Virus record (IMG/VR): IMGVR_UViG_3300043399_000788
Span: 1-64,000 of that record
Source of the DNA: a virus
DNA: 64,000 nucleotides
Reading direction: 5' to 3' (one strand)
Part shown: one piece after another, positions 1-64,000 of the stretch
Numbering within the stretch: the stretch's first letter is position 1
Layout: each line of letters starts with the position of its first letter
Notes under the pieces: model-generated
What the model saw: the letters and a program-made list of their open reading frames with translations, nothing else
What the model was told of the DNA's origin: nothing
Database searches by the model: none
Translations under genes and position numbers: made by a program

Positions 1-70
1 TACCAGCAAGACCTTCAAGTAGGGCTTCCTTGGTTTCGTTCCAACGGCTCTCAATTAGGTTCTGAGTCAT
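1..70 (-). CDS. Major capsid protein (gp23-like), 5' end only; runs off the window
   Basis: Manual translation from ATG at 70: MTQNLIESRWNETKEALLEGLAG..., preceded by an AAGGAAAG RBS. Lies directly after the scaffold gene in T4 order portal-core-protease-scaffold-MCP. Confidence 0.75.
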   Translation of the reverse strand, partial: MTQNLIESRWNETKEALLEGLAG

Positions 71-87
71 TGTTTACTTTCCTTAAA

Positions 88-1179
88 TTACTTAAGTCCT
101 GCCAAACGTCTAATTTCAACGATATTAGTTTCTTCGTTGACTTGTGCTTTGGCATTACGATCACCTGTTACTTCTTTAACAGATTCATTGACGATCTTAC
201 GATCACTTCTTACACCAGTTCCGTTCATAACAGCTGGTAAGTACTTTTGAAAAGTAGCTTCTAGCTTGTTAGTTCCTACGGATTCAAGTAAGCTAGCCAT
301 TACAGCGGCTTTGTCAGCAGCTAGTGGCTTTAGCATTTCATCGAGTTTTTCTTTTCTTGTAATTGAATCTTTGATAATTGCAATTTCGCGGTCCTTAGAC
401 TCTGCTAAAGCAGTTGTAGTTTCAACTACTTTAGTTGCTTCCTCGAGCTTTGTTGCCATTGCAGCAACGTCATTCTTGAGTTTACGAATTTCAGCATGTT
501 CATTGAGATGTGTAGCTGAGAATTCGCTAGCAAATGCCTCGAACAGACGACGACCAAAATTGTTCTCGCGAGCAATCTTAATGTCTTCCTTGAGTTGAGT
601 CATTTCGGCTCTTACTGTTGTGGTAACAGCTTCCTGAACCATCTTTGAAGCGCGGCTTACGAATTGCTTCTGCAATCCTTCTAGCTTTGCCTTTGATTCA
701 GCAACCAGCTTAACTTTAGTGTTAATGAGGTCTTTCTTGTCCTCCGCAAATTCATGAAGTTCTTCGGCAAGTGCCTTAATAAGGAACTTTTCTAGCTTAG
801 CTAGACCTTCAGTCATCTTCTTGCGGTCTGCAACAAATTCACTGATTTCCTTCTTTAGGTTTTCACCTAGGAAGGCATCAAACTTGTTGGCCTTGTTCTT
901 CATTTCCATGACGAACTGGGCTCTATCTGCGACCAACTGGGCTCTTTCCTCTGAAAGCTTCTTAACTTCCTCAGAAAGAGTTTCTGTTACCATTTTATCA
1001 AGAGCTTCGACCATCACAGCCTTATCGTGCTCATAACGGTTAGCGAACTCACTACGTAGTTCACCTGCAATTTCTTGACGAGCCTCATTTAGTTTTGCGT
1101 CCCAGGCCTCTTGGATCTGGTTCTTAGACTCTTCATTCAATATGCCGCTATCGAGCAAGCCTTTGATAGCATCGAGCAT
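88..1179 (-). CDS. Prohead core scaffolding protein (gp22-like)
   Basis: 363 aa, charged, coiled-coil-like, C-terminal RRLAGLK. Sits between the protease and the putative MCP. Confidence 0.8.
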   Translation of the reverse strand: MLDAIKGLLDSGILNEESKNQIQEAWDAKLNEARQEIAGELRSEFANRYEHDKAVMVEALDKMVTETLSEEVKKLSEERAQLVADRAQFVMEMKNKANKFDAFLGENLKKEISEFVADRKKMTEGLAKLEKFLIKALAEELHEFAEDKKDLINTKVKLVAESKAKLEGLQKQFVSRASKMVQEAVTTTVRAEMTQLKEDIKIARENNFGRRLFEAFASEFSATHLNEHAEIRKLKNDVAAMATKLEEATKVVETTTALAESKDREIAIIKDSITRKEKLDEMLKPLAADKAAVMASLLESVGTNKLEATFQKYLPAVMNGTGVRSDRKIVNESVKEVTGDRNAKAQVNEETNIVEIRRLAGLK

Positions 1180-1192
1180 CTTATTCTCCTGA

Positions 1193-1819
1193 TTAGATTT
1201 TCAGTTCATTGATGAGACGTTTTACTGCCTCTGTTACGTGCTTACGCACGCTTGGATCTGTTTCCATTTCGCCAGCCATTTGTAAAATCTTATGGCCACC
1301 GTACATATTCATTAGTGATTCATAGACCGCTGTTGGATATGCATTTGGAGCAGAAGGTTGTGCAACAATATCAACAGTGACTATTTCAAAATCACTTACT
1401 GTACCGCTGCTTTCATTTACGTTGCCGCTACCGCGACTACTAACCCCAAGCTTAACACCAGCTTGCAACATTGCAGATACTAGATTACCCATTGGAGTTG
1501 GCAAAATCTTAAGTTTACCGCAACCCTTAGATCCATCCATCCACATATCTTCAATCATATGTGAAACACGGTCTAAGTTAATACGCAAGTTTGTTGGGTG
1601 ATCTACCTCACCCAACACACTATAACCTGACTTAAGTTGTTCTTTAATAGAGTTAACAGCGCGGCTAATCTCACTTACTGGATAGACACGCTGATTTTGA
1701 TTTTTGAGACCACCTTCAATGAAGATGCCCTTCATATAAAGGTTCTTACCATCTTCACTGGACTCAGTTACCATCTTTGCTTGATCGTAACTGAGATTTT
1801 CTATTAATAGTGGTTTCAT
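1193..1819 (-). CDS. Prohead maturation protease (T4 gp21-like)
   Basis: Motifs GIFIEG..KNQNQRVYP, LGEVDHP, VSHMI, GVSSRGSG and TVDIVAQPSAPNA, typical of gp21/peptidase S77. Confidence 0.93.
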   Translation of the reverse strand: MKPLLIENLSYDQAKMVTESSEDGKNLYMKGIFIEGGLKNQNQRVYPVSEISRAVNSIKEQLKSGYSVLGEVDHPTNLRINLDRVSHMIEDMWMDGSKGCGKLKILPTPMGNLVSAMLQAGVKLGVSSRGSGNVNESSGTVSDFEIVTVDIVAQPSAPNAYPTAVYESLMNMYGGHKILQMAGEMETDPSVRKHVTEAVKRLINELKI

Positions 1820-1831
1820 TTGTTTTACCTA

Positions 1832-2674
1832 TTAGCCCTTAGCGAGTGGGCTCTTGTCGTTTACGCCAGCTTCTTCTTTTGAAGGAGCCTTTGCTTTTGT
1901 CTTGTAAAAGTCGCTTGCGCCCTTGTTTCCACCAACTTGGTTTACGTTACGGCTTGCATACTCTACGTCCTTTGGTTTTGAAACAGACTTTGAAGAAGTT
2001 TCACCACCCTGCACTAGATTCTTTACAGTGCCGCCCATATCGTTCTTCATGTTGTCAACAATGCTCTTGCTGTTTACGCTTGGCTTGTCGCTTGAACCAG
2101 TTCCAACTGTCTGACCTTCAGTGTTTGATGGGGCCTTAACCTTCTCAACGTACTCACGTACCATACCTTCTTTTGGCATATCCATGTCGTCACTGCCCAT
2201 ATCCATTTCCATGTCGTCACCGCCCATGTCCATGTCACTGTGCTCTTCTTCGCCAGCTTCTTGGCTCATTAGAGAATCAAACTCAGCTTTTAGCTCGTCA
2301 AGTGCTGCTTCAAGATCAACTACACGATCTTCTAGCTCATCTTCGCCTTCTTCACCAGCTTCCATATCGCCTTCGTCATCCATGCCCATTTCATCACCTA
2401 GCTCGTCGCCAGCGTCATCCATGCTCATGCCTTCTTCATCAGCTTCAACGTCGTCGATCATATCATCTGACATGTCGCCACCAGCTTCATCAAATGAAGC
2501 TTCGTCTACTTTTTCTTCATCTTCGTTTTCTTCTTCGTGCTCATCTTCAGCGGCCATTTCGTTATAAATCTGGCGGCTTGTTTGAACTACGATATCATGG
2601 AGCAACTCACGAGCTGCTTCTTCTTCGTCATTAATAATGTGCTCGATAAGAGCTTCAAATTGAGTCTTAGCCAT
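1832..2674 (-). CDS. Highly acidic prohead core/internal protein (gp67-like position)
   Basis: 280 aa with an Asp/Glu/Met-rich middle and Lys/Ser-rich C-terminus; lies between portal and protease; AGGAG RBS. Confidence 0.6.
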   Translation of the reverse strand: MAKTQFEALIEHIINDEEEAARELLHDIVVQTSRQIYNEMAAEDEHEEENEDEEKVDEASFDEAGGDMSDDMIDDVEADEEGMSMDDAGDELGDEMGMDDEGDMEAGEEGEDELEDRVVDLEAALDELKAEFDSLMSQEAGEEEHSDMDMGGDDMEMDMGSDDMDMPKEGMVREYVEKVKAPSNTEGQTVGTGSSDKPSVNSKSIVDNMKNDMGGTVKNLVQGGETSSKSVSKPKDVEYASRNVNQVGGNKGASDFYKTKAKAPSKEEAGVNDKSPLAKG

Positions 2675-2807
2675 GGCAAATATACTCCTTACCCATTGGA
2701 TCTGTAAGTATTTAATGGATAGAAAGAAATCTGCTATGAAATAGGTAATTTTTGACTATTTTTGAAATTCAAGCTACTTATTTGTGTTAAAAGTTAGAAA
2801 ACAGCTA

Positions 2808-3038
2808 CTACAATCCGCCCATTTCACCTGTTGGTACTGGAGGAGCATACATTTTACGAACAAATGCCATTTCCTGTTCGTGCTCTAAAGCACGCATGTC
2901 ATTCATCTTTCGTAAACGATTAATTTGATTCAATGTTAAACGAGTTTTACGATTATCTTCATACTTTAATGTAGAATTGTCTTTAGACAAGTCCTGCATT
3001 TCTTCTGGTTGTTTATTGAAAAGCTCGTTTAAAATCAT
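2808..3038 (-). CDS. Small head-module protein (hypothetical, gp68-like position)
   Basis: ORF with a GGAG RBS before ATG at 3038 (MILNELF...RKTRLTLNQINRLRKM) and a TAAATA box upstream. Confidence 0.6.
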   Translation of the reverse strand: MILNELFNKQPEEMQDLSKDNSTLKYEDNRKTRLTLNQINRLRKMNDMRALEHEQEMAFVRKMYAPPVPTGEMGGL

Positions 3039-3064
3039 TGTAATCTCCAAGTGTATTTAACTTT

Positions 3065-4816
3065 TTATGTACCAGGAAGTCCAGCCCCAGTTGGAACAGT
3101 AGCAGCAGGTGTTCCCATACCAGCTTCTGCACCTGGTGTTGCACCAGCTGCTGCGCCCAATTCTCCTTCACCTGGAAGTCCAGGTTCTTCACTTGCTTCT
3201 AACCCTTCAATACCTTCAATATCTCCTGAAATATCCCCTGGAGTTATACCAACATTACGTAAGTCTGTTCCTTCAACATTTGGTGCGTTATCTGATCCAG
3301 ATTCTTCTTTCCAAAGTTTTTCGTTTTCTTTCATTTCAATCTCAGTAAGTCCTAGGTACTTCTTAAGAACGAAACGTTTGCTTAAGTATGGAACTTCTGC
3401 TAGCTGACCAAAGTTACTAATACGACTTGCATCAAGATCAATACTACGATAAGCAGCAAAGTTAAGTGGTTCGCTTAACTTTAATTCAAATAAGCTGTTA
3501 TCAACGTTAAATCCACGCCACTGTAAGAATAACTTAAATTCACGATCTAAGTTACCTGATATTAATGTTTGCAATCCTTTGCAGTAATTGTTGAATCTAT
3601 TTTCTTGAATAAGTGCTGTAGTAACTTTGCCGTCTGTGTAGGCCATAGTACCATCATCGGCACCAGTAGGCAAGTAACTACTAGGGATCCTAAGACCTCT
3701 AAGAAGCTTATTATTAAAATAACGTAAATCATCAATTTGTCCTAAGTTTTCACCACCTGGTAGTGTTTCAACTTTAGAACCACGACCTTCCGCAGTTTGA
3801 GGGAAGAAGTAATCTTCATTAATGCTTAGTGGGTTATAAGTAGCGTCCATAATATTTTGACCGCCACCAGTCATTGTTGGAATACGACGTTGATGTATCT
3901 CGTTTTTAACACGTTCAACGAACTGCATAGCTAAGTGACTTGGCATATTACCTGTATCAATGTAGAATACTCTACGTTCTGGTGCACGTTGAACACGATA
4001 AATTAAAATAGCATCTTCAAGTAATTCTTTTTGCTTGTATACTTTAAAAACGTTTTCAAGCACTGAAATACCAAATGGCCAATTAGAATCTAAGCCACTT
4101 GTTAAACTTAAATGTAAAACATGTTTGGCATCAATTGCACGCTCATTTTGTGCGTTACTAAAACGATTACCGCCAGTATATGGTTGTGTTGGTAATGTGT
4201 AACTACCAGTTGCTCCGCCTGATTGCGGGGCTCTAATATATACATCATTTGGTGTGTTAGTTGTAGCTGTTAAGTTCATAAAGTTAGGGCTTAAATCCTT
4301 AATGAAGTACATTTCAGGATTTTTTCCGTCACTTTCGTTTACTACAATTTTAGTAAGTTTAGACATATCAATCCAGTATAATTGAAATGTTTCTGGATCT
4401 CTAATGAATACTTGATCACCGTATTTTAATGTATTGCGTATCATTTTTGTGATACGTTTTTCCATTTCATTTAAGTTATACCAAGCTTTTAATTGCTCAG
4501 TTAAAATATCATTTTCAGTCTTTGTTGGTTTATCTTTATAATCAATAGTAAATGCAGTTTTTGTATCCTCAGATACTTGAGTACAAAAATCAGCAATAAT
4601 ATCTAATGCAGCATTAATTTCTGGATCTGCGTCCATATTTTCATATTGTGTATAACGTTCGATACGATTTGGATGTCCGGTATAAACATCGGGTAAAACG
4701 CTACCGTAATTCTTATATCCAAATTCTGGCATTACACCAGGGTTATTACTTCCGCCACCTAGCGGACTAAATCTTCCATCTAAATTAGGTGTTTTAAAGT
4801 GCTTCTTATAAGCCAT
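3065..4816 (-). CDS. Portal vertex protein (gp20-like)
   Basis: Motifs LLEDAILIYRVQRAPERRVFYIDTGNMP, EDYFFPQ..EGRGSKVETLPGGENLG, DLRYF..KL.RGLRIPSSYL. Confidence 0.95.
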   Translation of the reverse strand: MAYKKHFKTPNLDGRFSPLGGGSNNPGVMPEFGYKNYGSVLPDVYTGHPNRIERYTQYENMDADPEINAALDIIADFCTQVSEDTKTAFTIDYKDKPTKTENDILTEQLKAWYNLNEMEKRITKMIRNTLKYGDQVFIRDPETFQLYWIDMSKLTKIVVNESDGKNPEMYFIKDLSPNFMNLTATTNTPNDVYIRAPQSGGATGSYTLPTQPYTGGNRFSNAQNERAIDAKHVLHLSLTSGLDSNWPFGISVLENVFKVYKQKELLEDAILIYRVQRAPERRVFYIDTGNMPSHLAMQFVERVKNEIHQRRIPTMTGGGQNIMDATYNPLSINEDYFFPQTAEGRGSKVETLPGGENLGQIDDLRYFNNKLLRGLRIPSSYLPTGADDGTMAYTDGKVTTALIQENRFNNYCKGLQTLISGNLDREFKLFLQWRGFNVDNSLFELKLSEPLNFAAYRSIDLDASRISNFGQLAEVPYLSKRFVLKKYLGLTEIEMKENEKLWKEESGSDNAPNVEGTDLRNVGITPGDISGDIEGIEGLEASEEPGLPGEGELGAAAGATPGAEAGMGTPAATVPTGAGLPGT

Positions 4817-4842
4817 TGCTGTTCCTCGATGTAGTATTTATT

Positions 4843-7281
4843 TTAAACAGCAAGCCTATTTGCTTGGCGTTGTTCATATACAAGTTTCTCAAAGTTTGAA
4901 CTTAAAGTTCCCATTTGTGTGTTAAGTGACAACAATAGTTGATTTGTTCCACTGCTTGATTCAATAAGTTTTTGTAAGTACTGCGAACTATTATCCTTAG
5001 ATATAGCACGTTCAATTCCTTTTGTATCTACTGGATCTGATAAACCATCAACAGCAGCTATTAATTGAGAATAGTCTACATTTAAGTTTACAGGAATATT
5101 TCTGCCGTCTGGTAAAGGAACTATTGCTTCAGTACCGTGCAGTAATTCCATATAACCCGATCTAGGTCCTGACACAATACCACCTTTAGCCCAACCCGAA
5201 CCCATTGGGTCAATATTACCTGAAGATGATCCAACTTCACCTTCAATTGCACCTTCGACACCGCCAATAATTGTTTCAAAAAGCCATTTGCCAATAGATG
5301 CACCGACTTTTGTTCCAGTTTGATCCCCCCAAGGGCTTTCTTCATAAAGGCCGTAAGCACCGCCGGCTAACCCGCCGGCGCCAGAACCAATGCTCCAACC
5401 AGCAGCAGCACCTGGTATAGCACCTACGCCACCTGCAAATAATCCTGCTATTCCACCTATTAATGCACCGATTGCCCCACCTGCTAATGAACCTGTACCA
5501 GCACTTGCTGCAACACCACCAACGCCACCTGCAACAGCACCAATATTTTCACCAACGGTCCCACCTACTTCTTGAGTAGTTGATTTTGTTGCATTTTCAC
5601 CAGTAATTTTTTCAACTGCACCAATAATTGAACTAGTCAATGCTTCAATTGATTCTCTAAAAGCACCAAGTATTGCTGTGCCACCTGGTCCACCTACTAA
5701 TTGAGTAAGTTCTAGATCCATGTTTTGCAAGGATTTTTTAAGTGATTGAGATAATTGATTTACGTTCGCCATTGCTTGTAACGCTGGATCAAGTAATTTG
5801 CCTGTCTCATCAGTTGCTCTAGCATCTTTTTGTGCTTTTAATGTTTTAGTAAATTCTTCATCACTCATAGCAATGCTGCCTTGAGTTTTCTTAATAACAC
5901 CGCCTAGATTTTCAAGTGCAACACCTAATGGACCTTCTTGAGCTTGTACATATTTACCATACTCTGCTAGTACTTTTTGATTTGATAAAATTTCTTGATC
6001 AAATTTACGCATAGTTGTAGCAGTTGCATCAACTGCATTTCCACTACGAACTGTACCTTGTTGCATGGCACTGATCATTTCAAGGAATGCTTTGTTTGCA
6101 CCAGAGTTTTGAGATAACCATACAGCAGTTTGTTGTGTAGTTGCTCTTCCATTTGCCAATAAATCATTAAAAGCATTTACACCTGCTTCACCAAATCTAT
6201 CTGATACAACACTAGTTGTTTCTTCAAACGTTTTATAAGCATCAGGAAACTTTTCACTTAAAGTCAACAATGCACTTTGTACTTGAGTATTAAGCGCTCG
6301 TTGTTCACCTTCTTTTTTCAATTCTTCAACTGACTTACCAGTTAAGTTAGCAAGTGTTTTTTGCTGTCCTGCTAGTTCAAGTGCAGCTTGTGCAGTTTCT
6401 TTCATGTTTAAATCAACTTTGGCACCCCTTAGTCCTGCTTGGAAATCTAAAAGATAATCAGGTAGTTCCTCAGCAGTAATACCAAGTGCAACAAATTGAT
6501 TTTCTAAATTTGATGTTTTAATAGTTTTACCTAATGCAGCAACTCTGTTAGTTCCATTAGTAACAGATCCACCAAAAGTTGCTAATGCTTCTCTATTACG
6601 TTGTACAAAATCTGCCATCTGACCCAATGTTAAATTCATTGAGTTAGCAGTGTCCATCAAATTCTCAAATCCTTCACTAGCAACCATACCAGTGTCAGTA
6701 ATTTTTTGATATGTGTTTAGAAAACCTTCTGCGGAACCTAGAGCAGTTCCTAGCATACCAGTAAGTGCAGGAGTAAGTTTGCCAAGTGTTTCTAGACCAA
6801 TGCCAGCAATCTCCAATGCTTTACCAAAGATACGCATCTTTCTTCCGCCAAAAGCGGTCAATGCATCCCCTGCTAAATCTGCACCAGACCCAACAGCTTC
6901 TAAACTTCCACCTGCAACAGCACCTGCTGCTTCAACTGCATCCCTGGCAGACATATTTGAATCAGTTAATCGTTTTAGTGAATTTCCAAATGATTCTGCT
7001 GCGCTTGCTGCTGCATTGCCAAGTCCTCGCATAGAAAACCCAGCTTTCTTTGTAGTTGATGCTAACTCATCAAAGTTTTTAACATTGTCACCAATACTGG
7101 TGTTCAAAATTTTAATTAACTGAGCTTGGCGATTTTGTTGTCCTGCTAAGTTTGCAGCAGCATTTTTGCCGACAGTTGCGCTTCCGCCAAGCGCATGTAA
7201 GATTTCTCTTAGTGTGCTTTCAGTTGCAGCGTTTACCGCGGTATACGTTGTACCGTTTATATCGAGAGTTACATCTGCCAT
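4843..7281 (-). CDS. Tape-measure-like tail protein
   Basis: 812 aa, Ala/Gly-rich and helical-looking, with a hydrophobic glycine-zipper segment and the C-terminal AKGGIVSGP..GY..LLHGTEAIVPLP motif; divergent from the hub genes. Confidence 0.65.
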   Translation of the reverse strand: MADVTLDINGTTYTAVNAATESTLREILHALGGSATVGKNAAANLAGQQNRQAQLIKILNTSIGDNVKNFDELASTTKKAGFSMRGLGNAAASAAESFGNSLKRLTDSNMSARDAVEAAGAVAGGSLEAVGSGADLAGDALTAFGGRKMRIFGKALEIAGIGLETLGKLTPALTGMLGTALGSAEGFLNTYQKITDTGMVASEGFENLMDTANSMNLTLGQMADFVQRNREALATFGGSVTNGTNRVAALGKTIKTSNLENQFVALGITAEELPDYLLDFQAGLRGAKVDLNMKETAQAALELAGQQKTLANLTGKSVEELKKEGEQRALNTQVQSALLTLSEKFPDAYKTFEETTSVVSDRFGEAGVNAFNDLLANGRATTQQTAVWLSQNSGANKAFLEMISAMQQGTVRSGNAVDATATTMRKFDQEILSNQKVLAEYGKYVQAQEGPLGVALENLGGVIKKTQGSIAMSDEEFTKTLKAQKDARATDETGKLLDPALQAMANVNQLSQSLKKSLQNMDLELTQLVGGPGGTAILGAFRESIEALTSSIIGAVEKITGENATKSTTQEVGGTVGENIGAVAGGVGGVAASAGTGSLAGGAIGALIGGIAGLFAGGVGAIPGAAAGWSIGSGAGGLAGGAYGLYEESPWGDQTGTKVGASIGKWLFETIIGGVEGAIEGEVGSSSGNIDPMGSGWAKGGIVSGPRSGYMELLHGTEAIVPLPDGRNIPVNLNVDYSQLIAAVDGLSDPVDTKGIERAISKDNSSQYLQKLIESSSGTNQLLLSLNTQMGTLSSNFEKLVYEQRQANRLAV

Positions 7282-7291
7282 TTTATGCTAT

Positions 7292-7320
7292 TATAAATAC
7301 CTTATGCCTTATTTTATTTA
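7292..7320. promoter_or_regulatory. Overlapping divergent late promoters (TATAAATA on +, TAAATA on -)
   Basis: Exact T4 late consensus TATAAATA at 7292-7299 upstream of the hub genes; TAAATA on the minus strand at 7315-7320 upstream of the tape-measure gene. Confidence 0.55.
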
Positions 7321-7332
7321 TTGGAATTCAAA

Positions 7333-8175
7333 ATGACAGATGAAAACCCTCTGAGCAAATTCAAGAGAAAGTCGTTTGATATACTTAATTTACCATCAAA
7401 AGGTCTTTTTTGGAAAGAAGGATCACTAAATTATAGGCCAAATATGACCGTTTTGCCAATGACTGGCAGAGACGAAAGCTTATTACTAAGTGCAACTGGC
7501 GTGCTTTTAGGGAGCATAGTTGCTGAGATTGTGCAACGCTGTGTACCTGAAATTGTTGATCCTTGGGAAATGCCAAGAGTAGATTTAGACGCAGTTATGA
7601 TTTCTATTAGATGTGCAAGCTATGGTACTCATATGAAAGTAGCACATAAATGTCCTCATTGTGAAAAAGTACACAACTACACCGTTGATCTAACAACTGT
7701 AGCTAATAGTATTGAATTACCAAATTATGATAATCCTCTTATCTTAAATAACGGGCTTACTATTTGGTTTAAACCACTAACTCTAAAAGAGAGTAACGAT
7801 GTAATTTTAGATCAAAATAGAAAAACTGCTGTAATTCAAAAAATCACAAGAGAAAATATTAGCGAAGATGAAAAAGCAAAGCTAATCAAAGATAACTTGT
7901 GGCAACTTACTGCTGATACAGTAAAAGCATTGACACTAAACATTAGCAAAATAGTTGCAGATGTTGATATTGTAGACAATCCTGCTTACATTGAAAATTG
8001 GTTACTTGAAGCAGACCTTGATTCTTACACTGCTGTTCAAAATCAAGTGGAAAAGATTGTTGCAGAATACAAAATCCCTAAGATAAAAGCAGAATGTTTT
8101 GATTGTCATAAAGATTTTGAGATTGAAGTTGAATTTAACCCAGCTGATTTCTTAAGCAAAAGCAAAGATGACTAA
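7333..8175 (+). CDS. Baseplate hub assembly protein (gp26-like)
   Basis: LPSKG.F, PMT..DE, D.DA.MISIR.ASYG, CPHC and a C-terminal CxxC. ATG at 7333 preferred over the upstream TTG. Confidence 0.75.
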   Translation: MTDENPLSKFKRKSFDILNLPSKGLFWKEGSLNYRPNMTVLPMTGRDESLLLSATGVLLGSIVAEIVQRCVPEIVDPWEMPRVDLDAVMISIRCASYGTHMKVAHKCPHCEKVHNYTVDLTTVANSIELPNYDNPLILNNGLTIWFKPLTLKESNDVILDQNRKTAVIQKITRENISEDEKAKLIKDNLWQLTADTVKALTLNISKIVADVDIVDNPAYIENWLLEADLDSYTAVQNQVEKIVAEYKIPKIKAECFDCHKDFEIEVEFNPADFLSKSKDD

Positions 8176-9181
8176 TAGAAATCCAGAGCTTTACCTAAGT
8201 ATAGATACACAAAAATGGAATTTAGATGTTATTGCAGTTCCGCCTAACAGAGAAATTCCAGTGTATCCTATGACTTGGCAAGACGAACTGGAATTAAAAA
8301 ATGCTGATGGTTTAATGAACGGTGCAGCAATGGCAAACATTGTGCAAAAGCGTATCCCTGCAATACGAAACAGTTGGAACGTTCCTGAACATCAGTGGAA
8401 TCGATTAGTTGGGGCATTGCATTTAGCTACACACGGTGAAAATCTTGAGATGAGATACGAGTGTAAAAAATGCCGAAGTATAAATGATTTAATAGTAAAT
8501 GCATCTAAGTTGATAGATGACCACAACATGCCAGATTATTCTAGCGTAAACATTGATGGGCTCACAATAAACTTTTCACCGCTTAATTACTTAGATTTAG
8601 TTAACATGAGGAACAGAGATTTTAGAATGGTAAAGATGTTGCTCAATGTTAACTCATTAACTAAGTTTGATCCAAAACAAATTCAAAAAGAATTAAAGTC
8701 ATACAATGACAATGACAGCTTAATTAAAACCAAACGAATTAAAAGTATCGAATACGAAGACCAGTCCTACACTGACAAATTTTTAATTAAAGATTTTCTT
8801 GATAATGCAAACAGAGAAATACAAGAACTTGTTAGTAATAAAGTCGATGCTATTAACAACTCAACTAACCCAAATATTGAAATTGCAGAATGTCCAGAAT
8901 GTCAACACAAAAATTCAATCACTGTTAACTTAGATCCTAGTGAAGATTTTAGATTTAGAATAACACGCATGAATGATGAACAAATTATTGATACCATCAA
9001 AATGTTTGATAAACAAAGTGCAGCAATTCGTGAAGAAGCAATGCGTATGAGTTGGGCAATGCGTGGCGGTGCAAACTTTATTGATGTCCTTAATATGTCC
9101 CCGAATGAAAGAAAAGCTGTAAGCGAATTAATCAAATCAAATATGGAAACAACTAAAAAGTCAAGGTTGCCATTCTTCTAA
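8168..9181 (+). CDS. Second gp26-like hub protein with gp51-like C-terminal extension
   Basis: Paralogous to the previous gene (PMT..DE, CKKC, CPEC), plus a tail WAMRGGANFIDVLNMSPNERKAVSELIKSNMETTKKSRLPFF resembling the gp51 hub catalyst. Confidence 0.65.
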   Translation: MTNRNPELYLSIDTQKWNLDVIAVPPNREIPVYPMTWQDELELKNADGLMNGAAMANIVQKRIPAIRNSWNVPEHQWNRLVGALHLATHGENLEMRYECKKCRSINDLIVNASKLIDDHNMPDYSSVNIDGLTINFSPLNYLDLVNMRNRDFRMVKMLLNVNSLTKFDPKQIQKELKSYNDNDSLIKTKRIKSIEYEDQSYTDKFLIKDFLDNANREIQELVSNKVDAINNSTNPNIEIAECPECQHKNSITVNLDPSEDFRFRITRMNDEQIIDTIKMFDKQSAAIREEAMRMSWAMRGGANFIDVLNMSPNERKAVSELIKSNMETTKKSRLPFF

Positions 9182-10188
9182 TGTATAACATACACTGTCA
9201 ATGGCACCCACTTAAAAAGTGTATTATTGGTCGTACATACTATCCTAGTTTTTTTCAAAACATTGCACCAGCAGATAAAATTGCAAAAGTTTGTGAGGAA
9301 ACTGAGCAAGACTTACAAGCACTTGTTAATATTTTAGAACACTTTAATGTTGAAGTGCTACGACCAAAACTTGACGAAAATGATAGATTTGAAAATTACA
9401 ATAGGTCCAATATTCCTAGACCTCCTATTGCTCCGCGAGATGCTCTACTCGTAATTGGAAACAATGTATACGAGTTTGGGGATGACCATATAAGCATAAG
9501 AGCTTGTATTGATGAAACACCAAAACGTTCACCCTTTGCAAAAAGTAGACAACCACTATATCTCCCAGCCCCATCAATAACACAACTGGGTAAAGATTTA
9601 CTTGTCGACACACAGTGTTTTAGTCATTGGGAATTGCAGTGGATTGAAAAACAACTACCCAATTATCGTGTAAACAAAATATCAGTAGGCGGTCACAATG
9701 ATGGTAGCTTTATAATATTAAAACCCGGCGTTGTTATTAGTGTGAAAAATACAATTGATTGGAATGAATATTTCCCAAATTGGAATGTTTTAGAAGTCAA
9801 TAACGATAAGCACACACATTGTAAGCAGTGGTTAATTGATTCCAAAATTAATCAAGGCAAGTGGTGGATACCTGGGCAAGAAGATGATAACGAACTTGCA
9901 GACTTTGTTGATAACTGGTTATCAAATTGGGTTGGATATGCTGCCGAAACCGTGTTTAGTATTAATGCATTGATAATTGACGAGAAACACGTAATCATCA
10001 ATACTCCTAGAGCAGATGTTATACAGTTCCTAAAAAGCAATGGAATCGAAACAATAGTATGTCCACAAAGACATCAATACTTTTGGGATAATGGGATACA
10101 TTGTATGACACTTGATTTAGTACGTGAAGGGGATATGTTTGATCTTTTTCCTAGTCGTAACTATCCTTTTATGTGTAAAGGATATTAA
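9181..10188 (+). CDS. Amidinotransferase (glycine/inosamine-phosphate amidinotransferase-like, pentein fold)
   Basis: W.PLK.CIIGR, ETEQDL, VEVLRP, PRD.LLVIG, GHNDG and C-terminal WDNGIHCMTLDL.R (His and Cys of the catalytic triad). Confidence 0.85.
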   Translation: MYNIHCQWHPLKKCIIGRTYYPSFFQNIAPADKIAKVCEETEQDLQALVNILEHFNVEVLRPKLDENDRFENYNRSNIPRPPIAPRDALLVIGNNVYEFGDDHISIRACIDETPKRSPFAKSRQPLYLPAPSITQLGKDLLVDTQCFSHWELQWIEKQLPNYRVNKISVGGHNDGSFIILKPGVVISVKNTIDWNEYFPNWNVLEVNNDKHTHCKQWLIDSKINQGKWWIPGQEDDNELADFVDNWLSNWVGYAAETVFSINALIIDEKHVIINTPRADVIQFLKSNGIETIVCPQRHQYFWDNGIHCMTLDLVREGDMFDLFPSRNYPFMCKGY

Positions 10189-10685
10189 TTTTCTTCTTAT
10201 GTTGTTGAGATGTACTACGTACATCTGTTCTGCGTGTTTACTTCGTAAACACTTGAACATTTTTTTCTATTAATTTAAATGCACAGTAATTAATTGTTCT
10301 TCTATACAGCTAACCGCTTAAGCGACTTAAAGTATTCATCTAGATATGATGTCATACTTTTCCTGTTTCCAGGAAAAGTATAGGAGGTCTTCATCTGAGT
10401 ACTCCATCATACTATGTTATAAGAGATTACATTGTTACATGCACGGAGGCGGTCGTCCGGTACCCCCTACTCTAGCTTTCTACGAACGGAACTTCACCAC
10501 GCCCTAACAAGCGAACGTGTGTTTTAGTTGCGGTTGTATCTTTTTCACAGAGCCGCGATCATTTAGCCTAAAGTTAGCCTTACTGTGCCCAATGCGACAA
10601 TGTTGGGGTGTCGCCAACCATCAAGTTGAACGTATATGGGGCTATATAGCCTAAGTTTAGCCTAAATGTGCCTAAAAAGAGGGTT
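10189..10685. ncRNA. Candidate structured non-coding element (ncRNA or single-strand DNA signal)
   Basis: ~500 bp with no ORF in the track, in an otherwise densely coding genome. Perfect stems at 10208-10226, 10234-10252 and 10354-10381; nested stem 10345-10351/10405-10411; GCGACA/TGTCGC stem near 10594-10614; phased GCCT(A/T)A repeats. Confidence 0.55.
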
Positions 10686-12383
10686 TCAGTATAACTGTTT
10701 TATGATTTGACGAATAGTGTCTTTTGAGCCAAAGTGTTGAGCAAATGTTATAGGTGTGCCATAATTATCGTGTAAGAGTAACATCTTGTTATAGTTAAGT
10801 AAATCTTTTTCTAAAGGTTGACTAATTTTTTCTCCAAATTCTTTCCAGTAATTAAAATTTAAGTAAATTTTAGTAATTACCTTCATGTCAATCTTTTTCA
10901 TATGGAAGATTAAGTTATTGTATAGCATTACCATGCTGTGCATTGCAAGAATATCGCCTAATGTAGCAGTATTCGTTCCTACAACTGTATTGGCAGAGTA
11001 ATATTCGCAATCATCGAGATATGTTAAAACATCATCTCTAGTTTTAACATCATACGGTAATCCAGTAATGTGTAGTGCAGGCACAACACGCAAGTCGTAT
11101 TTTTTTTGATATTCTTTGTTATATCCAGGGCTGTTAATTAACATGCACCAAATATGAGATAATATTGCACGCGGGCTTAGTTCCGCAAATTCTATTAGAT
11201 TTTGAGCATAATTTTCAAGTTTTTGACCAGGCATACCTAGCATAGTTTCAATATCAAATTGAAACTTTGGGTGCTTTTGCTTAGTTTTTACGATGTAATC
11301 TTTGTATTCTGACCAGGGAATATCTGGTCTATTAATGTTGCTCAACACATCCTGATCGATATCTTGCACAGTCATTGTAAACAATCTATTACCTGGATCA
11401 ACAGATTCAACGTAATCGATAATTTCAAAAACACGTTGTTTGTTTAGCTTAGCTAAGTTGTTAAAGGTTAGCTTAAAATTAGGATTGTTCTTTTCAAGCT
11501 CGCATGAATATTTGACAACTTCAATATCTTCTTTGAATAGACCAATATTTGCATCTACCCAACGAACATGTAGATTTAACTCATTAAACAAGTTAAGATC
11601 AAGTTTCCAATCGTATTCTTTGCGTGTTACTTTATGATGTAACCCACTGCTCCAATCACAAAATGCACATGAGTAAGGACAACCTTTTGTGAATTCCCAG
11701 TTCATTATGATAGTAAGCTTATCATTCTTGTTTTTAATTTGATTTACTGCAAAATGAACTTCATCTAGATTATCTAAGTATGGGCTAAGTGTATTAAACT
11801 CTGCATCCTTAAAACGCTTGTATGGTTCAATAACTGGTTTATTATCTGTCATGTAAGAAATATTTGTAGCTGCACTATCAACTGTGTTTGAGTTAATCAT
11901 TGTGTCGATCATTACAGTGAAAGCTTCTTCGCCATCACCATATGCAACGGCATCTAACCATTCATGTTCTTTCCAAAACAGTTCTAATTCTTTATGTGCG
12001 TATATTTCAGGTCCGCCCCCCAACAAAATAATGTGTGGGTACTTGTTTTTAATAAAACGACCAAGACGAGAGTATAAATTGTAATTCCAAATGTATAAAC
12101 CAAAACACATTATGTCTGGTTTTTCGTTTTCAATTATTCTAGTAATTTCGTTTTCACATAAATCAACGTTTATATGTATTGCATCTAACCAATTTACTTT
12201 ATTGTTGTTTTTACCGTGGTGCTTATACCAACTTTTTAGTACCCAATAAGCAGGGTTGATGTGTATGCCGTTATTAAAAGGAATTGTTCCAGAAATGAAC
12301 TTAATGTTCACCGTTGGTTTATTTTCAAAGTAGTTTGAGTGTGGAAAATTCTGAGAAAATTCCCTTTGCAAGATGCTATCCAA
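10686..12383 (-). CDS. Cobalamin-binding-type radical SAM protein
   Basis: N-terminal B12-binding-like segment (PDIMCFGLYIWN...LLGGGPE...YGDGEEAF) and CxxxCxxC motif TKGCPYSCAFCDW. Confidence 0.85.
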   Translation of the reverse strand: MDSILQREFSQNFPHSNYFENKPTVNIKFISGTIPFNNGIHINPAYWVLKSWYKHHGKNNNKVNWLDAIHINVDLCENEITRIIENEKPDIMCFGLYIWNYNLYSRLGRFIKNKYPHIILLGGGPEIYAHKELELFWKEHEWLDAVAYGDGEEAFTVMIDTMINSNTVDSAATNISYMTDNKPVIEPYKRFKDAEFNTLSPYLDNLDEVHFAVNQIKNKNDKLTIIMNWEFTKGCPYSCAFCDWSSGLHHKVTRKEYDWKLDLNLFNELNLHVRWVDANIGLFKEDIEVVKYSCELEKNNPNFKLTFNNLAKLNKQRVFEIIDYVESVDPGNRLFTMTVQDIDQDVLSNINRPDIPWSEYKDYIVKTKQKHPKFQFDIETMLGMPGQKLENYAQNLIEFAELSPRAILSHIWCMLINSPGYNKEYQKKYDLRVVPALHITGLPYDVKTRDDVLTYLDDCEYYSANTVVGTNTATLGDILAMHSMVMLYNNLIFHMKKIDMKVITKIYLNFNYWKEFGEKISQPLEKDLLNYNKMLLLHDNYGTPITFAQHFGSKDTIRQIIKQLY

Positions 12384-12401
12384 TCTCTAATATAGCGTTA
12401 T

Positions 12402-14096
12402 TTATTTTAAGAATTGAATCCAATTTTTTTGTTGATTAAAATAGGTATAAAACGATTGCGGGCCATCTAAAGTTTCAACAAGTATCATTGGAAATCCAAA
12501 AATATCTTTATTTTTGAGTATATCGTTAGCACACTTTTCTCCAAAAGTTATCCAATTTTTGCTTCTTAATGCATTAGAAAAGTGTTTAGTATTAATATTC
12601 CATTTTTTGTTTTTACAAAAATCAGCGTAACTATTATAGAAGTAACTCATGCCTATCATAGCTACATGATTAGCAAAAGTTGCACTCATAGTATCAGTAA
12701 CAAATTTACTTTTTGTCCAAGATGAGGAATTTAAATTTTCATTTAACTCTTGTAGTGTTTTAAAGTTCTCAGGAGTTGAATGCAAATATCCTAATTCGTT
12801 AATTTTTAATTTGAATTTATCAATGTATTCAGGTGATGCAGCAGGACTATTTGGTAAAAAGTTAAACAAAGATCCTGCAACTTTGTAAACATCTAATGTT
12901 GCAAATTCTAATAACATGTTAGCATATGAATCGAGAGTTTGTCCTGGTAAACCAATGATTAACTCTATCATAAACTTTATTTGTGGATTACGTTGTTTTA
13001 CATCAATCAATAATTGCTTATGCTCGTCCCAGGGAACATCTGGTCTTGAAATATTTTTAAGTATTTCTGAACTGATGTCTTGTATTGCAATAGTATGGGT
13101 AACACTTCCTGGAGATTGCTGTTCTAATTTCTCAATAAGAGAATAGACTACATGTTTCTTTACTTTACTATAATTAGATAAACGTAGTTCAAATTTTGGA
13201 TTAACTTTTTTAAGAGTTAAAGCAGTATCAACTATTTCAACATCTTCTTTGTGAATACCAATATTAGCATCAATCCAGTTTGCAACAAGATCAATTTCAT
13301 TAAAGAAATCTAAATCTGCTTTATAGTCATAAGTTTTGCGATATGTTTTATGATGTAATCCACTACTCCAATCACAGAAAGTACAAGAAAACGGACACCC
13401 ACGAGTAAATTCCCAATTTATGATTGGGAAAACATTTGATGTTTCACGTAAATTTTTTATAGTATTAGCAATATCTTCTTTGTTATGCAAGTAAGGGCTA
13501 ATTGTTTTGTATTCAGGATCATTAAATCTTCTATATCCAACGTTGATACTACTTTCATTTTGTTTATAAACAAAATTACATGGTGTCAGTTTAACACTGT
13601 TTATATCAAACATAGAATCAATTAAGGTAGTGAATGCTTCTTCACCATCACCATACACAACTACATCAACAAAATCATGCGTTTCCCAAAAAGTACTTGA
13701 AGTTTTATGAACATCTACTTCAGGTCCTCCTGCAAGTATTATAGTTGATGGTCTGCGTTTTTTAATTTCTTTTCCTAAGTTAGAATAGCGACTATGATTC
13801 CACAAGTACAGGCCTAGACAAACAATGTCTATATCTTCTTCTTCAATTATTTTTAAAAAGTCATCAACACTTAAGTTACTGTCATTTAGTTGTGGCGTTT
13901 TCCAAGATAATCGATTAGGAAAATTACCATTTAAATCGTAGTAACATTTAATAAACCAACTACTGGGATTAATCCATAACTGATTATCCCAATAAATATT
14001 TGGGATCATTCCCGCAAAAAATTTAATATTAACTTTTTCTTTATTTGCAAACTTATTCGCATAAGGAAAAGTAAGTTTAAATGTTTCTTCAATCAT
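12402..14096 (-). CDS. Cobalamin-binding-type radical SAM protein (paralog of neighbour)
   Basis: DIVCLGLYLWN...LAGGPE...YGDGEEAF and TRGCPFSCTFCDWSSGLHHK, nearly the same motif as the adjacent gene. Confidence 0.85.
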   Translation of the reverse strand: MIEETFKLTFPYANKFANKEKVNIKFFAGMIPNIYWDNQLWINPSSWFIKCYYDLNGNFPNRLSWKTPQLNDSNLSVDDFLKIIEEEDIDIVCLGLYLWNHSRYSNLGKEIKKRRPSTIILAGGPEVDVHKTSSTFWETHDFVDVVVYGDGEEAFTTLIDSMFDINSVKLTPCNFVYKQNESSINVGYRRFNDPEYKTISPYLHNKEDIANTIKNLRETSNVFPIINWEFTRGCPFSCTFCDWSSGLHHKTYRKTYDYKADLDFFNEIDLVANWIDANIGIHKEDVEIVDTALTLKKVNPKFELRLSNYSKVKKHVVYSLIEKLEQQSPGSVTHTIAIQDISSEILKNISRPDVPWDEHKQLLIDVKQRNPQIKFMIELIIGLPGQTLDSYANMLLEFATLDVYKVAGSLFNFLPNSPAASPEYIDKFKLKINELGYLHSTPENFKTLQELNENLNSSSWTKSKFVTDTMSATFANHVAMIGMSYFYNSYADFCKNKKWNINTKHFSNALRSKNWITFGEKCANDILKNKDIFGFPMILVETLDGPQSFYTYFNQQKNWIQFLK

Positions 14097-14613
14097 CTTT
14101 GTTGCAAAGCTGCTTTATAATGTCAGCGTTTATATTCCAAAAACTATTAAATTCAGTTATTACCCATGGATCATACTTTTCACCATGGTACCACATAAAA
14201 CTAAGACCAGGATTAACTTGTGGCCTCCACTTTGCTTCAAATGCAACATATGCACCTTTGCGATTAAACTTCATTGCAAGTATATTGAAGTCTGTCTCAT
14301 CACAAGTATCTCGTATTTGTTCTATCCAACCATCTAGTTGTTTGTTAGAACCAGCGTACAATTGATGAAAGGCAAAGTCCTTATAGAACTTTGCCTCTAA
14401 GTTAAGTTTGGGAAAACTGGGTCCTGGAATTATGTCCCCTTTAAAGCCACGAATTTGTTCTTCACTTAAGGTATTTTTACGATGACTATTTTTACCACCA
14501 ATAAACGCACCTGAGTTTGGAACTCTTACAAAACTTTCTCCGTATAAGTTGGAAAGAAAATCTGCGACTTCTCTTTCCCATCCGTTACCTTTAGCTTTCC
14601 CTTTACTTGGCAA
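14089..14613 (-). CDS. Holliday junction resolvase-like PD-(D/E)xK nuclease
   Basis: K.KGNGWEREVA, RVPNSGA, GDII.......LEAKFY; sits in the gp46/47 operon; TTG start. Confidence 0.75.
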   Translation of the reverse strand: MPSKGKAKGNGWEREVADFLSNLYGESFVRVPNSGAFIGGKNSHRKNTLSEEQIRGFKGDIIPGPSFPKLNLEAKFYKDFAFHQLYAGSNKQLDGWIEQIRDTCDETDFNILAMKFNRKGAYVAFEAKWRPQVNPGLSFMWYHGEKYDPWVITEFNSFWNINADIIKQLCNKDD

Positions 14614-14767
14614 TTTGTTTCCCTAAATTAGGCGGTACCCATTTGTCTTGTCCTACAATCCGCTGCATTGGATGCACAGCATTGTCGTATGCCCGGCAAT
14701 TATACTCAGCAATTTCTTCGCTTGTGTACTTCATTCGAGGATCAACAAACTCGTTCCGCTTTAACAT
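14603..14767 (-). CDS. Small hypothetical protein (54 aa), missing from the ORF track
   Basis: MLKRNEFVDPRMKYTSEEIAEYNCRAYDNAVHPMQRIVGQDKWVPPNLGKQIAK*. Exactly fills the gap: abuts the upstream stop and overlaps the downstream start. Confidence 0.55.
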   Translation of the reverse strand: MLKRNEFVDPRMKYTSEEIAEYNCRAYDNAVHPMQRIVGQDKWVPPNLGKQIAK

Positions 14768-14959
14768 TTAGTCCTTCTTTGCAGCTAGTGCATTCTTAGC
14801 TTCTGTAATTTCCTTACGACGTGTTGCAGCAAGCTTGCGGATTTCATTTAGTGCCTTACGAGCACGACCAGCAGCAGCCTTTACACCTTTCTCAGAAAAC
14901 TTGGTGTTCTCTTCTATATATGCATCAATTTGACGTAGTAGTTCATCATGAGTATTCAT
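14768..14959 (-). CDS. Histone H1-like (Hc1-family-like) small basic DNA-binding protein
   Basis: EKGVKAAAGRARKALNEIRKLAATRRKEI resembles the Hc1 KGNKAA.R.R signature. Confidence 0.65.
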   Translation of the reverse strand: MNTHDELLRQIDAYIEENTKFSEKGVKAAAGRARKALNEIRKLAATRRKEITEAKNALAAKKD

Positions 14960-15141
14960 TTTTTGTTTCCTTTATAAACTAATCTCTTAAATTCAGAAAA
15001 CGTCATTTTAAAATCTGCTCCGCTTTCTTTATAGTACTTGTGCAATTCAGTTGCCTGTATTGCCTTATCAACTCTATTACTCCATACAGCCTTTTGTTTA
15101 CTTGTTTCAGATCTTATTTCCATCCGAACTTTACGCTTCAT
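14956..15141 (-). CDS. Small basic hypothetical protein
   Basis: 61-aa ORF overlapping both neighbours in the operon. Confidence 0.5.
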   Translation of the reverse strand: MKRKVRMEIRSETSKQKAVWSNRVDKAIQATELHKYYKESGADFKMTFSEFKRLVYKGNKK

Positions 15142-16918
15142 TCGCTATCTCCACATCATTGCTATACGTTGTAAATCCATTCTCTTTAACAACAGTTAAA
15201 ATGTTGTTAACTCTACTGGATAGTTCATCCTTGTGACTTACAAGGAATATGCTCTTGTTGCGTTCACGGCTCATCTTTTTTAGAATAGCCATTGCGCTTT
15301 CTACACCGCTTGTATCCATGCCGCTATCAACCATTTCGTCAATAAACAGCAAGTTTATTGGCTGATAAAGCCCTTCCCAAACGTCTCTAAATGCCCAACT
15401 TAAACTCAAAATAAGTCGGTTTCTTTCACCTCTAGATAGGTTATCAAAGTCCAATTCCCTGCCCAGTTCCTCGATTAAAACAGTTAAATCTGACTGGAAT
15501 TTAACGGAATGTGGTAGACCAATCTGCTGCAAATAGTAATGCAAACGTGCATTTAAGTATGCAAGATTTTGATCAATGATAGTCTTACGTATGAAAGAAT
15601 CCTTGTTTGTAAGCAGTTTAAGCAAGAATTCTTGGTGTTCCTTAAACTTAGTTAGCTCATTAATATGATCCCAACTAATTTCTTCAACAGCAGAGATCCG
15701 CATATCTGCAATTTGCTCGATATACGGATCCTGCTCTGCCAGCCTATGCTCCAGCTGTGAACTTAACTTATCAATACTATTTCTATGCTCCATAGCTTGC
15801 TCAATGCTATCGTAAAACACTTTAGGTGCTTTGCCAATATCACCAATTTCAGCAAGCGTTGCTTCAAACTCATCTGTTTGAGATTGTAGCTTAAGCATGT
15901 GCTTTTCGCTATCTTCTTTTTGCTTTAACTTACCAGCAAGGATTGTTTCTTGCTTGTTGTCATGCAATTTGCTGCCACAAGCAAAGCACTTGTGATCTTG
16001 TAGATCAGCAATTTCCTTGTTTAGCTTATCATAACTCTTTTCTTCTTTAACGTAATCAGCACGAATGCTCTTAAGCCACTTCTCTGCTTCTTGCTTACGT
16101 TTTACTTTAGTGTGGTACTCTGAAAGCTTTTTGTGATTTTCAATCTCAGCTTCAACATCAATATCTTTTAGATCTTCGAGTGCTTGTACTAAACGAGAAA
16201 TATCTTCTTCACGTTTTGTTTCCCAAAGCTTTTGACGGCGCTCTAAGCTTTCAATTTGTTCCTGAATTTTTTTGTTAGCATCCTGCATCGCTTTAATGCG
16301 ATACTCTTCCTCAGTAACAGCGTCTTTAGTAGACTTTACTAGTTCTTTTAGACGCTCTGCTTTTGCACTTAACTGTGTAATACCAAGCAACTGCTCAATG
16401 ATTTCACGTTGATCGTTGGCGCGCATTGATAGGAAAGGTTCAGTGTATGTGTTAAGTGCGAGTACATGCTTAAACATGTCATGACTTAGACTTAGTAGAG
16501 ATTCGATTTCTTTTTGTGTTTCTCTACTATCACCTTGAGCATCATCCTCAATGTCTTTTTCTGTTTTGTCTAAACCGTTAACATAAAACTTTAGTACGTT
16601 AGGTTTACGACCACGTTCGATTCGATATTGGTTACCATTAATTTCAAAATCAATTGTAACTAACATGTTCTTCCCGTTAGTTTTATTGATTAAGTTTTCT
16701 TTTTTAATGTTTGTGAGTGCAACACCAAATAGCGCATAACTTAGTGCATTAATCATTGTGGTTTTGCCTGTACCGTTTCGTGCACCAGCATCGTCACCAC
16801 CAAGATCCATGTTTTGTCCAAGTACAAGTGTTAGATCATTACGATCAAAGCTTACGCTTTGTGTAACGTTACCAACACTCATAAAGTTTTTAACAGTTAA
16901 AGCTTTTAATTTAAGCAT
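15131..16918 (-). CDS. Rad50/SbcC-like recombination ATPase (T4 gp46)
   Basis: Walker A RNGTGKTT, coiled coil with zinc-hook CFAC, signature LSRGE, Walker B LFIDE, VSH. ATG overlaps the gp47 stop. Confidence 0.93.
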   Translation of the reverse strand: MLKLKALTVKNFMSVGNVTQSVSFDRNDLTLVLGQNMDLGGDDAGARNGTGKTTMINALSYALFGVALTNIKKENLINKTNGKNMLVTIDFEINGNQYRIERGRKPNVLKFYVNGLDKTEKDIEDDAQGDSRETQKEIESLLSLSHDMFKHVLALNTYTEPFLSMRANDQREIIEQLLGITQLSAKAERLKELVKSTKDAVTEEEYRIKAMQDANKKIQEQIESLERRQKLWETKREEDISRLVQALEDLKDIDVEAEIENHKKLSEYHTKVKRKQEAEKWLKSIRADYVKEEKSYDKLNKEIADLQDHKCFACGSKLHDNKQETILAGKLKQKEDSEKHMLKLQSQTDEFEATLAEIGDIGKAPKVFYDSIEQAMEHRNSIDKLSSQLEHRLAEQDPYIEQIADMRISAVEEISWDHINELTKFKEHQEFLLKLLTNKDSFIRKTIIDQNLAYLNARLHYYLQQIGLPHSVKFQSDLTVLIEELGRELDFDNLSRGERNRLILSLSWAFRDVWEGLYQPINLLFIDEMVDSGMDTSGVESAMAILKKMSRERNKSIFLVSHKDELSSRVNNILTVVKENGFTTYSNDVEIANEA

Positions 16919-17931
16919 CAAAGATTCTCGTAAATTTGTAGTAATAGTTTTGAGTCGTAGAACTCACTCTCAACATTTGCTAACTGAGTATGCACGATTT
17001 GATCAACTGATTCAAATTTCACTTCGGTAGTAGTATCAAATCCAGCTTCGTCCTGCTTTTGTGGAATTAATGCAAGTTCACGCGGCTTATACTGTGCATC
17101 GAACGTTTCTCGAATAAAGTTGGCTTCCTCATAGGAGATAGGAATATCAATGTTAACACGCAAATAGCTTTCAGGTGTTAAGTGATAATCTGGATTATCC
17201 AATAGCTGACTAAGTTTAATAACACGATACTTTGGTGCTTTGTCCCATGCATAATAATCATGGTTACCATCCCAGTTTAGGATCATAACGCCACGTTCAT
17301 CATCCCAAGCATCGCTGTAATCATGTGGGAAAGCATTTCCAATATAATGAATATTTTGTCTGTTTTGTCGTTTATGGAAATGCCCAGTCCACACATACTC
17401 TACACCGCCTAAATCCTCAGCTTGGATTTCGCCGTGATCTGGCATTTCTACCATACTATTCATTTTAAACTTAGGTAGTTCGAAGTGTCCAAATACGTGC
17501 TTAGCATTAAGCTTACGCATTGTTTTATATTCATCTTGAACTAGCCAAGGCACCATAACCATATCGCCTTCACGATAAAGATCATTATGTATATGAATGT
17601 TAGGAATGTGATTTGCCCATTCCATTGAAGCAATCGTTCTCTTATCACGATAGTATAGATCATGATTGCCTACAATAAAGTCGGCACGATCAAATCGTTC
17701 GTTAATTAATTCCAAAGCTTTTAAGCTTGCAGTAAGTGTATATAAGCTAATGCTGGCACGATTATGATGCCAGTCGCCTGTGAACAATACACGATCACAA
17801 CCTTTTTCAACGCCAAGCTTTGTAGCCCAGTCGACAAAGTCTAAGCAGTCTTGGTTAAACTGTTGACTGTTAGACTTTTTGCCAAAATGAATATCTGTAA
17901 AAACGAGAGCACGATTAAAAGGGTTAGTCAT
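16918..17931 (-). CDS. Mre11/SbcD-like nuclease (T4 gp47)
   Basis: Metallophosphoesterase motifs TDIHFG, GDWHH, GNHD, GHFE, GHFH. Confidence 0.93.
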   Translation of the reverse strand: MTNPFNRALVFTDIHFGKKSNSQQFNQDCLDFVDWATKLGVEKGCDRVLFTGDWHHNRASISLYTLTASLKALELINERFDRADFIVGNHDLYYRDKRTIASMEWANHIPNIHIHNDLYREGDMVMVPWLVQDEYKTMRKLNAKHVFGHFELPKFKMNSMVEMPDHGEIQAEDLGGVEYVWTGHFHKRQNRQNIHYIGNAFPHDYSDAWDDERGVMILNWDGNHDYYAWDKAPKYRVIKLSQLLDNPDYHLTPESYLRVNIDIPISYEEANFIRETFDAQYKPRELALIPQKQDEAGFDTTTEVKFESVDQIVHTQLANVESEFYDSKLLLQIYENL

Positions 17932-17972
17932 GCTTTAAAATATAAACTTGTAATCAATCGTTTACAAGTTTA
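17932..17972 (-). promoter_or_regulatory. Sigma70-like promoter for gp47, probably leaderless, inside an 11-bp inverted repeat
   Basis: Minus strand reads TTGTAA-N17-TATATT-N7-ATG with no SD. Inverted repeat TAAACTTGTAA (17943-17953)/TTACAAGTTTA (17962-17972). Confidence 0.55.
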
Positions 17973-18761
17973 ATCTTGATGCCAATCGTTTTGTCTAGAA
18001 TATGATGGATTCATATTGTTCATTTCCAATATGTCATCACGGATATTTTGATTCTTCTTTTCAATGTTTAGGATGCGTGTGAAGCTGTTAGTTATTGTTG
18101 CTGTATAATAAGCAAACGGGTTTGCGGATTTAGATTCATCAAATTGCAAACCAACTTGGCTTAACTGTAGCAGTGCTTGGCTACGCATTTCATCATTGTA
18201 AGTATATCCTCGCCAGTTGCCTCTTGTGCCATAACGTTCGCAAAGTTTCATAAACATCTTAGCAAGTTCATTGGTAATTTTACCTTGTTCCTTGCTAAAG
18301 TATCCGTTTTGCATACCACCAATCCAGTGACTCTTTCCAACACAATATGGTTGATCATTTTCATCTAAACGATAATGTTGGAAAGGTGGAAAGTTAATCT
18401 TAACATGATGGTCGCTTTTTAGCTTTGGGGTCTTTTTACGACCTGGTGCTAGTGGAATATGATCGAACGTCATAATCCTAAATACTAGCTCTGTTTTTTC
18501 AATTTTCTTATAGTCTACTCTAAACTGCTCTTGCTTAACTTTTGAGTCTGTTTTTAGTGCAGTTTCCCATGCTTCTTTAGTTAAACGATCTGCACGGTTT
18601 TTCTTTGCTTGTGCAATAGTAATTCGATTTATCTTAGATAAACTTGGTAATATAATATCATACTGTGAATCCTCAGGCGCCAAGTATGAGCAGTAAGTGT
18701 TTTTGCTTTTATGTATTTCTTTTAGCAAATCACGATTGTTTAAATAATTTACACGAACCAA
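17970..18761 (-). CDS. Late-transcription sigma factor (T4 gp55-like)
   Basis: NYLNNRDLL.EI, NWRGYTYNDEM...A, F D..KS.NPFAYYT..I.NSF.R.L..EKK; adjacent to gp47/gp46 as in T4; AGGAGA RBS. Confidence 0.85.
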   Translation of the reverse strand: MVRVNYLNNRDLLKEIHKSKNTYCSYLAPEDSQYDIILPSLSKINRITIAQAKKNRADRLTKEAWETALKTDSKVKQEQFRVDYKKIEKTELVFRIMTFDHIPLAPGRKKTPKLKSDHHVKINFPPFQHYRLDENDQPYCVGKSHWIGGMQNGYFSKEQGKITNELAKMFMKLCERYGTRGNWRGYTYNDEMRSQALLQLSQVGLQFDESKSANPFAYYTATITNSFTRILNIEKKNQNIRDDILEMNNMNPSYSRQNDWHQD

Positions 18762-18786
18762 TTAAAGTTCTCCTAAATAACAGCAC

Positions 18787-18826
18787 ATTATATTGCCAAT
18801 AAATATAGTTGGACAATATTTATTGG
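18787..18826. promoter_or_regulatory. Divergent promoter region: palindromic pair of TAAATA late boxes plus a possible sigma70 promoter for the sigma gene
   Basis: CCAATAAATAT (18796-18806)/ATATTTATTGG (18816-18826) inverted repeat; minus strand also reads TTGTCC-N18-TATAAT. Confidence 0.5.
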
Positions 18827-18833
18827 AACTCAC

Positions 18834-20018
18834 ATGGCAGATACTGGACTAAAACTTGCTGCAAAAGACGAATTAACAGCTAGACAACAAGAAATTGTGT
18901 CAAACGCTGCAAAGCAGCTTAACGTTTCTTATAACAATGTTGGATCAGTAATGCTTAGAAATGGCATACCTGAAACAATAAGTGTGCTTGGGGAAAAAGG
19001 AAATTATAATACAGGTCTTGTTCCTCTTTATGGAACGCTATTAAATGATCGAGAAAAAGCGCAGCTTATACAAGATCGTTTAGCTCAAAATGATCAAAAT
19101 TTAGAAAGTTTAAATGGTGTTTCTAACTTACTTGGTAAAAATAAACAACCTACTGTTAGCTCTGCCGGCACAGATCGTGTAAGAGCGGAAACACTAGCTA
19201 ATCCAACTTTTGATCCAAGTAGTAATAGAAGATCAAATGCTGGCCTTCCACCAGGCGCACAAAATATTGGTGGATCTAATTCTCAACCTCTTGTTCGTTT
19301 TTCTAGTTCAGTTGGCGATGATACTAGAGTTAGAATTGTAGTCCCTTCAGGAACATTACAAGGCATTTTGCTTAGTGGTCCAGTATTATCTCCGCTAGCA
19401 TCAACTAATGGGGTATTGTTCCCTTATACACCGAGTATACAATTTACGCATGGCGCTCAATATAATGCTGAAAATCTAACACATAGCAACTATGCTTATC
19501 AATTTTATCAATCAAGCAATACTGAATCGATAAACATTACAGCAACATTTGCATGTAAAAATTCAACAGATGCAGCATACGTTATAGCTGCACAGCATTT
19601 CTTTAGAACAGTAACTAAGATGTTTTACGGCACTGATCCAGAAGCTGGTCTTCCACCTCCTGTACTAAGATTAGAAGGACATGGCGATTATCAATTTGGA
19701 GCACATAATAGAGAAGTTGGTGGGGTACCTGTTGTAATAAACAGTTTTAGTGTTACACTACCAGAAGATGTTGATTACATTACAGCTAACACAAGTCCAG
19801 TTAGTGCAGGGGCTTTTAGAACAGCAGAAGCTGATCCATTTAGAGCAGGACAATTAGATGCTTCTTCGAGCTCACAAACAAGAGTTCCAATAGTACAGCA
19901 GTTTAGTATCACTTGCACTCCGCTATACAGTCGTAAAAGTATTACAAGCGATTTTGGATTTAAAAAGTTTGCAGCAGGTCAACTATTAGCAACATCTAGT
20001 CGCGGAGGATTCATTTAA
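18834..20018 (+). CDS. Baseplate/tail-tube initiator-like structural protein
   Basis: C-terminal tube-like segment GVLFPYTPSI...PPPVLRL.GHG.YQF....VPVVINSFSVTLPEDVDY; first gene of the baseplate operon. Confidence 0.55.
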   Translation: MADTGLKLAAKDELTARQQEIVSNAAKQLNVSYNNVGSVMLRNGIPETISVLGEKGNYNTGLVPLYGTLLNDREKAQLIQDRLAQNDQNLESLNGVSNLLGKNKQPTVSSAGTDRVRAETLANPTFDPSSNRRSNAGLPPGAQNIGGSNSQPLVRFSSSVGDDTRVRIVVPSGTLQGILLSGPVLSPLASTNGVLFPYTPSIQFTHGAQYNAENLTHSNYAYQFYQSSNTESINITATFACKNSTDAAYVIAAQHFFRTVTKMFYGTDPEAGLPPPVLRLEGHGDYQFGAHNREVGGVPVVINSFSVTLPEDVDYITANTSPVSAGAFRTAEADPFRAGQLDASSSSQTRVPIVQQFSITCTPLYSRKSITSDFGFKKFAAGQLLATSSRGGFI

Positions 20019-20317
20019 TGGCACAGTACTTAACCAGCAGTCCTTATTTTAATACAGAAAAATATGGTGAATTTTTAGACACTTTAGTTTATAGACCAAT
20101 TCCAAAAGAAGCCGACGACATTGTTTACACAATTAAACCACAACACGCTTTGCGCCCAGACTTGTTAGCATTCGACTTATATGGAGATGCTAACTTATGG
20201 TGGGTGTTTGCTGTTAGAAATCCAAACACCATTGAAGATCCAATATTTGATTTTCAAACCGGTGTAACAATATTTTTACCAAAATCAACCACACTAAAGA
20301 GAGTATTAGGTTTATAA
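20018..20317 (+). CDS. Baseplate wedge protein, gp53/LysM-like
   Basis: YTI......RPDLLAFDLYGDANLWWVFA.RNP....DPIFDF..G..I.LP pattern. Confidence 0.8.
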   Translation: MAQYLTSSPYFNTEKYGEFLDTLVYRPIPKEADDIVYTIKPQHALRPDLLAFDLYGDANLWWVFAVRNPNTIEDPIFDFQTGVTIFLPKSTTLKRVLGL

Positions 20318-20318
20318 T

Positions 20319-23090
20319 ATGGCAAAGCGTGAAATAACCGCATCAAGTTCTCCAATTGAAATTAAAACAGCGCAAGATCAGATAGCAAAAGCTCAACAAG
20401 AGTTTAAGACGCTGTATCAACAAAAATATGCGGGCAAAGCATTTAACGCTGCGGAGTTACAGCGAGATGCAGCAGCAATTGCATCTAAATACGATTATGT
20501 TGATTACGGTACCCCTCCTAGTGTTGGTAATGAAATTAATATCGGTGGCGACACGTATTTTGTTAAAGGATTGAATAATCAAACTAATTCAGTTTCTCCA
20601 CCTGAAGCAAAAACAACTGTTAATCAAGACGATGCATTTTCTTCTGTTACTCCAAAAACTACAGTTGCTCCTGCTAACCCAACCCCAAAAACAAATAACC
20701 CAAATCAAGCAAAAACTAATCAAAGTACTAACAATAATGTTAACCCAGAACCTGCAACTAACTCCCCGCAAGTTCAACCAGAAACCGCAAGTCAAAGTCC
20801 AGCAAACAAAATTGGAAACAAGGATGCAACAGAAGCAGGTGCAGCGTTAGAAAGAGATTCATTAAAACAAGCAACACAACCACAAAACGGAGTAGTAAAT
20901 CAACAACAAAATGATTTACCAACTACAAATAATTTGCCAGGTAGGTTATCTGATGAGTTTTCCAGTGATCCTGCAACTGTTACTTCTAAGAAGATAAATT
21001 CAGACGATGTTGCATCTGGGCGCCCAATGGGAACATCAATGAATGGATACGGAAATGTAAATGAAAACTTTCCTGATCCAGGTGCAACTAAACCAAACGG
21101 AACAGTTTCAATTGATACAGCTAACTCAGTAAACATTCCAACATCTGCCCCAGGTACAAATAATAAACCAGGAATTACTGAGCGTCCTAATATTTTACAT
21201 GAATACGTTAATTGGACTTATAAACTTGCATGGTATATGCTTGATAGAGACACTTATAATAGTATTGCTAAAACAGGCAACGTAACTGATGGCGTTGGAA
21301 AATTGATTGCAAAAAGCGGCGGGGTAGGCGGAAATAAATCTAACGAGATGGCCGGTGATGTTTATTTTAGAAGTTTACGTTTTACAAGCGTAATAGGTAA
21401 TAGACAAGCTAGTGCAGCTACAAACAATTTTGAATTAGAAATGACAATAGTTGAGCCATATGGTGCAAGTTTAATTGGAGAACTTGCAGCAATGGCAGTT
21501 AATCTTACAGGACAAGGAAATATAAGTCCAAGCGAAGTGCCTTACTTAATAGAAATTGATTTTGCTGGTTACAAAGACGACGGCACTATGATACCAAGCA
21601 TTCTTCAAAATGGTAAAAAATATATACCAGTTAAAATATTAACGGTAGAAATGTCGTTGACATCATCCGGTACAATTTATGTAATGACAATGGCACCGTA
21701 CTCATTTTTTGCAATGTCATCACGGTATGCAGATATGGAGTTTGGTATTACGTTAAAAGGTAAAACACTTTCTGAAATGCTTGGTGATGGACCAGGCGGA
21801 TTAATGGCACAATTAAATTTATGGGAAGAACTAAAAACAAATTCAAGCAAAGTTGCATCAGTTCCTGACAAATACGCTATTGAGATTTATAGTTTTAATA
21901 CAAAAGGTAGTAGAGATCAAGCAATGGCAAGTAGTCCATTTGCATATCCTGTTGTAGAAGGTGATGCTACTATTATGAAAACACGCCCATTTAGCAGCAA
22001 CAGTGTACAAGAAAGCACGTATACTATTCCACGCGGTAGTATTATTAAAGACGTAATTAAGAATATCGTTTTACATTCTCAATATTATAATTTGAGAGTT
22101 GATCCTAAAAATCCATATGATCCAAAACGTGTAGCCGAGTTAATTAAAATTATTCCTGTAATTGAATTACTGCCAGAGTACGACAAAGCACGAAATGAAT
22201 TTGCTAAAAAGATTACTTACAAAGTATTCAATACATTAAACTTTGGTGAAGTTTTACCAGGTGTTGGTAACGCTCCTGTCGAAGACTGGGGATATAGTAA
22301 AACATATAATTGGTTGTTTACAGGAAAAAATGCAGACATTATTGATGCTAACTTAGTATTCAATATGATTTATTATACTAAAATGCAAACTAACGTTACT
22401 GAACAAAATACGATTAAACTTGGACAAACTGCTGACGGGTTGCGTGAATGGGCAGATCAATCAATGTTTAAAAAAGGTATTGCAACTAAAGGTGGCGGAG
22501 TAAGTAGTTCAGGTGCAAACGTTCCTGAAAGATATATTAATGCTACTGTTGCTGCCGAATGGTTTGACTCAAAACTTAATAGCAGCAATACAGATAACGT
22601 TGCATTAGATTTAAGAATAATTGGCGATCCAGATTGGATACCACAAGATGGTAGTTTAAGAGGAGGCGCAATCGAAGTTGGAACAGATTTAGTTGATAAA
22701 CACGGCAGTATTTCCGTTGACGTTGCAGGGGTTTATGTAAAATTGAACCTAAGAACACCACGTGATTATAATGATAAAACTGGTTTGATGGATCTTAAAG
22801 CAGATCAACTTACTATACAAGGTGTTTATCAAGTTATTACCGTAGAAAGTAATTTTGAAGATGGAAGATTTACCCAAACATTAAACATGATAAAAGTTCC
22901 AAATCAAAAAGAAGAAGAATCAGCTAGCTCAGTTAGACAGCGAGAAAATAATATAATGGGACGAGGTGGCGCATTGCCACAAGGGGCAGACCCTGCACTC
23001 TCTCGAGTACCTAGACCTAATGCTAATAATAATCAAGCAGTTAGATTAGGTAACGACTTATTTGGGCCAATTAGCGGGAATTTAAGATAA
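20319..23090 (+). CDS. Baseplate hub-like protein (gp27/late-control D-like) with long disordered N-terminus
   Basis: Position between gp53 and gp5; C-terminal LRIIGDPDWI and GVYQVITVESNFEDGRFTQTL motifs. Confidence 0.6.
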   Translation: MAKREITASSSPIEIKTAQDQIAKAQQEFKTLYQQKYAGKAFNAAELQRDAAAIASKYDYVDYGTPPSVGNEINIGGDTYFVKGLNNQTNSVSPPEAKTTVNQDDAFSSVTPKTTVAPANPTPKTNNPNQAKTNQSTNNNVNPEPATNSPQVQPETASQSPANKIGNKDATEAGAALERDSLKQATQPQNGVVNQQQNDLPTTNNLPGRLSDEFSSDPATVTSKKINSDDVASGRPMGTSMNGYGNVNENFPDPGATKPNGTVSIDTANSVNIPTSAPGTNNKPGITERPNILHEYVNWTYKLAWYMLDRDTYNSIAKTGNVTDGVGKLIAKSGGVGGNKSNEMAGDVYFRSLRFTSVIGNRQASAATNNFELEMTIVEPYGASLIGELAAMAVNLTGQGNISPSEVPYLIEIDFAGYKDDGTMIPSILQNGKKYIPVKILTVEMSLTSSGTIYVMTMAPYSFFAMSSRYADMEFGITLKGKTLSEMLGDGPGGLMAQLNLWEELKTNSSKVASVPDKYAIEIYSFNTKGSRDQAMASSPFAYPVVEGDATIMKTRPFSSNSVQESTYTIPRGSIIKDVIKNIVLHSQYYNLRVDPKNPYDPKRVAELIKIIPVIELLPEYDKARNEFAKKITYKVFNTLNFGEVLPGVGNAPVEDWGYSKTYNWLFTGKNADIIDANLVFNMIYYTKMQTNVTEQNTIKLGQTADGLREWADQSMFKKGIATKGGGVSSSGANVPERYINATVAAEWFDSKLNSSNTDNVALDLRIIGDPDWIPQDGSLRGGAIEVGTDLVDKHGSISVDVAGVYVKLNLRTPRDYNDKTGLMDLKADQLTIQGVYQVITVESNFEDGRFTQTLNMIKVPNQKEEESASSVRQRENNIMGRGGALPQGADPALSRVPRPNANNNQAVRLGNDLFGPISGNLR

Positions 23091-23091
23091 A

Positions 23092-25743
23092 ATGGCATAT
23101 ACAGTAAACAAAGCACAAACAACAAATAATGATAGAAGAACTGGATCGCACATATATCCAGGAACATTCTTAGCTGAAGTTATGCACAATCAAGATCCAC
23201 AAAAAGCTGGAAGATTGTGGGTTTACATTTCAGAATTTGGGTACGATAAAAAAGATCCTGCGTCGTGGGTTGTAGTTTCATACGCTAGTCCTTTTTACGG
23301 TATAAGCCCACACACAGCGCCTGTTCCACCTAGCACAAGTTCTTCAGGGACAGCAATGGGAGGATTTGCAGGCGGACCAAGTGAAGTTGCACAAAGACAA
23401 CAACAGGAACAAGAACAACCAGTAACTACGTATGGTTTTTGGGCTATTCCTCCTGATGTTGGTGTAAAAGTATTATGTACTTTCGTAGAAGGAAACTCTA
23501 CATACGGTTATTGGTATGCAATTGTTCCAACAATTAGTCACAGTATGATTCCTGCAATGGGGGCACCAGACGGCAAAAGTCCAGTTATGGATATCAATCC
23601 GTTATCACCAAAAATTCCTACAACAGAAGATTTAGATTCTCTCGAGCGTCAACCATATCAACCGTTAGTACAACAATTTACTACACAAGGAATTGCAGAA
23701 GATCCACTACGCGGTCCAATTACATCTAGTAGCTTTAGAGAAAGTCCAAGTCGAGTATTTGGTATCAGCAGTCAAGTTACTCCAGAATCTCCTGGTCACA
23801 CATTTGTTATGGATGATGGTGACGCACAGGGCAAAAACAAATTAATACGTTTAAGAACTTCTGGTGGCAATCAAATATCTATGCACGATGATACTGGTAT
23901 GATTTATTTGATAAATGCACAAGGAACAGGTTGGATAGAAATAAGCCCAAGCGGTCAAATAGATGTGTTTGGTGCTGAAGGCATTAACCTAGCAACTCCA
24001 AAGAGTATTAACTTACATGCAACAGAAAATGTAAACATACATGCAGGAAACTGTGTAAAAATTGTTGGCATGAAAGGCACAAAAGTTATGGGCGGCGAAG
24101 AATTGCAGCTACATGGCAAAAAAACAATGATTGAAGGGGTTGATAGTTTACATGTTCACTCCTGTGGTGAAATGATGTATACATCGTATGGTGATATACA
24201 TATGAAGGCATTCAATTACTTCTGTCTAAAAGGTAAGTGTTTTTATTGGAATAGTTGTACAGCTAAAGAAGCAGAACAAGTTCCTCCAGAAAAACCACAA
24301 GACGTAAGTGGTTATCAAACTACTGTTACACGAGCTCCTAGTAAAGAACCTTACAAAGAACACGATAATGGTCAAAGTCAAGGCGGTGGCAGTGCATCAG
24401 CTGGTGGAACAGGTGCTAGTGGCGGCGGCGGAAGCGCAACTGACGCAGGCGGTATGTTTGGTGGAATAACAGGAGGCGGACCAGCAGCACTAAACAATCC
24501 TGTAACAATGTCTAACTTTGCTAATCCAAAAACTACAACTCAGTTAGCTGGCGGAACACTCGCAGGCGCTGGCGGCTTAACAGGATTAGCAGCAATGAGC
24601 GATCCTTCAAGTCCATTTAGGGCAACAGCTAGTGCTGGTATTACGCCAACAAATTCCGTTAGTTCATATGGAATGAACTTTAATGGTGGTAAACCAACTT
24701 CTGTTGCAATTGCACCGTCTGCGACTATTGCTTCTCCTAGTGCAGCTAGAAACACCACGATGCAGGGTGCTGTGAGAACTTCCTCAGGAACTTCCGTATC
24801 ATCAACGTATACAGCAGCTACTACAGTATCCGGTGGACCAGGTGCTCCACTTTATACTAAACCATCAACTATTACTATCAATACTTCGACAACTTCACAA
24901 GTTGGGCCTAATCCAAGTACAACAAGTACTACAACGCAAAACATTGATACATCTACGGCGGCAGCTAACCCTTACTTAGGCAGGGGAGGTCAACAACCAG
25001 TTGGAGCAGATTCTGCATTAGCAAACGTTGAAACACCGGGTCAACAACCAACTGGCGTATTTGGTTCACAGAATCCTGCAGATCAAACATTAACAGGAAA
25101 CACCCCTGCACAAGAAGCAAGCAATGCTCTTGGTCAAATGGGAGGCATGTCGCCAAGTTCAGATCTTCCAGCAGCACCAGGCGGTGGCGGAACAGGATGC
25201 TTCGCACAAGGTGATAATTGTGAAAGACCAGCAGACCAAACCGGTGGAAGTGGCGCACCAGGCGGCAACGCACAGCCAGGTCAAAAGAACTTTACTCCAC
25301 CTGATGAGTTAAAAAATGATCCAGAATTCCAAAAGAAACTTGCGGAGATGAAAGCAAAGTATCCTGGACTAACTGATCAACAAATTTACAACGTAATTGG
25401 TGGTGAATCTGGGTTTAACTTTGCTGCGGTCAACAGCCAATCTGGTGCAACAGGGGCATTCCAATTTATACCTAGTACAGCAGCAGGGTTAGGTTATTCA
25501 ACTGCACAAATACAAGCAATGACCCCAGCACAGCAATTAGGTGTTTACGATCAATATCTAGCATCAAACGGATACAAAGGTGGCGCACTTGGAATTATGC
25601 AAGCTGCGCCAAAATATGCTGGTGCATCCGGTAACACAATTGTTTATCAAAGAGGCAGTGCAGCTTGGAATCAAAATCCAGGATGGCGCGGATCTGACGG
25701 TAACATTACAGTAGATAGTATCAATAGATACTATGGTTACTAA
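23092..25743 (+). CDS. Central spike protein (gp5/VgrG-like) with C-terminal lysozyme/transglycosylase-like domain
   Basis: Gp5 OB-fold (DPQKAGRLWVYI...YGFWAIPPDVGVKVLC.F.EGN), beta-helix region (GHTFVMDD, IRLRTSGG), C-terminal IGGESGFN..A.N..SGATGAFQF. Confidence 0.8.
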   Translation: MAYTVNKAQTTNNDRRTGSHIYPGTFLAEVMHNQDPQKAGRLWVYISEFGYDKKDPASWVVVSYASPFYGISPHTAPVPPSTSSSGTAMGGFAGGPSEVAQRQQQEQEQPVTTYGFWAIPPDVGVKVLCTFVEGNSTYGYWYAIVPTISHSMIPAMGAPDGKSPVMDINPLSPKIPTTEDLDSLERQPYQPLVQQFTTQGIAEDPLRGPITSSSFRESPSRVFGISSQVTPESPGHTFVMDDGDAQGKNKLIRLRTSGGNQISMHDDTGMIYLINAQGTGWIEISPSGQIDVFGAEGINLATPKSINLHATENVNIHAGNCVKIVGMKGTKVMGGEELQLHGKKTMIEGVDSLHVHSCGEMMYTSYGDIHMKAFNYFCLKGKCFYWNSCTAKEAEQVPPEKPQDVSGYQTTVTRAPSKEPYKEHDNGQSQGGGSASAGGTGASGGGGSATDAGGMFGGITGGGPAALNNPVTMSNFANPKTTTQLAGGTLAGAGGLTGLAAMSDPSSPFRATASAGITPTNSVSSYGMNFNGGKPTSVAIAPSATIASPSAARNTTMQGAVRTSSGTSVSSTYTAATTVSGGPGAPLYTKPSTITINTSTTSQVGPNPSTTSTTTQNIDTSTAAANPYLGRGGQQPVGADSALANVETPGQQPTGVFGSQNPADQTLTGNTPAQEASNALGQMGGMSPSSDLPAAPGGGGTGCFAQGDNCERPADQTGGSGAPGGNAQPGQKNFTPPDELKNDPEFQKKLAEMKAKYPGLTDQQIYNVIGGESGFNFAAVNSQSGATGAFQFIPSTAAGLGYSTAQIQAMTPAQQLGVYDQYLASNGYKGGALGIMQAAPKYAGASGNTIVYQRGSAAWNQNPGWRGSDGNITVDSINRYYGY

Positions 25744-25918
25744 GTTTTTCTTGTTCCACATGCATAATAGCTAAACGCATTTGCCAAACAGTATCATTTG
25801 GAATTGCGTTTAGCTTTTCCAACTCATCTACTAAGTCAGCGAGCGACATTTCAATTGGTTGATTGTGGCTATTTTTAAGCAAGTTAAATGTAATTGAATA
25901 AATTCTATCGTTTTGCAT
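25721..25918 (-). CDS. Small hypothetical protein on the opposite strand within the baseplate module
   Basis: 65-aa ORF filling the otherwise empty gap between gp5 and gp25; TAAAATA just upstream. Confidence 0.4.
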   Translation of the reverse strand: MQNDRIYSITFNLLKNSHNQPIEMSLADLVDELEKLNAIPNDTVWQMRLAIMHVEQEKLSNHSIY

Positions 25919-25968
25919 AGTGAGTATTTTATTACAAATAGTACATCTGTCAACTAATAAATAATTTC

Positions 25969-26337
25969 ATGGCACTATATGTTGGGTACTCTACAATTGA
26001 TCAAAACAAGAGCGTTACGTTAACTGACGCCGATTTAATTAAGCGTGATCTAATCAATCATTTCCATATTCGCCGTGGCGAAAAGCTTATGAATCCAAAT
26101 TTTGGTACTATTATTTGGGATAGTATTTTTGAACCGTTTACAGAACAGCTTAAAGTAGCTATCGTTGATGACGTTACACGTATAGCTAGATACGATCCTA
26201 GAGTACAAGTTGATCAAATATTAGTCGATCAGTTTGAGCATGGTATATTAATTGAATTACGTTTGAACTACGTAGCAAGTAACGAAGTTGAAACTTTAAA
26301 ATTAATCTTTGATCGTAACGTTGTTGAACGTTATTAA
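25969..26337 (+). CDS. Baseplate wedge/sheath initiator (gp25-like)
   Basis: LIKRDLINHF.IRRGEKLMNPNFGT.IWD.IFEP...DPRV, typical GPW/gp25 pattern. Confidence 0.9.
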   Translation: MALYVGYSTIDQNKSVTLTDADLIKRDLINHFHIRRGEKLMNPNFGTIIWDSIFEPFTEQLKVAIVDDVTRIARYDPRVQVDQILVDQFEHGILIELRLNYVASNEVETLKLIFDRNVVERY

Positions 26338-26389
26338 AACTCCTGTTTATATTCAAAATAAATAACAATATACATTAGAAAGATCAAAG

Positions 26390-29300
26390 ATGGCTGTTAC
26401 CATTCGTCAATCAAACTTATTTGCCGCAGAAGATTGGAAGAGACTTTATACAACATTTCGTACTGCTGACTTTCAAAGCTATGATTACGAAACTCTAAGA
26501 AAGAGCATGGTGGATTACCTCAGGACTTATTATCCCGAGGATTTCAATGATTACATTGAATCAAGCGAATTCGTTGCCTTACTTGATCTTATCGCATTTA
26601 TGGGTCAAAGCCTAGCTTTCCGCGGTGACCTAAATGCCCGTGAAAACTTTTTAGCAACTGCTGAGCGCCGAGATAGCGTTTATCGTTTAGCAAGTATGCT
26701 TGGCTATAGTCCAAAACGACACATTAACTCTAGTGGCATGTTAAAAATTATTTCAGTAAACACAACTGAGGTATTACGTGACAGCTCAGGCCGTAACTTA
26801 GCAAATCAAACAATTTTTTGGGATGATCCTACTAACTTAGATTGGCAGGAACAATTTACAGCAGTTTTAAATGCTGCTTTGCAGCCAGGTCAACGTGTTG
26901 GTCGTCCAAGCGGTAGCTTAATTGTTGGTGATGTTTTAAATGAACTTTATCAACTTAGATTGCGTCCAAACCTAGTCCCTGTTTTTCCATTTACTGCAAC
27001 AGTAAACGGTACTGCATATCCATTTGAAGCATATAGTATTGGTTTAAATCCAACTAAGGGAATGTACGAAGTTCCTCCGCAAGCTAGTGATAGTTTTGGA
27101 TTAGTATACAGAAGTGATGGAAGAGGAAACGCAAGTAGTAATACTGGATTCTTTATTGGTTTTAAACAAGGTCAATTAAACAATTTAGATTTTACATTAA
27201 CTGAATCGTTACCAAATAGATTAATTGGTTTAAACTTAGAAAATATCAATAATAATGATGTATGGTTGTATGAGTTAAGCGATGCTGGCGGTATTCTAAG
27301 AGAGTGGCGTCAGATTGAAAATTTAAGAGACAGTAACATCATATACAATGCAGTTGCAGAAGAAGAACGTAATCTGTATTCTATTTCATCTAGAATTAAT
27401 GATCAAATAGATTTAATTTTTGGTGACGGAATTTTCTCAGATATTCCCGTTGGTCGTTTTAGAGCAACGGTGCGTGTTAGCAATGGAATAGCTTATAATA
27501 TTCCTCCTTCTGCAATGCAAGGCGTAAATCTAAGCATTGCATATGTAAGTAAACAAAATAGAATTGAAGCTATTACAGTTAGAGCCGCACTTCAATATAC
27601 CGTTAATAATGCTGAAGCAAGAGAAGAAATTAACGAAATCAAAGCTAATGCTCCTCAATATTATTATACTCAAAATCGTATGATTAATGGTCAGGATTAC
27701 AATGTTTTCCCATATACAAAGTATAACGAGATATCTAAAGTTAAATCTGTCAATCGAACAGCAAGTGGCATTAGTCGCTTTTTGGATGTAAAAGACTCAA
27801 CAGGTAAATATTCAAGCACAAATGTTTTCTGCGATGATGGTTATGTTTTTAAAACTAGTGTAACTGAAGGAACAACATTTACTTGGACTAATTTAAATGA
27901 TATTAGAAAATTTATTAGAAATTATATAAGAGAAATTATTAACAGTAAACCAAGTATTCATTTGTATTATAGTGGTTTTACACCTGCAACACTAACTGAA
28001 ACACTTTGGATTAGAGGAACTGCTGAAAGTGGTATTAGCACTGGTTATTTTAGTAACTTAGATTATGTTCCTTGGAAAGCTGGGGAAGCAGCATCAGGTC
28101 AAAGAAGATTAATTAAACCAGGTGCATTAATTAAATTCAATGCACCTGCTGGAGAATTTTTTGATTTAGAAGGTCAGCTAACAGAAGGCGAACCAGCTCT
28201 TGCTGGTGAAACAACTACAAAGTGGGCGAGTGTTGTAAGCGTAATTGAAGATGGATCAAATGCAGGTAAAGGATTAAATGATTCTGGTATTGGTCCAATT
28301 ATTTTAAGCGAAAATATTCCAAGTAGATCAATAGCGAGTTTAATTTACGCCAGCTATAGTACAGAACTTCCAGCTACTTTTGAACAAGAAGTTGTAAGCA
28401 ACATTACTAATAATTTAGATTTTGCTATACGTTACGATGATAGTTCACAAACATGGGTATTAGTTGATGGTTCATCATTTGATATAGATGAAGAATTTGA
28501 CGAAAGTAATTCAAGAAGAAATTGGCTAATTGCTATGATTAACAATGGTAGCACTTACACTGTTTTATCTCGTGGTATTGAGTATATTTTTGGCAGTGTA
28601 CTAGATACACGTTTCTATTTTGATTCAGCTACACGTATCTATGATTCACGTTCAGGAACAGTAATTAAAGATACAATTAAGTTTTTAAAATTTAATGATG
28701 ATCCAAGCGGGGTTGGCACTTTACCACAAGATTTAGCAATGGAAATTTATGATTCACTTTCATATCCTGATGGCTATAAAGATGATACTGTAATAAAAAT
28801 TACATTTGCAGATAGTGATAATGACGGTGTTCCAGACGACCCAACTATTTTTGATTTAGTCGTTGGTGAAGATGCTGAAATTACTGATGTTGATAAGCTT
28901 GTATTTTTAGAAAAATATTTTGATTTTGATAATATTGAGCGATACAGATGGAGAGATACTGCAACTATATCTACAGCATACGGAACTTTTTCAGAGCTTG
29001 AGCTAGAAGGAAAATACAGTAATCCAGTAGGTACAGTATTCTATGCTTATCAAGATCAAAAGTTTTATGTGCTTACGTTAGTTGAAGATATTAGAACACT
29101 GTATGAATCAAGCGACTTTGTTGTTAGAATTGGAAGATCTGATATAAGATTCCAATATAGACACAATAGTCCAAACGATAGACGCATTGATCCAAGTCCA
29201 ACTAACATAATTGACATGTATGTGTTAACTAGTTCTTATGATGTTGAATATCGCAGATATCTAAAAGACATTACAAATACAGTTATAAAGCCAGAACCAA

Positions 29301-29818
29301 TGACTACTATTGATATGTCATTGTTGTTCCAAGATTTAGAAAACTTTAAAGCAACTAGTGACGCAATTGTATTCAATCCTGTTAGATATAAACCATTGTT
29401 TGGTTCTAAAGCAGATCCAATTTTACAAGCAACATTTAAGGTGGTACGTAGTGATAGTACAAGATTGACTAACACACAAATACGTAACAACCTCATTAAT
29501 GCTGTCGATAAATACTTTGCAATTGAAAATTGGGATTTTGGAGATACTTTTTACTTCTCAGAATTGGCGGGTTATTTGCATAAAGAACTAAGCACAGATG
29601 TAGCAGCAATTGTAATTGTTCCTAAATTAGAATCGTTACAATTTAGCGATTTTATGCAAATTAAAGCAAGAGCAGATGAGTTGCTAATATCAGCAGCAAC
29701 AGTCGATGATGTTGAAATTATAGATTCAATCACAGCAAGCAGATTAAAAGCAACACCAAGTTCTGCAATATTCTCAGGTGCAGCACTAGCAAATAGAACT
29801 ATTATTGGAGGTTATTAA
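26390..29818 (+). CDS. Baseplate wedge protein (gp6-like)
   Basis: SYDYETLRKSM.DYL, FNDYIESSE..ALLD, ENFL.TAERRDSV..LA.MLGY, FGDGIF, IK.NAP..Y.TQNRM....DY. Confidence 0.88.
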   Translation: MAVTIRQSNLFAAEDWKRLYTTFRTADFQSYDYETLRKSMVDYLRTYYPEDFNDYIESSEFVALLDLIAFMGQSLAFRGDLNARENFLATAERRDSVYRLASMLGYSPKRHINSSGMLKIISVNTTEVLRDSSGRNLANQTIFWDDPTNLDWQEQFTAVLNAALQPGQRVGRPSGSLIVGDVLNELYQLRLRPNLVPVFPFTATVNGTAYPFEAYSIGLNPTKGMYEVPPQASDSFGLVYRSDGRGNASSNTGFFIGFKQGQLNNLDFTLTESLPNRLIGLNLENINNNDVWLYELSDAGGILREWRQIENLRDSNIIYNAVAEEERNLYSISSRINDQIDLIFGDGIFSDIPVGRFRATVRVSNGIAYNIPPSAMQGVNLSIAYVSKQNRIEAITVRAALQYTVNNAEAREEINEIKANAPQYYYTQNRMINGQDYNVFPYTKYNEISKVKSVNRTASGISRFLDVKDSTGKYSSTNVFCDDGYVFKTSVTEGTTFTWTNLNDIRKFIRNYIREIINSKPSIHLYYSGFTPATLTETLWIRGTAESGISTGYFSNLDYVPWKAGEAASGQRRLIKPGALIKFNAPAGEFFDLEGQLTEGEPALAGETTTKWASVVSVIEDGSNAGKGLNDSGIGPIILSENIPSRSIASLIYASYSTELPATFEQEVVSNITNNLDFAIRYDDSSQTWVLVDGSSFDIDEEFDESNSRRNWLIAMINNGSTYTVLSRGIEYIFGSVLDTRFYFDSATRIYDSRSGTVIKDTIKFLKFNDDPSGVGTLPQDLAMEIYDSLSYPDGYKDDTVIKITFADSDNDGVPDDPTIFDLVVGEDAEITDVDKLVFLEKYFDFDNIERYRWRDTATISTAYGTFSELELEGKYSNPVGTVFYAYQDQKFYVLTLVEDIRTLYESSDFVVRIGRSDIRFQYRHNSPNDRRIDPSPTNIIDMYVLTSSYDVEYRRYLKDITNTVIKPEPMTTIDMSLLFQDLENFKATSDAIVFNPVRYKPLFGSKADPILQATFKVVRSDSTRLTNTQIRNNLINAVDKYFAIENWDFGDTFYFSELAGYLHKELSTDVAAIVIVPKLESLQFSDFMQIKARADELLISAATVDDVEIIDSITASRLKATPSSAIFSGAALANRTIIGGY

Positions 29819-29821
29819 TAG

Positions 29822-32800
29822 ATGGCATACAGAAGGTCTTTAGATTTTCTACCAAACGTTTTTAGAACAGAGGTAAATGAAAAATTTTTACACGCCACTA
29901 TTGATCAGTTAATTAGTGAACCAGAATTAAAGAGAGTTGATGGTTATATTGGTCGCAGATTTAGTCCTGTTTCAGGATCAAATGATTCTTTTATTAATGA
30001 GTTAACAACATCAAGACAAAATTATCAACTTGAACCTCACACAACATATCTCGATGATGATAGCAAAGTTAGATTTACTGCAGGTTATGTTGATTTATTA
30101 CGTAGAATTGAATCTTTAGGTGGTTTTACAAATAACCATTCGAGATTGTTTAGCGATACAACTTACAACTATGACGGTTTTATTGACTACGATAAATTCT
30201 TAAACTACAGTTCTTATTACTGGATACCAAACGGACCAAATGCTGTTCCAGTTTACTCAACTGAAATTCCATTACAGCAAGAATTTAATGTAGTTCCACC
30301 AAATTTATATCAAATTGTTAACGGTGAATATGAAAAAGAAAAGTTTGATTTTTTAGCATTTGATGTTAGTGAAAATACTATTTCTCGAGTAAGAGAAGAT
30401 GGTATTAGATTTGATGTAACTGGTGATAGAATTAATCCAACTATTAGATTAGCACGCGGTGGCGTTTATACATTTAATGTAGATCAAGTTGGTCATGGTC
30501 TCTTTATACAAACTCAACCAGGTACCACTGAAGAATTAGGCTGGCAAGGTAATTTAAGTAGTAGAGATGTTTTTGGTGTTGAAAACAATGGAGAAGACGT
30601 TGGTACTATTACTTTTAAAGTACCAGAAATAAATGCTCAAGATTTCTTCTTAAGAATGCCAGTTTTTGCTTCAGCCAATTTGTTAGCGCACAGCAGACGA
30701 CGCAATAGAGATTTGCGTTATAATGAAATTCATTATCAAAAGTATAACGATATAGTTTCAAAATTTGGTGGTATTGATGGGCAATATATGTTGGAAGGAA
30801 AAACTATTGTTTTCCCACGTGATCCAGCAACCGGAAAAAATCCTCAACCTTGGGCACCAAATACAGAATTTTTTGAAGGTGATTTGATACAATACGCTAA
30901 TACAGTTTATCGAGTATTAGAAACATATACAACTGGCAGGATGTTTACAGATACAAAGCTAGAAGTTTATGATTTACAAGAATCTTGGTTTGATCCAGAC
31001 CCATTTGATTCTGTTGATCATTCATTTGATTCACGCGGGTTTGATATTGGAAACGATGTAAGTTTTGAACATCGTAGAGGTATTTTTAATATCACAATTA
31101 ATCAAGATGGGTATGTTGTTTTACAACCAGGTAGTGTAATACCAAGAAATAATCAAGTAAAAATACTTGAAGGTGTTGCATATGGTAACAAGAGTGTTTA
31201 TCGTAATAGTAACGATGACATCGTCCTAATGCCTTTAACAACTGCAAACTTAGATAGATTCTATTATGCAGATAGTTTAGATCCAAACATTGGTGGCGTA
31301 ATTGAAATTGTAGATCAAAATAATAACAGTTACATTGATGTTCTTGGAAGTATTATCGGTAAACCTAATTACGAAAGTCCAAACAACGTTAAACTCACAA
31401 ACGGATTAAAAATAAAGTTTTTAACAGATGTTATCCCAACAGAATACGCAAATAAAACTTATTATGTTGAAGGTGTTGGTAAAGCAATAAAGCTAGTCGA
31501 TGAAGATACTCTGCTAGCTAATGAAACATGGTTAAATACTATTGAAAGTCCTTTTGATTTAAATGATTTTGATGCTGAAGGTTTTTCAGCGTCAACAAAT
31601 AGCCCATTAAACCCAGACTATTTTGTAATCAATAGAAGCAGTATTGAACAAAGCGGATGGACACGACACAATCGTTGGTTCCATAAAGATGTAATTGAAC
31701 TAACATCTAAATATAATAATTTTAATATTTCTATTGATTCTTCTGCTAGAGCAAAAAGACCAATTTTAGAATTTGATCCAAACTTGCAATTGTTTAATTT
31801 TGGACAAATCGCTAAAAAAGCAGTTGATGTTATAGATACAAAAACTGTAGATGCATTAAGTTTGGTAGAAGGCAAAGCTGTAAAGTCTATTGATTCAAAT
31901 ATAGTTTATTTTACAGGATCAGCATCAGCAGTAGCTGAGTTCCGGTTAGAAAAAGAAAGAGAAGGTTACACAGTAGTTCGTGAAACTAGTCAAGGTGGCG
32001 TAGTTACTATACAAATGAAGCTGCAAGGAATATCAGGTTACTATATTGATGATGTTCCGCTATCTCCAGGTATGCGAGTAATATTTACTGCCGACACTGA
32101 CCCTGATGTTCGCAACAAAATTTATCAAGTAGAATGGATTAGACCACAAAACGAAACAGATGACCGAGTATGGGATTTTGTTTCTGATGGTAGCACTAAC
32201 AGTTTTGATTTAAATTTCAATGTAGCTGATGCTAGTAGACTACAAGTATTTGTGAACGGAATTGATGCTAGTTCACAAGGATATTATTGGTCTTATTTGC
32301 TAGCAACACAAAACATTGTATTTTCTTTAAACACTCCTCCAGCAGATGCAAATATTACAGTATCTCTTGAATTTGACGAACAGATCCATCTTGTATTAGC
32401 AGAAGACAGTGAAGTACAGGAAGGTGATTGTGTTTATGTTAAGCAAGGTTTAAACTATCAAGGTAAAATGTTCCACTTCCTCAACGATATGTGGAAAGAA
32501 GCTCAACAGAAAACTAAAATTAATCAACCTCCTTTATTTGATTTATATGATGAAAATAGAGTAAGCTTTGGTGATACTACTGCTTATAGCAGCACAGATT
32601 TTAATGGATGTAAACTATTTGGGTATGAAATAGGAACTGGTATTGTTGATCCTATACTAGGAATTAAACTAAAGTATAAAAATATCAATAATATTGGTGA
32701 TATTGTTTTAGGAGATTTTATTTCTAAAGATACTTTTCTTTATAGAGAAGGTCAGCAAAGTATAACTAAATCAACTATTGGGGCTAAAGTAAAAGAAAAT

Positions 32801-35800
32801 CTACCTGACAGAACATTTACTTTTAGAAATCAATGGAGAAAAGTTAGACAAAAAGGCAGACAACCACAGTTGCAAACATATTACGCAACTGATTATAAAA
32901 AGAATCTATTTAAATTAAATGTAATGCCTGATGGTATTACAAATCAAATGCTTACAAACGTTATTGTTTATATAAACAATAAATTACTTTTCAATAATAG
33001 ATATGACCTACAGATTGAAGATAACAATGCTTATCTATTGTTAGATAATGATCTAAAAGTAGGGGATAAGATTGATATTAAAGTTTACTCATCAGAGATT
33101 AATGAGAATAGTATATTTGGCGTTCCACTAAATTATACAAATAATCCATTCAATAAAGAAGTTACTGATGTTACGCTTGGTCAATTCCGTACTCATATTG
33201 ATAGTTGTATTGAAGATATCCCTAATATAAGTGATGAACCATTATCTCCTAATAATATTAGAGATACATTAGATATTAAATCATTCCGTGGAACTATATT
33301 ACAACATAGCGGTGCAACACATATTGCCAACTTCCTATTAAACGATACACAAGCAAATTTTGTTAGCGCAGTTATAAACGCACAAAGAGAATATGTAAGA
33401 TTTAAAAATAGATTTATTCAATTAACAGAAGAATTAATGTTAATTAATGAATCTCCATCTGAAACTCTTGAAAAAGTAATGAATGAAATTGTTGCTAACA
33501 AGAATAAAAATTTTGCTTATTTTACTAGCGACATGTTGCCATTTGGAAATGATTACAATAAGAGAATTTATAAAGTATATGATACAAGATTAACCACTTA
33601 TGATTTAAGTGAGATATTTAATATATCTAATCCAAGTTCAAAATCAGTTTTAGTTTATCTAAACAACAGACAATTAATACTTGGTAAAGATTATGAAATT
33701 TTAACCGAACGACCAATTATCGAATTAAATTTAACTAATGTTACGTTGAATGAAAACGATATAATTGAAATAAGAGAATATACAACTACAGATGGTAGCT
33801 ATATTCCACCAACTCCTACTAAGCTTGGACTTTATCCTGTATTTGTTCCAACTTTTGTTGTAGATGGATACGGTGAAAATGCACGTAAAATGATTCGTGG
33901 CCACGATGGTAGTTTGAATACTACATTTGATGACAACAGAGATAATGTTATACTCGAATTAGAAACTAGGATTTTTAACAATATTAAATCTGCTTATAAC
34001 ATAGATAGATTTGACATTTGGAATTATATTCCAGGCGCATTTAGAAAAACAGATTATAATCTTGACGAATTTAATTCAATATTAAGCAGTCATTTCTCTG
34101 CATGGAGTGGATCAAATTCCATTGCTGTTAGCGATTATAGACAATACGATGCAAATGATTCTTTTACATACAACTACGGAAGATTTACTAACAGAGTTGA
34201 TGGAAAAATGATGCCAGCATCTAGCTGGAGAGGAATGTATCGTTATTATTACGATACAGATGCCCCGCACTTGCGCCCATGGGAAATGCTAGGCTTTGTT
34301 GAAAAACCATCTTGGTGGGATATAACTTATGGTCCTGCTCCTTACACAAGCGGAAACACAGTGCTTTGGGGAGATATCGAAGCAGGTAAAATTCTATTTG
34401 GAGAAAGAGCCGGCGTAGATTCTAGATTTGCAAGACCAGGTTTAAGCAACATTCTTCCAGTCGACGAAAACGGCGAACTATTGAGCCCAATGAATTGCTT
34501 AACTAAAGATACTAGCGAATTAGATGTAAGCGGTTTCTTTAAATTTGGTGATGGTGGACCAGTTGAAACTGCATGGAAGCAAAGCAGTGAATATCCATTT
34601 GTATTGCAAATTGCAATAGCATTGATGAAACCAAGCGAATATTTTGGTGTTAACATTGATGCTAACAAACAAATTATTGATTTATTTGATGAACAAGAAA
34701 TTTTTATAGAAACAGGTATTAGAGAAAGTTCTAATAGATATGTTCAAAACGAAGTAGATGAAAACAGTAATGTTTATAGAGTTAATAGCTATAGCACTTG
34801 GGTAAGCGAATATTGTAAGAGCAAAGGACTCGACGTAACTAATGCTCTAGGCAAAAAGCTACGTAAACTAGAATCAAGACTTGGTTATAAAGTCGGCGGT
34901 TATACAGATAAGAAATACTTGCGTATTATAACTGATCAGTTTACTCCAGCAAGTGACAATCCAGGCGTTATTATTCCTGATGATGATTTTGATATTGTAT
35001 TGAACAAGAGCGCACCTCTTTATAATTTAACTTATAGCGGTGTAATTGTAACTAAAACTGTTGATGGTTACAGCGTAACCGGGTATGACGATAATAAACC
35101 ATACTTTAATATTGAATCAAGTTCAGAAAACAACAATAAGAGTTATATTAAAGTTGGTAAACTTGCTGTAACAAAGTACCATGATGGTACTGGTGAAATT
35201 TATCGCGTTCCTTACGGTACTGAATTCTTTAGTATTGATCAAGTTGCGGATTTCTTAATTAGTTACGGTCGTTATCTAACACGTCAAGGTTTCCAATTTA
35301 CAGATAAACTTGATGCTGATGCAAGTTGGTACCAAGATTGGGATTTAGCTGTACGCGAATTCTTATTCTATGTACAACAAGGGTGGGAAACTGATGTAGC
35401 AATTAGCTTAAGTCCAGTTGGTAACAAGATCAATTATCGTAGTCCATTTGGTGCAGTCGATTCATTAAACAACAAACCACTGAGTACAAGAATATTAGAT
35501 GAAGATTTTAAAATTGTTCGTGCTAATGAGTACACTGTTTATAGAAACGGCAGAGACTTTAATGCTAAAGTAGATGCAAATAGAGGAATTTATCTAGTTG
35601 ACATCGACGTAGTAGAATATGAACATGTTATTATCTTTAATAATAAAACACGCTTCAACGACGTAATTTATGATTCTATCATTGGTGATAGACAGCATCG
35701 TTTAAGGTTGCAAGGATTTAAAACAAGTGACTGGGACGGATCTTATAGTGCTGCTGGTTTCATAATTAATGAAGATAATGTTGAAGAATGGCGTCCAGGC

Positions 35801-38800
35801 GTAAATTACAATAAAGGTGACATTGTAATATTCAAAGAAGAATATTTTACTGCTGCCGATAAAATTTCAGCAAGCATCGACTTTAACTTTGAATTATGGA
35901 TAAAAACAGAATATAATTCAATTAAGAAAGGGTTGCTGCCAAACCTTGCAAACAAAGCTGGTCTATTTAAGAATTTCTATAACAGCAATGACGTTAACCT
36001 TGAGCAAGATGCACAAACACTTGGTAAAAATCTAATTGGATTTGAGTCACGTAGTTATATGGAAGATCTTGGCATAAGTGATACAAGTCAATTTAAATTC
36101 TATCAAGGTATGCTTAGTCAAAAAGGCACTAACTCAAGTCTTGATAAGTTGTTAAAAGCTAAAGTAGATAACTTTGGTGGCTACGCTAATGTATATGAAG
36201 AATGGGCAATCAAGGTAGGTTCATACGGTGCAACAGACAGCACTAGAAATCTACAAATTGAACTTGATGAAGCATGGGCAGTTAAGGATCCTCTTGTAAT
36301 TGAATTGCTAAATGATAATGATGCTATGCCAACGGGCTATAAAGGGCTACGTAGTAAGGACATTTTTGTTAAGCATATCCCATACGATAAAAACTTCTTA
36401 AATTATCGTTCAACAAAAACAACTCCAAGTGATTTATATACTGCTGGGTACGCACAGTTAAGTGATGTTGACTACGCAAGTCCAACTAGAGCTGCTTTAA
36501 ATTCTTATGTACAAGGAGCAGACGTAGGTCCAGGTGATTTAATTTGGATTGCGGCAGATAGGAATAATCAGTGGAGTGTTTATAGAATTGATGAAACTGA
36601 TGTTCGTTTAGAAAGTCTAAACATTATTGCTAATGGTAATGCTACTATTCGTTGCGTTAATAATCACGGATTAGAAAAGAACGATCTAATTTATATCACT
36701 AGCGATAATATTAATCCAAATGTTTTTGGATTCTTCACTGTAACTACTATATTAGATGCAAGAACATTTGTAGTTTCTACTGGTTATGGTGCAGCACAAG
36801 TTAACCCATTTGGGGGATTTGTTTACAAATTAAAGAATATGCGATTTGAAAATGTGCAGCAAGTCGCAAGTCAAGAACCACTCAAAGGTTGGCAAAAAGA
36901 CGACACTATATTTGTAGATAAAGCAGATAATCAAGGTTGGAAAATTTATCAAAACGATAAATCATGGAACGTTGGGCCATCATTTAGATCCAAGTTAAGT
37001 TTTCTTGGAGACAGGTTAGGTCACAGCTTAGCAACTGATGTTGAAAATCTATATATGATTGCAGGTCGCCCTGGTTATAATAATGATCAAGGCGGCATCG
37101 TTCTTTATAGTATTAACATAAGTGGAGATTTAGCAGAAATAGCTAATCTAACTACAAATAGCAATGAAACAAGTGGAGTTGGATTATCAGTTTCAGCAAG
37201 CAACGATTCATTCTTTGCTGCTGGTGCACCAACTTCTGCAAACAATTTAGGGTACGTTGTAATATTTGCTTCAAATCCTGAAACAGGTAATTTTAGAACA
37301 CAGCAAGTTATTACAGCAGATACATTAGATTTAGACGGTGAGTTTGGATACAGTGTAAAATTAAGCAATGACGGTAATTGGTTAGTTGTTGGTCAACCTG
37401 GTATTGATGAAGGTTATGTTTACGTCTATCAAAGAAATATTGTGAGAGTTGCTCCATCAGCAACAGCAAACTTCCAAGCTGATGGTAGTTCAGTTGCATA
37501 TGAGCTAACTGGGGATTTAGCAAATCCAAATGATGTTGAAAGCGTATACGTAACAATTAATGGTATAGCATTAAATCCAGGTGTAGATTATGATATTGTT
37601 GAAAGCACTTTGATATTCTCTGAAATTCCAATTATTAGTAGCAACATAGTTGTTACTGTCAATAGAAGTGAACCAAAACAAACATTCCTTGCTGACGGCA
37701 TTACTAACGAGTTTGAATTATCAGGCGATAACGCAACACCGTCTAGCATTTATGCTTTATTTGTTGAAGTTGACGGAGTCATTCAAGTACCATTTAAAGA
37801 TTATACACTTGGTATTGTTGGAGGGAAGTATATAGTTACAATAACTGATACTCCTGTAGGCGGAGTCGAAGTAGTTATTAGTCAAAGAACACACTATTCA
37901 CTAGTAACATCCTTTACTAATGCCGCTGCTACTATTGGTGATAGATTTGGCCAAACAGTTGAACTCACAGATAATGCAAGGCAAATTTTAGTTGGTGCTC
38001 CTGCAAGCATAATTGATGGAATAGATAACACAGGCAAAATTTACATCTATGATAGAACAGCAGAAATATATTACGCAGATGGGGTTTCTAACGATTATGT
38101 AACCTTGTCAAACATTGAAGGTAAACCTTATGTTTATGTTGACAATCAAAAATTAGTAGAGTTTGAAGATTATTATCAAACAGCCTTAGATACGATACAA
38201 TTTGTTAATAAACCATCTACTGGTAGTTTAATAAAAATTGAAACAAACAACTTAATACTAACTGATGCTTTAACAGCAGAAGATGCAAACGATGACTTAG
38301 AAGAATCTGCAAGGTTTGGTGAAAGCATTGTTGTTTGCCCAACTAATTGTTCAGTCTATGTTGGTTCTCCTGGTAGAAATTCGTCAAGTAAAATTAATGC
38401 AGGCAAAGTTTATCGTTTTATAAATCAAGGAAGAGCATTTGGCAAGATCAGAGGCACAGTTGAAAACCCAACTATAGCTAATGATTCTGCATTAATCATA
38501 AATGATTTTATTATTGGATTGTATTCTGGTTATGGACTTAACGATATAATTGATGCAATAAACAATGCAGTGATCCCAGGAGTGACAGCAAGTAACTTCA
38601 ATGATTATCTTCAAATTGAAACTAACAGTTTAATTACAGGTGAGAAACTTCTTATCTCTGAGGCTATTGGTAACCCAGCAGAAGATATTGGGGTAGTCAT
38701 CTATCCTCACCAACAAACAATTGATAGTCCGCAAGATGATCATTATGTTGAGTTTGGTAGATCATTGGCTATTGGGTCCGAAGCAGATTTATTAGCAATT

Positions 38801-41800
38801 GGTAGTTCTAGAGCAAGTTCACGTTTGGAAACTACAATTGATAATAAGACAACTTACTTTGATGCTAGAGCAACTTCTTTTAATGATATTAGAAAGCAAA
38901 GTGGAGCTGTTTGGTTATATCAAATGCTATCAACATCAAACTCAAGCGCACAAAATCCAGGTCAGTTTATTTCTGGTCAACGTTTGATTAACTCATTTAT
39001 CGATAACCTAGATGAGTATGGCGCCAGTATTGCTATTAACAAAACAACAATTTATGTTGGCGCACCTGGTGACGACACACGTATTGCTAACGATAGTTCA
39101 TTATCAAATGCCGGTGCAGTATTCTCTTTTGAAAATAGTAGCAAACAAAAAATTTGGAAAACAATTAGAAGAGAAGAAGGCAAAGTTGATATTAACTTAA
39201 TCAACAGAGTATTCTTGTACAACAAAGAAACAAGTGCAATTGTTGCAGATCTTGAATTTATTGATCCTGTAAAAGGAAAAATAAGTGGTCTAGCCGCACA
39301 AGAAATTACATATCAAACACCGTATGATCCGGCAGTATATAATAATACTTCTGCTGGCAGAGTATGGGGTAAAGAACACATTGGTCAAGTTTGGTGGGAT
39401 ATTAGTCAAACAAGATGGTTAGATTATGAGCAAGGAAATGTTGACACAAGAGGTGTTAACTGGAATACCGCTTTCCCTGGATCAACTGTTATTTGCTACG
39501 AGTGGATCGAAAACGATTTACCTCCAACTCAATTTGTAGATGAGAAAGATCCTACAGCATTTGCAAGATCAAATACTTTTAATATTATTGCTAATATTGA
39601 TAGCAATACAGGTGTAGTAACCAACAAATATTATTACTGGGTTGCAGGAAAAAGAACAATTCCTCAAATTAATAATCGCAGATATAGTACTGTTGATTTA
39701 GAAAATCTAATTGCAAACCCACGTTCAACTGGTATACCATTTATTACATTCATTGCAAGAAATGCAGTTGCATTGTACAACTGTTCAAATCTATTGCAAG
39801 ACAAAAATGTAATTTTAAATATTGATTACGATTATAAACTAAACGAGAATTCAATCCACACTGAGTTCCAACTACTTTCAGAAAATGATCCAGCAAGTCA
39901 TCCAAATGAAAAGCTTGTACAAAAGATGATTGACAGTTTGGCTGGTACAGATGTACTAGGAAATCTAGTACCTGATGTTAAGTTAACAATTGGTGAGAAA
40001 TACGGTATTGAATATCGCCCTCGTCAAACAATGTTTAGAAATCGTAAGGAAGCATTAAAATCTGCTGTAAGTTATATTAACAGAATATTGTCTGAAATAC
40101 CAGCAAGAGACAAAAAAGACGTTTCTAACTTATTAGCTTACGAATTAATTCCTAATGTAAATCAAAATGCATACGATGATGTTGTAAATGATCGTGTTGA
40201 ACTTGGTTATATTAACATTAATCTACTACCTGCTAACTATCGAATTCTAGTTAGAAGTGATGCAGAAGTTAGCAACAGATGGGCAATATATCGCAAGCAA
40301 AATAATATTTGGATTCTTGATAGAGTTCAAACTTTTGATAACAGGCGTTACATTGATACAATTGATTGGATTAAACCAGGCGAAGTAGATCCAATTGTAA
40401 CAAATTATACTATTAATTTTAACTATGAGTTACTAAGCTTAACTCCAATCGAAGGTGATACTGTTAAAGTTAAGGATTCAGGTGATGGAAGATATGCTGT
40501 ATTAAAGTTCACTAATCAAAATGGTTATGAAATTATTAAAAAAGAAGCAGCAACTTACAAGATTCTAGATGCAATATGGAATGAATCTACATACGTTCAA
40601 GGATTTGACAGAGAAACATTTGATGTACAAATATTTGACGATTGGCCAACACTTGAAATACAGAAAATATTAAGAGCTATCTATGATGATATTTTTGTAT
40701 CCGAAGATCAAGTGCAAAAGAACAAATGGTTCCTCTTAGTTATAAAGCATTTGTTAGCAGAACAAAAATATGTTGATTGGGTATTTAAAACTAGCTTCAT
40801 CAAAGTTGAACACAGAGATCAACAAGCTATTAGTCAAATCCCAAGCTTGCAAAAAGATAGACAGGATAACTTACGCAAATACATTGAAGAAGTTAAACCA
40901 TATCATACAAAGATCAGAGAATTTATAAACAGCCATGAAGGCACAGATGTTTATGAATCTGCAACTACTGACTTTGACGTTCCTGCTTACTTTAATGAAA
41001 CTAACGGAACATACCGTAGTCCAACTGGATTAGATGAAATAGATGACATTATTTTTGATCGTCCAGAGTACGCAGCATGGCTTAACAATCATACACTAGA
41101 AATAGAATCTGTGTTAGTGTATAATACAGGATCAGGATATAGCAGTCCTCCAGCACTAACAGTAGTTGGGGGTTCTGGAACTGGTGCAAAACTTGAAGCA
41201 GTTATCGTAAACGGACAAATTACTAGTGTATCAGTAATTAATTCAGGAACAGGTTTCATTACTACACCAACTATTGAAATTGGTAATTCAAGTGGTGACG
41301 GTGCTATTTTAATTCCTGTTATGACTAACCAAAAAGTTCGTAGCATTAAAGATACAGTTAAATTTGATCGCATTCCAAACAATGGAGGATTTTTAGTACA
41401 GTTCTTAGATAGCTTTGGTAATCCAGTTGATATCCGCAATCAACGTAAATCACGTATCATTGGAGAACAAGGCGTAATTGACGAGTTACTAGATGCGCTA
41501 ACAGGGTTTAATTGGATAAAGGAAAATAGTGGATCAGTTAACTGGCCAGTTGAAAATGCTAGTAACTATAGAATTTTCTCAGATGATTCAGGAAGAATTC
41601 AAGTACAATATAAAAAGACACAAGGGGGATGGACAGCATCATTCCTCCAAGCATATCTAAGATCTCTTGGATATGCTGTAGGCATAGATGAATTAGACAT
41701 CAGTGGAACAACTGTTGTAGTTGACGGCAACATGAGTTTGTATGCCCCAACTGTTATGGAATGGCAACCAAATACACGTTATGATACAGGGGATATTGTG

Positions 41801-44173
41801 ACATATAATAATCGTGCATACGTATTGCGTGATTCAGTTCCATCAACTATAACTGGGGAATACTTTACAATAGAAGATTTTAGATTATATGATGCAAGCG
41901 AGTTTGAAAGTCATTTAAACAGAACTTGGGCATATTATCAACCTATTGCAGGATTACCAGGAAAAGATCTTGGTCAATTGTTTGCTGGTGTTGAATATCC
42001 TGGTGTTAAAGTGCAAGGACCAGGATTTAGAGCAGAACCAGGTTACGATGTTGGCAACTATGATATGGATAGCTTCGATCAATATATTATTGGTGCAGAA
42101 GGTGTTGCATTGCTCGATGAAAGTGTATTAGATCAAACATTGCGTAGTGATTTCCTAGACACTACACTAGGAACAAAACCAGAAGATTTAATTACATTTG
42201 GGGGAAGTTTTGTTGATACTTATTCAAGTCATGCCCCAGAAGAAGCAGTTCCAGGTCGTGTATACGATACTCTCAATATAACTGTTCATACATTAAGTAC
42301 TAACTTTGCTGATGATACTACTGGATTCAGCCCAAGATTTAATGTAAACAAGCATACCACAGATGGAGTTACAAAACGATTTAAATTTAATGATGGTACC
42401 CAAACACATAGCGGAGATTATTTTATAGTCTATTCTGATATTTTTGGTCCATTGTATAGGAAAATTGAAGAAACTAACTTTGCTCCGCCAACAAGTATTG
42501 TTGAGGGTGGATATTATGCTCAAGCTATGCAGAGAACATATTCAGTTGATTGGCAAAATCAAGAAATTGTTTTTGAGACTCCGTTAATTGAAAATGATAT
42601 CATAACAATTATGAATATTGGTCAAATAGGTGAAAATATTCTCGCTGATGACTATTATGAGGGTGATGGAAAAACAGCAGCATTTAGATTCAATGTTAGC
42701 TTTAATCAAATAGGAGGCGTATTAGTTCTTGTTAATGGAATTCCAAGAACAGATTACTCTACTCAAAACATTAACGGTGAACCTCACGTTGTATTCTATG
42801 CTGCTCCAGCTGAAGGTAGTCACGTACACTTAATAGCAACATTGTCAACTAGTGGTGCCATAAGTTATGTTAATACACAGTACACACAAGTTCATAATTT
42901 GAATAGATCTATTATTTTAAATCGATCTATTCAAAATGATAGAGCAAAAGATACTGTAATGATTGTTGAATTGAATAGTAAACGTTTAAGACCAGGAAAC
43001 AGTAATTATTATGTTGGTGATGGTGTTACAACTGCATTTAATCTTCCAAATTCTGCTGATGATGATTATTCTGCAATTAACTTAGGTAAAATTGAAGTTT
43101 GGATTAACGGTATTAAAATACCTGATTCAAACTACAATATAACTCCGTATGACGGAAGTACAGCACCTCAGGTAGAATTTAACACTGCCCCACGAGAAGG
43201 ATCAGATATTAGCTTAACTTACTCAGGTGAAGCAGAATATTCTTATGATCCACAAACACGCACTGTTAGAGTTTCAGAAGCAATCGATGTTCCAAACGGT
43301 AGCTTACTATCTGTTACAGCATTTAGCTATCACGATTCTTATAAGTTTAAAACTAAAATCTTTAAAGGCGTAGATTTTGCTACAGCAGTAGTAGAAGTTG
43401 ATGTTGGTTATGGAATGGTTTCTTTTGATTCTATTGAATTCGATAGCACTCAAACAGTTACAAAGGCACTTGGTCAAAGCTATCAAATTGATAGCGATCA
43501 AAATAATGCTGAAAAAGTATTCATCAGTATAAACGGTAAAACATTGATTGCAGGGTATGAATATAACATAGTAAATGGAAAAATTTCCTTACCTGATTCG
43601 ATTATAATCAATGACGATACAATCATCATAGTTACTTGGATGAGTCCTATTGAATACACTAATGCAACAACATTCCGTGTTTTTAAAGATTTAAATGATA
43701 ACTTCTACTATAATAGACTTTCGTTAAATGAAGCAACAACATTAACTAAAAACTTGTTAATAACTGATAAGGAAATTTATGTAAAAGATGCAAGCAAACT
43801 TAGCGAACCAAACTTAGATCAAAATATTCCTGGAGTAATATTCATTGGGGGAGAACGCATAACATATTGGAAGAAAGATGGAAATGTTCTAAGTCAAATT
43901 AGAAGAGGAACAGCTGGAACACCTGCTACACTTGAATATGCTTCAGGTAGTATTGTTGTTGATGCAAGCGGTAAATCTGCAATACCAAACGGAGAATTAG
44001 GAACATGGTACGATTTAGGTGAAGAAGGACCATCTAATGGTAAAGGACTATTGCTTTCTAACACTATACAAGCTAGATTCTTGAAAGAAAGCAAGGGTAT
44101 TGTTCCATTCTTAAGTGCTATTCAAATTGAAGGATATATTTTACCTGGCTATGTTGTAGAACAGTATTTCTAA
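29822..44173 (+). CDS. Giant (4783 aa) baseplate wedge/attachment protein (gp7-like position)
   Basis: Uninterrupted 14.3-kb ORF after gp6, with FG-GAP-like propeller repeats, CBM5/12-like motifs, Ig-like repeats and a YIEEVKPYHTKIRE segment. Confidence 0.7.
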   Translation: MAYRRSLDFLPNVFRTEVNEKFLHATIDQLISEPELKRVDGYIGRRFSPVSGSNDSFINELTTSRQNYQLEPHTTYLDDDSKVRFTAGYVDLLRRIESLGGFTNNHSRLFSDTTYNYDGFIDYDKFLNYSSYYWIPNGPNAVPVYSTEIPLQQEFNVVPPNLYQIVNGEYEKEKFDFLAFDVSENTISRVREDGIRFDVTGDRINPTIRLARGGVYTFNVDQVGHGLFIQTQPGTTEELGWQGNLSSRDVFGVENNGEDVGTITFKVPEINAQDFFLRMPVFASANLLAHSRRRNRDLRYNEIHYQKYNDIVSKFGGIDGQYMLEGKTIVFPRDPATGKNPQPWAPNTEFFEGDLIQYANTVYRVLETYTTGRMFTDTKLEVYDLQESWFDPDPFDSVDHSFDSRGFDIGNDVSFEHRRGIFNITINQDGYVVLQPGSVIPRNNQVKILEGVAYGNKSVYRNSNDDIVLMPLTTANLDRFYYADSLDPNIGGVIEIVDQNNNSYIDVLGSIIGKPNYESPNNVKLTNGLKIKFLTDVIPTEYANKTYYVEGVGKAIKLVDEDTLLANETWLNTIESPFDLNDFDAEGFSASTNSPLNPDYFVINRSSIEQSGWTRHNRWFHKDVIELTSKYNNFNISIDSSARAKRPILEFDPNLQLFNFGQIAKKAVDVIDTKTVDALSLVEGKAVKSIDSNIVYFTGSASAVAEFRLEKEREGYTVVRETSQGGVVTIQMKLQGISGYYIDDVPLSPGMRVIFTADTDPDVRNKIYQVEWIRPQNETDDRVWDFVSDGSTNSFDLNFNVADASRLQVFVNGIDASSQGYYWSYLLATQNIVFSLNTPPADANITVSLEFDEQIHLVLAEDSEVQEGDCVYVKQGLNYQGKMFHFLNDMWKEAQQKTKINQPPLFDLYDENRVSFGDTTAYSSTDFNGCKLFGYEIGTGIVDPILGIKLKYKNINNIGDIVLGDFISKDTFLYREGQQSITKSTIGAKVKENLPDRTFTFRNQWRKVRQKGRQPQLQTYYATDYKKNLFKLNVMPDGITNQMLTNVIVYINNKLLFNNRYDLQIEDNNAYLLLDNDLKVGDKIDIKVYSSEINENSIFGVPLNYTNNPFNKEVTDVTLGQFRTHIDSCIEDIPNISDEPLSPNNIRDTLDIKSFRGTILQHSGATHIANFLLNDTQANFVSAVINAQREYVRFKNRFIQLTEELMLINESPSETLEKVMNEIVANKNKNFAYFTSDMLPFGNDYNKRIYKVYDTRLTTYDLSEIFNISNPSSKSVLVYLNNRQLILGKDYEILTERPIIELNLTNVTLNENDIIEIREYTTTDGSYIPPTPTKLGLYPVFVPTFVVDGYGENARKMIRGHDGSLNTTFDDNRDNVILELETRIFNNIKSAYNIDRFDIWNYIPGAFRKTDYNLDEFNSILSSHFSAWSGSNSIAVSDYRQYDANDSFTYNYGRFTNRVDGKMMPASSWRGMYRYYYDTDAPHLRPWEMLGFVEKPSWWDITYGPAPYTSGNTVLWGDIEAGKILFGERAGVDSRFARPGLSNILPVDENGELLSPMNCLTKDTSELDVSGFFKFGDGGPVETAWKQSSEYPFVLQIAIALMKPSEYFGVNIDANKQIIDLFDEQEIFIETGIRESSNRYVQNEVDENSNVYRVNSYSTWVSEYCKSKGLDVTNALGKKLRKLESRLGYKVGGYTDKKYLRIITDQFTPASDNPGVIIPDDDFDIVLNKSAPLYNLTYSGVIVTKTVDGYSVTGYDDNKPYFNIESSSENNNKSYIKVGKLAVTKYHDGTGEIYRVPYGTEFFSIDQVADFLISYGRYLTRQGFQFTDKLDADASWYQDWDLAVREFLFYVQQGWETDVAISLSPVGNKINYRSPFGAVDSLNNKPLSTRILDEDFKIVRANEYTVYRNGRDFNAKVDANRGIYLVDIDVVEYEHVIIFNNKTRFNDVIYDSIIGDRQHRLRLQGFKTSDWDGSYSAAGFIINEDNVEEWRPGVNYNKGDIVIFKEEYFTAADKISASIDFNFELWIKTEYNSIKKGLLPNLANKAGLFKNFYNSNDVNLEQDAQTLGKNLIGFESRSYMEDLGISDTSQFKFYQGMLSQKGTNSSLDKLLKAKVDNFGGYANVYEEWAIKVGSYGATDSTRNLQIELDEAWAVKDPLVIELLNDNDAMPTGYKGLRSKDIFVKHIPYDKNFLNYRSTKTTPSDLYTAGYAQLSDVDYASPTRAALNSYVQGADVGPGDLIWIAADRNNQWSVYRIDETDVRLESLNIIANGNATIRCVNNHGLEKNDLIYITSDNINPNVFGFFTVTTILDARTFVVSTGYGAAQVNPFGGFVYKLKNMRFENVQQVASQEPLKGWQKDDTIFVDKADNQGWKIYQNDKSWNVGPSFRSKLSFLGDRLGHSLATDVENLYMIAGRPGYNNDQGGIVLYSINISGDLAEIANLTTNSNETSGVGLSVSASNDSFFAAGAPTSANNLGYVVIFASNPETGNFRTQQVITADTLDLDGEFGYSVKLSNDGNWLVVGQPGIDEGYVYVYQRNIVRVAPSATANFQADGSSVAYELTGDLANPNDVESVYVTINGIALNPGVDYDIVESTLIFSEIPIISSNIVVTVNRSEPKQTFLADGITNEFELSGDNATPSSIYALFVEVDGVIQVPFKDYTLGIVGGKYIVTITDTPVGGVEVVISQRTHYSLVTSFTNAAATIGDRFGQTVELTDNARQILVGAPASIIDGIDNTGKIYIYDRTAEIYYADGVSNDYVTLSNIEGKPYVYVDNQKLVEFEDYYQTALDTIQFVNKPSTGSLIKIETNNLILTDALTAEDANDDLEESARFGESIVVCPTNCSVYVGSPGRNSSSKINAGKVYRFINQGRAFGKIRGTVENPTIANDSALIINDFIIGLYSGYGLNDIIDAINNAVIPGVTASNFNDYLQIETNSLITGEKLLISEAIGNPAEDIGVVIYPHQQTIDSPQDDHYVEFGRSLAIGSEADLLAIGSSRASSRLETTIDNKTTYFDARATSFNDIRKQSGAVWLYQMLSTSNSSAQNPGQFISGQRLINSFIDNLDEYGASIAINKTTIYVGAPGDDTRIANDSSLSNAGAVFSFENSSKQKIWKTIRREEGKVDINLINRVFLYNKETSAIVADLEFIDPVKGKISGLAAQEITYQTPYDPAVYNNTSAGRVWGKEHIGQVWWDISQTRWLDYEQGNVDTRGVNWNTAFPGSTVICYEWIENDLPPTQFVDEKDPTAFARSNTFNIIANIDSNTGVVTNKYYYWVAGKRTIPQINNRRYSTVDLENLIANPRSTGIPFITFIARNAVALYNCSNLLQDKNVILNIDYDYKLNENSIHTEFQLLSENDPASHPNEKLVQKMIDSLAGTDVLGNLVPDVKLTIGEKYGIEYRPRQTMFRNRKEALKSAVSYINRILSEIPARDKKDVSNLLAYELIPNVNQNAYDDVVNDRVELGYININLLPANYRILVRSDAEVSNRWAIYRKQNNIWILDRVQTFDNRRYIDTIDWIKPGEVDPIVTNYTINFNYELLSLTPIEGDTVKVKDSGDGRYAVLKFTNQNGYEIIKKEAATYKILDAIWNESTYVQGFDRETFDVQIFDDWPTLEIQKILRAIYDDIFVSEDQVQKNKWFLLVIKHLLAEQKYVDWVFKTSFIKVEHRDQQAISQIPSLQKDRQDNLRKYIEEVKPYHTKIREFINSHEGTDVYESATTDFDVPAYFNETNGTYRSPTGLDEIDDIIFDRPEYAAWLNNHTLEIESVLVYNTGSGYSSPPALTVVGGSGTGAKLEAVIVNGQITSVSVINSGTGFITTPTIEIGNSSGDGAILIPVMTNQKVRSIKDTVKFDRIPNNGGFLVQFLDSFGNPVDIRNQRKSRIIGEQGVIDELLDALTGFNWIKENSGSVNWPVENASNYRIFSDDSGRIQVQYKKTQGGWTASFLQAYLRSLGYAVGIDELDISGTTVVVDGNMSLYAPTVMEWQPNTRYDTGDIVTYNNRAYVLRDSVPSTITGEYFTIEDFRLYDASEFESHLNRTWAYYQPIAGLPGKDLGQLFAGVEYPGVKVQGPGFRAEPGYDVGNYDMDSFDQYIIGAEGVALLDESVLDQTLRSDFLDTTLGTKPEDLITFGGSFVDTYSSHAPEEAVPGRVYDTLNITVHTLSTNFADDTTGFSPRFNVNKHTTDGVTKRFKFNDGTQTHSGDYFIVYSDIFGPLYRKIEETNFAPPTSIVEGGYYAQAMQRTYSVDWQNQEIVFETPLIENDIITIMNIGQIGENILADDYYEGDGKTAAFRFNVSFNQIGGVLVLVNGIPRTDYSTQNINGEPHVVFYAAPAEGSHVHLIATLSTSGAISYVNTQYTQVHNLNRSIILNRSIQNDRAKDTVMIVELNSKRLRPGNSNYYVGDGVTTAFNLPNSADDDYSAINLGKIEVWINGIKIPDSNYNITPYDGSTAPQVEFNTAPREGSDISLTYSGEAEYSYDPQTRTVRVSEAIDVPNGSLLSVTAFSYHDSYKFKTKIFKGVDFATAVVEVDVGYGMVSFDSIEFDSTQTVTKALGQSYQIDSDQNNAEKVFISINGKTLIAGYEYNIVNGKISLPDSIIINDDTIIIVTWMSPIEYTNATTFRVFKDLNDNFYYNRLSLNEATTLTKNLLITDKEIYVKDASKLSEPNLDQNIPGVIFIGGERITYWKKDGNVLSQIRRGTAGTPATLEYASGSIVVDASGKSAIPNGELGTWYDLGEEGPSNGKGLLLSNTIQARFLKESKGIVPFLSAIQIEGYILPGYVVEQYF

Positions 44174-44200
44174 TAAATAAATTTGAATAAGGATTTTCAA

Positions 44201-47200
44201 ATGGCACTAATTTTAAGGCGAGATTCTATTAATCCGTTGTCTTATGAAGAAATGGATGGAAACTTTCAGTTTCTACAAGATGAAATTATTAGTCTTCAAT
44301 CTGGTTTAAGTATCTCGCCTGATTATATACGTAGTTTATTTACTGGTGGACCAGGAATTACGTATGATAATGCAACTGGTGAAATTAAATTTTCTGGCGG
44401 ATCTAATGTAGTAACTTCTATCAACGGACAATCTGGTAATGTAACAATAACAGAAGCAGATTTTCAATTTACAACAAGCGACGTAGTTGAAGGTAATAAA
44501 CAATACTTTACTACTGACCGTGCATGGGCCGCGGTCAGAGAAAAAATTAAAGTTGGCAACGGGCTAAGAAAAGCGGAAACTGCTAACGATTTAACTATTT
44601 CTGCAAAAGTTTTTAACATATCGTTGATTGGTGCTGTAAACGGTTCTGCAACAGTAACAGATTTAAATGACATTGTTATTAATACTACGTTCTTAGGCGG
44701 CGCCTCGGCGTCCGGTGAAGGCGGCGGCGACATTATCGTTACAGAAGGTATCGTTGTTCGTAACCCTCCAGCATTAACTGGAACACGTAGATTTATTGGG
44801 TTAGATTTTGATCCAAATGATTTTATTGTAACAGAATCTGGCGACTTTGCTATGATAAAAAACAAAGTCCAAGATGATTACATTATTGAAGTTGTTGGTA
44901 ATGCTATCAGTGGTACTATTTTTGGTGACGTTACTGAAACAGAAAGTGGTATCGCTGTAACATTTGATAGAGAAAACGGCGCAATTCGTCTTTCTCCACG
45001 TACTTTTAAAATTACTTTAACTGGCGCAATAACAGGTGAAGGTTCTGTTGAAAGATTAAGAGACGTAACAATTAAAACTTTTAACAGTGAAGGTTTTATT
45101 ACCGGGTTTGATGCTTATATTGACGTTAATAAAGTTAACACTGAGAAGTTAACTGAGTTTCAATTTGATTTAAACGCATTTAACATTAATGCTGTAAACA
45201 AAAGACTTTTTATTACAACAAAAAATGCTTTAACACCGCAAGACGTAAGAGACATTATTGGCAATACTGTACAAGGTACCGAACAAGATGTTGATTTATC
45301 TACTCTTACTGAAACTGGTATCATTGTTACATATGACAGAGCAAACAATACATTAAGTGTTGCCCCAAGAGATTTTACTATTACTCTCGAAGGTGCAGTT
45401 ACTGGTAGCGTAAAAATTTCTCGCCTACGTGATTCAGTATTAACAGCAATCAACAGTAACAACTACATTTCAGGTTTAGATGTCTTTAGTGATGTAAACC
45501 AAGTTAACGCACAAAAGATAACTGAACTACAATTTAATATGAATGCTTTCAACGTCACAACTGCTGGCAGTAGAGCAATATTAGATTTAAAAGGTGCCTT
45601 AACCCCACAAGACGTAAGAGATATTATTGGTAATACTGTACAGGGTACAGAACAGGACGTTGACCTTTCAACTATAACTGAAACAGGTATTATCGTAACT
45701 TATGATAGAAACAATAATACATTAAGTGTAGCCCCTAGAGACTTTACTATATCTCTTGCAGGTGCAGTTACTGGTAGTGTTAAGATTACACGTCTAAGAG
45801 ACGCTGTATTAACAACAATTAATAGTAACAATTATATTTCAGGACTTGATGTTTACAGTGATGTAAATCAAGTAAACTCTTCAAAGATCACTGAATTTCA
45901 ATTTGATGTAAATGATTTTGGTGTAAGCACTGTTGATAATCGAGCATATTTAAGAATTAAAAACGCTTTATCCCCACAAGATGTTAGAGACATTATTGGT
46001 AATACAGTTTCAGGTACCGAGCAAGATGTGGATCTTTCAACTATAACTGAAACTGGTATTATCGTAACTTACGACAGAAGTAATAATACTTTAAGTGTTG
46101 CACCGCGTAATTTCACTATTACATTAGAAGGCGCAGTCACTGGTAGCGCAACAATTACTCGTTTAAGAGACGTTACATTAACTGCAATTAACAGCAACAA
46201 TTATATTTCAGGTTTAGATGTTTATAGTGATGTAAACAAAGTTAACAATAACAAGATTACTGAATTTAGTTTTAATTTAGACGATTTTAACATAACCGCA
46301 TCAAATAACAGAGCATTGTTATCGTTAAAAAATATTCTATCTGCAAGTGACGTAAGAGATATTATTGGTAATACTGTTACCGGTACTGAAAGAGATGTGG
46401 ATCTTTCAACTATAACTGAAACTGGTATCATTGTAACATATGATAAAGTTAATAATACTTTAAGCATTGCTCCTAGAAACTTTACAATCACATTAACTGG
46501 TGCAGTTGCAGGTACTGCAACTATTTCTCGTTTAAGAGACGTTACACTAAACACACTAAACATTAATGAATATATTTCAGGTTTAGATGTTTATAGTGAT
46601 GTTAACTTAGTAAGCACTGCTCCAATTAAGGAGTTATCTTTCAATCAAGATCAATTCGAAATACTCCCAGCACATCACAGAACTACAATATCTTTAAAAG
46701 GAATATTGAGTCAACAAGACGTAAGAGATATTATTGGTAACACTATTTCAGGTACTGAGCAAGATGTTGACCTTTCAACTATAACTGAAACTGGTATCAT
46801 TGTAACATATGATCGAAACAATAATACTTTAAGTGTTGCTCCTAGAAACTTTACTATTACACTTGCTGGCGCAGTTACTGGTAGCGCAACAATTACTCGT
46901 TTACAAGATGTTACACTAAACGTTCTAAACAGCAACAATTATATTTCAGGTTTAGATGTTTATAGTGATGTAAACAAAGTTAACGTAGAAAAAATTACAC
47001 AAGTTAAGTTTAACTTAAATGATTTCAATGTTAGTGCAAGCGGAAATCAAGCAACATTAGCATTAAAAAATATTTTAACTACACAAGATGTTAAGGATAT
47101 TATTGGTTCTACAATTACTGGAACTGAATTAAATGCTGATTTAAGTTCGTTAACAGAAACAGGCATCGTAGTAAGTTATGATCCAAGTAATCAAAATTTA

Positions 47201-48943
47201 AGTATAGCTCCGCGTAACTTTACAATTACATTAGATGGCGCTGTTACTGGTAGTGCTACAATACGTAAACTTCGTGATGTTACATTAACAACATTTAATA
47301 CCAACAATTATATTTCAGGACTTGATTTATACGAAGGTGTTAATAAAACTAACATTGCTAAAATTACTGATTTAGAATTTGATGAAGCTAACTTTGATGT
47401 TAACTCTACCGATAACAGAACAGTAGTTACATTAAAGAATCAGTTGTCAACAACTGATATACGTAATATTATTGGCAATACTATTACTGGAACTGAATTA
47501 AGTGCAGATCTTTCTTCAATAACTGAAACTGGTATCATTGTAAATTATAATTCTTCAAACGGCACACTAAGCGTTGCTCCTAGAAACTTTACAATTACAT
47601 TAACTGGTGCAGTCACTGGTACTGCAACTATTAGTAGATTGCGTGATGCAACAATTAATGTTCTCAATACTAATGAATATATTTCAGGTCTTGATATTTT
47701 TGACGGTGTTGATAAAAAGAACATCACCCCAATTAAATCATTAGTATTTGATCCAGCACAGTTTAATATTACTACAGACGGTATTACAGCAAGTGTACAG
47801 TTTAACAATCCAATTGATACACAAGCAGTTAAGGACATTATTGGTACTACTGTTTTAGGTGAATCTAGAGACCCAGTTACTGGTCGTGTAAGTGAAACAG
47901 GTATCTTAGTCAGCTATGATGCTGAAAATAACTTCTTAAGTGTTGCTCCACAAGATTTCACTATCACGTTAATAGGTGACGTTACTGGATCAACTACTAT
48001 TAGTAAGTTACGTAGTGGAACAATCACTACAACTACATCTGCTATTAAAGGACTTGGCATTTCATCCAATAGTGTTCCATTTGATAGCTTAGTTAAAAAT
48101 CTAAACTTTAGTTCAAACTTTATTTTAACTAGAAATTCTGAAACTAACACACTTGGCATTGATATTTCTAACCTACTTAATACAAATCAAGTTTTAAGCA
48201 TTGTTGGTGATGCACTAACCGGCACACAAAATGGTATAGCTGTAAGCTATAACGGTATCGAACGTCAATTTAAATATAATTTGGCTAACTTAGCTGTTAA
48301 TTTACAGGGTGCAGTACAAGGCACCGGTACACTGACTTATTCAGGAACTGGAACACAAACACTTAACATCACTACTGAAATTGGTGAAGTTGGTTCTGGA
48401 CTTGCAGTTAAAGACGAAGGTGAAGTTAAAGGAACTAGTGTTAGCGCAATTAATTTCGTAGGTGGCGGCGTAACTTCAAGTGTAAGCATGGACGGCACAG
48501 TTGCTACTGTAAGCATTCCAAACAGCCCTGCTAACGAAAAGTTCCTGCTTGTAGATCAAGGTAGCGCAAACGTTCCAAATGCACGCAGATTGGTAGCAGG
48601 TACAGGTATCGTACTTTCAGATGGCGGCCCTGGTGATGATTTCGTTATTAGTGCTAGCGGTGGCGAAGTTTTAGGTAAAGTTCAAGTCACATATGAAGGT
48701 CAAATTGTTGACGAAGTTCCAACAGTAAACTTTGTTGATAGTCAACAAGTATTCTTTGAAATAACAAGTGACGGATCAACAAACAAAGTTAATGTAACAG
48801 CTTATAGCTTATTAAACGGTTGGTATAGAAAAACTGAGATAGACAATGGTACATTAACGGATAAATATGGTAATAGCTTAGATATGGGGCCAATTGTTGG
48901 CGGCATTATCGAAAATCAAATTAACCTTGGGGATATAGTATGA
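44201..48943 (+). CDS. Long tail-fibre-like protein with ~123-aa tandem repeats
   Basis: AAGGA RBS before ATG 44201; N-terminal LILRR...PLSYEEMDGNF anchor-type motif; eight conserved plus two diverged repeats. Confidence 0.7.
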   Translation: MALILRRDSINPLSYEEMDGNFQFLQDEIISLQSGLSISPDYIRSLFTGGPGITYDNATGEIKFSGGSNVVTSINGQSGNVTITEADFQFTTSDVVEGNKQYFTTDRAWAAVREKIKVGNGLRKAETANDLTISAKVFNISLIGAVNGSATVTDLNDIVINTTFLGGASASGEGGGDIIVTEGIVVRNPPALTGTRRFIGLDFDPNDFIVTESGDFAMIKNKVQDDYIIEVVGNAISGTIFGDVTETESGIAVTFDRENGAIRLSPRTFKITLTGAITGEGSVERLRDVTIKTFNSEGFITGFDAYIDVNKVNTEKLTEFQFDLNAFNINAVNKRLFITTKNALTPQDVRDIIGNTVQGTEQDVDLSTLTETGIIVTYDRANNTLSVAPRDFTITLEGAVTGSVKISRLRDSVLTAINSNNYISGLDVFSDVNQVNAQKITELQFNMNAFNVTTAGSRAILDLKGALTPQDVRDIIGNTVQGTEQDVDLSTITETGIIVTYDRNNNTLSVAPRDFTISLAGAVTGSVKITRLRDAVLTTINSNNYISGLDVYSDVNQVNSSKITEFQFDVNDFGVSTVDNRAYLRIKNALSPQDVRDIIGNTVSGTEQDVDLSTITETGIIVTYDRSNNTLSVAPRNFTITLEGAVTGSATITRLRDVTLTAINSNNYISGLDVYSDVNKVNNNKITEFSFNLDDFNITASNNRALLSLKNILSASDVRDIIGNTVTGTERDVDLSTITETGIIVTYDKVNNTLSIAPRNFTITLTGAVAGTATISRLRDVTLNTLNINEYISGLDVYSDVNLVSTAPIKELSFNQDQFEILPAHHRTTISLKGILSQQDVRDIIGNTISGTEQDVDLSTITETGIIVTYDRNNNTLSVAPRNFTITLAGAVTGSATITRLQDVTLNVLNSNNYISGLDVYSDVNKVNVEKITQVKFNLNDFNVSASGNQATLALKNILTTQDVKDIIGSTITGTELNADLSSLTETGIVVSYDPSNQNLSIAPRNFTITLDGAVTGSATIRKLRDVTLTTFNTNNYISGLDLYEGVNKTNIAKITDLEFDEANFDVNSTDNRTVVTLKNQLSTTDIRNIIGNTITGTELSADLSSITETGIIVNYNSSNGTLSVAPRNFTITLTGAVTGTATISRLRDATINVLNTNEYISGLDIFDGVDKKNITPIKSLVFDPAQFNITTDGITASVQFNNPIDTQAVKDIIGTTVLGESRDPVTGRVSETGILVSYDAENNFLSVAPQDFTITLIGDVTGSTTISKLRSGTITTTTSAIKGLGISSNSVPFDSLVKNLNFSSNFILTRNSETNTLGIDISNLLNTNQVLSIVGDALTGTQNGIAVSYNGIERQFKYNLANLAVNLQGAVQGTGTLTYSGTGTQTLNITTEIGEVGSGLAVKDEGEVKGTSVSAINFVGGGVTSSVSMDGTVATVSIPNSPANEKFLLVDQGSANVPNARRLVAGTGIVLSDGGPGDDFVISASGGEVLGKVQVTYEGQIVDEVPTVNFVDSQQVFFEITSDGSTNKVNVTAYSLLNGWYRKTEIDNGTLTDKYGNSLDMGPIVGGIIENQINLGDIV
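45240..48030 (+). repeat. Coding tandem repeat, 369-bp period
   Basis: Unit start GA(C/T)GT(A/T)AGAGA(C/T)ATTATTGG recurs at ~45242, 45611, 45980, 46349 and 46718, with diverged copies at ~47087, 47456 and 47825. Confidence 0.9.
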
Positions 48944-51900
48944 GCAGCGAATTAAGACTACGTAGAGGTACAGGAACTCAGCACAACAGCTTTACAGGTG
49001 CTGAAGCAGAAGTAACCGTAAACACTACAAACAAGAGCGTCCATGTGCATGATGGAACAACGTCAGGAGGTTTTGAGTTAGCCCGTGTTGACTTGAACAA
49101 CGTTGATAATAGCGTTTTTGCAGCAAAAGCAGCAGCAGCTGGTATAAGCGGCGGTGCAGGTGGATCTGCTGCAATTAGTGCTGCTACTAAAGCAAGTCCA
49201 GTTGTAGTTACAACTAATATAGCACATGGTTTTATTGATGGACAACAAGTTTCTATCACAGACGTTGGTGGCATGACACAACTAAATGGTAAAACTTATT
49301 ATGTTGACGTTTTAACTTCAACAACATTTGCGCTTTATACAGATGTTTCTCTTACTACCCCAGTTAACGGAACTGCTTATACAACATATACAAGTGGTGG
49401 TACCGCCGTAGGTGCAGACTTTGCTGGTGCCCCAATCAGCGGAAGCTATATTACAGTTAGTGCAGAGGCAGGTTTACCAAATGAGCGCAGATTACAAGCA
49501 GGTACAGGTTTGTCTATTACCGATGGCGGCGCCGGCGGTGCAGTCAGTGTTGCTGCTAACTTAGCTGCAACTGCCCCAAGCAACTTAGGTAGTGCAAACG
49601 CTGGTGTAAGCAACTTAATTGCAAGAGCAGATCACGTTCACGCTATGCCCACTGCAACTGACGTAGGTGCTGTTCCAACTTCACGACAAGTTCTTGCTGG
49701 CACAGGGTTGAGCGGCGGTGGCGCTCTAACTTCAAACGTAACATTAAGCTTAAATGCAAATCTTCATATGCTTACTGATGTAACTATTAACGGTACACCA
49801 TTAAACGGCGACGTTTTGATGTATAATAGTGCAACTAGCCAGTTTGAAAATTCTAGCACTTTTGCTAAAAATACAATACTTTTAAACAATTCAAATGTTG
49901 CTGTTAACACAATTAACAAGCTTAACTTTATTGGCACAGGTATAACTGCTTCTGTTAACGGGGTTGATAGTAGTAGAATTGATATTGCTATTGCAACTTC
50001 AAACACTACAGAAGTTCAAAATATTGTTGGAAACATGGTTTCAAGCAATACTGAAAACGGTATTGCTGTAACTTATGATGCAGTAGGTGGAAAGATTAAC
50101 TTCGACGTTAATGACCCAGTAATCACATTAAGTGGTGACGTTACTGGTACAGCAACAATGACTGATTTAGGAAACGTAACTATTAGCACAACAATTGCTG
50201 CAAATAGTGTTGCATTAGGAAACGATACAACAGGTAACTATGTTGCTACAATTACAGCAGGTAATGGTATTGCTATAACTGGAGCAGGGGTTGAAAGTGC
50301 ATCTGTAAAAGTTGAAGTTAATACAGCAGAACCAAATTTCCTAGAAGAATTACAAGACATTGTTGGTACTATGGTTTCAGGTAACAGCGAAAATGGTATC
50401 GCAGTTGTATATGATGATACACTTGGTAAGCTAAACTTCCAAGTTGGTAATCCTACTATTACATTGAGTGGTGCTGTTACTGGTGCTGCAACAATTACTA
50501 ACTTAGCCAACGCAACAATTAATACATCTATCGCAGTTGACGCAGTGGCTTTGGGAACTAACACAACAGGTAACTACATTGCTACTATTTCAGGTTCAAA
50601 CGGTATTAGTGTAACTGGTAGCGGTGTTGAAAGTGCTGCCGTTACTATTGGATTAAACACTACTAATCCAGACTTTGTTGAATCTATTCAAGATATTATA
50701 GGTAGTATGGTTGAAAGCAATACTGAAAACGGCATTGCTGTTGTATATGATGACAACCTTGGTAAACTAAACTTCGACGTTAATGATCCAGTAATTACTG
50801 TTTCTGGAGCAGTTAACGGCAGTGCTACAATGACTAATCTTGGTAACACCACAATTACTGTAACACAATCTGCAGACAGCGTAACACTTGGCACACATAC
50901 TGTAGGTAACTATGTTGCAAACATCGTTGCCGGGGCTGGTATTACAGTAACAAACGGTTCTGGTGAAGGACTAACTGCTAATATTTCTGTTAATACTACC
51001 AACGTAGACTTTATTGAAGCAATTCAAGACATTGTTGGTAGTATGGTTGAAACTAATACTGAAAACGGTATTGCTGTGACATATGATGATGCAACAGGTA
51101 AGCTAAACTTTGATGTTGCTGATCCAGTAGTAACATTAAGCGGCGACGTTACTGGTAGTGCTACAATGACTAACTTAGGCAATATTACTATCAGCACTAC
51201 TATTGCAGCAAATAGTGTAGCATTGGGAACAGATACAACAGGCAACTATGTTGCTACAATTACTGGTGCAAATGGTATTACTGTAACAGGTTCAGGTGTT
51301 GAAAGTGCTGCAATTTCACTAGGATTAGATAGAACTAACACTGATTTTAGAAATATTATACAAGATATTACTGCAAATATATTCACATCAGCAAACGGTT
51401 TAACAATTGTTTATAACGATACAAATAACACACTAAGCATTGATCCAAATGATCCAGTAATCACTTTAGCCGGCGCAGTCACTGGCAGTGCTACAATGAC
51501 TAACTTGGGTAATACAACTATTACAGTTGCCCAAGCAGCAGACAGTGTAACCCTTGGTACACACACTACAGGTAATTACATTGCTACAATTACTGGTACA
51601 AATGGTATTACTGTAACAGGTAGTGGTGTTGAAAGTGCAGCGGCCAGTATTTCTATCAATACTGCAAATGCAGATTTTATTGAAGCAATTCAAGACATTG
51701 TAGGCGGTATGGTTGATACTAACACAGAAGCAGGTGTTGCTGTTGTATATGATGATGTAACAGGCAAGCTTAACTTCGACGTTAATGACCCAGTAATCAC
51801 ATTAAGTGGTGACGTTACTGGTAGTGCTACAATGGCTAATTTGGGTAACGTAACGATTACTACTACAATCGCTGCAAATAGCGTTGCACTTGGAGCAGAT

Positions 51901-53808
51901 ACTACTGGTAACTATGTAGCAACTATTACTGGTGCAAATGGTATTACTGTAACTGGTAGTGGTGTTGAAAGTGCTGCTATTGCATTGTCGCTTGATAAAA
52001 CCAATACTGAGTTTAGAAATACCATTCTAGACGTAGCTGCAACTATGTTTGCTTCTGGTAACGGATTAAACATTGTTTACACTGATGCTACTAATACATT
52101 AAGTATCGATCCAAACGATCCAACAATTACATTAAGTGGTGATGTTACTGGTAGTGCTACAATTACTAACCTTGGTAACGTTACAATTGCTGCTACTATT
52201 GCCCCAAATAGTGTTGAATTGGGCATAGACACAGTAGGCAACTACGTTTCTTCTATAACAGGTGCAAACGGTATCGTAGTAACTGGATCAGGTGTTGAAA
52301 GTGCTGCTATTGCATTGTCCCTCGACAAAACTAACGCTGAATTTAGAAATACAATTCAAGACGTTGCTGCACTAATGTTTAGTACAGGCAGTGGTTTAAC
52401 TGTTACTTACAATGATACTACAAACGCAATTACAATTGATCCAAATGATCCAGTAATTACATTGTCAGGTGATGTTGTAGGCAGTGCTACAATGACTAAC
52501 TTAGGTAACGTAACAATTAATACAACTATTGCTGCAAATAGCGTGGCATTGGGAACAGATACTACAGGTAACTACGTTGCTACAATTACAGGTGCTAATG
52601 GTATCGTAGTAACAGGTTCAGGTGTTGAGAATGCTGCTATTGCATTGACATTAGATAAAGCTAATACTGAATTTAGAAATACGATTCAAGACGTTGCTGC
52701 CTTGATGTTTAGTACTGGTAGCGGTTTAAATGTAACATATAACGATACTACAAACGCAATTACAATTGATCCAAATGATCCACTAATCACTGTTACTGGT
52801 TCTGTAATTGGTAGTGCTACGATGACTAATTTAGGCAACGTAACAATTACTGTTGCTCAAGCAAATGACAGCGTTACACTTGGAACACATACAGTTGGTA
52901 ACTACGTTGCAAACGTAACAGCAGGTAAGGCAATTACTGTAACAGGAGCAAACGTAGAAACTGCTGATATTACAGTTGCAGTTGATACTGGAAACGCAGA
53001 CTTTGTTGAAGATATTCAAGACATTGTTGGTGCAATGGTCGGTGCTGGTAGTATTAAAAACGGTATCTCAGTAGTATACGATGATGCTACGGCTAAATTG
53101 AACTTTAACGTTGAAGATCCAATCATCACATTAACTGGTGGCGTAACTGGATCTGCACAAATGATCGATTTAGGATCAGTAACAATTACAACTACTGTAG
53201 CTGATAATAGTCACAATCATACAATTGCTAACATAACTGGATTGCAAGCTGAACTTGATTCTAAGCTAGGTGGTGCAGGCGGCACTGTTACTGGAACAAT
53301 TAATACTCAATCAATCGTTCCAGTAACAAACGGTGCATATTCTATAGGTACATCTGCATTGAAATATACTACTGTTTGGGCAGCTACATTTAACGGTACT
53401 GCTGTACAAGCGCAATACGCCGACTTGGCAGAACGTTATCATGCTGATGCTAAGTATCCTATAGGAACAGTTGTTAAGCTAGGTGGAAGTAAGGAAATTA
53501 CAGCAACTAACACAGCAAATGACACACAAGTAATTGGTGTAATTTCTGAAAATCCAGCTTACTTAATGAATGATGGTGCCGGTGATCCAAACGAATGGTT
53601 GCCAGTTGCTATGACAGGTCGTGTAAGAGTTAAGATTGTTGGTCCAGTAACTAAAGGTCAACGTATTGTAAGCTCTAGCGAACCAGGTGTAGCAATGGCA
53701 GTTAATGACAGTGAAATTACTTCATTTACTACTGTAATTGGAAGAGCATTGCGTTCAGATACTGATCCAAATATTAAGTTAGTTGAATGCATCATAGGTA
53801 AACTTTAA
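48940..53808 (+). CDS. Long tail-fibre protein with Mtd-N-like N-terminus, ~110-113-aa repeats and C-terminal autocleaving-chaperone-like domain
   Basis: LRLRRGT..QH..FTGAEAEVTVNT....VHVHDG.T.GG N-terminus, ten repeats, C-terminal YADLAERY...GTVV..GG..EI...GVIS.NP..LMN...VAMTGRV.VK. Confidence 0.75.
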   Translation: MSSELRLRRGTGTQHNSFTGAEAEVTVNTTNKSVHVHDGTTSGGFELARVDLNNVDNSVFAAKAAAAGISGGAGGSAAISAATKASPVVVTTNIAHGFIDGQQVSITDVGGMTQLNGKTYYVDVLTSTTFALYTDVSLTTPVNGTAYTTYTSGGTAVGADFAGAPISGSYITVSAEAGLPNERRLQAGTGLSITDGGAGGAVSVAANLAATAPSNLGSANAGVSNLIARADHVHAMPTATDVGAVPTSRQVLAGTGLSGGGALTSNVTLSLNANLHMLTDVTINGTPLNGDVLMYNSATSQFENSSTFAKNTILLNNSNVAVNTINKLNFIGTGITASVNGVDSSRIDIAIATSNTTEVQNIVGNMVSSNTENGIAVTYDAVGGKINFDVNDPVITLSGDVTGTATMTDLGNVTISTTIAANSVALGNDTTGNYVATITAGNGIAITGAGVESASVKVEVNTAEPNFLEELQDIVGTMVSGNSENGIAVVYDDTLGKLNFQVGNPTITLSGAVTGAATITNLANATINTSIAVDAVALGTNTTGNYIATISGSNGISVTGSGVESAAVTIGLNTTNPDFVESIQDIIGSMVESNTENGIAVVYDDNLGKLNFDVNDPVITVSGAVNGSATMTNLGNTTITVTQSADSVTLGTHTVGNYVANIVAGAGITVTNGSGEGLTANISVNTTNVDFIEAIQDIVGSMVETNTENGIAVTYDDATGKLNFDVADPVVTLSGDVTGSATMTNLGNITISTTIAANSVALGTDTTGNYVATITGANGITVTGSGVESAAISLGLDRTNTDFRNIIQDITANIFTSANGLTIVYNDTNNTLSIDPNDPVITLAGAVTGSATMTNLGNTTITVAQAADSVTLGTHTTGNYIATITGTNGITVTGSGVESAAASISINTANADFIEAIQDIVGGMVDTNTEAGVAVVYDDVTGKLNFDVNDPVITLSGDVTGSATMANLGNVTITTTIAANSVALGADTTGNYVATITGANGITVTGSGVESAAIALSLDKTNTEFRNTILDVAATMFASGNGLNIVYTDATNTLSIDPNDPTITLSGDVTGSATITNLGNVTIAATIAPNSVELGIDTVGNYVSSITGANGIVVTGSGVESAAIALSLDKTNAEFRNTIQDVAALMFSTGSGLTVTYNDTTNAITIDPNDPVITLSGDVVGSATMTNLGNVTINTTIAANSVALGTDTTGNYVATITGANGIVVTGSGVENAAIALTLDKANTEFRNTIQDVAALMFSTGSGLNVTYNDTTNAITIDPNDPLITVTGSVIGSATMTNLGNVTITVAQANDSVTLGTHTVGNYVANVTAGKAITVTGANVETADITVAVDTGNADFVEDIQDIVGAMVGAGSIKNGISVVYDDATAKLNFNVEDPIITLTGGVTGSAQMIDLGSVTITTTVADNSHNHTIANITGLQAELDSKLGGAGGTVTGTINTQSIVPVTNGAYSIGTSALKYTTVWAATFNGTAVQAQYADLAERYHADAKYPIGTVVKLGGSKEITATNTANDTQVIGVISENPAYLMNDGAGDPNEWLPVAMTGRVRVKIVGPVTKGQRIVSSSEPGVAMAVNDSEITSFTTVIGRALRSDTDPNIKLVECIIGKL
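50015..53200 (+). repeat. Coding tandem repeat, ~330-340-bp period, 10 units
   Basis: Unit QDI...G..V.YD...L...DP.ITLSG.VTGSATMTNLGNVTI.T.IAANSV.LGTDTTGNYVATITG.NGI.VTGSGVESA recurs. Confidence 0.9.
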
Positions 53809-54452
53809 TGGAAGTAAAAAAGAAAGACAGTAATTTGACAAAGCCAGATGAAAGCGGAAATGTTAGAGTCGAAGGTCACATAAAGATCTTCGACCCTGCT
53901 ACAAAAGAAGTGTTTGTAGATAAGAGAAACGCTATTCACTATGAAAATATGAGCGAAGCTCTTGCTTACAGTATTGCAAATAAAGGTGTTGGATTTATTC
54001 ATGAAATGCACTTTGGGAATGGCGGAACAAGTGTTGATACAACTGGTATCATTACTTACCTTCCACCAAATACTACTGGAGCAAACGCAGACTTGTATAA
54101 CCCAACCTACTATAAAGTGGTAGATGATAACAGTTCTTTAAATGCTGACCCAGCAAGAAATAAAATTGAAATTAAACACACTCCTGGATTGATATATACT
54201 GATGTTTTTGTTACTTGCTTACTTGACTACGGTGAGCCAGCTGGACAACAAGCATTTGATAACAGTATTAGTTTAGATGATGCGTTCGTATTCGATGAAC
54301 TTGGATTACGAGCTTGGGGCGGCGAAGAAGGAACAGGAAAGCTACTAACACACGTAATTTTCCATCCAATTCAAAAAAGTTTGAATAGACTTATTCAAAT
54401 AGATTACACAGTTAGAATACAAACTTTAACTAACCTTGGATCTATCGCATAA
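53808..54452 (+). CDS. Virion structural protein (tail/baseplate-associated)
   Basis: 214 aa within the tail module; GHIKIFD...VDKRNAIHYEN, FVFDELGL, LLTHVIFHP..KSLNR.IQIDYTVRI resemble tail-fibre-attachment proteins. Confidence 0.55.
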   Translation: MEVKKKDSNLTKPDESGNVRVEGHIKIFDPATKEVFVDKRNAIHYENMSEALAYSIANKGVGFIHEMHFGNGGTSVDTTGIITYLPPNTTGANADLYNPTYYKVVDDNSSLNADPARNKIEIKHTPGLIYTDVFVTCLLDYGEPAGQQAFDNSISLDDAFVFDELGLRAWGGEEGTGKLLTHVIFHPIQKSLNRLIQIDYTVRIQTLTNLGSIA

Positions 54453-54513
54453 ATATGAGTATATAATTTTCGTAATAAATAAGCTTATTAAGTAATTCAG
54501 GAGATTCAATTAC

Positions 54514-55998
54514 ATGGCCTACACTATTAACAAGACCAACGGTGCAGTTCTAGCAACTGTGGCTGACGGCACAATTGACAATTCAACAGACGTAACACTT
54601 ATTGGTAAAAACTATAGTGGTTATGGTGAAATTCTAAACGAGAATTTCGTAAAGTTGATGGAAAATTTTGCTTCCACTAGTTCCCCAGCAAGTCCACTAG
54701 CTGGTCAGCTTTGGTGGGATCTTTCAAACAACTCCTTAAAAGTTTACACTGGTTCTGGATTTAAAGTTATTTCTGGATCAACTGCAAGTGCTACACAGCC
54801 AAGCAACGCTACATTAGGTGATCTATGGTTTGATACTGTTAATAGTCAGTTGCGTGTATATAACGGCACAAGCTGGACACTTATTGGTCCAAGCTTTACT
54901 GCTGGAACAGGTGTATCTGGTGCAGTTATTACTACTGTGTTAGATAATACTGGTGCAAGCCACGTTGTTGTGCAATTCTTCGTAAACGAAGCTATTGTTG
55001 CAATTATGTCAAAAGATTCAACATTTACTCCTCAAACGTCAATTCCTGGGTTCTCTACTATTAGTCCTGGTATTCAAGTTTCTAGCGCCGTTGTTGGTGC
55101 CGGATTCACTGGAACAGCGTCAAATGCAGACTTGTTAGATAACCTAAACAGCACACAGTTTATGCGCTCAGACGCAAACACTACTACAACTGGTACACTA
55201 AGAGTACAAAACGACGCAGGTTTGTATGTTGGATCTGATAGCGATCTAAACATCAACGTAGCTGGTTCAGACGTAGTTGTTTATAACACACAGTCAAACG
55301 GTGACATTTTCTTCCGCGTTAACAGAAGTACAGGTGGCCAAACAACTGCACTAACAATTGATGGTGCAACAGGTTATGTTTACGCAACTACACCAAATGC
55401 CGGTGATAACTCTACTCGTTTAGCAACTACTGCTTATGTTGATGGTATTTCGACTGAACCTGGTTCAGGATTCTTAAAAGCAGACGGGTCAACTCCTCTT
55501 GCTGGTAATTTAATTCCAGATGTGCATAATACTCGTACTTTAGGTAGCCCAGCATTGCGTTATGCAGAAGTATATGCTACTAACCTTATTGGTAAAGCTG
55601 TCGAAGCACAATACGCCGACTTGGCAGAACGTTTTGAAGCAGACAGTGCTTATGAACCAGGCACAGTTGTTGAATTAGGTGGCGATAAAGAAATTACAGC
55701 CGTTGCTGATGAACTAAGCGATAAAGTATTTGGTGTTATTTCTACAAACCCAGGTTTCTTAATGAATAACAAAGTTGGTGATGATTCAACTCATCCAGCA
55801 ATTGCTATGACAGGACGTGTTCCGGTTAAGGTAACTGGTAAAGTTTCTCGCGGTGACAGATTAGTTTCTGCCGGTAATGGGCTTGCTCGCGCAGCAAAAC
55901 CAGGTGAAGCAACTAGCTTTAACGTAATTGGAAGAGCACTAGAAAATAAAACTACTACTGGCATAAGTACTGTTAATGCTGTTGTTAAGATACAATAA
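54514..55998 (+). CDS. Short tail-fibre/baseplate protein with C-terminal YADLAE chaperone-like domain
   Basis: N-terminal MAYTINKTNG..LATVADGTID...LIGKNY.GYGE..NENF..L.ENFA, GQLWWD/GDLWFD repeats; C-terminal domain paralogous to that of 48940-53808. Confidence 0.7.
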   Translation: MAYTINKTNGAVLATVADGTIDNSTDVTLIGKNYSGYGEILNENFVKLMENFASTSSPASPLAGQLWWDLSNNSLKVYTGSGFKVISGSTASATQPSNATLGDLWFDTVNSQLRVYNGTSWTLIGPSFTAGTGVSGAVITTVLDNTGASHVVVQFFVNEAIVAIMSKDSTFTPQTSIPGFSTISPGIQVSSAVVGAGFTGTASNADLLDNLNSTQFMRSDANTTTTGTLRVQNDAGLYVGSDSDLNINVAGSDVVVYNTQSNGDIFFRVNRSTGGQTTALTIDGATGYVYATTPNAGDNSTRLATTAYVDGISTEPGSGFLKADGSTPLAGNLIPDVHNTRTLGSPALRYAEVYATNLIGKAVEAQYADLAERFEADSAYEPGTVVELGGDKEITAVADELSDKVFGVISTNPGFLMNNKVGDDSTHPAIAMTGRVPVKVTGKVSRGDRLVSAGNGLARAAKPGEATSFNVIGRALENKTTTGISTVNAVVKIQ

Positions 55999-56010
55999 AG
56001 GATTTAATAA

Positions 56011-56913
56011 ATGACTTATGCTAGTGGCGGTTTAATTCAAGCAAGTGACTATAATACCTGGGCAAACTCAGTTAATGGTGTATGGGGAGCAGGCTCCGGC
56101 GATTACGGATACGGACAAACATCTACACTAGCAACTGTTGCAGCGTCAAATACTGTCACTGCTGCTCAATGGGCAACACTAATTGCAAGATATGATTCTA
56201 TACGCAGACATCAAGTAAACGCTCCATCAGGAATAACACAGCCTCAAACAGGAAATACCATTACGTACTTAAGTGCTATCAACACTGTAAACACTAACAT
56301 ATGGAATGGCAGATACACTTGGGCTGCAAATGGAAGTGCGACGTATGCAAGATCAAATGCTAATGCTGCAACTTGGATAACTAGTGCAACAAGAGAAGCT
56401 ACTATTAGTTTTGCTAGTGCAAACGCAATGAGGTATTTCTTCAATGCAGGTGGTTATATACAATTTTCTGGAGTATCTTCGGCTGTTTCTGGCAACACAA
56501 AATCGGATGATTGGGAAACACTACTAAACAACTGCGGTTATGTTAGAATTTTGCCTTGGACCAGTGATAGGCAAACTGCATCCGGTACTCCAACAATATA
56601 TAACCAAGGACTTGGTTTTTGGAGTTTAAATACCGGTAACCAAATTATTTTGCGTCAATATAGTCCAAACACACTCGGTGGTTATAACTTAAACTATGCA
56701 ACTTTCCAAGCTAGATTAAACGCTACTGCAGGTTCTTCAACTGTAATGACAGTAAGTATGGTTCTTACAGATGCTTCTGGTGACGTACTAAACGATACTG
56801 TTGGTTCAGGTGTTTATTTAGAAGTTTGGGTAGTTCCTCCAGCTACAACATGGATTAGTAACACTTGGGGAACCCCAACGCTTAACGTTAACGCAGTTAA
56901 CACTCAATCTTAA
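56011..56913 (+). CDS. Virion structural protein
   Basis: Thr/Ala/Asn/Gly-rich; MTY..GGLIQA.DYN, GYGQ, RYFFNAGG motifs; last gene of the tail module. Confidence 0.55.
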   Translation: MTYASGGLIQASDYNTWANSVNGVWGAGSGDYGYGQTSTLATVAASNTVTAAQWATLIARYDSIRRHQVNAPSGITQPQTGNTITYLSAINTVNTNIWNGRYTWAANGSATYARSNANAATWITSATREATISFASANAMRYFFNAGGYIQFSGVSSAVSGNTKSDDWETLLNNCGYVRILPWTSDRQTASGTPTIYNQGLGFWSLNTGNQIILRQYSPNTLGGYNLNYATFQARLNATAGSSTVMTVSMVLTDASGDVLNDTVGSGVYLEVWVVPPATTWISNTWGTPTLNVNAVNTQS

Positions 56914-56920
56914 TTTATTA

Positions 56921-56962
56921 TTGATTTATCCATGCTCTGAAATTATAATTAGAGCATGGATA
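56921..56962 (+). promoter_or_regulatory. Sigma70-like leaderless promoter inside a 12-bp inverted repeat covering the start codon
   Basis: TTGATT (56921-26)-N17-TATAAT (56944-49)-N6-ATG (56956). TATCCATGCTCT (56927-38) is complementary to AGAGCATGGATA (56951-62). Confidence 0.65.
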
Positions 56963-57276
56963 TTCATGAGTTAGCTAAAAAATCATACGATCGAGCATTA
57001 GCTCAAAAAAATCTTGAAGAAAAACAACTTAGTCGAATGACAATAGCACATGCTAACGGCATTTGGATATGTAATGCTGAGTTAATTTGCTTATTACATT
57101 CGTATAAAAATTTAAAGGAAATAATATTGCTCGATAGCAACAAGATTCCACGCAAAGTTGACCCTGAGAAACTTCTTGAATTAGTACAAAAGAGGCACCA
57201 AGAAATTTTAAATGATTGGTTAAATGAGTATACTGCATTAACTAAAATAAGAACTGTCAATCATGTATTTGAATGA
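56956..57276 (+). CDS. Hypothetical protein, first gene of the modification operon
   Basis: 106-aa ORF overlapping the next gene. Confidence 0.6.
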   Translation: MDIHELAKKSYDRALAQKNLEEKQLSRMTIAHANGIWICNAELICLLHSYKNLKEIILLDSNKIPRKVDPEKLLELVQKRHQEILNDWLNEYTALTKIRTVNHVFE

Positions 57277-58099
57277 TAAAATTTGCATAATATCGGCAAC
57301 TAATTCTATCACTGATGACAACAAAACTATTGATTATATTCAATTAGCTAGTGTAGCCGCAGATCGTGCTAGATATTATTTAGATGTTCCAACAGTATTA
57401 ATAACATCCGATACTACAATTGATAAGAAAAAAACTAATTTTGCCGAAGTAATTTTTACAGAACCTACAAAAGTAACAAAGCGTAATGTTATTGCAGGGG
57501 AAAGTATAATACAATACCAATGGTTAAATGATTTTAGAATTGATGCATACGAATTAACCAAAGGTATGGCTAAACGATTTATTATGATTGATGCAGACTA
57601 TATGATTGCATCTGACCAATTACTTTCTTGGTTAAGAAATGATTATCATTTTTTAATATTAGATGATGTTTACGATATTACAGGATCAGGAATGTACAGA
57701 GAAAAAATACTTCCTAGTAACGATATTCCTCAACGATGGGCAACTGTAATTTCTTGGAATCAAAGTGAAGAATCAAAAATAATATTTGATACTTCTCGTA
57801 TGGTACGTGATAATTATGACTTTTATTCCCTTATTTTTGGTTTTCCTAAAACTCCATTTAGAAATGATTTAGCGTTTAGCGTTGCATGTCATTTGCACAA
57901 TATTCCTAAAACACAAACCAAACTTTTCAATTTAGCCCCAAGCGGGTTTTTATATCAAACTAAAGATAAAAGCGGATGGATTGTTGATTTTAATGATAAG
58001 TTAATACGTTGGAACACAGACGTACACATTTTGAATAAGCAATACGCTATTGATCCTTCAATGCTTGATTTATTGAGATTAGACAATGTCAAAGCGTAA
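57263..58099 (+). CDS. Nucleotide-diphospho-sugar transferase-like (GT-A) protein
   Basis: IDY.QLA, IMIDADY (DxD), W.TVI.W, FRND.AFSVA.H. Confidence 0.55.
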   Translation: MYLNDKICIISATNSITDDNKTIDYIQLASVAADRARYYLDVPTVLITSDTTIDKKKTNFAEVIFTEPTKVTKRNVIAGESIIQYQWLNDFRIDAYELTKGMAKRFIMIDADYMIASDQLLSWLRNDYHFLILDDVYDITGSGMYREKILPSNDIPQRWATVISWNQSEESKIIFDTSRMVRDNYDFYSLIFGFPKTPFRNDLAFSVACHLHNIPKTQTKLFNLAPSGFLYQTKDKSGWIVDFNDKLIRWNTDVHILNKQYAIDPSMLDLLRLDNVKA

Positions 58100-58943
58100 T
58101 TTTAAAGATGAGCGTGGGTTTTTAACTTTTGCGGTAGGAAAAGAATACGTTAAACTTGCATATGCACAAGCATTAAGTATCAAGCTTACACAAAAAAATA
58201 ATAATGTTGCTATTATTGTAGACACTGATGCTGTACAAGAACTTGATAAGTTTGATAAAATATTTGACGAAGTAATAGTAATAAATCATACTCAAAACGG
58301 TTGGGATATGAGTCAATATTGGCAAGCGTTTAGGTTAACTCCATGGCGAGAAACTTTCTTAGTAGAAGCTGATATTATTTTCCCAACATCTATTGATCAT
58401 TGGTGGGATATTGTTAGAGAACGTGAAGTTTGCTTACCTAATGCAGTTAAAGACTTTAGAGAAGATACAATAACAACTCGTCGTTATAGAAAGTTGTTTG
58501 ATGAAAATTTACTGCCAGACGTATATGCAGGGTTCGTTTATTTCCGTTATTCGCAATTTGCTATGGAATTTTTTGCATTAATTAGAATGATAATGGAAAA
58601 TTGGGAATGGGTCTCAAAAGAACACATAATTAAAAATGAAGATACTAGAATTAGAATTGATGAAGTATTTTCATTAGCTACAAGAATAATGGGAAAGCAA
58701 TATTTAACGTTACCTTTCTCAGTCCCAACGTTCGTACACGGTAAAGGTGGTGCTTGGGGATTACGTGAACAAACACCATGGTACGAGCAATTATATGTTG
58801 AATGGAATAAGACTGTGCCAATAATTGGTCATTACCATCAACGATTGCCTTTACATTATCATCATAAGGAATGGATATCAGATGACATCATCAAACGATA
58901 CGAACGAATCAGAAATGAACGAAACAACAATGAATCTACTTAA
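58086..58943 (+). CDS. Nucleotide-diphospho-sugar transferase-like (GT8-like) protein
   Basis: GFLTFA....YVKLAYAQALSIK, TPWRET..VEADI, PDVY.GF.YF, FVH.K, PLHYHHK. Confidence 0.55.
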   Translation: MSKRNFKDERGFLTFAVGKEYVKLAYAQALSIKLTQKNNNVAIIVDTDAVQELDKFDKIFDEVIVINHTQNGWDMSQYWQAFRLTPWRETFLVEADIIFPTSIDHWWDIVREREVCLPNAVKDFREDTITTRRYRKLFDENLLPDVYAGFVYFRYSQFAMEFFALIRMIMENWEWVSKEHIIKNEDTRIRIDEVFSLATRIMGKQYLTLPFSVPTFVHGKGGAWGLREQTPWYEQLYVEWNKTVPIIGHYHQRLPLHYHHKEWISDDIIKRYERIRNERNNNEST

Positions 58944-59255
58944 GGCTATTCAAGAATATAAAGAACCTGAAGTAACACCAATTGTAATTAAATTAATATA
59001 TGATCCTGAAACAACATTAGTAACAGGATTCACTTTTGAAGATACTGATAAACCTTGGGTAGAAATTACAAGGGAACAGTATGATTCAGGTCTTCCATTT
59101 AAGAAGCTAAAAGTTGTTAACGGTAAAATTGAAGAAATAACTCGCGAAACCAAAAAAAAAAACTTTTAGTTGATGGCGATAAGTGGCATACATCAGAATC
59201 AAATATGTTAATAATGGGTAACGAACGGGGTTGGGATGAACGAAAGAATAGTTGA
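58915..59255 (+). CDS. Hypothetical protein interrupted by a frameshift at an A11 run
   Basis: MNETTMNLL... stops at TAG 59167-59169 just after A11. The -1 frame continues (K)LLVDGDKWHTSESNMLIMGNERGWDERKNS* to 59255, overlapping the next ATG. Confidence 0.55.
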
Positions 59256-60147
59256 TATCGCAGATTTAGATTGTATCTATCTAAGTTACGACGAGCCACG
59301 AAAAGAAGAATTTTGGGCAAAAATATCAGCTATGGTGCCATGGGCAAAGCGTGTTGATGGTATCAAAGGTAGCGATGCTGCACATAAAGCAGCAGCCGCA
59401 GCTAGTGATACTGAACGCTTTGTACTAATTGATGGCGACAATCTTCCTAATCCAAAATTCTTTGATCAGCAACTTATTTTAAATTTATCAAATGAAAACT
59501 ACGTATTTCGTTGGAAAGCACTTAACAACATTAACGGGCTTACATATGGTAATGGTGGAATAAGTTGCTGGACAAAGCAATTTGTAAACAATATGAAAAC
59601 TCATGAAGCGAGCTTAGGCGAAGATCATACCCAAGTGGAGTTTTGTTGGAATACAGGTTACATTGCCATGCATGATGTTTGGTCAACGACGTACCCAAAT
59701 CAATCTCCATATCATGCCTGGCGTGCTGGTTTTCGTGAAGGGGTTAAGATGTGTCTTGATCGCGGAGTAAAACCATCACTAATGGATTTTCAAACACGAG
59801 TAAGTCTTGGTAACATGCGTAACTTAAGCATATGGCATAACATTGGTGCAGATGCAGAGTACGGCGACTGGGCAATACTTGGGGCTCGTATGGGAACTTA
59901 TATGACTATGCTTGATAATTGGGATTATAGATTAGTACATGATTTTGATGAACTTAGGAAAGTCTATGATGATACCTTAATTCATCATGAATTTGTTGAA
60001 GCTAGAGATATGGATTTCTTTGGCGAACAATTAAAAGTTAAGCTTGGATTAGATATAATATACGAAGATTCTGTACACTATAGCGTATTTTTTAAGAAGT
60101 ATGCTTATGTACGTAAAAACAAAGGTATTATGGAGATTGATAGTTGA
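59236..60147 (+). CDS. Glycosyltransferase-like (GT-A) protein
   Basis: CIYLSYDEP, RVDGIKG.DAAH.AAA, FVLIDGDN (DxD), YGNGG, AWRAGFREGVKM. Confidence 0.5.
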   Translation: MNERIVDIADLDCIYLSYDEPRKEEFWAKISAMVPWAKRVDGIKGSDAAHKAAAAASDTERFVLIDGDNLPNPKFFDQQLILNLSNENYVFRWKALNNINGLTYGNGGISCWTKQFVNNMKTHEASLGEDHTQVEFCWNTGYIAMHDVWSTTYPNQSPYHAWRAGFREGVKMCLDRGVKPSLMDFQTRVSLGNMRNLSIWHNIGADAEYGDWAILGARMGTYMTMLDNWDYRLVHDFDELRKVYDDTLIHHEFVEARDMDFFGEQLKVKLGLDIIYEDSVHYSVFFKKYAYVRKNKGIMEIDS

Positions 60148-60695
60148 AATTATATGTTGATGGATGCAGCTTTGTTGCAGCATCAGGTATATCGAGCGAT
60201 TACAAAATGGCAAAGTTGCTTAACGCAGATAAAGACATGAGTCTAGAAGGAAAAAGCAACTTACAAATAGTTCACGATGTTTATAAAAACATTGATAATT
60301 ATAGCCACTTCTTCATATCGTTTACGTTTAGTAATAGATTTGTCATTTTTGAAAATGGTAAGCGTTGCTTTCATATACTGCCAAATTTAGATACAAGGCG
60401 TTTTCCAGATAAAAATGATTTTGAGAAATATAAAGCATTCCACGATTTTTATTATCGACATATGAATTTAGATTTTAATAGTGCTCTAACTGATTTTTAC
60501 GTTGATAGTATTATTTCAATGCTTAAGTTTTATAATAAAACGTATTTGATATATACAGTTGAACCAAGGAAAACAAAATTTCCAGATGAATTAGTTCAAT
60601 TAGATTTTTTAAAATATTCCCAAATATATGATGGTCATTTTGATGAACAGGGAATGCAAGACTGGGCAAAAGATGTTAAACGGAGATTATTTTGA
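60144..60695 (+). CDS. SGNH/GDSL-hydrolase-like protein
   Basis: N-terminal LYVDGCSF (GDS-like block I), G.SN..I and C-terminal DGH....G...WA. Confidence 0.45.
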   Translation: MKLYVDGCSFVAASGISSDYKMAKLLNADKDMSLEGKSNLQIVHDVYKNIDNYSHFFISFTFSNRFVIFENGKRCFHILPNLDTRRFPDKNDFEKYKAFHDFYYRHMNLDFNSALTDFYVDSIISMLKFYNKTYLIYTVEPRKTKFPDELVQLDFLKYSQIYDGHFDEQGMQDWAKDVKRRLF

Positions 60696-62062
60696 GTGAC
60701 TTTTTAAATGCCGCGCAAAACATGAAAGAAGAACTTGGCGAAGCACTGTGTCTTGCTAAGTGGCAACAGGTTAGTCTTCATCTAACTAATGGTTTAACTA
60801 ATAGTTGTTATCATCCTCCGTTGCATGAAATTGACGAAAGCTTATTGAAGGATAATCCTTCAGCATTACATAATACACCTTACAAAAAGGAACGTAGAAA
60901 AGAAATGCTTGAAGGCAAGAAGTGCAATGAATGCAGTTATTGTTGGAATATTGAAGCAACGGGTAATTTAAGTGATAGACATTATCGCAGTGGAGAACCT
61001 TGGGCAGCTATACATTTAAATAGAATACGCCAACAAAGCTGGGATAAAGATGAGGTACCAAGTTATGTTGAAGTCAATTTTAGCAATGTGTGTAATCTTG
61101 CTTGTAGTTACTGTTCTCCTCAGTTTAGCTCTACCTGGGGAGCGCAAGCGGAGAGGTTTGGAGCTTATCCCACTTCCACGCCACACAATGATCCAGAACA
61201 TTTTAAAGGAAGAAGAAAAGTTATTCCTAACAGGGAATACAATCCTTACCTAGAAGCATTTTGGAAATGGTGGCCTGCGCTATATCCACAGTTAAAGCAT
61301 TTCCGTATGACTGGCGGTGAACCAATACTTGATAAGAACACTTATAAAGTATTTGATTATGTTTTAAAGAATTCAAAACCAGACCTACATTTAAATGTAA
61401 CAAGTAATTTTAGTACTGATCAAGGTTTGTTTGATTACTATCTAAGCAAAGTTAAATTACTATGTGAAGGTGAAAAAATTGAACACTTTATGCAGTTTGT
61501 AAGCGTTGATACTTTTGGTAAGCAAGCAGAATACATTAGACCAGGATTAATTTTCAAACGTTTACAAGATAACGTTGAACGTTTCTTAACAGAAATACCA
61601 GGTCGAAATAGCGTAACGTTTATTATCACTATGAACAACTTAGTTGTACCAGGCATACAAGATTTGCTTAACTGGATTTTAGAACTACGTTCTAAACATA
61701 GTCACACATATCAGCGTGTATGGTTTGATACACCACTGCTTAGGAATCCAAGTTGGCAAAGTTTACAAGTATTACCGGAAGCTTATGCTTGGAAACTCAA
61801 ACAAGTAAGAAATTGGATGCAGGAAAAGATTCTTGTAGAGGAACAGAATCGTTATGATGGATTTAAGGACTACGAGATTCAACGAATGAATCGCATTATT
61901 GCCATGATGAAACAACATAGCGATAATAAAAATTTAAAAGCAGATTTTTATCGTTTCTTTAATGAACACGATCGTCGACATAACCTAAAATTTACAGAAG
62001 TATTTCCAGACATGCTAACTTTTTGGGATGAATGTAAGTATTGGGCAGACAATGCATTGTAA
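60692..62062 (+). CDS. Radical SAM protein with N-terminal twitch/SPASM-like Cys cluster
   Basis: CLAKW...SCYH...C.ECSYCW..E, then CNLACSYC and MTGGEP. Confidence 0.85.
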   Translation: MSDFLNAAQNMKEELGEALCLAKWQQVSLHLTNGLTNSCYHPPLHEIDESLLKDNPSALHNTPYKKERRKEMLEGKKCNECSYCWNIEATGNLSDRHYRSGEPWAAIHLNRIRQQSWDKDEVPSYVEVNFSNVCNLACSYCSPQFSSTWGAQAERFGAYPTSTPHNDPEHFKGRRKVIPNREYNPYLEAFWKWWPALYPQLKHFRMTGGEPILDKNTYKVFDYVLKNSKPDLHLNVTSNFSTDQGLFDYYLSKVKLLCEGEKIEHFMQFVSVDTFGKQAEYIRPGLIFKRLQDNVERFLTEIPGRNSVTFIITMNNLVVPGIQDLLNWILELRSKHSHTYQRVWFDTPLLRNPSWQSLQVLPEAYAWKLKQVRNWMQEKILVEEQNRYDGFKDYEIQRMNRIIAMMKQHSDNKNLKADFYRFFNEHDRRHNLKFTEVFPDMLTFWDECKYWADNAL

Positions 62063-63176
62063 ATTTTTAACAAATGGGGTAAGAATAAATGAAGATGGAT
62101 CTGTTGTTCCTTGTTGCGAATTTACTGGCAACATAGGTATTAATATTTCTAAAGATTTTAATTTTGAAGGATATTTTTCTTCTCCACAAGTTACTGATTT
62201 AAAAGAAAAGTTATCTAATAATATATGGCCAAGCCAGTGTTCTCAGTGTGAGAACAAAGAAAAGTTAAAGCATTTTAGTGCTCGTCAACGTGCTAATATT
62301 GAATTACCTAAAGGGTTAACAGTTGACATTGTAATAGGAAGAGAATGCAATAGTGACTGCGTAATGTGTTACGCTGGGCAGAGCAGTAAAATATTTTCTA
62401 GAATTAAAAAGACAAAACCAACATTTGATGTGCCAAGTGAAGATCAATATTGGATCACTGAAAACAGTGACATCGACTACAATTGGGTTGAAAACGAAAA
62501 ATTTTGGAATCAACTTAAAGAAAATTTTGAAAACATTAGCAAAGTAAAATTCATTGGCGGAGAACCGTTATTAAGCAAAAAACTTTGGCGTTGGTTACAA
62601 GATGAAAATATTATTTCTAAAAAGCATAATAAACGTTTAGAAATTGTGACTAATGGCAGCATTTTTAATGCAGACAAAAATCAATTATTAACAGGGTGGG
62701 AAAAAACTAGTTTAACAGTTAGTATTGATTCTACAGAAAAAGAATATGAGTGGATTCGACAAGGATTACATTGGGAAGAAGTTAGTAATAATACAATCAA
62801 GTATAGTAACCTCGATAACGTTGTTGTTTCTGTTCACGCTACTATCAACTTATATAATGTTGCTACATTAGGAAATCTTGTTAGTTGGGCAAACGATAAT
62901 AATTTACTTTTTACATTTACCCCTGTAACATCTCCATCTTTATTATCAATTAAATATGCACCTATTAATATATTAAATCAAACATTAATAGAAATTGATA
63001 AGATTAAATCATTCAAAATACAAAATAGCATTCAATTAAAAGGTTTAAAAAATCTACTAAAAAATGCAATTGAGAATAATATTGAAAATGTTGAACTAAG
63101 AAAAAGTATAACTAATTATTTTAATAATCATAGACAACACTGCATGGATTGGGAAACACTAAAATGTATGACATAG
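62052..63176 (+). CDS. Radical SAM protein with N-terminal twitch/SPASM-like Cys cluster
   Basis: HC....DGSVVPCC...C.QC..KE, CNSDCVMC, FIGGEP, VTNGS, SIDS. Confidence 0.85.
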   Translation: MHCKFLTNGVRINEDGSVVPCCEFTGNIGINISKDFNFEGYFSSPQVTDLKEKLSNNIWPSQCSQCENKEKLKHFSARQRANIELPKGLTVDIVIGRECNSDCVMCYAGQSSKIFSRIKKTKPTFDVPSEDQYWITENSDIDYNWVENEKFWNQLKENFENISKVKFIGGEPLLSKKLWRWLQDENIISKKHNKRLEIVTNGSIFNADKNQLLTGWEKTSLTVSIDSTEKEYEWIRQGLHWEEVSNNTIKYSNLDNVVVSVHATINLYNVATLGNLVSWANDNNLLFTFTPVTSPSLLSIKYAPINILNQTLIEIDKIKSFKIQNSIQLKGLKNLLKNAIENNIENVELRKSITNYFNNHRQHCMDWETLKCMT

Positions 63177-64000
63177 TTTTAATTCATGTTCCTTATATGT
63201 TTAACACTAATCCGCCTCTTGCTGCACCATTGCTTAAAGCTTGTTTAGCAGAACATGACATTAATGCATATACTATTGACTTTAACATTGAGTTTATCAA
63301 ATCAAACGTTAGCACAAAGTCCATCATAGCTTGGCTGCAAAAACCAGATTTGTTCCCAAATAAAGACGAATATCTAACATACAAAAATTGGGTAGAAGAG
63401 TCAGTTAAGCGTGCTTTAGCTCTTAATCCAAAATGGATTGGAATATCTGTTTTTACAAAAGATAGTCAGTTAGCAGCAGAAGATTTTGCTTGTGCAATTA
63501 GAAAATTGTCACCAACAACTAAGATATTAGTTGGAGGGTTAGGTGCTAATGTTAATTTAGGGCAGTGGAATTTATCATGGTATCAACTTGCATTTGATTC
63601 AAACTTAGTTGATACTGTCATAATAGGTGAAGGTGAAAAAGCTATTGTTGATGTAATTAAAAACGATAAGCATGGCATAATTAAAGCACCGCAGTTAAAC
63701 GTAGCAGAACTTGATTCTGTTCCTATGCCAGATTTTAGTGATTACACACTAAGCAATTATTACTCAGATTTAGATAAAGACACAATTGCTATTCCAATTA
63801 CTGCCAGCAAAGGATGCATTCGTGATTGTACATTTTGCGATGTAGGTAAGCATTGGCCTAATTTTAATTCACGTAGCGGTAACAAAGTAGCATCTGAGAT
63901 AATCAGTTTTTACAAGGATTACGGTTTCAAATATTTCCGTTTTACTGACAGTTTGATTAATGGTAATGTTAAAGAGTTTAGAATAATGAATGCTAAACTA
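63164..64000 (+). CDS. Cobalamin-binding-type radical SAM protein, truncated by window end (not in ORF track)
   Basis: Manual translation: MYDIVLIHVP...PPLAAPLLKACL...WIGISVF...ILVGG.G...IIGEGE...TASKGCIRDCTFCDV...FTDSLING. Confidence 0.85.
   Translation, partial: MYDIVLIHVPYMFNTNPPLAAPLLKACLAEHDINAYTIDFNIEFIKSNVSTKSIIAWLQKPDLFPNKDEYLTYKNWVEESVKRALALNPKWIGISVFTKDSQLAAEDFACAIRKLSPTTKILVGGLGANVNLGQWNLSWYQLAFDSNLVDTVIIGEGEKAIVDVIKNDKHGIIKAPQLNVAELDSVPMPDFSDYTLSNYYSDLDKDTIAIPITASKGCIRDCTFCDVGKHWPNFNSRSGNKVASEIISFYKDYGFKYFRFTDSLINGNVKEFRIMNAKL

What the first reader, a model, noticed from the sequence alone, without database searches (positions are those of the whole stretch)
10189..10685. ~500-bp densely structured non-coding element between convergent amidinotransferase and radical SAM genes
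Seen: this is the largest intergenic gap in the window. It contains AGATGTAC-TAC-GTACATCT (10208-10226); GTGTTTAC-TTC-GTAAACAC (10234-10252), itself enclosed by TGTTC/GAACA; and a 12-bp stem ATACTTTTCCTG/CAGGAAAAGTAT (10354-10381) whose loop is GAAA (GNRA) on the minus strand. That stem is nested with a GGAG/CTCC stem inside a 7-bp TATGATG/CATCATA helix, forming a three-way junction. It also has GTTGCGGTT/AGCCGCGAT (9 bp with G-U wobbles on the plus strand), GCGACA/TGTCGC, and a locally GC-rich core (CGGAGGCGGTCGTCCGGTACCCCC). Inference: this is far more structure than a bidirectional terminator needs, so it may be an undescribed large phage ncRNA, a ribozyme-like RNA, or a folded ssDNA signal. 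The strand is ambiguous. Being flanked by three modifying enzymes raises the possibility that it is their substrate or scaffold.
Basis: partly seen in the sequence, partly recalled or inferred. Interest (0 to 1): 0.8.

Follow-up and report, generated by a model that had tools for sequence, protein, structure and literature searches.

The report
Twin-word structured RNA of giant phages
The gene-free gap holds a real, roughly 470-base folded non-coding RNA on the minus strand. It belongs to a large uncatalogued RNA family of giant T4-like phages, shows the same 7-letter word in two loops, does not depend on the neighbouring modifying enzymes, and its job is still unknown.

Summary
The gap is GC-enriched (46-50% against about 33%). 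It folds better than shuffles, with z -4.9 on the minus strand and -2.4 on the plus strand.

It is not a local oddity. A 20-nt core of the gap occurs exactly in 65 IMG/VR phage contigs and in no credible bacterial genome. In 37 distinct copies the minus-strand fold has 84 pairs, 37 of them with compensatory changes, and 98% of cells pair against 33-42% in slid controls. G·U patterns place the RNA on the minus strand, downstream of the rSAM/PDDEXK/gp46-gp47-gp55 gene run.

Two hairpin loops carry an identical heptamer, AGAUGAA in this window. That word changed at least 13 times in the family, always in both loops, and has no complement inside the RNA.

A close relative (L003) keeps the RNA at 88% identity but lacks the amidinotransferase and both radical SAM genes. 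The "substrate or scaffold" idea therefore fails.

No Rfam family matches, including Polynucleobacter-1. Cultured phages 121Q, RaK2 and GAP32 carry distant relatives: they share a core hairpin, and 121Q has it in the same genome slot.

This scan has already found the same family about ten times on other DNA. Function remains unknown.

The parts
10203..10675 (-). Whole conserved RNA module. The 5' end lies about 10-13 nt after the rSAM stop codon (10686-10688). The 3' end is not mapped and lies somewhere between about 10300 and 10203.
   Evidence: The block is conserved at 83-88% in L002 and L003 while the flanking genes differ. Relatives' contigs from several studies cover only 10203-10667. 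CM R1 scores 130 bits at 10325-10480 on the minus strand.
10648..10668 (-). 5' arm of the long imperfect closing helix of the 5' domain (the 'TAGCCTAA repeats')
   Evidence: Inverted repeat I1, 21 nt, 86% complementary to 10560-10580. It pairs in both the single-sequence fold and the clade fold. L027 shows one compensatory A-U to U-A change.
10560..10580 (-). 3' arm of the same closing helix. L002 has a 25-nt hairpin inserted here.
10594..10614 (-). Hairpin GCGACA/UGUCGC in the 5' domain
   Evidence: Compensatory changes within the clade: GUGACA/UGUCAC in L002 and GAGACA/UGUCUC in L027.
10527..10559 (-). Helix GCGG.../...CCGC with a U-rich loop. It corresponds to family helix A2 columns 275-306.
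   Evidence: The family pairs 275-306, 276-305, 277-304 and 281-298 each show 2-3 Watson-Crick pair types.
10495..10522 (-). Helix corresponding to A2 columns 241-266. It contains tandem G·U pairs on the minus strand.
   Evidence: Columns 247-260 and 248-259 read C·A in 36 of 36 sequences on the plus strand, which is G·U on the minus strand. They sit between covarying pairs.
10444..10475 (-). Invariant core, RNA sequence CUAGAGUAGGGGGUACCGGACGACCGCCUCCG. It forms a hairpin GGGGG/CCUCC around CGG/CCG.
   Evidence: The 20-nt motif is found exactly in 65 IMG/VR contigs. These columns are invariant in A3 and form helices 2-3. The same hairpin with compensatory changes occurs in RaK2 and GAP32 (GGGAG/CUUCC) and in 121Q (GAGAG/CUUUC).
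10383..10405 (-). Twin-word hairpin A. The word AGAUGAA is the reverse complement of 10390-10396.
10354..10381 (-). 12-13-bp hairpin between the twin words, with a GAAA loop on the RNA strand
   Evidence: Helix 4 has 6 pairs with changes on both sides, and G·U appears only on the minus strand (UG 30, GU 17, UG 10, GU 31). The loop is inverted in L002.
10335..10344 (-). Twin word B. AGAUGAA is the reverse complement of 10335-10341. Its 5' flank UCUAG (reverse complement of 10340-10344) pairs with CUAGA next to the core (reverse complement of 10471-10475).
   Evidence: Helix 1 is 97.9% paired, with U-A 17 / U·G 17 at the variable position.
10315..10324 (-). Small clade-specific hairpin CGCUUAAGCG
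   Evidence: Conserved in window, L002 and L003; L027 has CGCUGAAGCG.
10208..10266 (.). Two hairpins (10208-10226; 10226-10259 enclosing 10234-10252) followed by T7 on the plus strand. They are probably the intrinsic terminator of the plus-strand baseplate/amidinotransferase operon and the 3' boundary of the RNA module.
   Evidence: Sequence. They are conserved with the module in all clades. L027 has a compensatory AGAUGUGC/GCACAUCU. The simple terminator scan did not call them, so this part is inference.

Best explanation
Window 10203-10675 encodes, on the minus strand, a stand-alone structured non-coding RNA of about 470 nt. It belongs to a large family confined to giant T4-like phages of the 121Q/RaK2 lineage, here mostly uncultured freshwater phages.

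Shown:
- A multi-helix fold is kept by compensatory changes.
- A 30-nt hairpin core is invariant.
- The core is followed by two hairpin loops that display the same purine-rich heptamer (RGAURAW; AGAUGAA in this window) on either side of a 13-bp hairpin.
- The RNA lies at the 3' end of the leftward gp55-gp47-gp46-nuclease gene run. In this phage two radical SAM genes have been inserted into that run.
- The RNA is kept when the neighbouring genes are exchanged.

Inferred:
- In this clade it is made by read-through from the upstream gene, because only about 10 nt separate it from three different upstream genes. It may then be trimmed to a stable RNA.
- It acts in trans, not on its neighbours.
- The two exposed identical words are its specificity element. 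They would contact two copies of one short partner, either a pyrimidine-rich nucleic-acid sequence or the two halves of a dimeric protein, and the partner changes from phage to phage.
- The invariant core is the constant 'business end', serving as a fold nucleus or a binding site for something conserved.

The hairpins at 10208-10259 are the terminator of the opposing baseplate operon and the outer limit of the module.
For: Conservation:
- The 20-nt core occurs in 65 IMG/VR contigs. In 185,579 prokaryote genomes it gives only 2 chance-like hits, both in GC-rich bacteria.
- The RNA is more conserved than its flanks: 83-88% against about 75-81%.

Structure:
- The plus-orientation RNAalifold run already gave 31 of 61 pairs with double-sided changes.
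- The minus-strand fold has 84 pairs, 37 with double-sided changes, and 98% of cells paired against 33-42% when partners are slid.
- On A3, 98.5% of cells pair against 37-50% slid, with 0 of 500 shuffles as high.

Strand:
- The minus alignment folds at -140 kcal/mol against -116 for plus.
- In the 51 pairs common to both folds, non-Watson-Crick states are A·C on plus (G·U on minus) 37 times against 7.
- The 13-14-bp hairpin is continuous only on the minus strand.
- The single-sequence z-score is -4.87 on minus and -2.43 on plus.

Twin words:
- The paired columns share full mutual information.
- There are at least 13 parsimony changes on a tree built from the rest of the RNA, identical in both loops, with one discordant taxon.
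- No internal complement exists, even allowing G·U.

Independence from neighbours:
- L003 lacks the amidinotransferase and rSAM genes.
- L002 and L008 carry SegE-type GIY-YIG genes there instead.

Not coding:
- No ORF over 65 aa exists under table 11, TAG=Q or table 4.
- Indels of 1, 7 and 25 nt separate close copies.

Synteny and distant relatives:
- 121Q has an 836-nt unannotated gap in the same slot and on the same strand.
- The core hairpin is shared, with compensatory changes.
Against: - There is no direct evidence of a transcript. No RNA run was shown to hold the sequence; the runs labelled 'RNA?' are probably DNA and are kept as contigs only.
- No promoter or clean minus-strand terminator was found, so both ends are unknown.
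- A few invariant G·U pairs can be drawn on the plus strand, for example A2 columns 280-301.
- The trans-acting role and the partner of the twin words are inference only. The one test possible here was negative: the word or its complement is not enriched in the phage's own genome (4 genome fragments, 2 distinct words).
- The link to cultured-phage RNAs rests on the core hairpin, synteny and strand. nhmmer and blastn find nothing, and CM R1 reaches only 22 bits in RaK2.
Confidence: 0.72

Rival explanations
1. The element is a cis-acting 3' untranslated region. Under this reading it is a large structured tail that stabilises or terminates the leftward operon mRNA, combined with a bidirectional terminator, and has no trans function.
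For: It directly follows whatever gene lies upstream, with a gap of about 10 nt and no promoter of its own in this clade. It sits between convergent operons, and hairpins with a T-run lie at its far end.
Against: About 470 nt, an invariant 30-nt core, 37 covarying pairs and in-step twin loops are far more than protection or termination needs. The upstream gene is exchangeable, being rSAM, PDDEXK or GIY-YIG. The probable relatives in 121Q are separate units with their own TGnTATAAT promoter and terminator, present in four copies at unrelated places.
Confidence: 0.12
2. The RNA is a catalytic or ligand-binding RNA (a ribozyme or riboswitch-like sensor), and its invariant core is an active or binding site.
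For: An invariant core embedded in covarying helices is the usual signature of such RNAs.
Against: There is no match to any ribozyme or riboswitch family in Rfam 15, even at E up to 10. No gene lies downstream in the same orientation to be regulated. Nothing here tests catalysis.
Confidence: 0.08
3. The element works at the DNA level. It could be a replication origin or ssDNA signal, a packaging site, iterons, or a conserved target next to which homing endonuclease genes insert.
For: It lies beside recombination and nuclease genes, and different nuclease genes sit next to it in different phages: GIY-YIG, PDDEXK, and endonuclease VII in 121Q. It has an AT-rich tract and TAGCCTAA repeats.
Against: Wobble tolerance is asymmetric between the strands, which fits a transcribed RNA better than duplex DNA. 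The TAGCCTAA repeats are the two arms of one helix, not iterons, and the word occurs nowhere else in the 64-kb window. Being a favoured landing place for homing endonuclease genes is compatible with an RNA gene and does not replace it.
Confidence: 0.05
4. One reading: the RNA is the substrate or scaffold of the flanking amidinotransferase and B12-radical SAM enzymes. A related version is that the gap encodes their small peptide substrate (RiPP-like).
For: Physical adjacency in this one phage.
Against: L003 keeps the RNA at 88% identity without any of the three genes. L002 has the amidinotransferase but a GIY-YIG gene where the rSAM genes would be. About 40 main-clade copies have neither. Small ORFs in the gap are broken by indels between close copies, and substitutions follow stems, not codons.
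Confidence: 0.03

Closest known systems
'Twin-box / twin-word' RNA of giant T4-like phages
   Same: Size of about 410-490 nt, knotted multi-helix fold, and one short purine-rich word shown twice and changed in step. Position after a small nuclease gene at the end of the gp55-gp47-gp46 run, and the same strand. Two of those findings share 23 of 76 short words with this window's RNA.
   Different: This window's clade (window, L002, L003, L027) has a diverged 5' domain closed by the long TAGCCTAA helix and lacks the GAGGAG box of the main clade. Here the upstream neighbours are radical SAM genes.
Unannotated ~520-nt RNA-like elements of cultured giant phages (E. coli 121Q/PBECO4/Sharanji, Cronobacter GAP32, Klebsiella RaK2 and others)
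   Same: Same genome slot and strand in 121Q: baseplate hub plus small ORF on one side, gp46/gp47/late sigma on the other. They share the core hairpin UAGGGRG..ACCGG..CCGCYUCCG with compensatory changes, and a similar downstream AAUYCUC box. They are conserved without annotation in 71 phage records.
   Different: No detectable similarity outside the core. They have their own promoter and a G/C hairpin terminator, and occur in 4-5 or more paralogous copies per genome, against one copy per fragment here. I did not verify a twin word in them.
GOLLD and ROOL (Rfam; large ornate phage-associated RNAs; cryo-EM shows RNA-only homo-oligomers, PMC12286853)
   Same: Large, intricately folded, phage-borne orphan RNAs with no known function.
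   Different: No Rfam match. This RNA is not next to tRNA genes; there are none in the window. GOLLD and ROOL have no in-step twin word. Oligomerisation was not tested.
Polynucleobacter-1 RNA motif (Rfam RF01718; Weinberg et al. 2010, PMC2864571)
   Same: Freshwater/estuary origin and orphan status. Earlier notes of this scan name it as the closest known family.
   Different: The RF01718 covariance model finds nothing at E up to 10 in the window's genome, four relatives' records and five cultured giant phages. Nothing appears by cmscan either.

Membership tests
Twin-word RNA family of giant T4-like phages (uncatalogued) | Invariant core hairpin GGGGG-UAC-CGG-loop-CCG-CCUCC | tested here: met
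   Window 10445-10466 carries the exact 20-nt motif shared by 65 contigs. Helices 2-3 are 100% paired.
Twin-word RNA family of giant T4-like phages (uncatalogued) | Two hairpin loops with the same heptamer, changed in step across the family | tested here: met
   AGAUGAA occurs at the reverse complement of 10390-10396 and of 10335-10341. Family columns share full mutual information, with at least 13 in-step changes.
Twin-word RNA family of giant T4-like phages (uncatalogued) | Covariation-supported multi-helix fold on the strand of the upstream nuclease / gp46-gp47 genes | tested here: met
   CM R1 scores 130 bits on the minus strand.
Twin-word RNA family of giant T4-like phages (uncatalogued) | Position at the end of the gp55-gp47-gp46(-nuclease) run, facing the baseplate hub genes | tested here: met
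   Pfam hits. tblastn against the annotated 121Q locus.
Polynucleobacter-1 (RF01718) | Match to the Rfam covariance model at or near the gathering score of 37 bits | tested here: not met
   No hit at E up to 10 in G000 or four relatives' records, nor in the RNAs of five cultured phages (the best hit was 10 bits, elsewhere in GAP32).
Any Rfam 15 family (GOLLD, ROOL, HEARO, wcaG, ribozymes, riboswitches) | cmscan match at the gathering score | tested here: not met
   0 hits in the window and in 13 relatives. The best sub-threshold match was wcaG at 14.6 bits against a required 42.
Intrinsic (bidirectional) terminator only | A short GC-rich hairpin plus a U-run accounts for the conserved block | tested here: not met
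   Only 10226-10266 fits this pattern. The conserved, covarying block is about 470 nt.
Protein-coding gene or RiPP precursor | A conserved open frame with codon-like substitution | tested here: not met
   ORFs are 65 aa or shorter under three genetic codes. Frame-breaking indels separate copies that are 83-88% identical.
tRNA / tmRNA | ARAGORN detection | tested here: not met
   0 genes in the window.

The most novel reading that the evidence does not exclude
The twin loops may be a re-programmable recognition element. Under this reading the RNA reads one short sequence twice, on DNA or RNA of the host, of the phage itself or of a competing phage. The rapid in-step switching among closely related phages (at least 13 switches) would then reflect an arms race or a self/non-self code. 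That would make this a new class of RNA-specified recognition system in giant phages, with several differently programmed paralogues in cultured phages such as 121Q.
Probability: 0.15. Interest if true: 0.9.

Novelty: categorically new. Interest (0 to 1): 0.7.

Why it matters
Large, intricately folded RNAs with unknown jobs are rare, and each one decoded so far has revealed new biology. This family is widespread in giant T4-like phages. It is not in Rfam and I found no paper describing it.

Its unusual feature is a short word displayed twice that changes often and always in both places. That pattern indicates a specific but fast-evolving partner.

Probable distant relatives sit unannotated in easily grown E. 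coli phages (121Q, and Sharanji on K-12), so the question can be addressed at the bench.

For this window in particular, the result separates the RNA from the amidinotransferase/radical SAM genes. Those genes should be interpreted on their own.

Tried and rejected
- **Plus-strand reading.** My first fold suggested the plus strand because of a few invariant U·G pairs. Folding both orientations and counting wobble states reversed this.
- **Rfam.** No family matched in gathering or E-value mode. RF01718 was searched directly in 10 records with no match.
- **Cultured phages by blastn.** Neither the gap, the 5-kb neighbourhood, a main-clade copy nor the 45-nt core gave a credible match in INPHARED.
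- **Second pattern.** TTGCGGTTG..AGCCGCGAT gave mostly chance hits.
- **The search for related loci** with the rSAM protein found nothing.
- **Expression.** No RNA holder was listed. The three runs labelled 'RNA?' are kept as contigs and are probably DNA. They cover only the conserved block in relatives, which shows conservation, not transcription.
- **Twin-word target.** The word has no complement inside the RNA, even allowing G·U. No third covarying column exists. The word or its complement is not enriched in the phage's own genome (4 fragments, 2 words). tRNA genes are almost absent on these fragments.
- **Second pseudoknot.** Pairing of the box A flank CUCRG with YUGAG before the GAGGAG box is 5 of 5 in only 12 of 38 copies, which is weak.
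- **Promoters and terminators.** The scan found nothing convincing on either strand next to the RNA.
- **PA5oct.** Its four published ncRNAs (PMC7318152) are not matched by CM R1, and ncRNA002 lacks the core.
- **Direct similarity to 121Q.** nhmmer with the family alignment against the 121Q locus gave no hit.
- **Alternative genetic codes.** TAG=Q and table 4 open no gene in the gap.

Full report
**1. The observation**

The gap 10189-10685 lies between an amidinotransferase-like ORF (9181-10188, plus strand; tblastn relatives are annotated glycine amidinotransferase) and the first of two B12-binding radical SAM ORFs (10686-12383 and 12402-14096, minus strand). GC content rises to 46-50% at 10400-10650 against about 33% around it. 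The single sequence folds better than dinucleotide shuffles on both strands, and clearly better on the minus strand: z -4.87 with 0 of 100 shuffles as good, against z -2.43. No tRNA or tmRNA is present, and no Rfam 15 family matches at gathering score or at E up to 10.

**2. It is a conserved element that does not depend on its neighbours**

A pattern search with the 12-bp hairpin found two IMG/VR contigs, L002 and L003. The gap is 83% identical to L002 and 88% identical to L003. The flanking coding DNA is less conserved or is replaced altogether.

- In L003 the element sits directly between a 64-aa ORF that follows the gp26-like hub gene and the PDDEXK nuclease gene. The amidinotransferase and both radical SAM genes are absent.
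- In L002 the amidinotransferase is present, but a 355-aa SegE-type GIY-YIG/NUMOD3 gene replaces the radical SAM genes.

The element is therefore not tied to the modifying enzymes. Indels of 1, 7 and 25 nt between these close copies break every small ORF. No frame longer than 65 aa opens under table 11, TAG=Q or table 4.

**3. It belongs to a large family**

The GC-rich core GGAGGCGGTCNNCCGGTACCCC (window 10445-10466) occurs exactly in 65 IMG/VR contigs. In one genome each of 185,579 prokaryote species it gives only two chance-like hits, both in GC-rich bacteria. blastn shows that window 10326-10564 is recognisable at about 70-75% identity in many of these contigs. Alignments of 52 and then 38 distinct copies show helices full of compensatory changes. 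The window, L002, L003 and L027 form their own clade. It shares the core, the twin-word region and three helices with the main clade, but its 5' domain has diverged.

**4. Structure and strand**

RNAalifold in the plus orientation already gave 31 of 61 pairs with changes on both sides. At first I read a few invariant U·G pairs as pointing to the plus strand. Two things made me fold both orientations: the finding that the element abuts the 3' end of a GIY-YIG gene in the main clade, and earlier notes of this scan that place the RNA behind such a gene.

- The minus alignment folds at -140.2 kcal/mol with 86 pairs; the plus alignment folds at -115.5 with 75 pairs.
- In the 51 pairs predicted in both orientations, the non-Watson-Crick states are A·C on plus (that is, G·U on minus) 37 times against 7.
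- Several helices are continuous only on the minus strand. Columns 60-76 read UA 21 / CA 14. Columns 61-75 read AC 33 / AU 3. Columns 247-260 and 248-259 read CA in 36 of 36.
- The plus-strand wobble pairs at 52-474 and 203-376 are better explained by the clean covarying pair 376-474, which reads CG 25 / UA 11.

On the minus strand the main-clade fold has 84 pairs, 37 with double-sided changes. 98% of cells pair against 33-42% when partners are slid. An RNA-strand alignment that includes the window clade (A3) was scored with the pair-counting tool. It gave 98.5% paired against 37-50% slid, a covariation score of 0.187 against 0.119 ± 0.006, and 0 of 500 shuffles as high. The 13-bp hairpin shows G·U at four pairs on this strand.

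The RNA therefore runs from about 10675 leftward, on the same strand as the radical SAM, PDDEXK and gp46/gp47/gp55-like genes. Those gene identities were confirmed by tblastn against the annotated 121Q locus (33-42% identity).

**5. Anatomy in the window (RNA strand, 5' to 3')**

- A long imperfect helix made by the two 'TAGCCTAA' repeat blocks (10668-10648 with 10580-10560) closes a 5' domain. That domain contains the GCGACA/UGUCGC hairpin, which shows compensatory changes in L002 and L027.
- Two family-wide covarying helices follow, at 10559-10527 and 10522-10495.
- Next comes the invariant core hairpin (10475-10444).
- After a linker comes hairpin A with the word AGAUGAA (10405-10383).
- The 12-13-bp hairpin with a GAAA loop follows (10381-10354).
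- Word B is AGAUGAA (10341-10335). Its 5' flank UCUAG pairs with CUAGA beside the core, giving a long-range helix that is 97.9% paired.
- A small clade-specific hairpin lies at 10324-10315, followed by an A/U-rich stretch.
- The module ends with the two hairpins at 10259-10208.

On the plus strand the outer of those two hairpins is followed by T7, so it probably terminates the baseplate/amidinotransferase operon. This is inference; the simple scan did not call it. The TAGCCTAA 'iterons' noted by another first-stage finding are thus the two strands of one helix.

**6. The twin words**

In every copy the two loops carry the same heptamer. The variants seen are AGAUGAA, AGAUAAA, AGAUGAU, GGAUAAU, GGAUAAA and GGAUGAU, plus GACGAAA in the outlier L052.

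- The three variable positions have full mutual information between the two loops and with no other column.
- On a tree built from the rest of the RNA, the word changes at least 13 times. The change is identical in both loops each time. One taxon (L036) differs at the last position.
- No segment of the RNA is complementary to the word, even allowing G·U.
- The first purine of word B pairs with an invariant U, so that helix tolerates either G or A. A similar, weakly supported pairing can be drawn for word A. Intramolecular pairing therefore does not explain the identity.
- Something outside the RNA that distinguishes G from A must read both loops.
- The one trans test possible here was negative: neither the word nor its complement is enriched in the phage's own genome. 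That test had low power, with four genome fragments and two distinct words.

**7. Cultured relatives**

The nearest cultured phages by the hub protein are the 121Q/PBECO4, RaK2, GAP32, PA5oct and XaC1 group, at about 26% identity. 121Q shows the same gene order: hub, a 69-aa ORF, an 836-nt unannotated gap, endonuclease VII, then gp46-, gp47- and late-sigma-like genes on the other strand.

- The gap sequence is conserved in 71 cultured-phage records, with 4-5 places per record, and is almost never annotated.
- 121Q has four paralogous copies, each with a TGnTATAAT promoter and a CCCCUGCGGGGGG terminator. GAP32 has at least five.
- My covariance model R1 (153 positions, from A3) does not reach the 121Q copy. 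It does hit RaK2 at 7238-7344 with 22 bits, E 0.037 genome-wide.
- A degenerate core pattern hits only RaK2 7248 and GAP32 35521, with no control hits. Both places are homologous to the 121Q RNA, at 63-64% over 216-558 nt.
- The core hairpin shows compensatory changes across the groups: GGGGG/CCUCC here, GGGAG/CUUCC in RaK2 and GAP32, GAGAG/CUUUC in 121Q.

I read this as probable distant homology. The support is the core, the genome slot and the strand; it is not shown by full-length alignment.

The four ncRNAs published for PA5oct (PMC7318152) are not matched.

**8. Comparison with known families**

No Rfam family matches. Polynucleobacter-1 (RF01718) is the family that earlier notes of this scan call the closest. 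Its model finds nothing at E up to 10 in the window's genome, four relatives' records and five cultured giant phages. The 2010 paper lists it only as a freshwater/Burkholderiales orphan. GOLLD and ROOL are comparable in kind, being large ornate phage-borne orphans that form RNA-only oligomers (PMC12286853), but they are unrelated in sequence and context. I found no paper describing this RNA.

**9. Verdict**

The finding is real and the RNA reading is right. The strand is the minus strand. The tie to the modifying enzymes is wrong. The RNA belongs to a family this scan has already met about ten times on other genomes.

The best-supported working model is a trans-acting structured RNA whose two identical loops read a fast-changing partner. 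That part is inference. No transcript has been shown for this clade.

Noticed in passing
L002:4196-4223 vs window 10354-10381: The tetraloop of the 12-bp hairpin is reverse-complemented in L002 (GAAA on the plus strand; TTTC in the window and L003) while both arms are identical. This is a small hairpin-mediated inversion, so the loop sequence is not under selection.
   Followed up: partly
L002 about 4417-4441 (between window 10574 and 10575): A 25-nt insertion (GTTAGAAGAACGCTTTGCGCTCTTC) that is itself a hairpin sits inside one arm of the long closing helix of the RNA.
   Followed up: no
L008:4298-4732, L002:4633-5700, window 14089-14613, L121:7874-8365: Four different nuclease genes sit next to the RNA gene in different phages: a minimal 144-aa SegE-type GIY-YIG, a GIY-YIG+NUMOD3, a PDDEXK_15 and endonuclease VII. 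One possible explanation is that homing-type nuclease genes land beside a highly conserved RNA gene. Nothing shows a partnership.
   Followed up: partly
121Q (NC_025447.1) 90279-90727, 192836-193296, 247457-248031, 326602-327132; GAP32 35.2, 98.8, 177.5, 261.5, 340.7 kb: Cultured giant phages carry 4-5 or more paralogous, unannotated ~500-nt RNA-like units. Each has a TGnTATAAT promoter and a G/C hairpin terminator. Some records annotate small 'hypothetical proteins' over them.
   Followed up: partly
RaK2 NC_019526.1 6672-7325 (ORF014w): This annotated hypothetical ORF overlaps the RNA-like element that carries the family core (7248-7275, opposite strand). The ORF may be spurious.
   Followed up: no
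window 7321-9181 vs L002:1994-3042, L003:10206-11254, L008:2791-3860: The window has two T4_baseplate (gp26/gp51-like) paralogues of 284 and 337 aa. Relatives, and 121Q, have one hub gene followed by a 64-72-aa ORF.
   Followed up: no
L112:18789-18862 (contig of L046): ARAGORN calls a tRNA with anticodon CTA (amber-reading) in a related phage contig. No other tRNA was found in about 390 kb of related fragments.
   Followed up: no
window 29822-44173: A single 4783-aa ORF is followed by two ORFs of about 1600 aa each. I did not examine them.
   Followed up: no
PA5oct MK797984.1 75670-77180: In the slot between the hub gene and the gp46-like gene, PA5oct has about 1.5 kb annotated only with 38-50-aa ORFs. 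An RNA of this kind could be hidden there, but R1 did not match.
   Followed up: no
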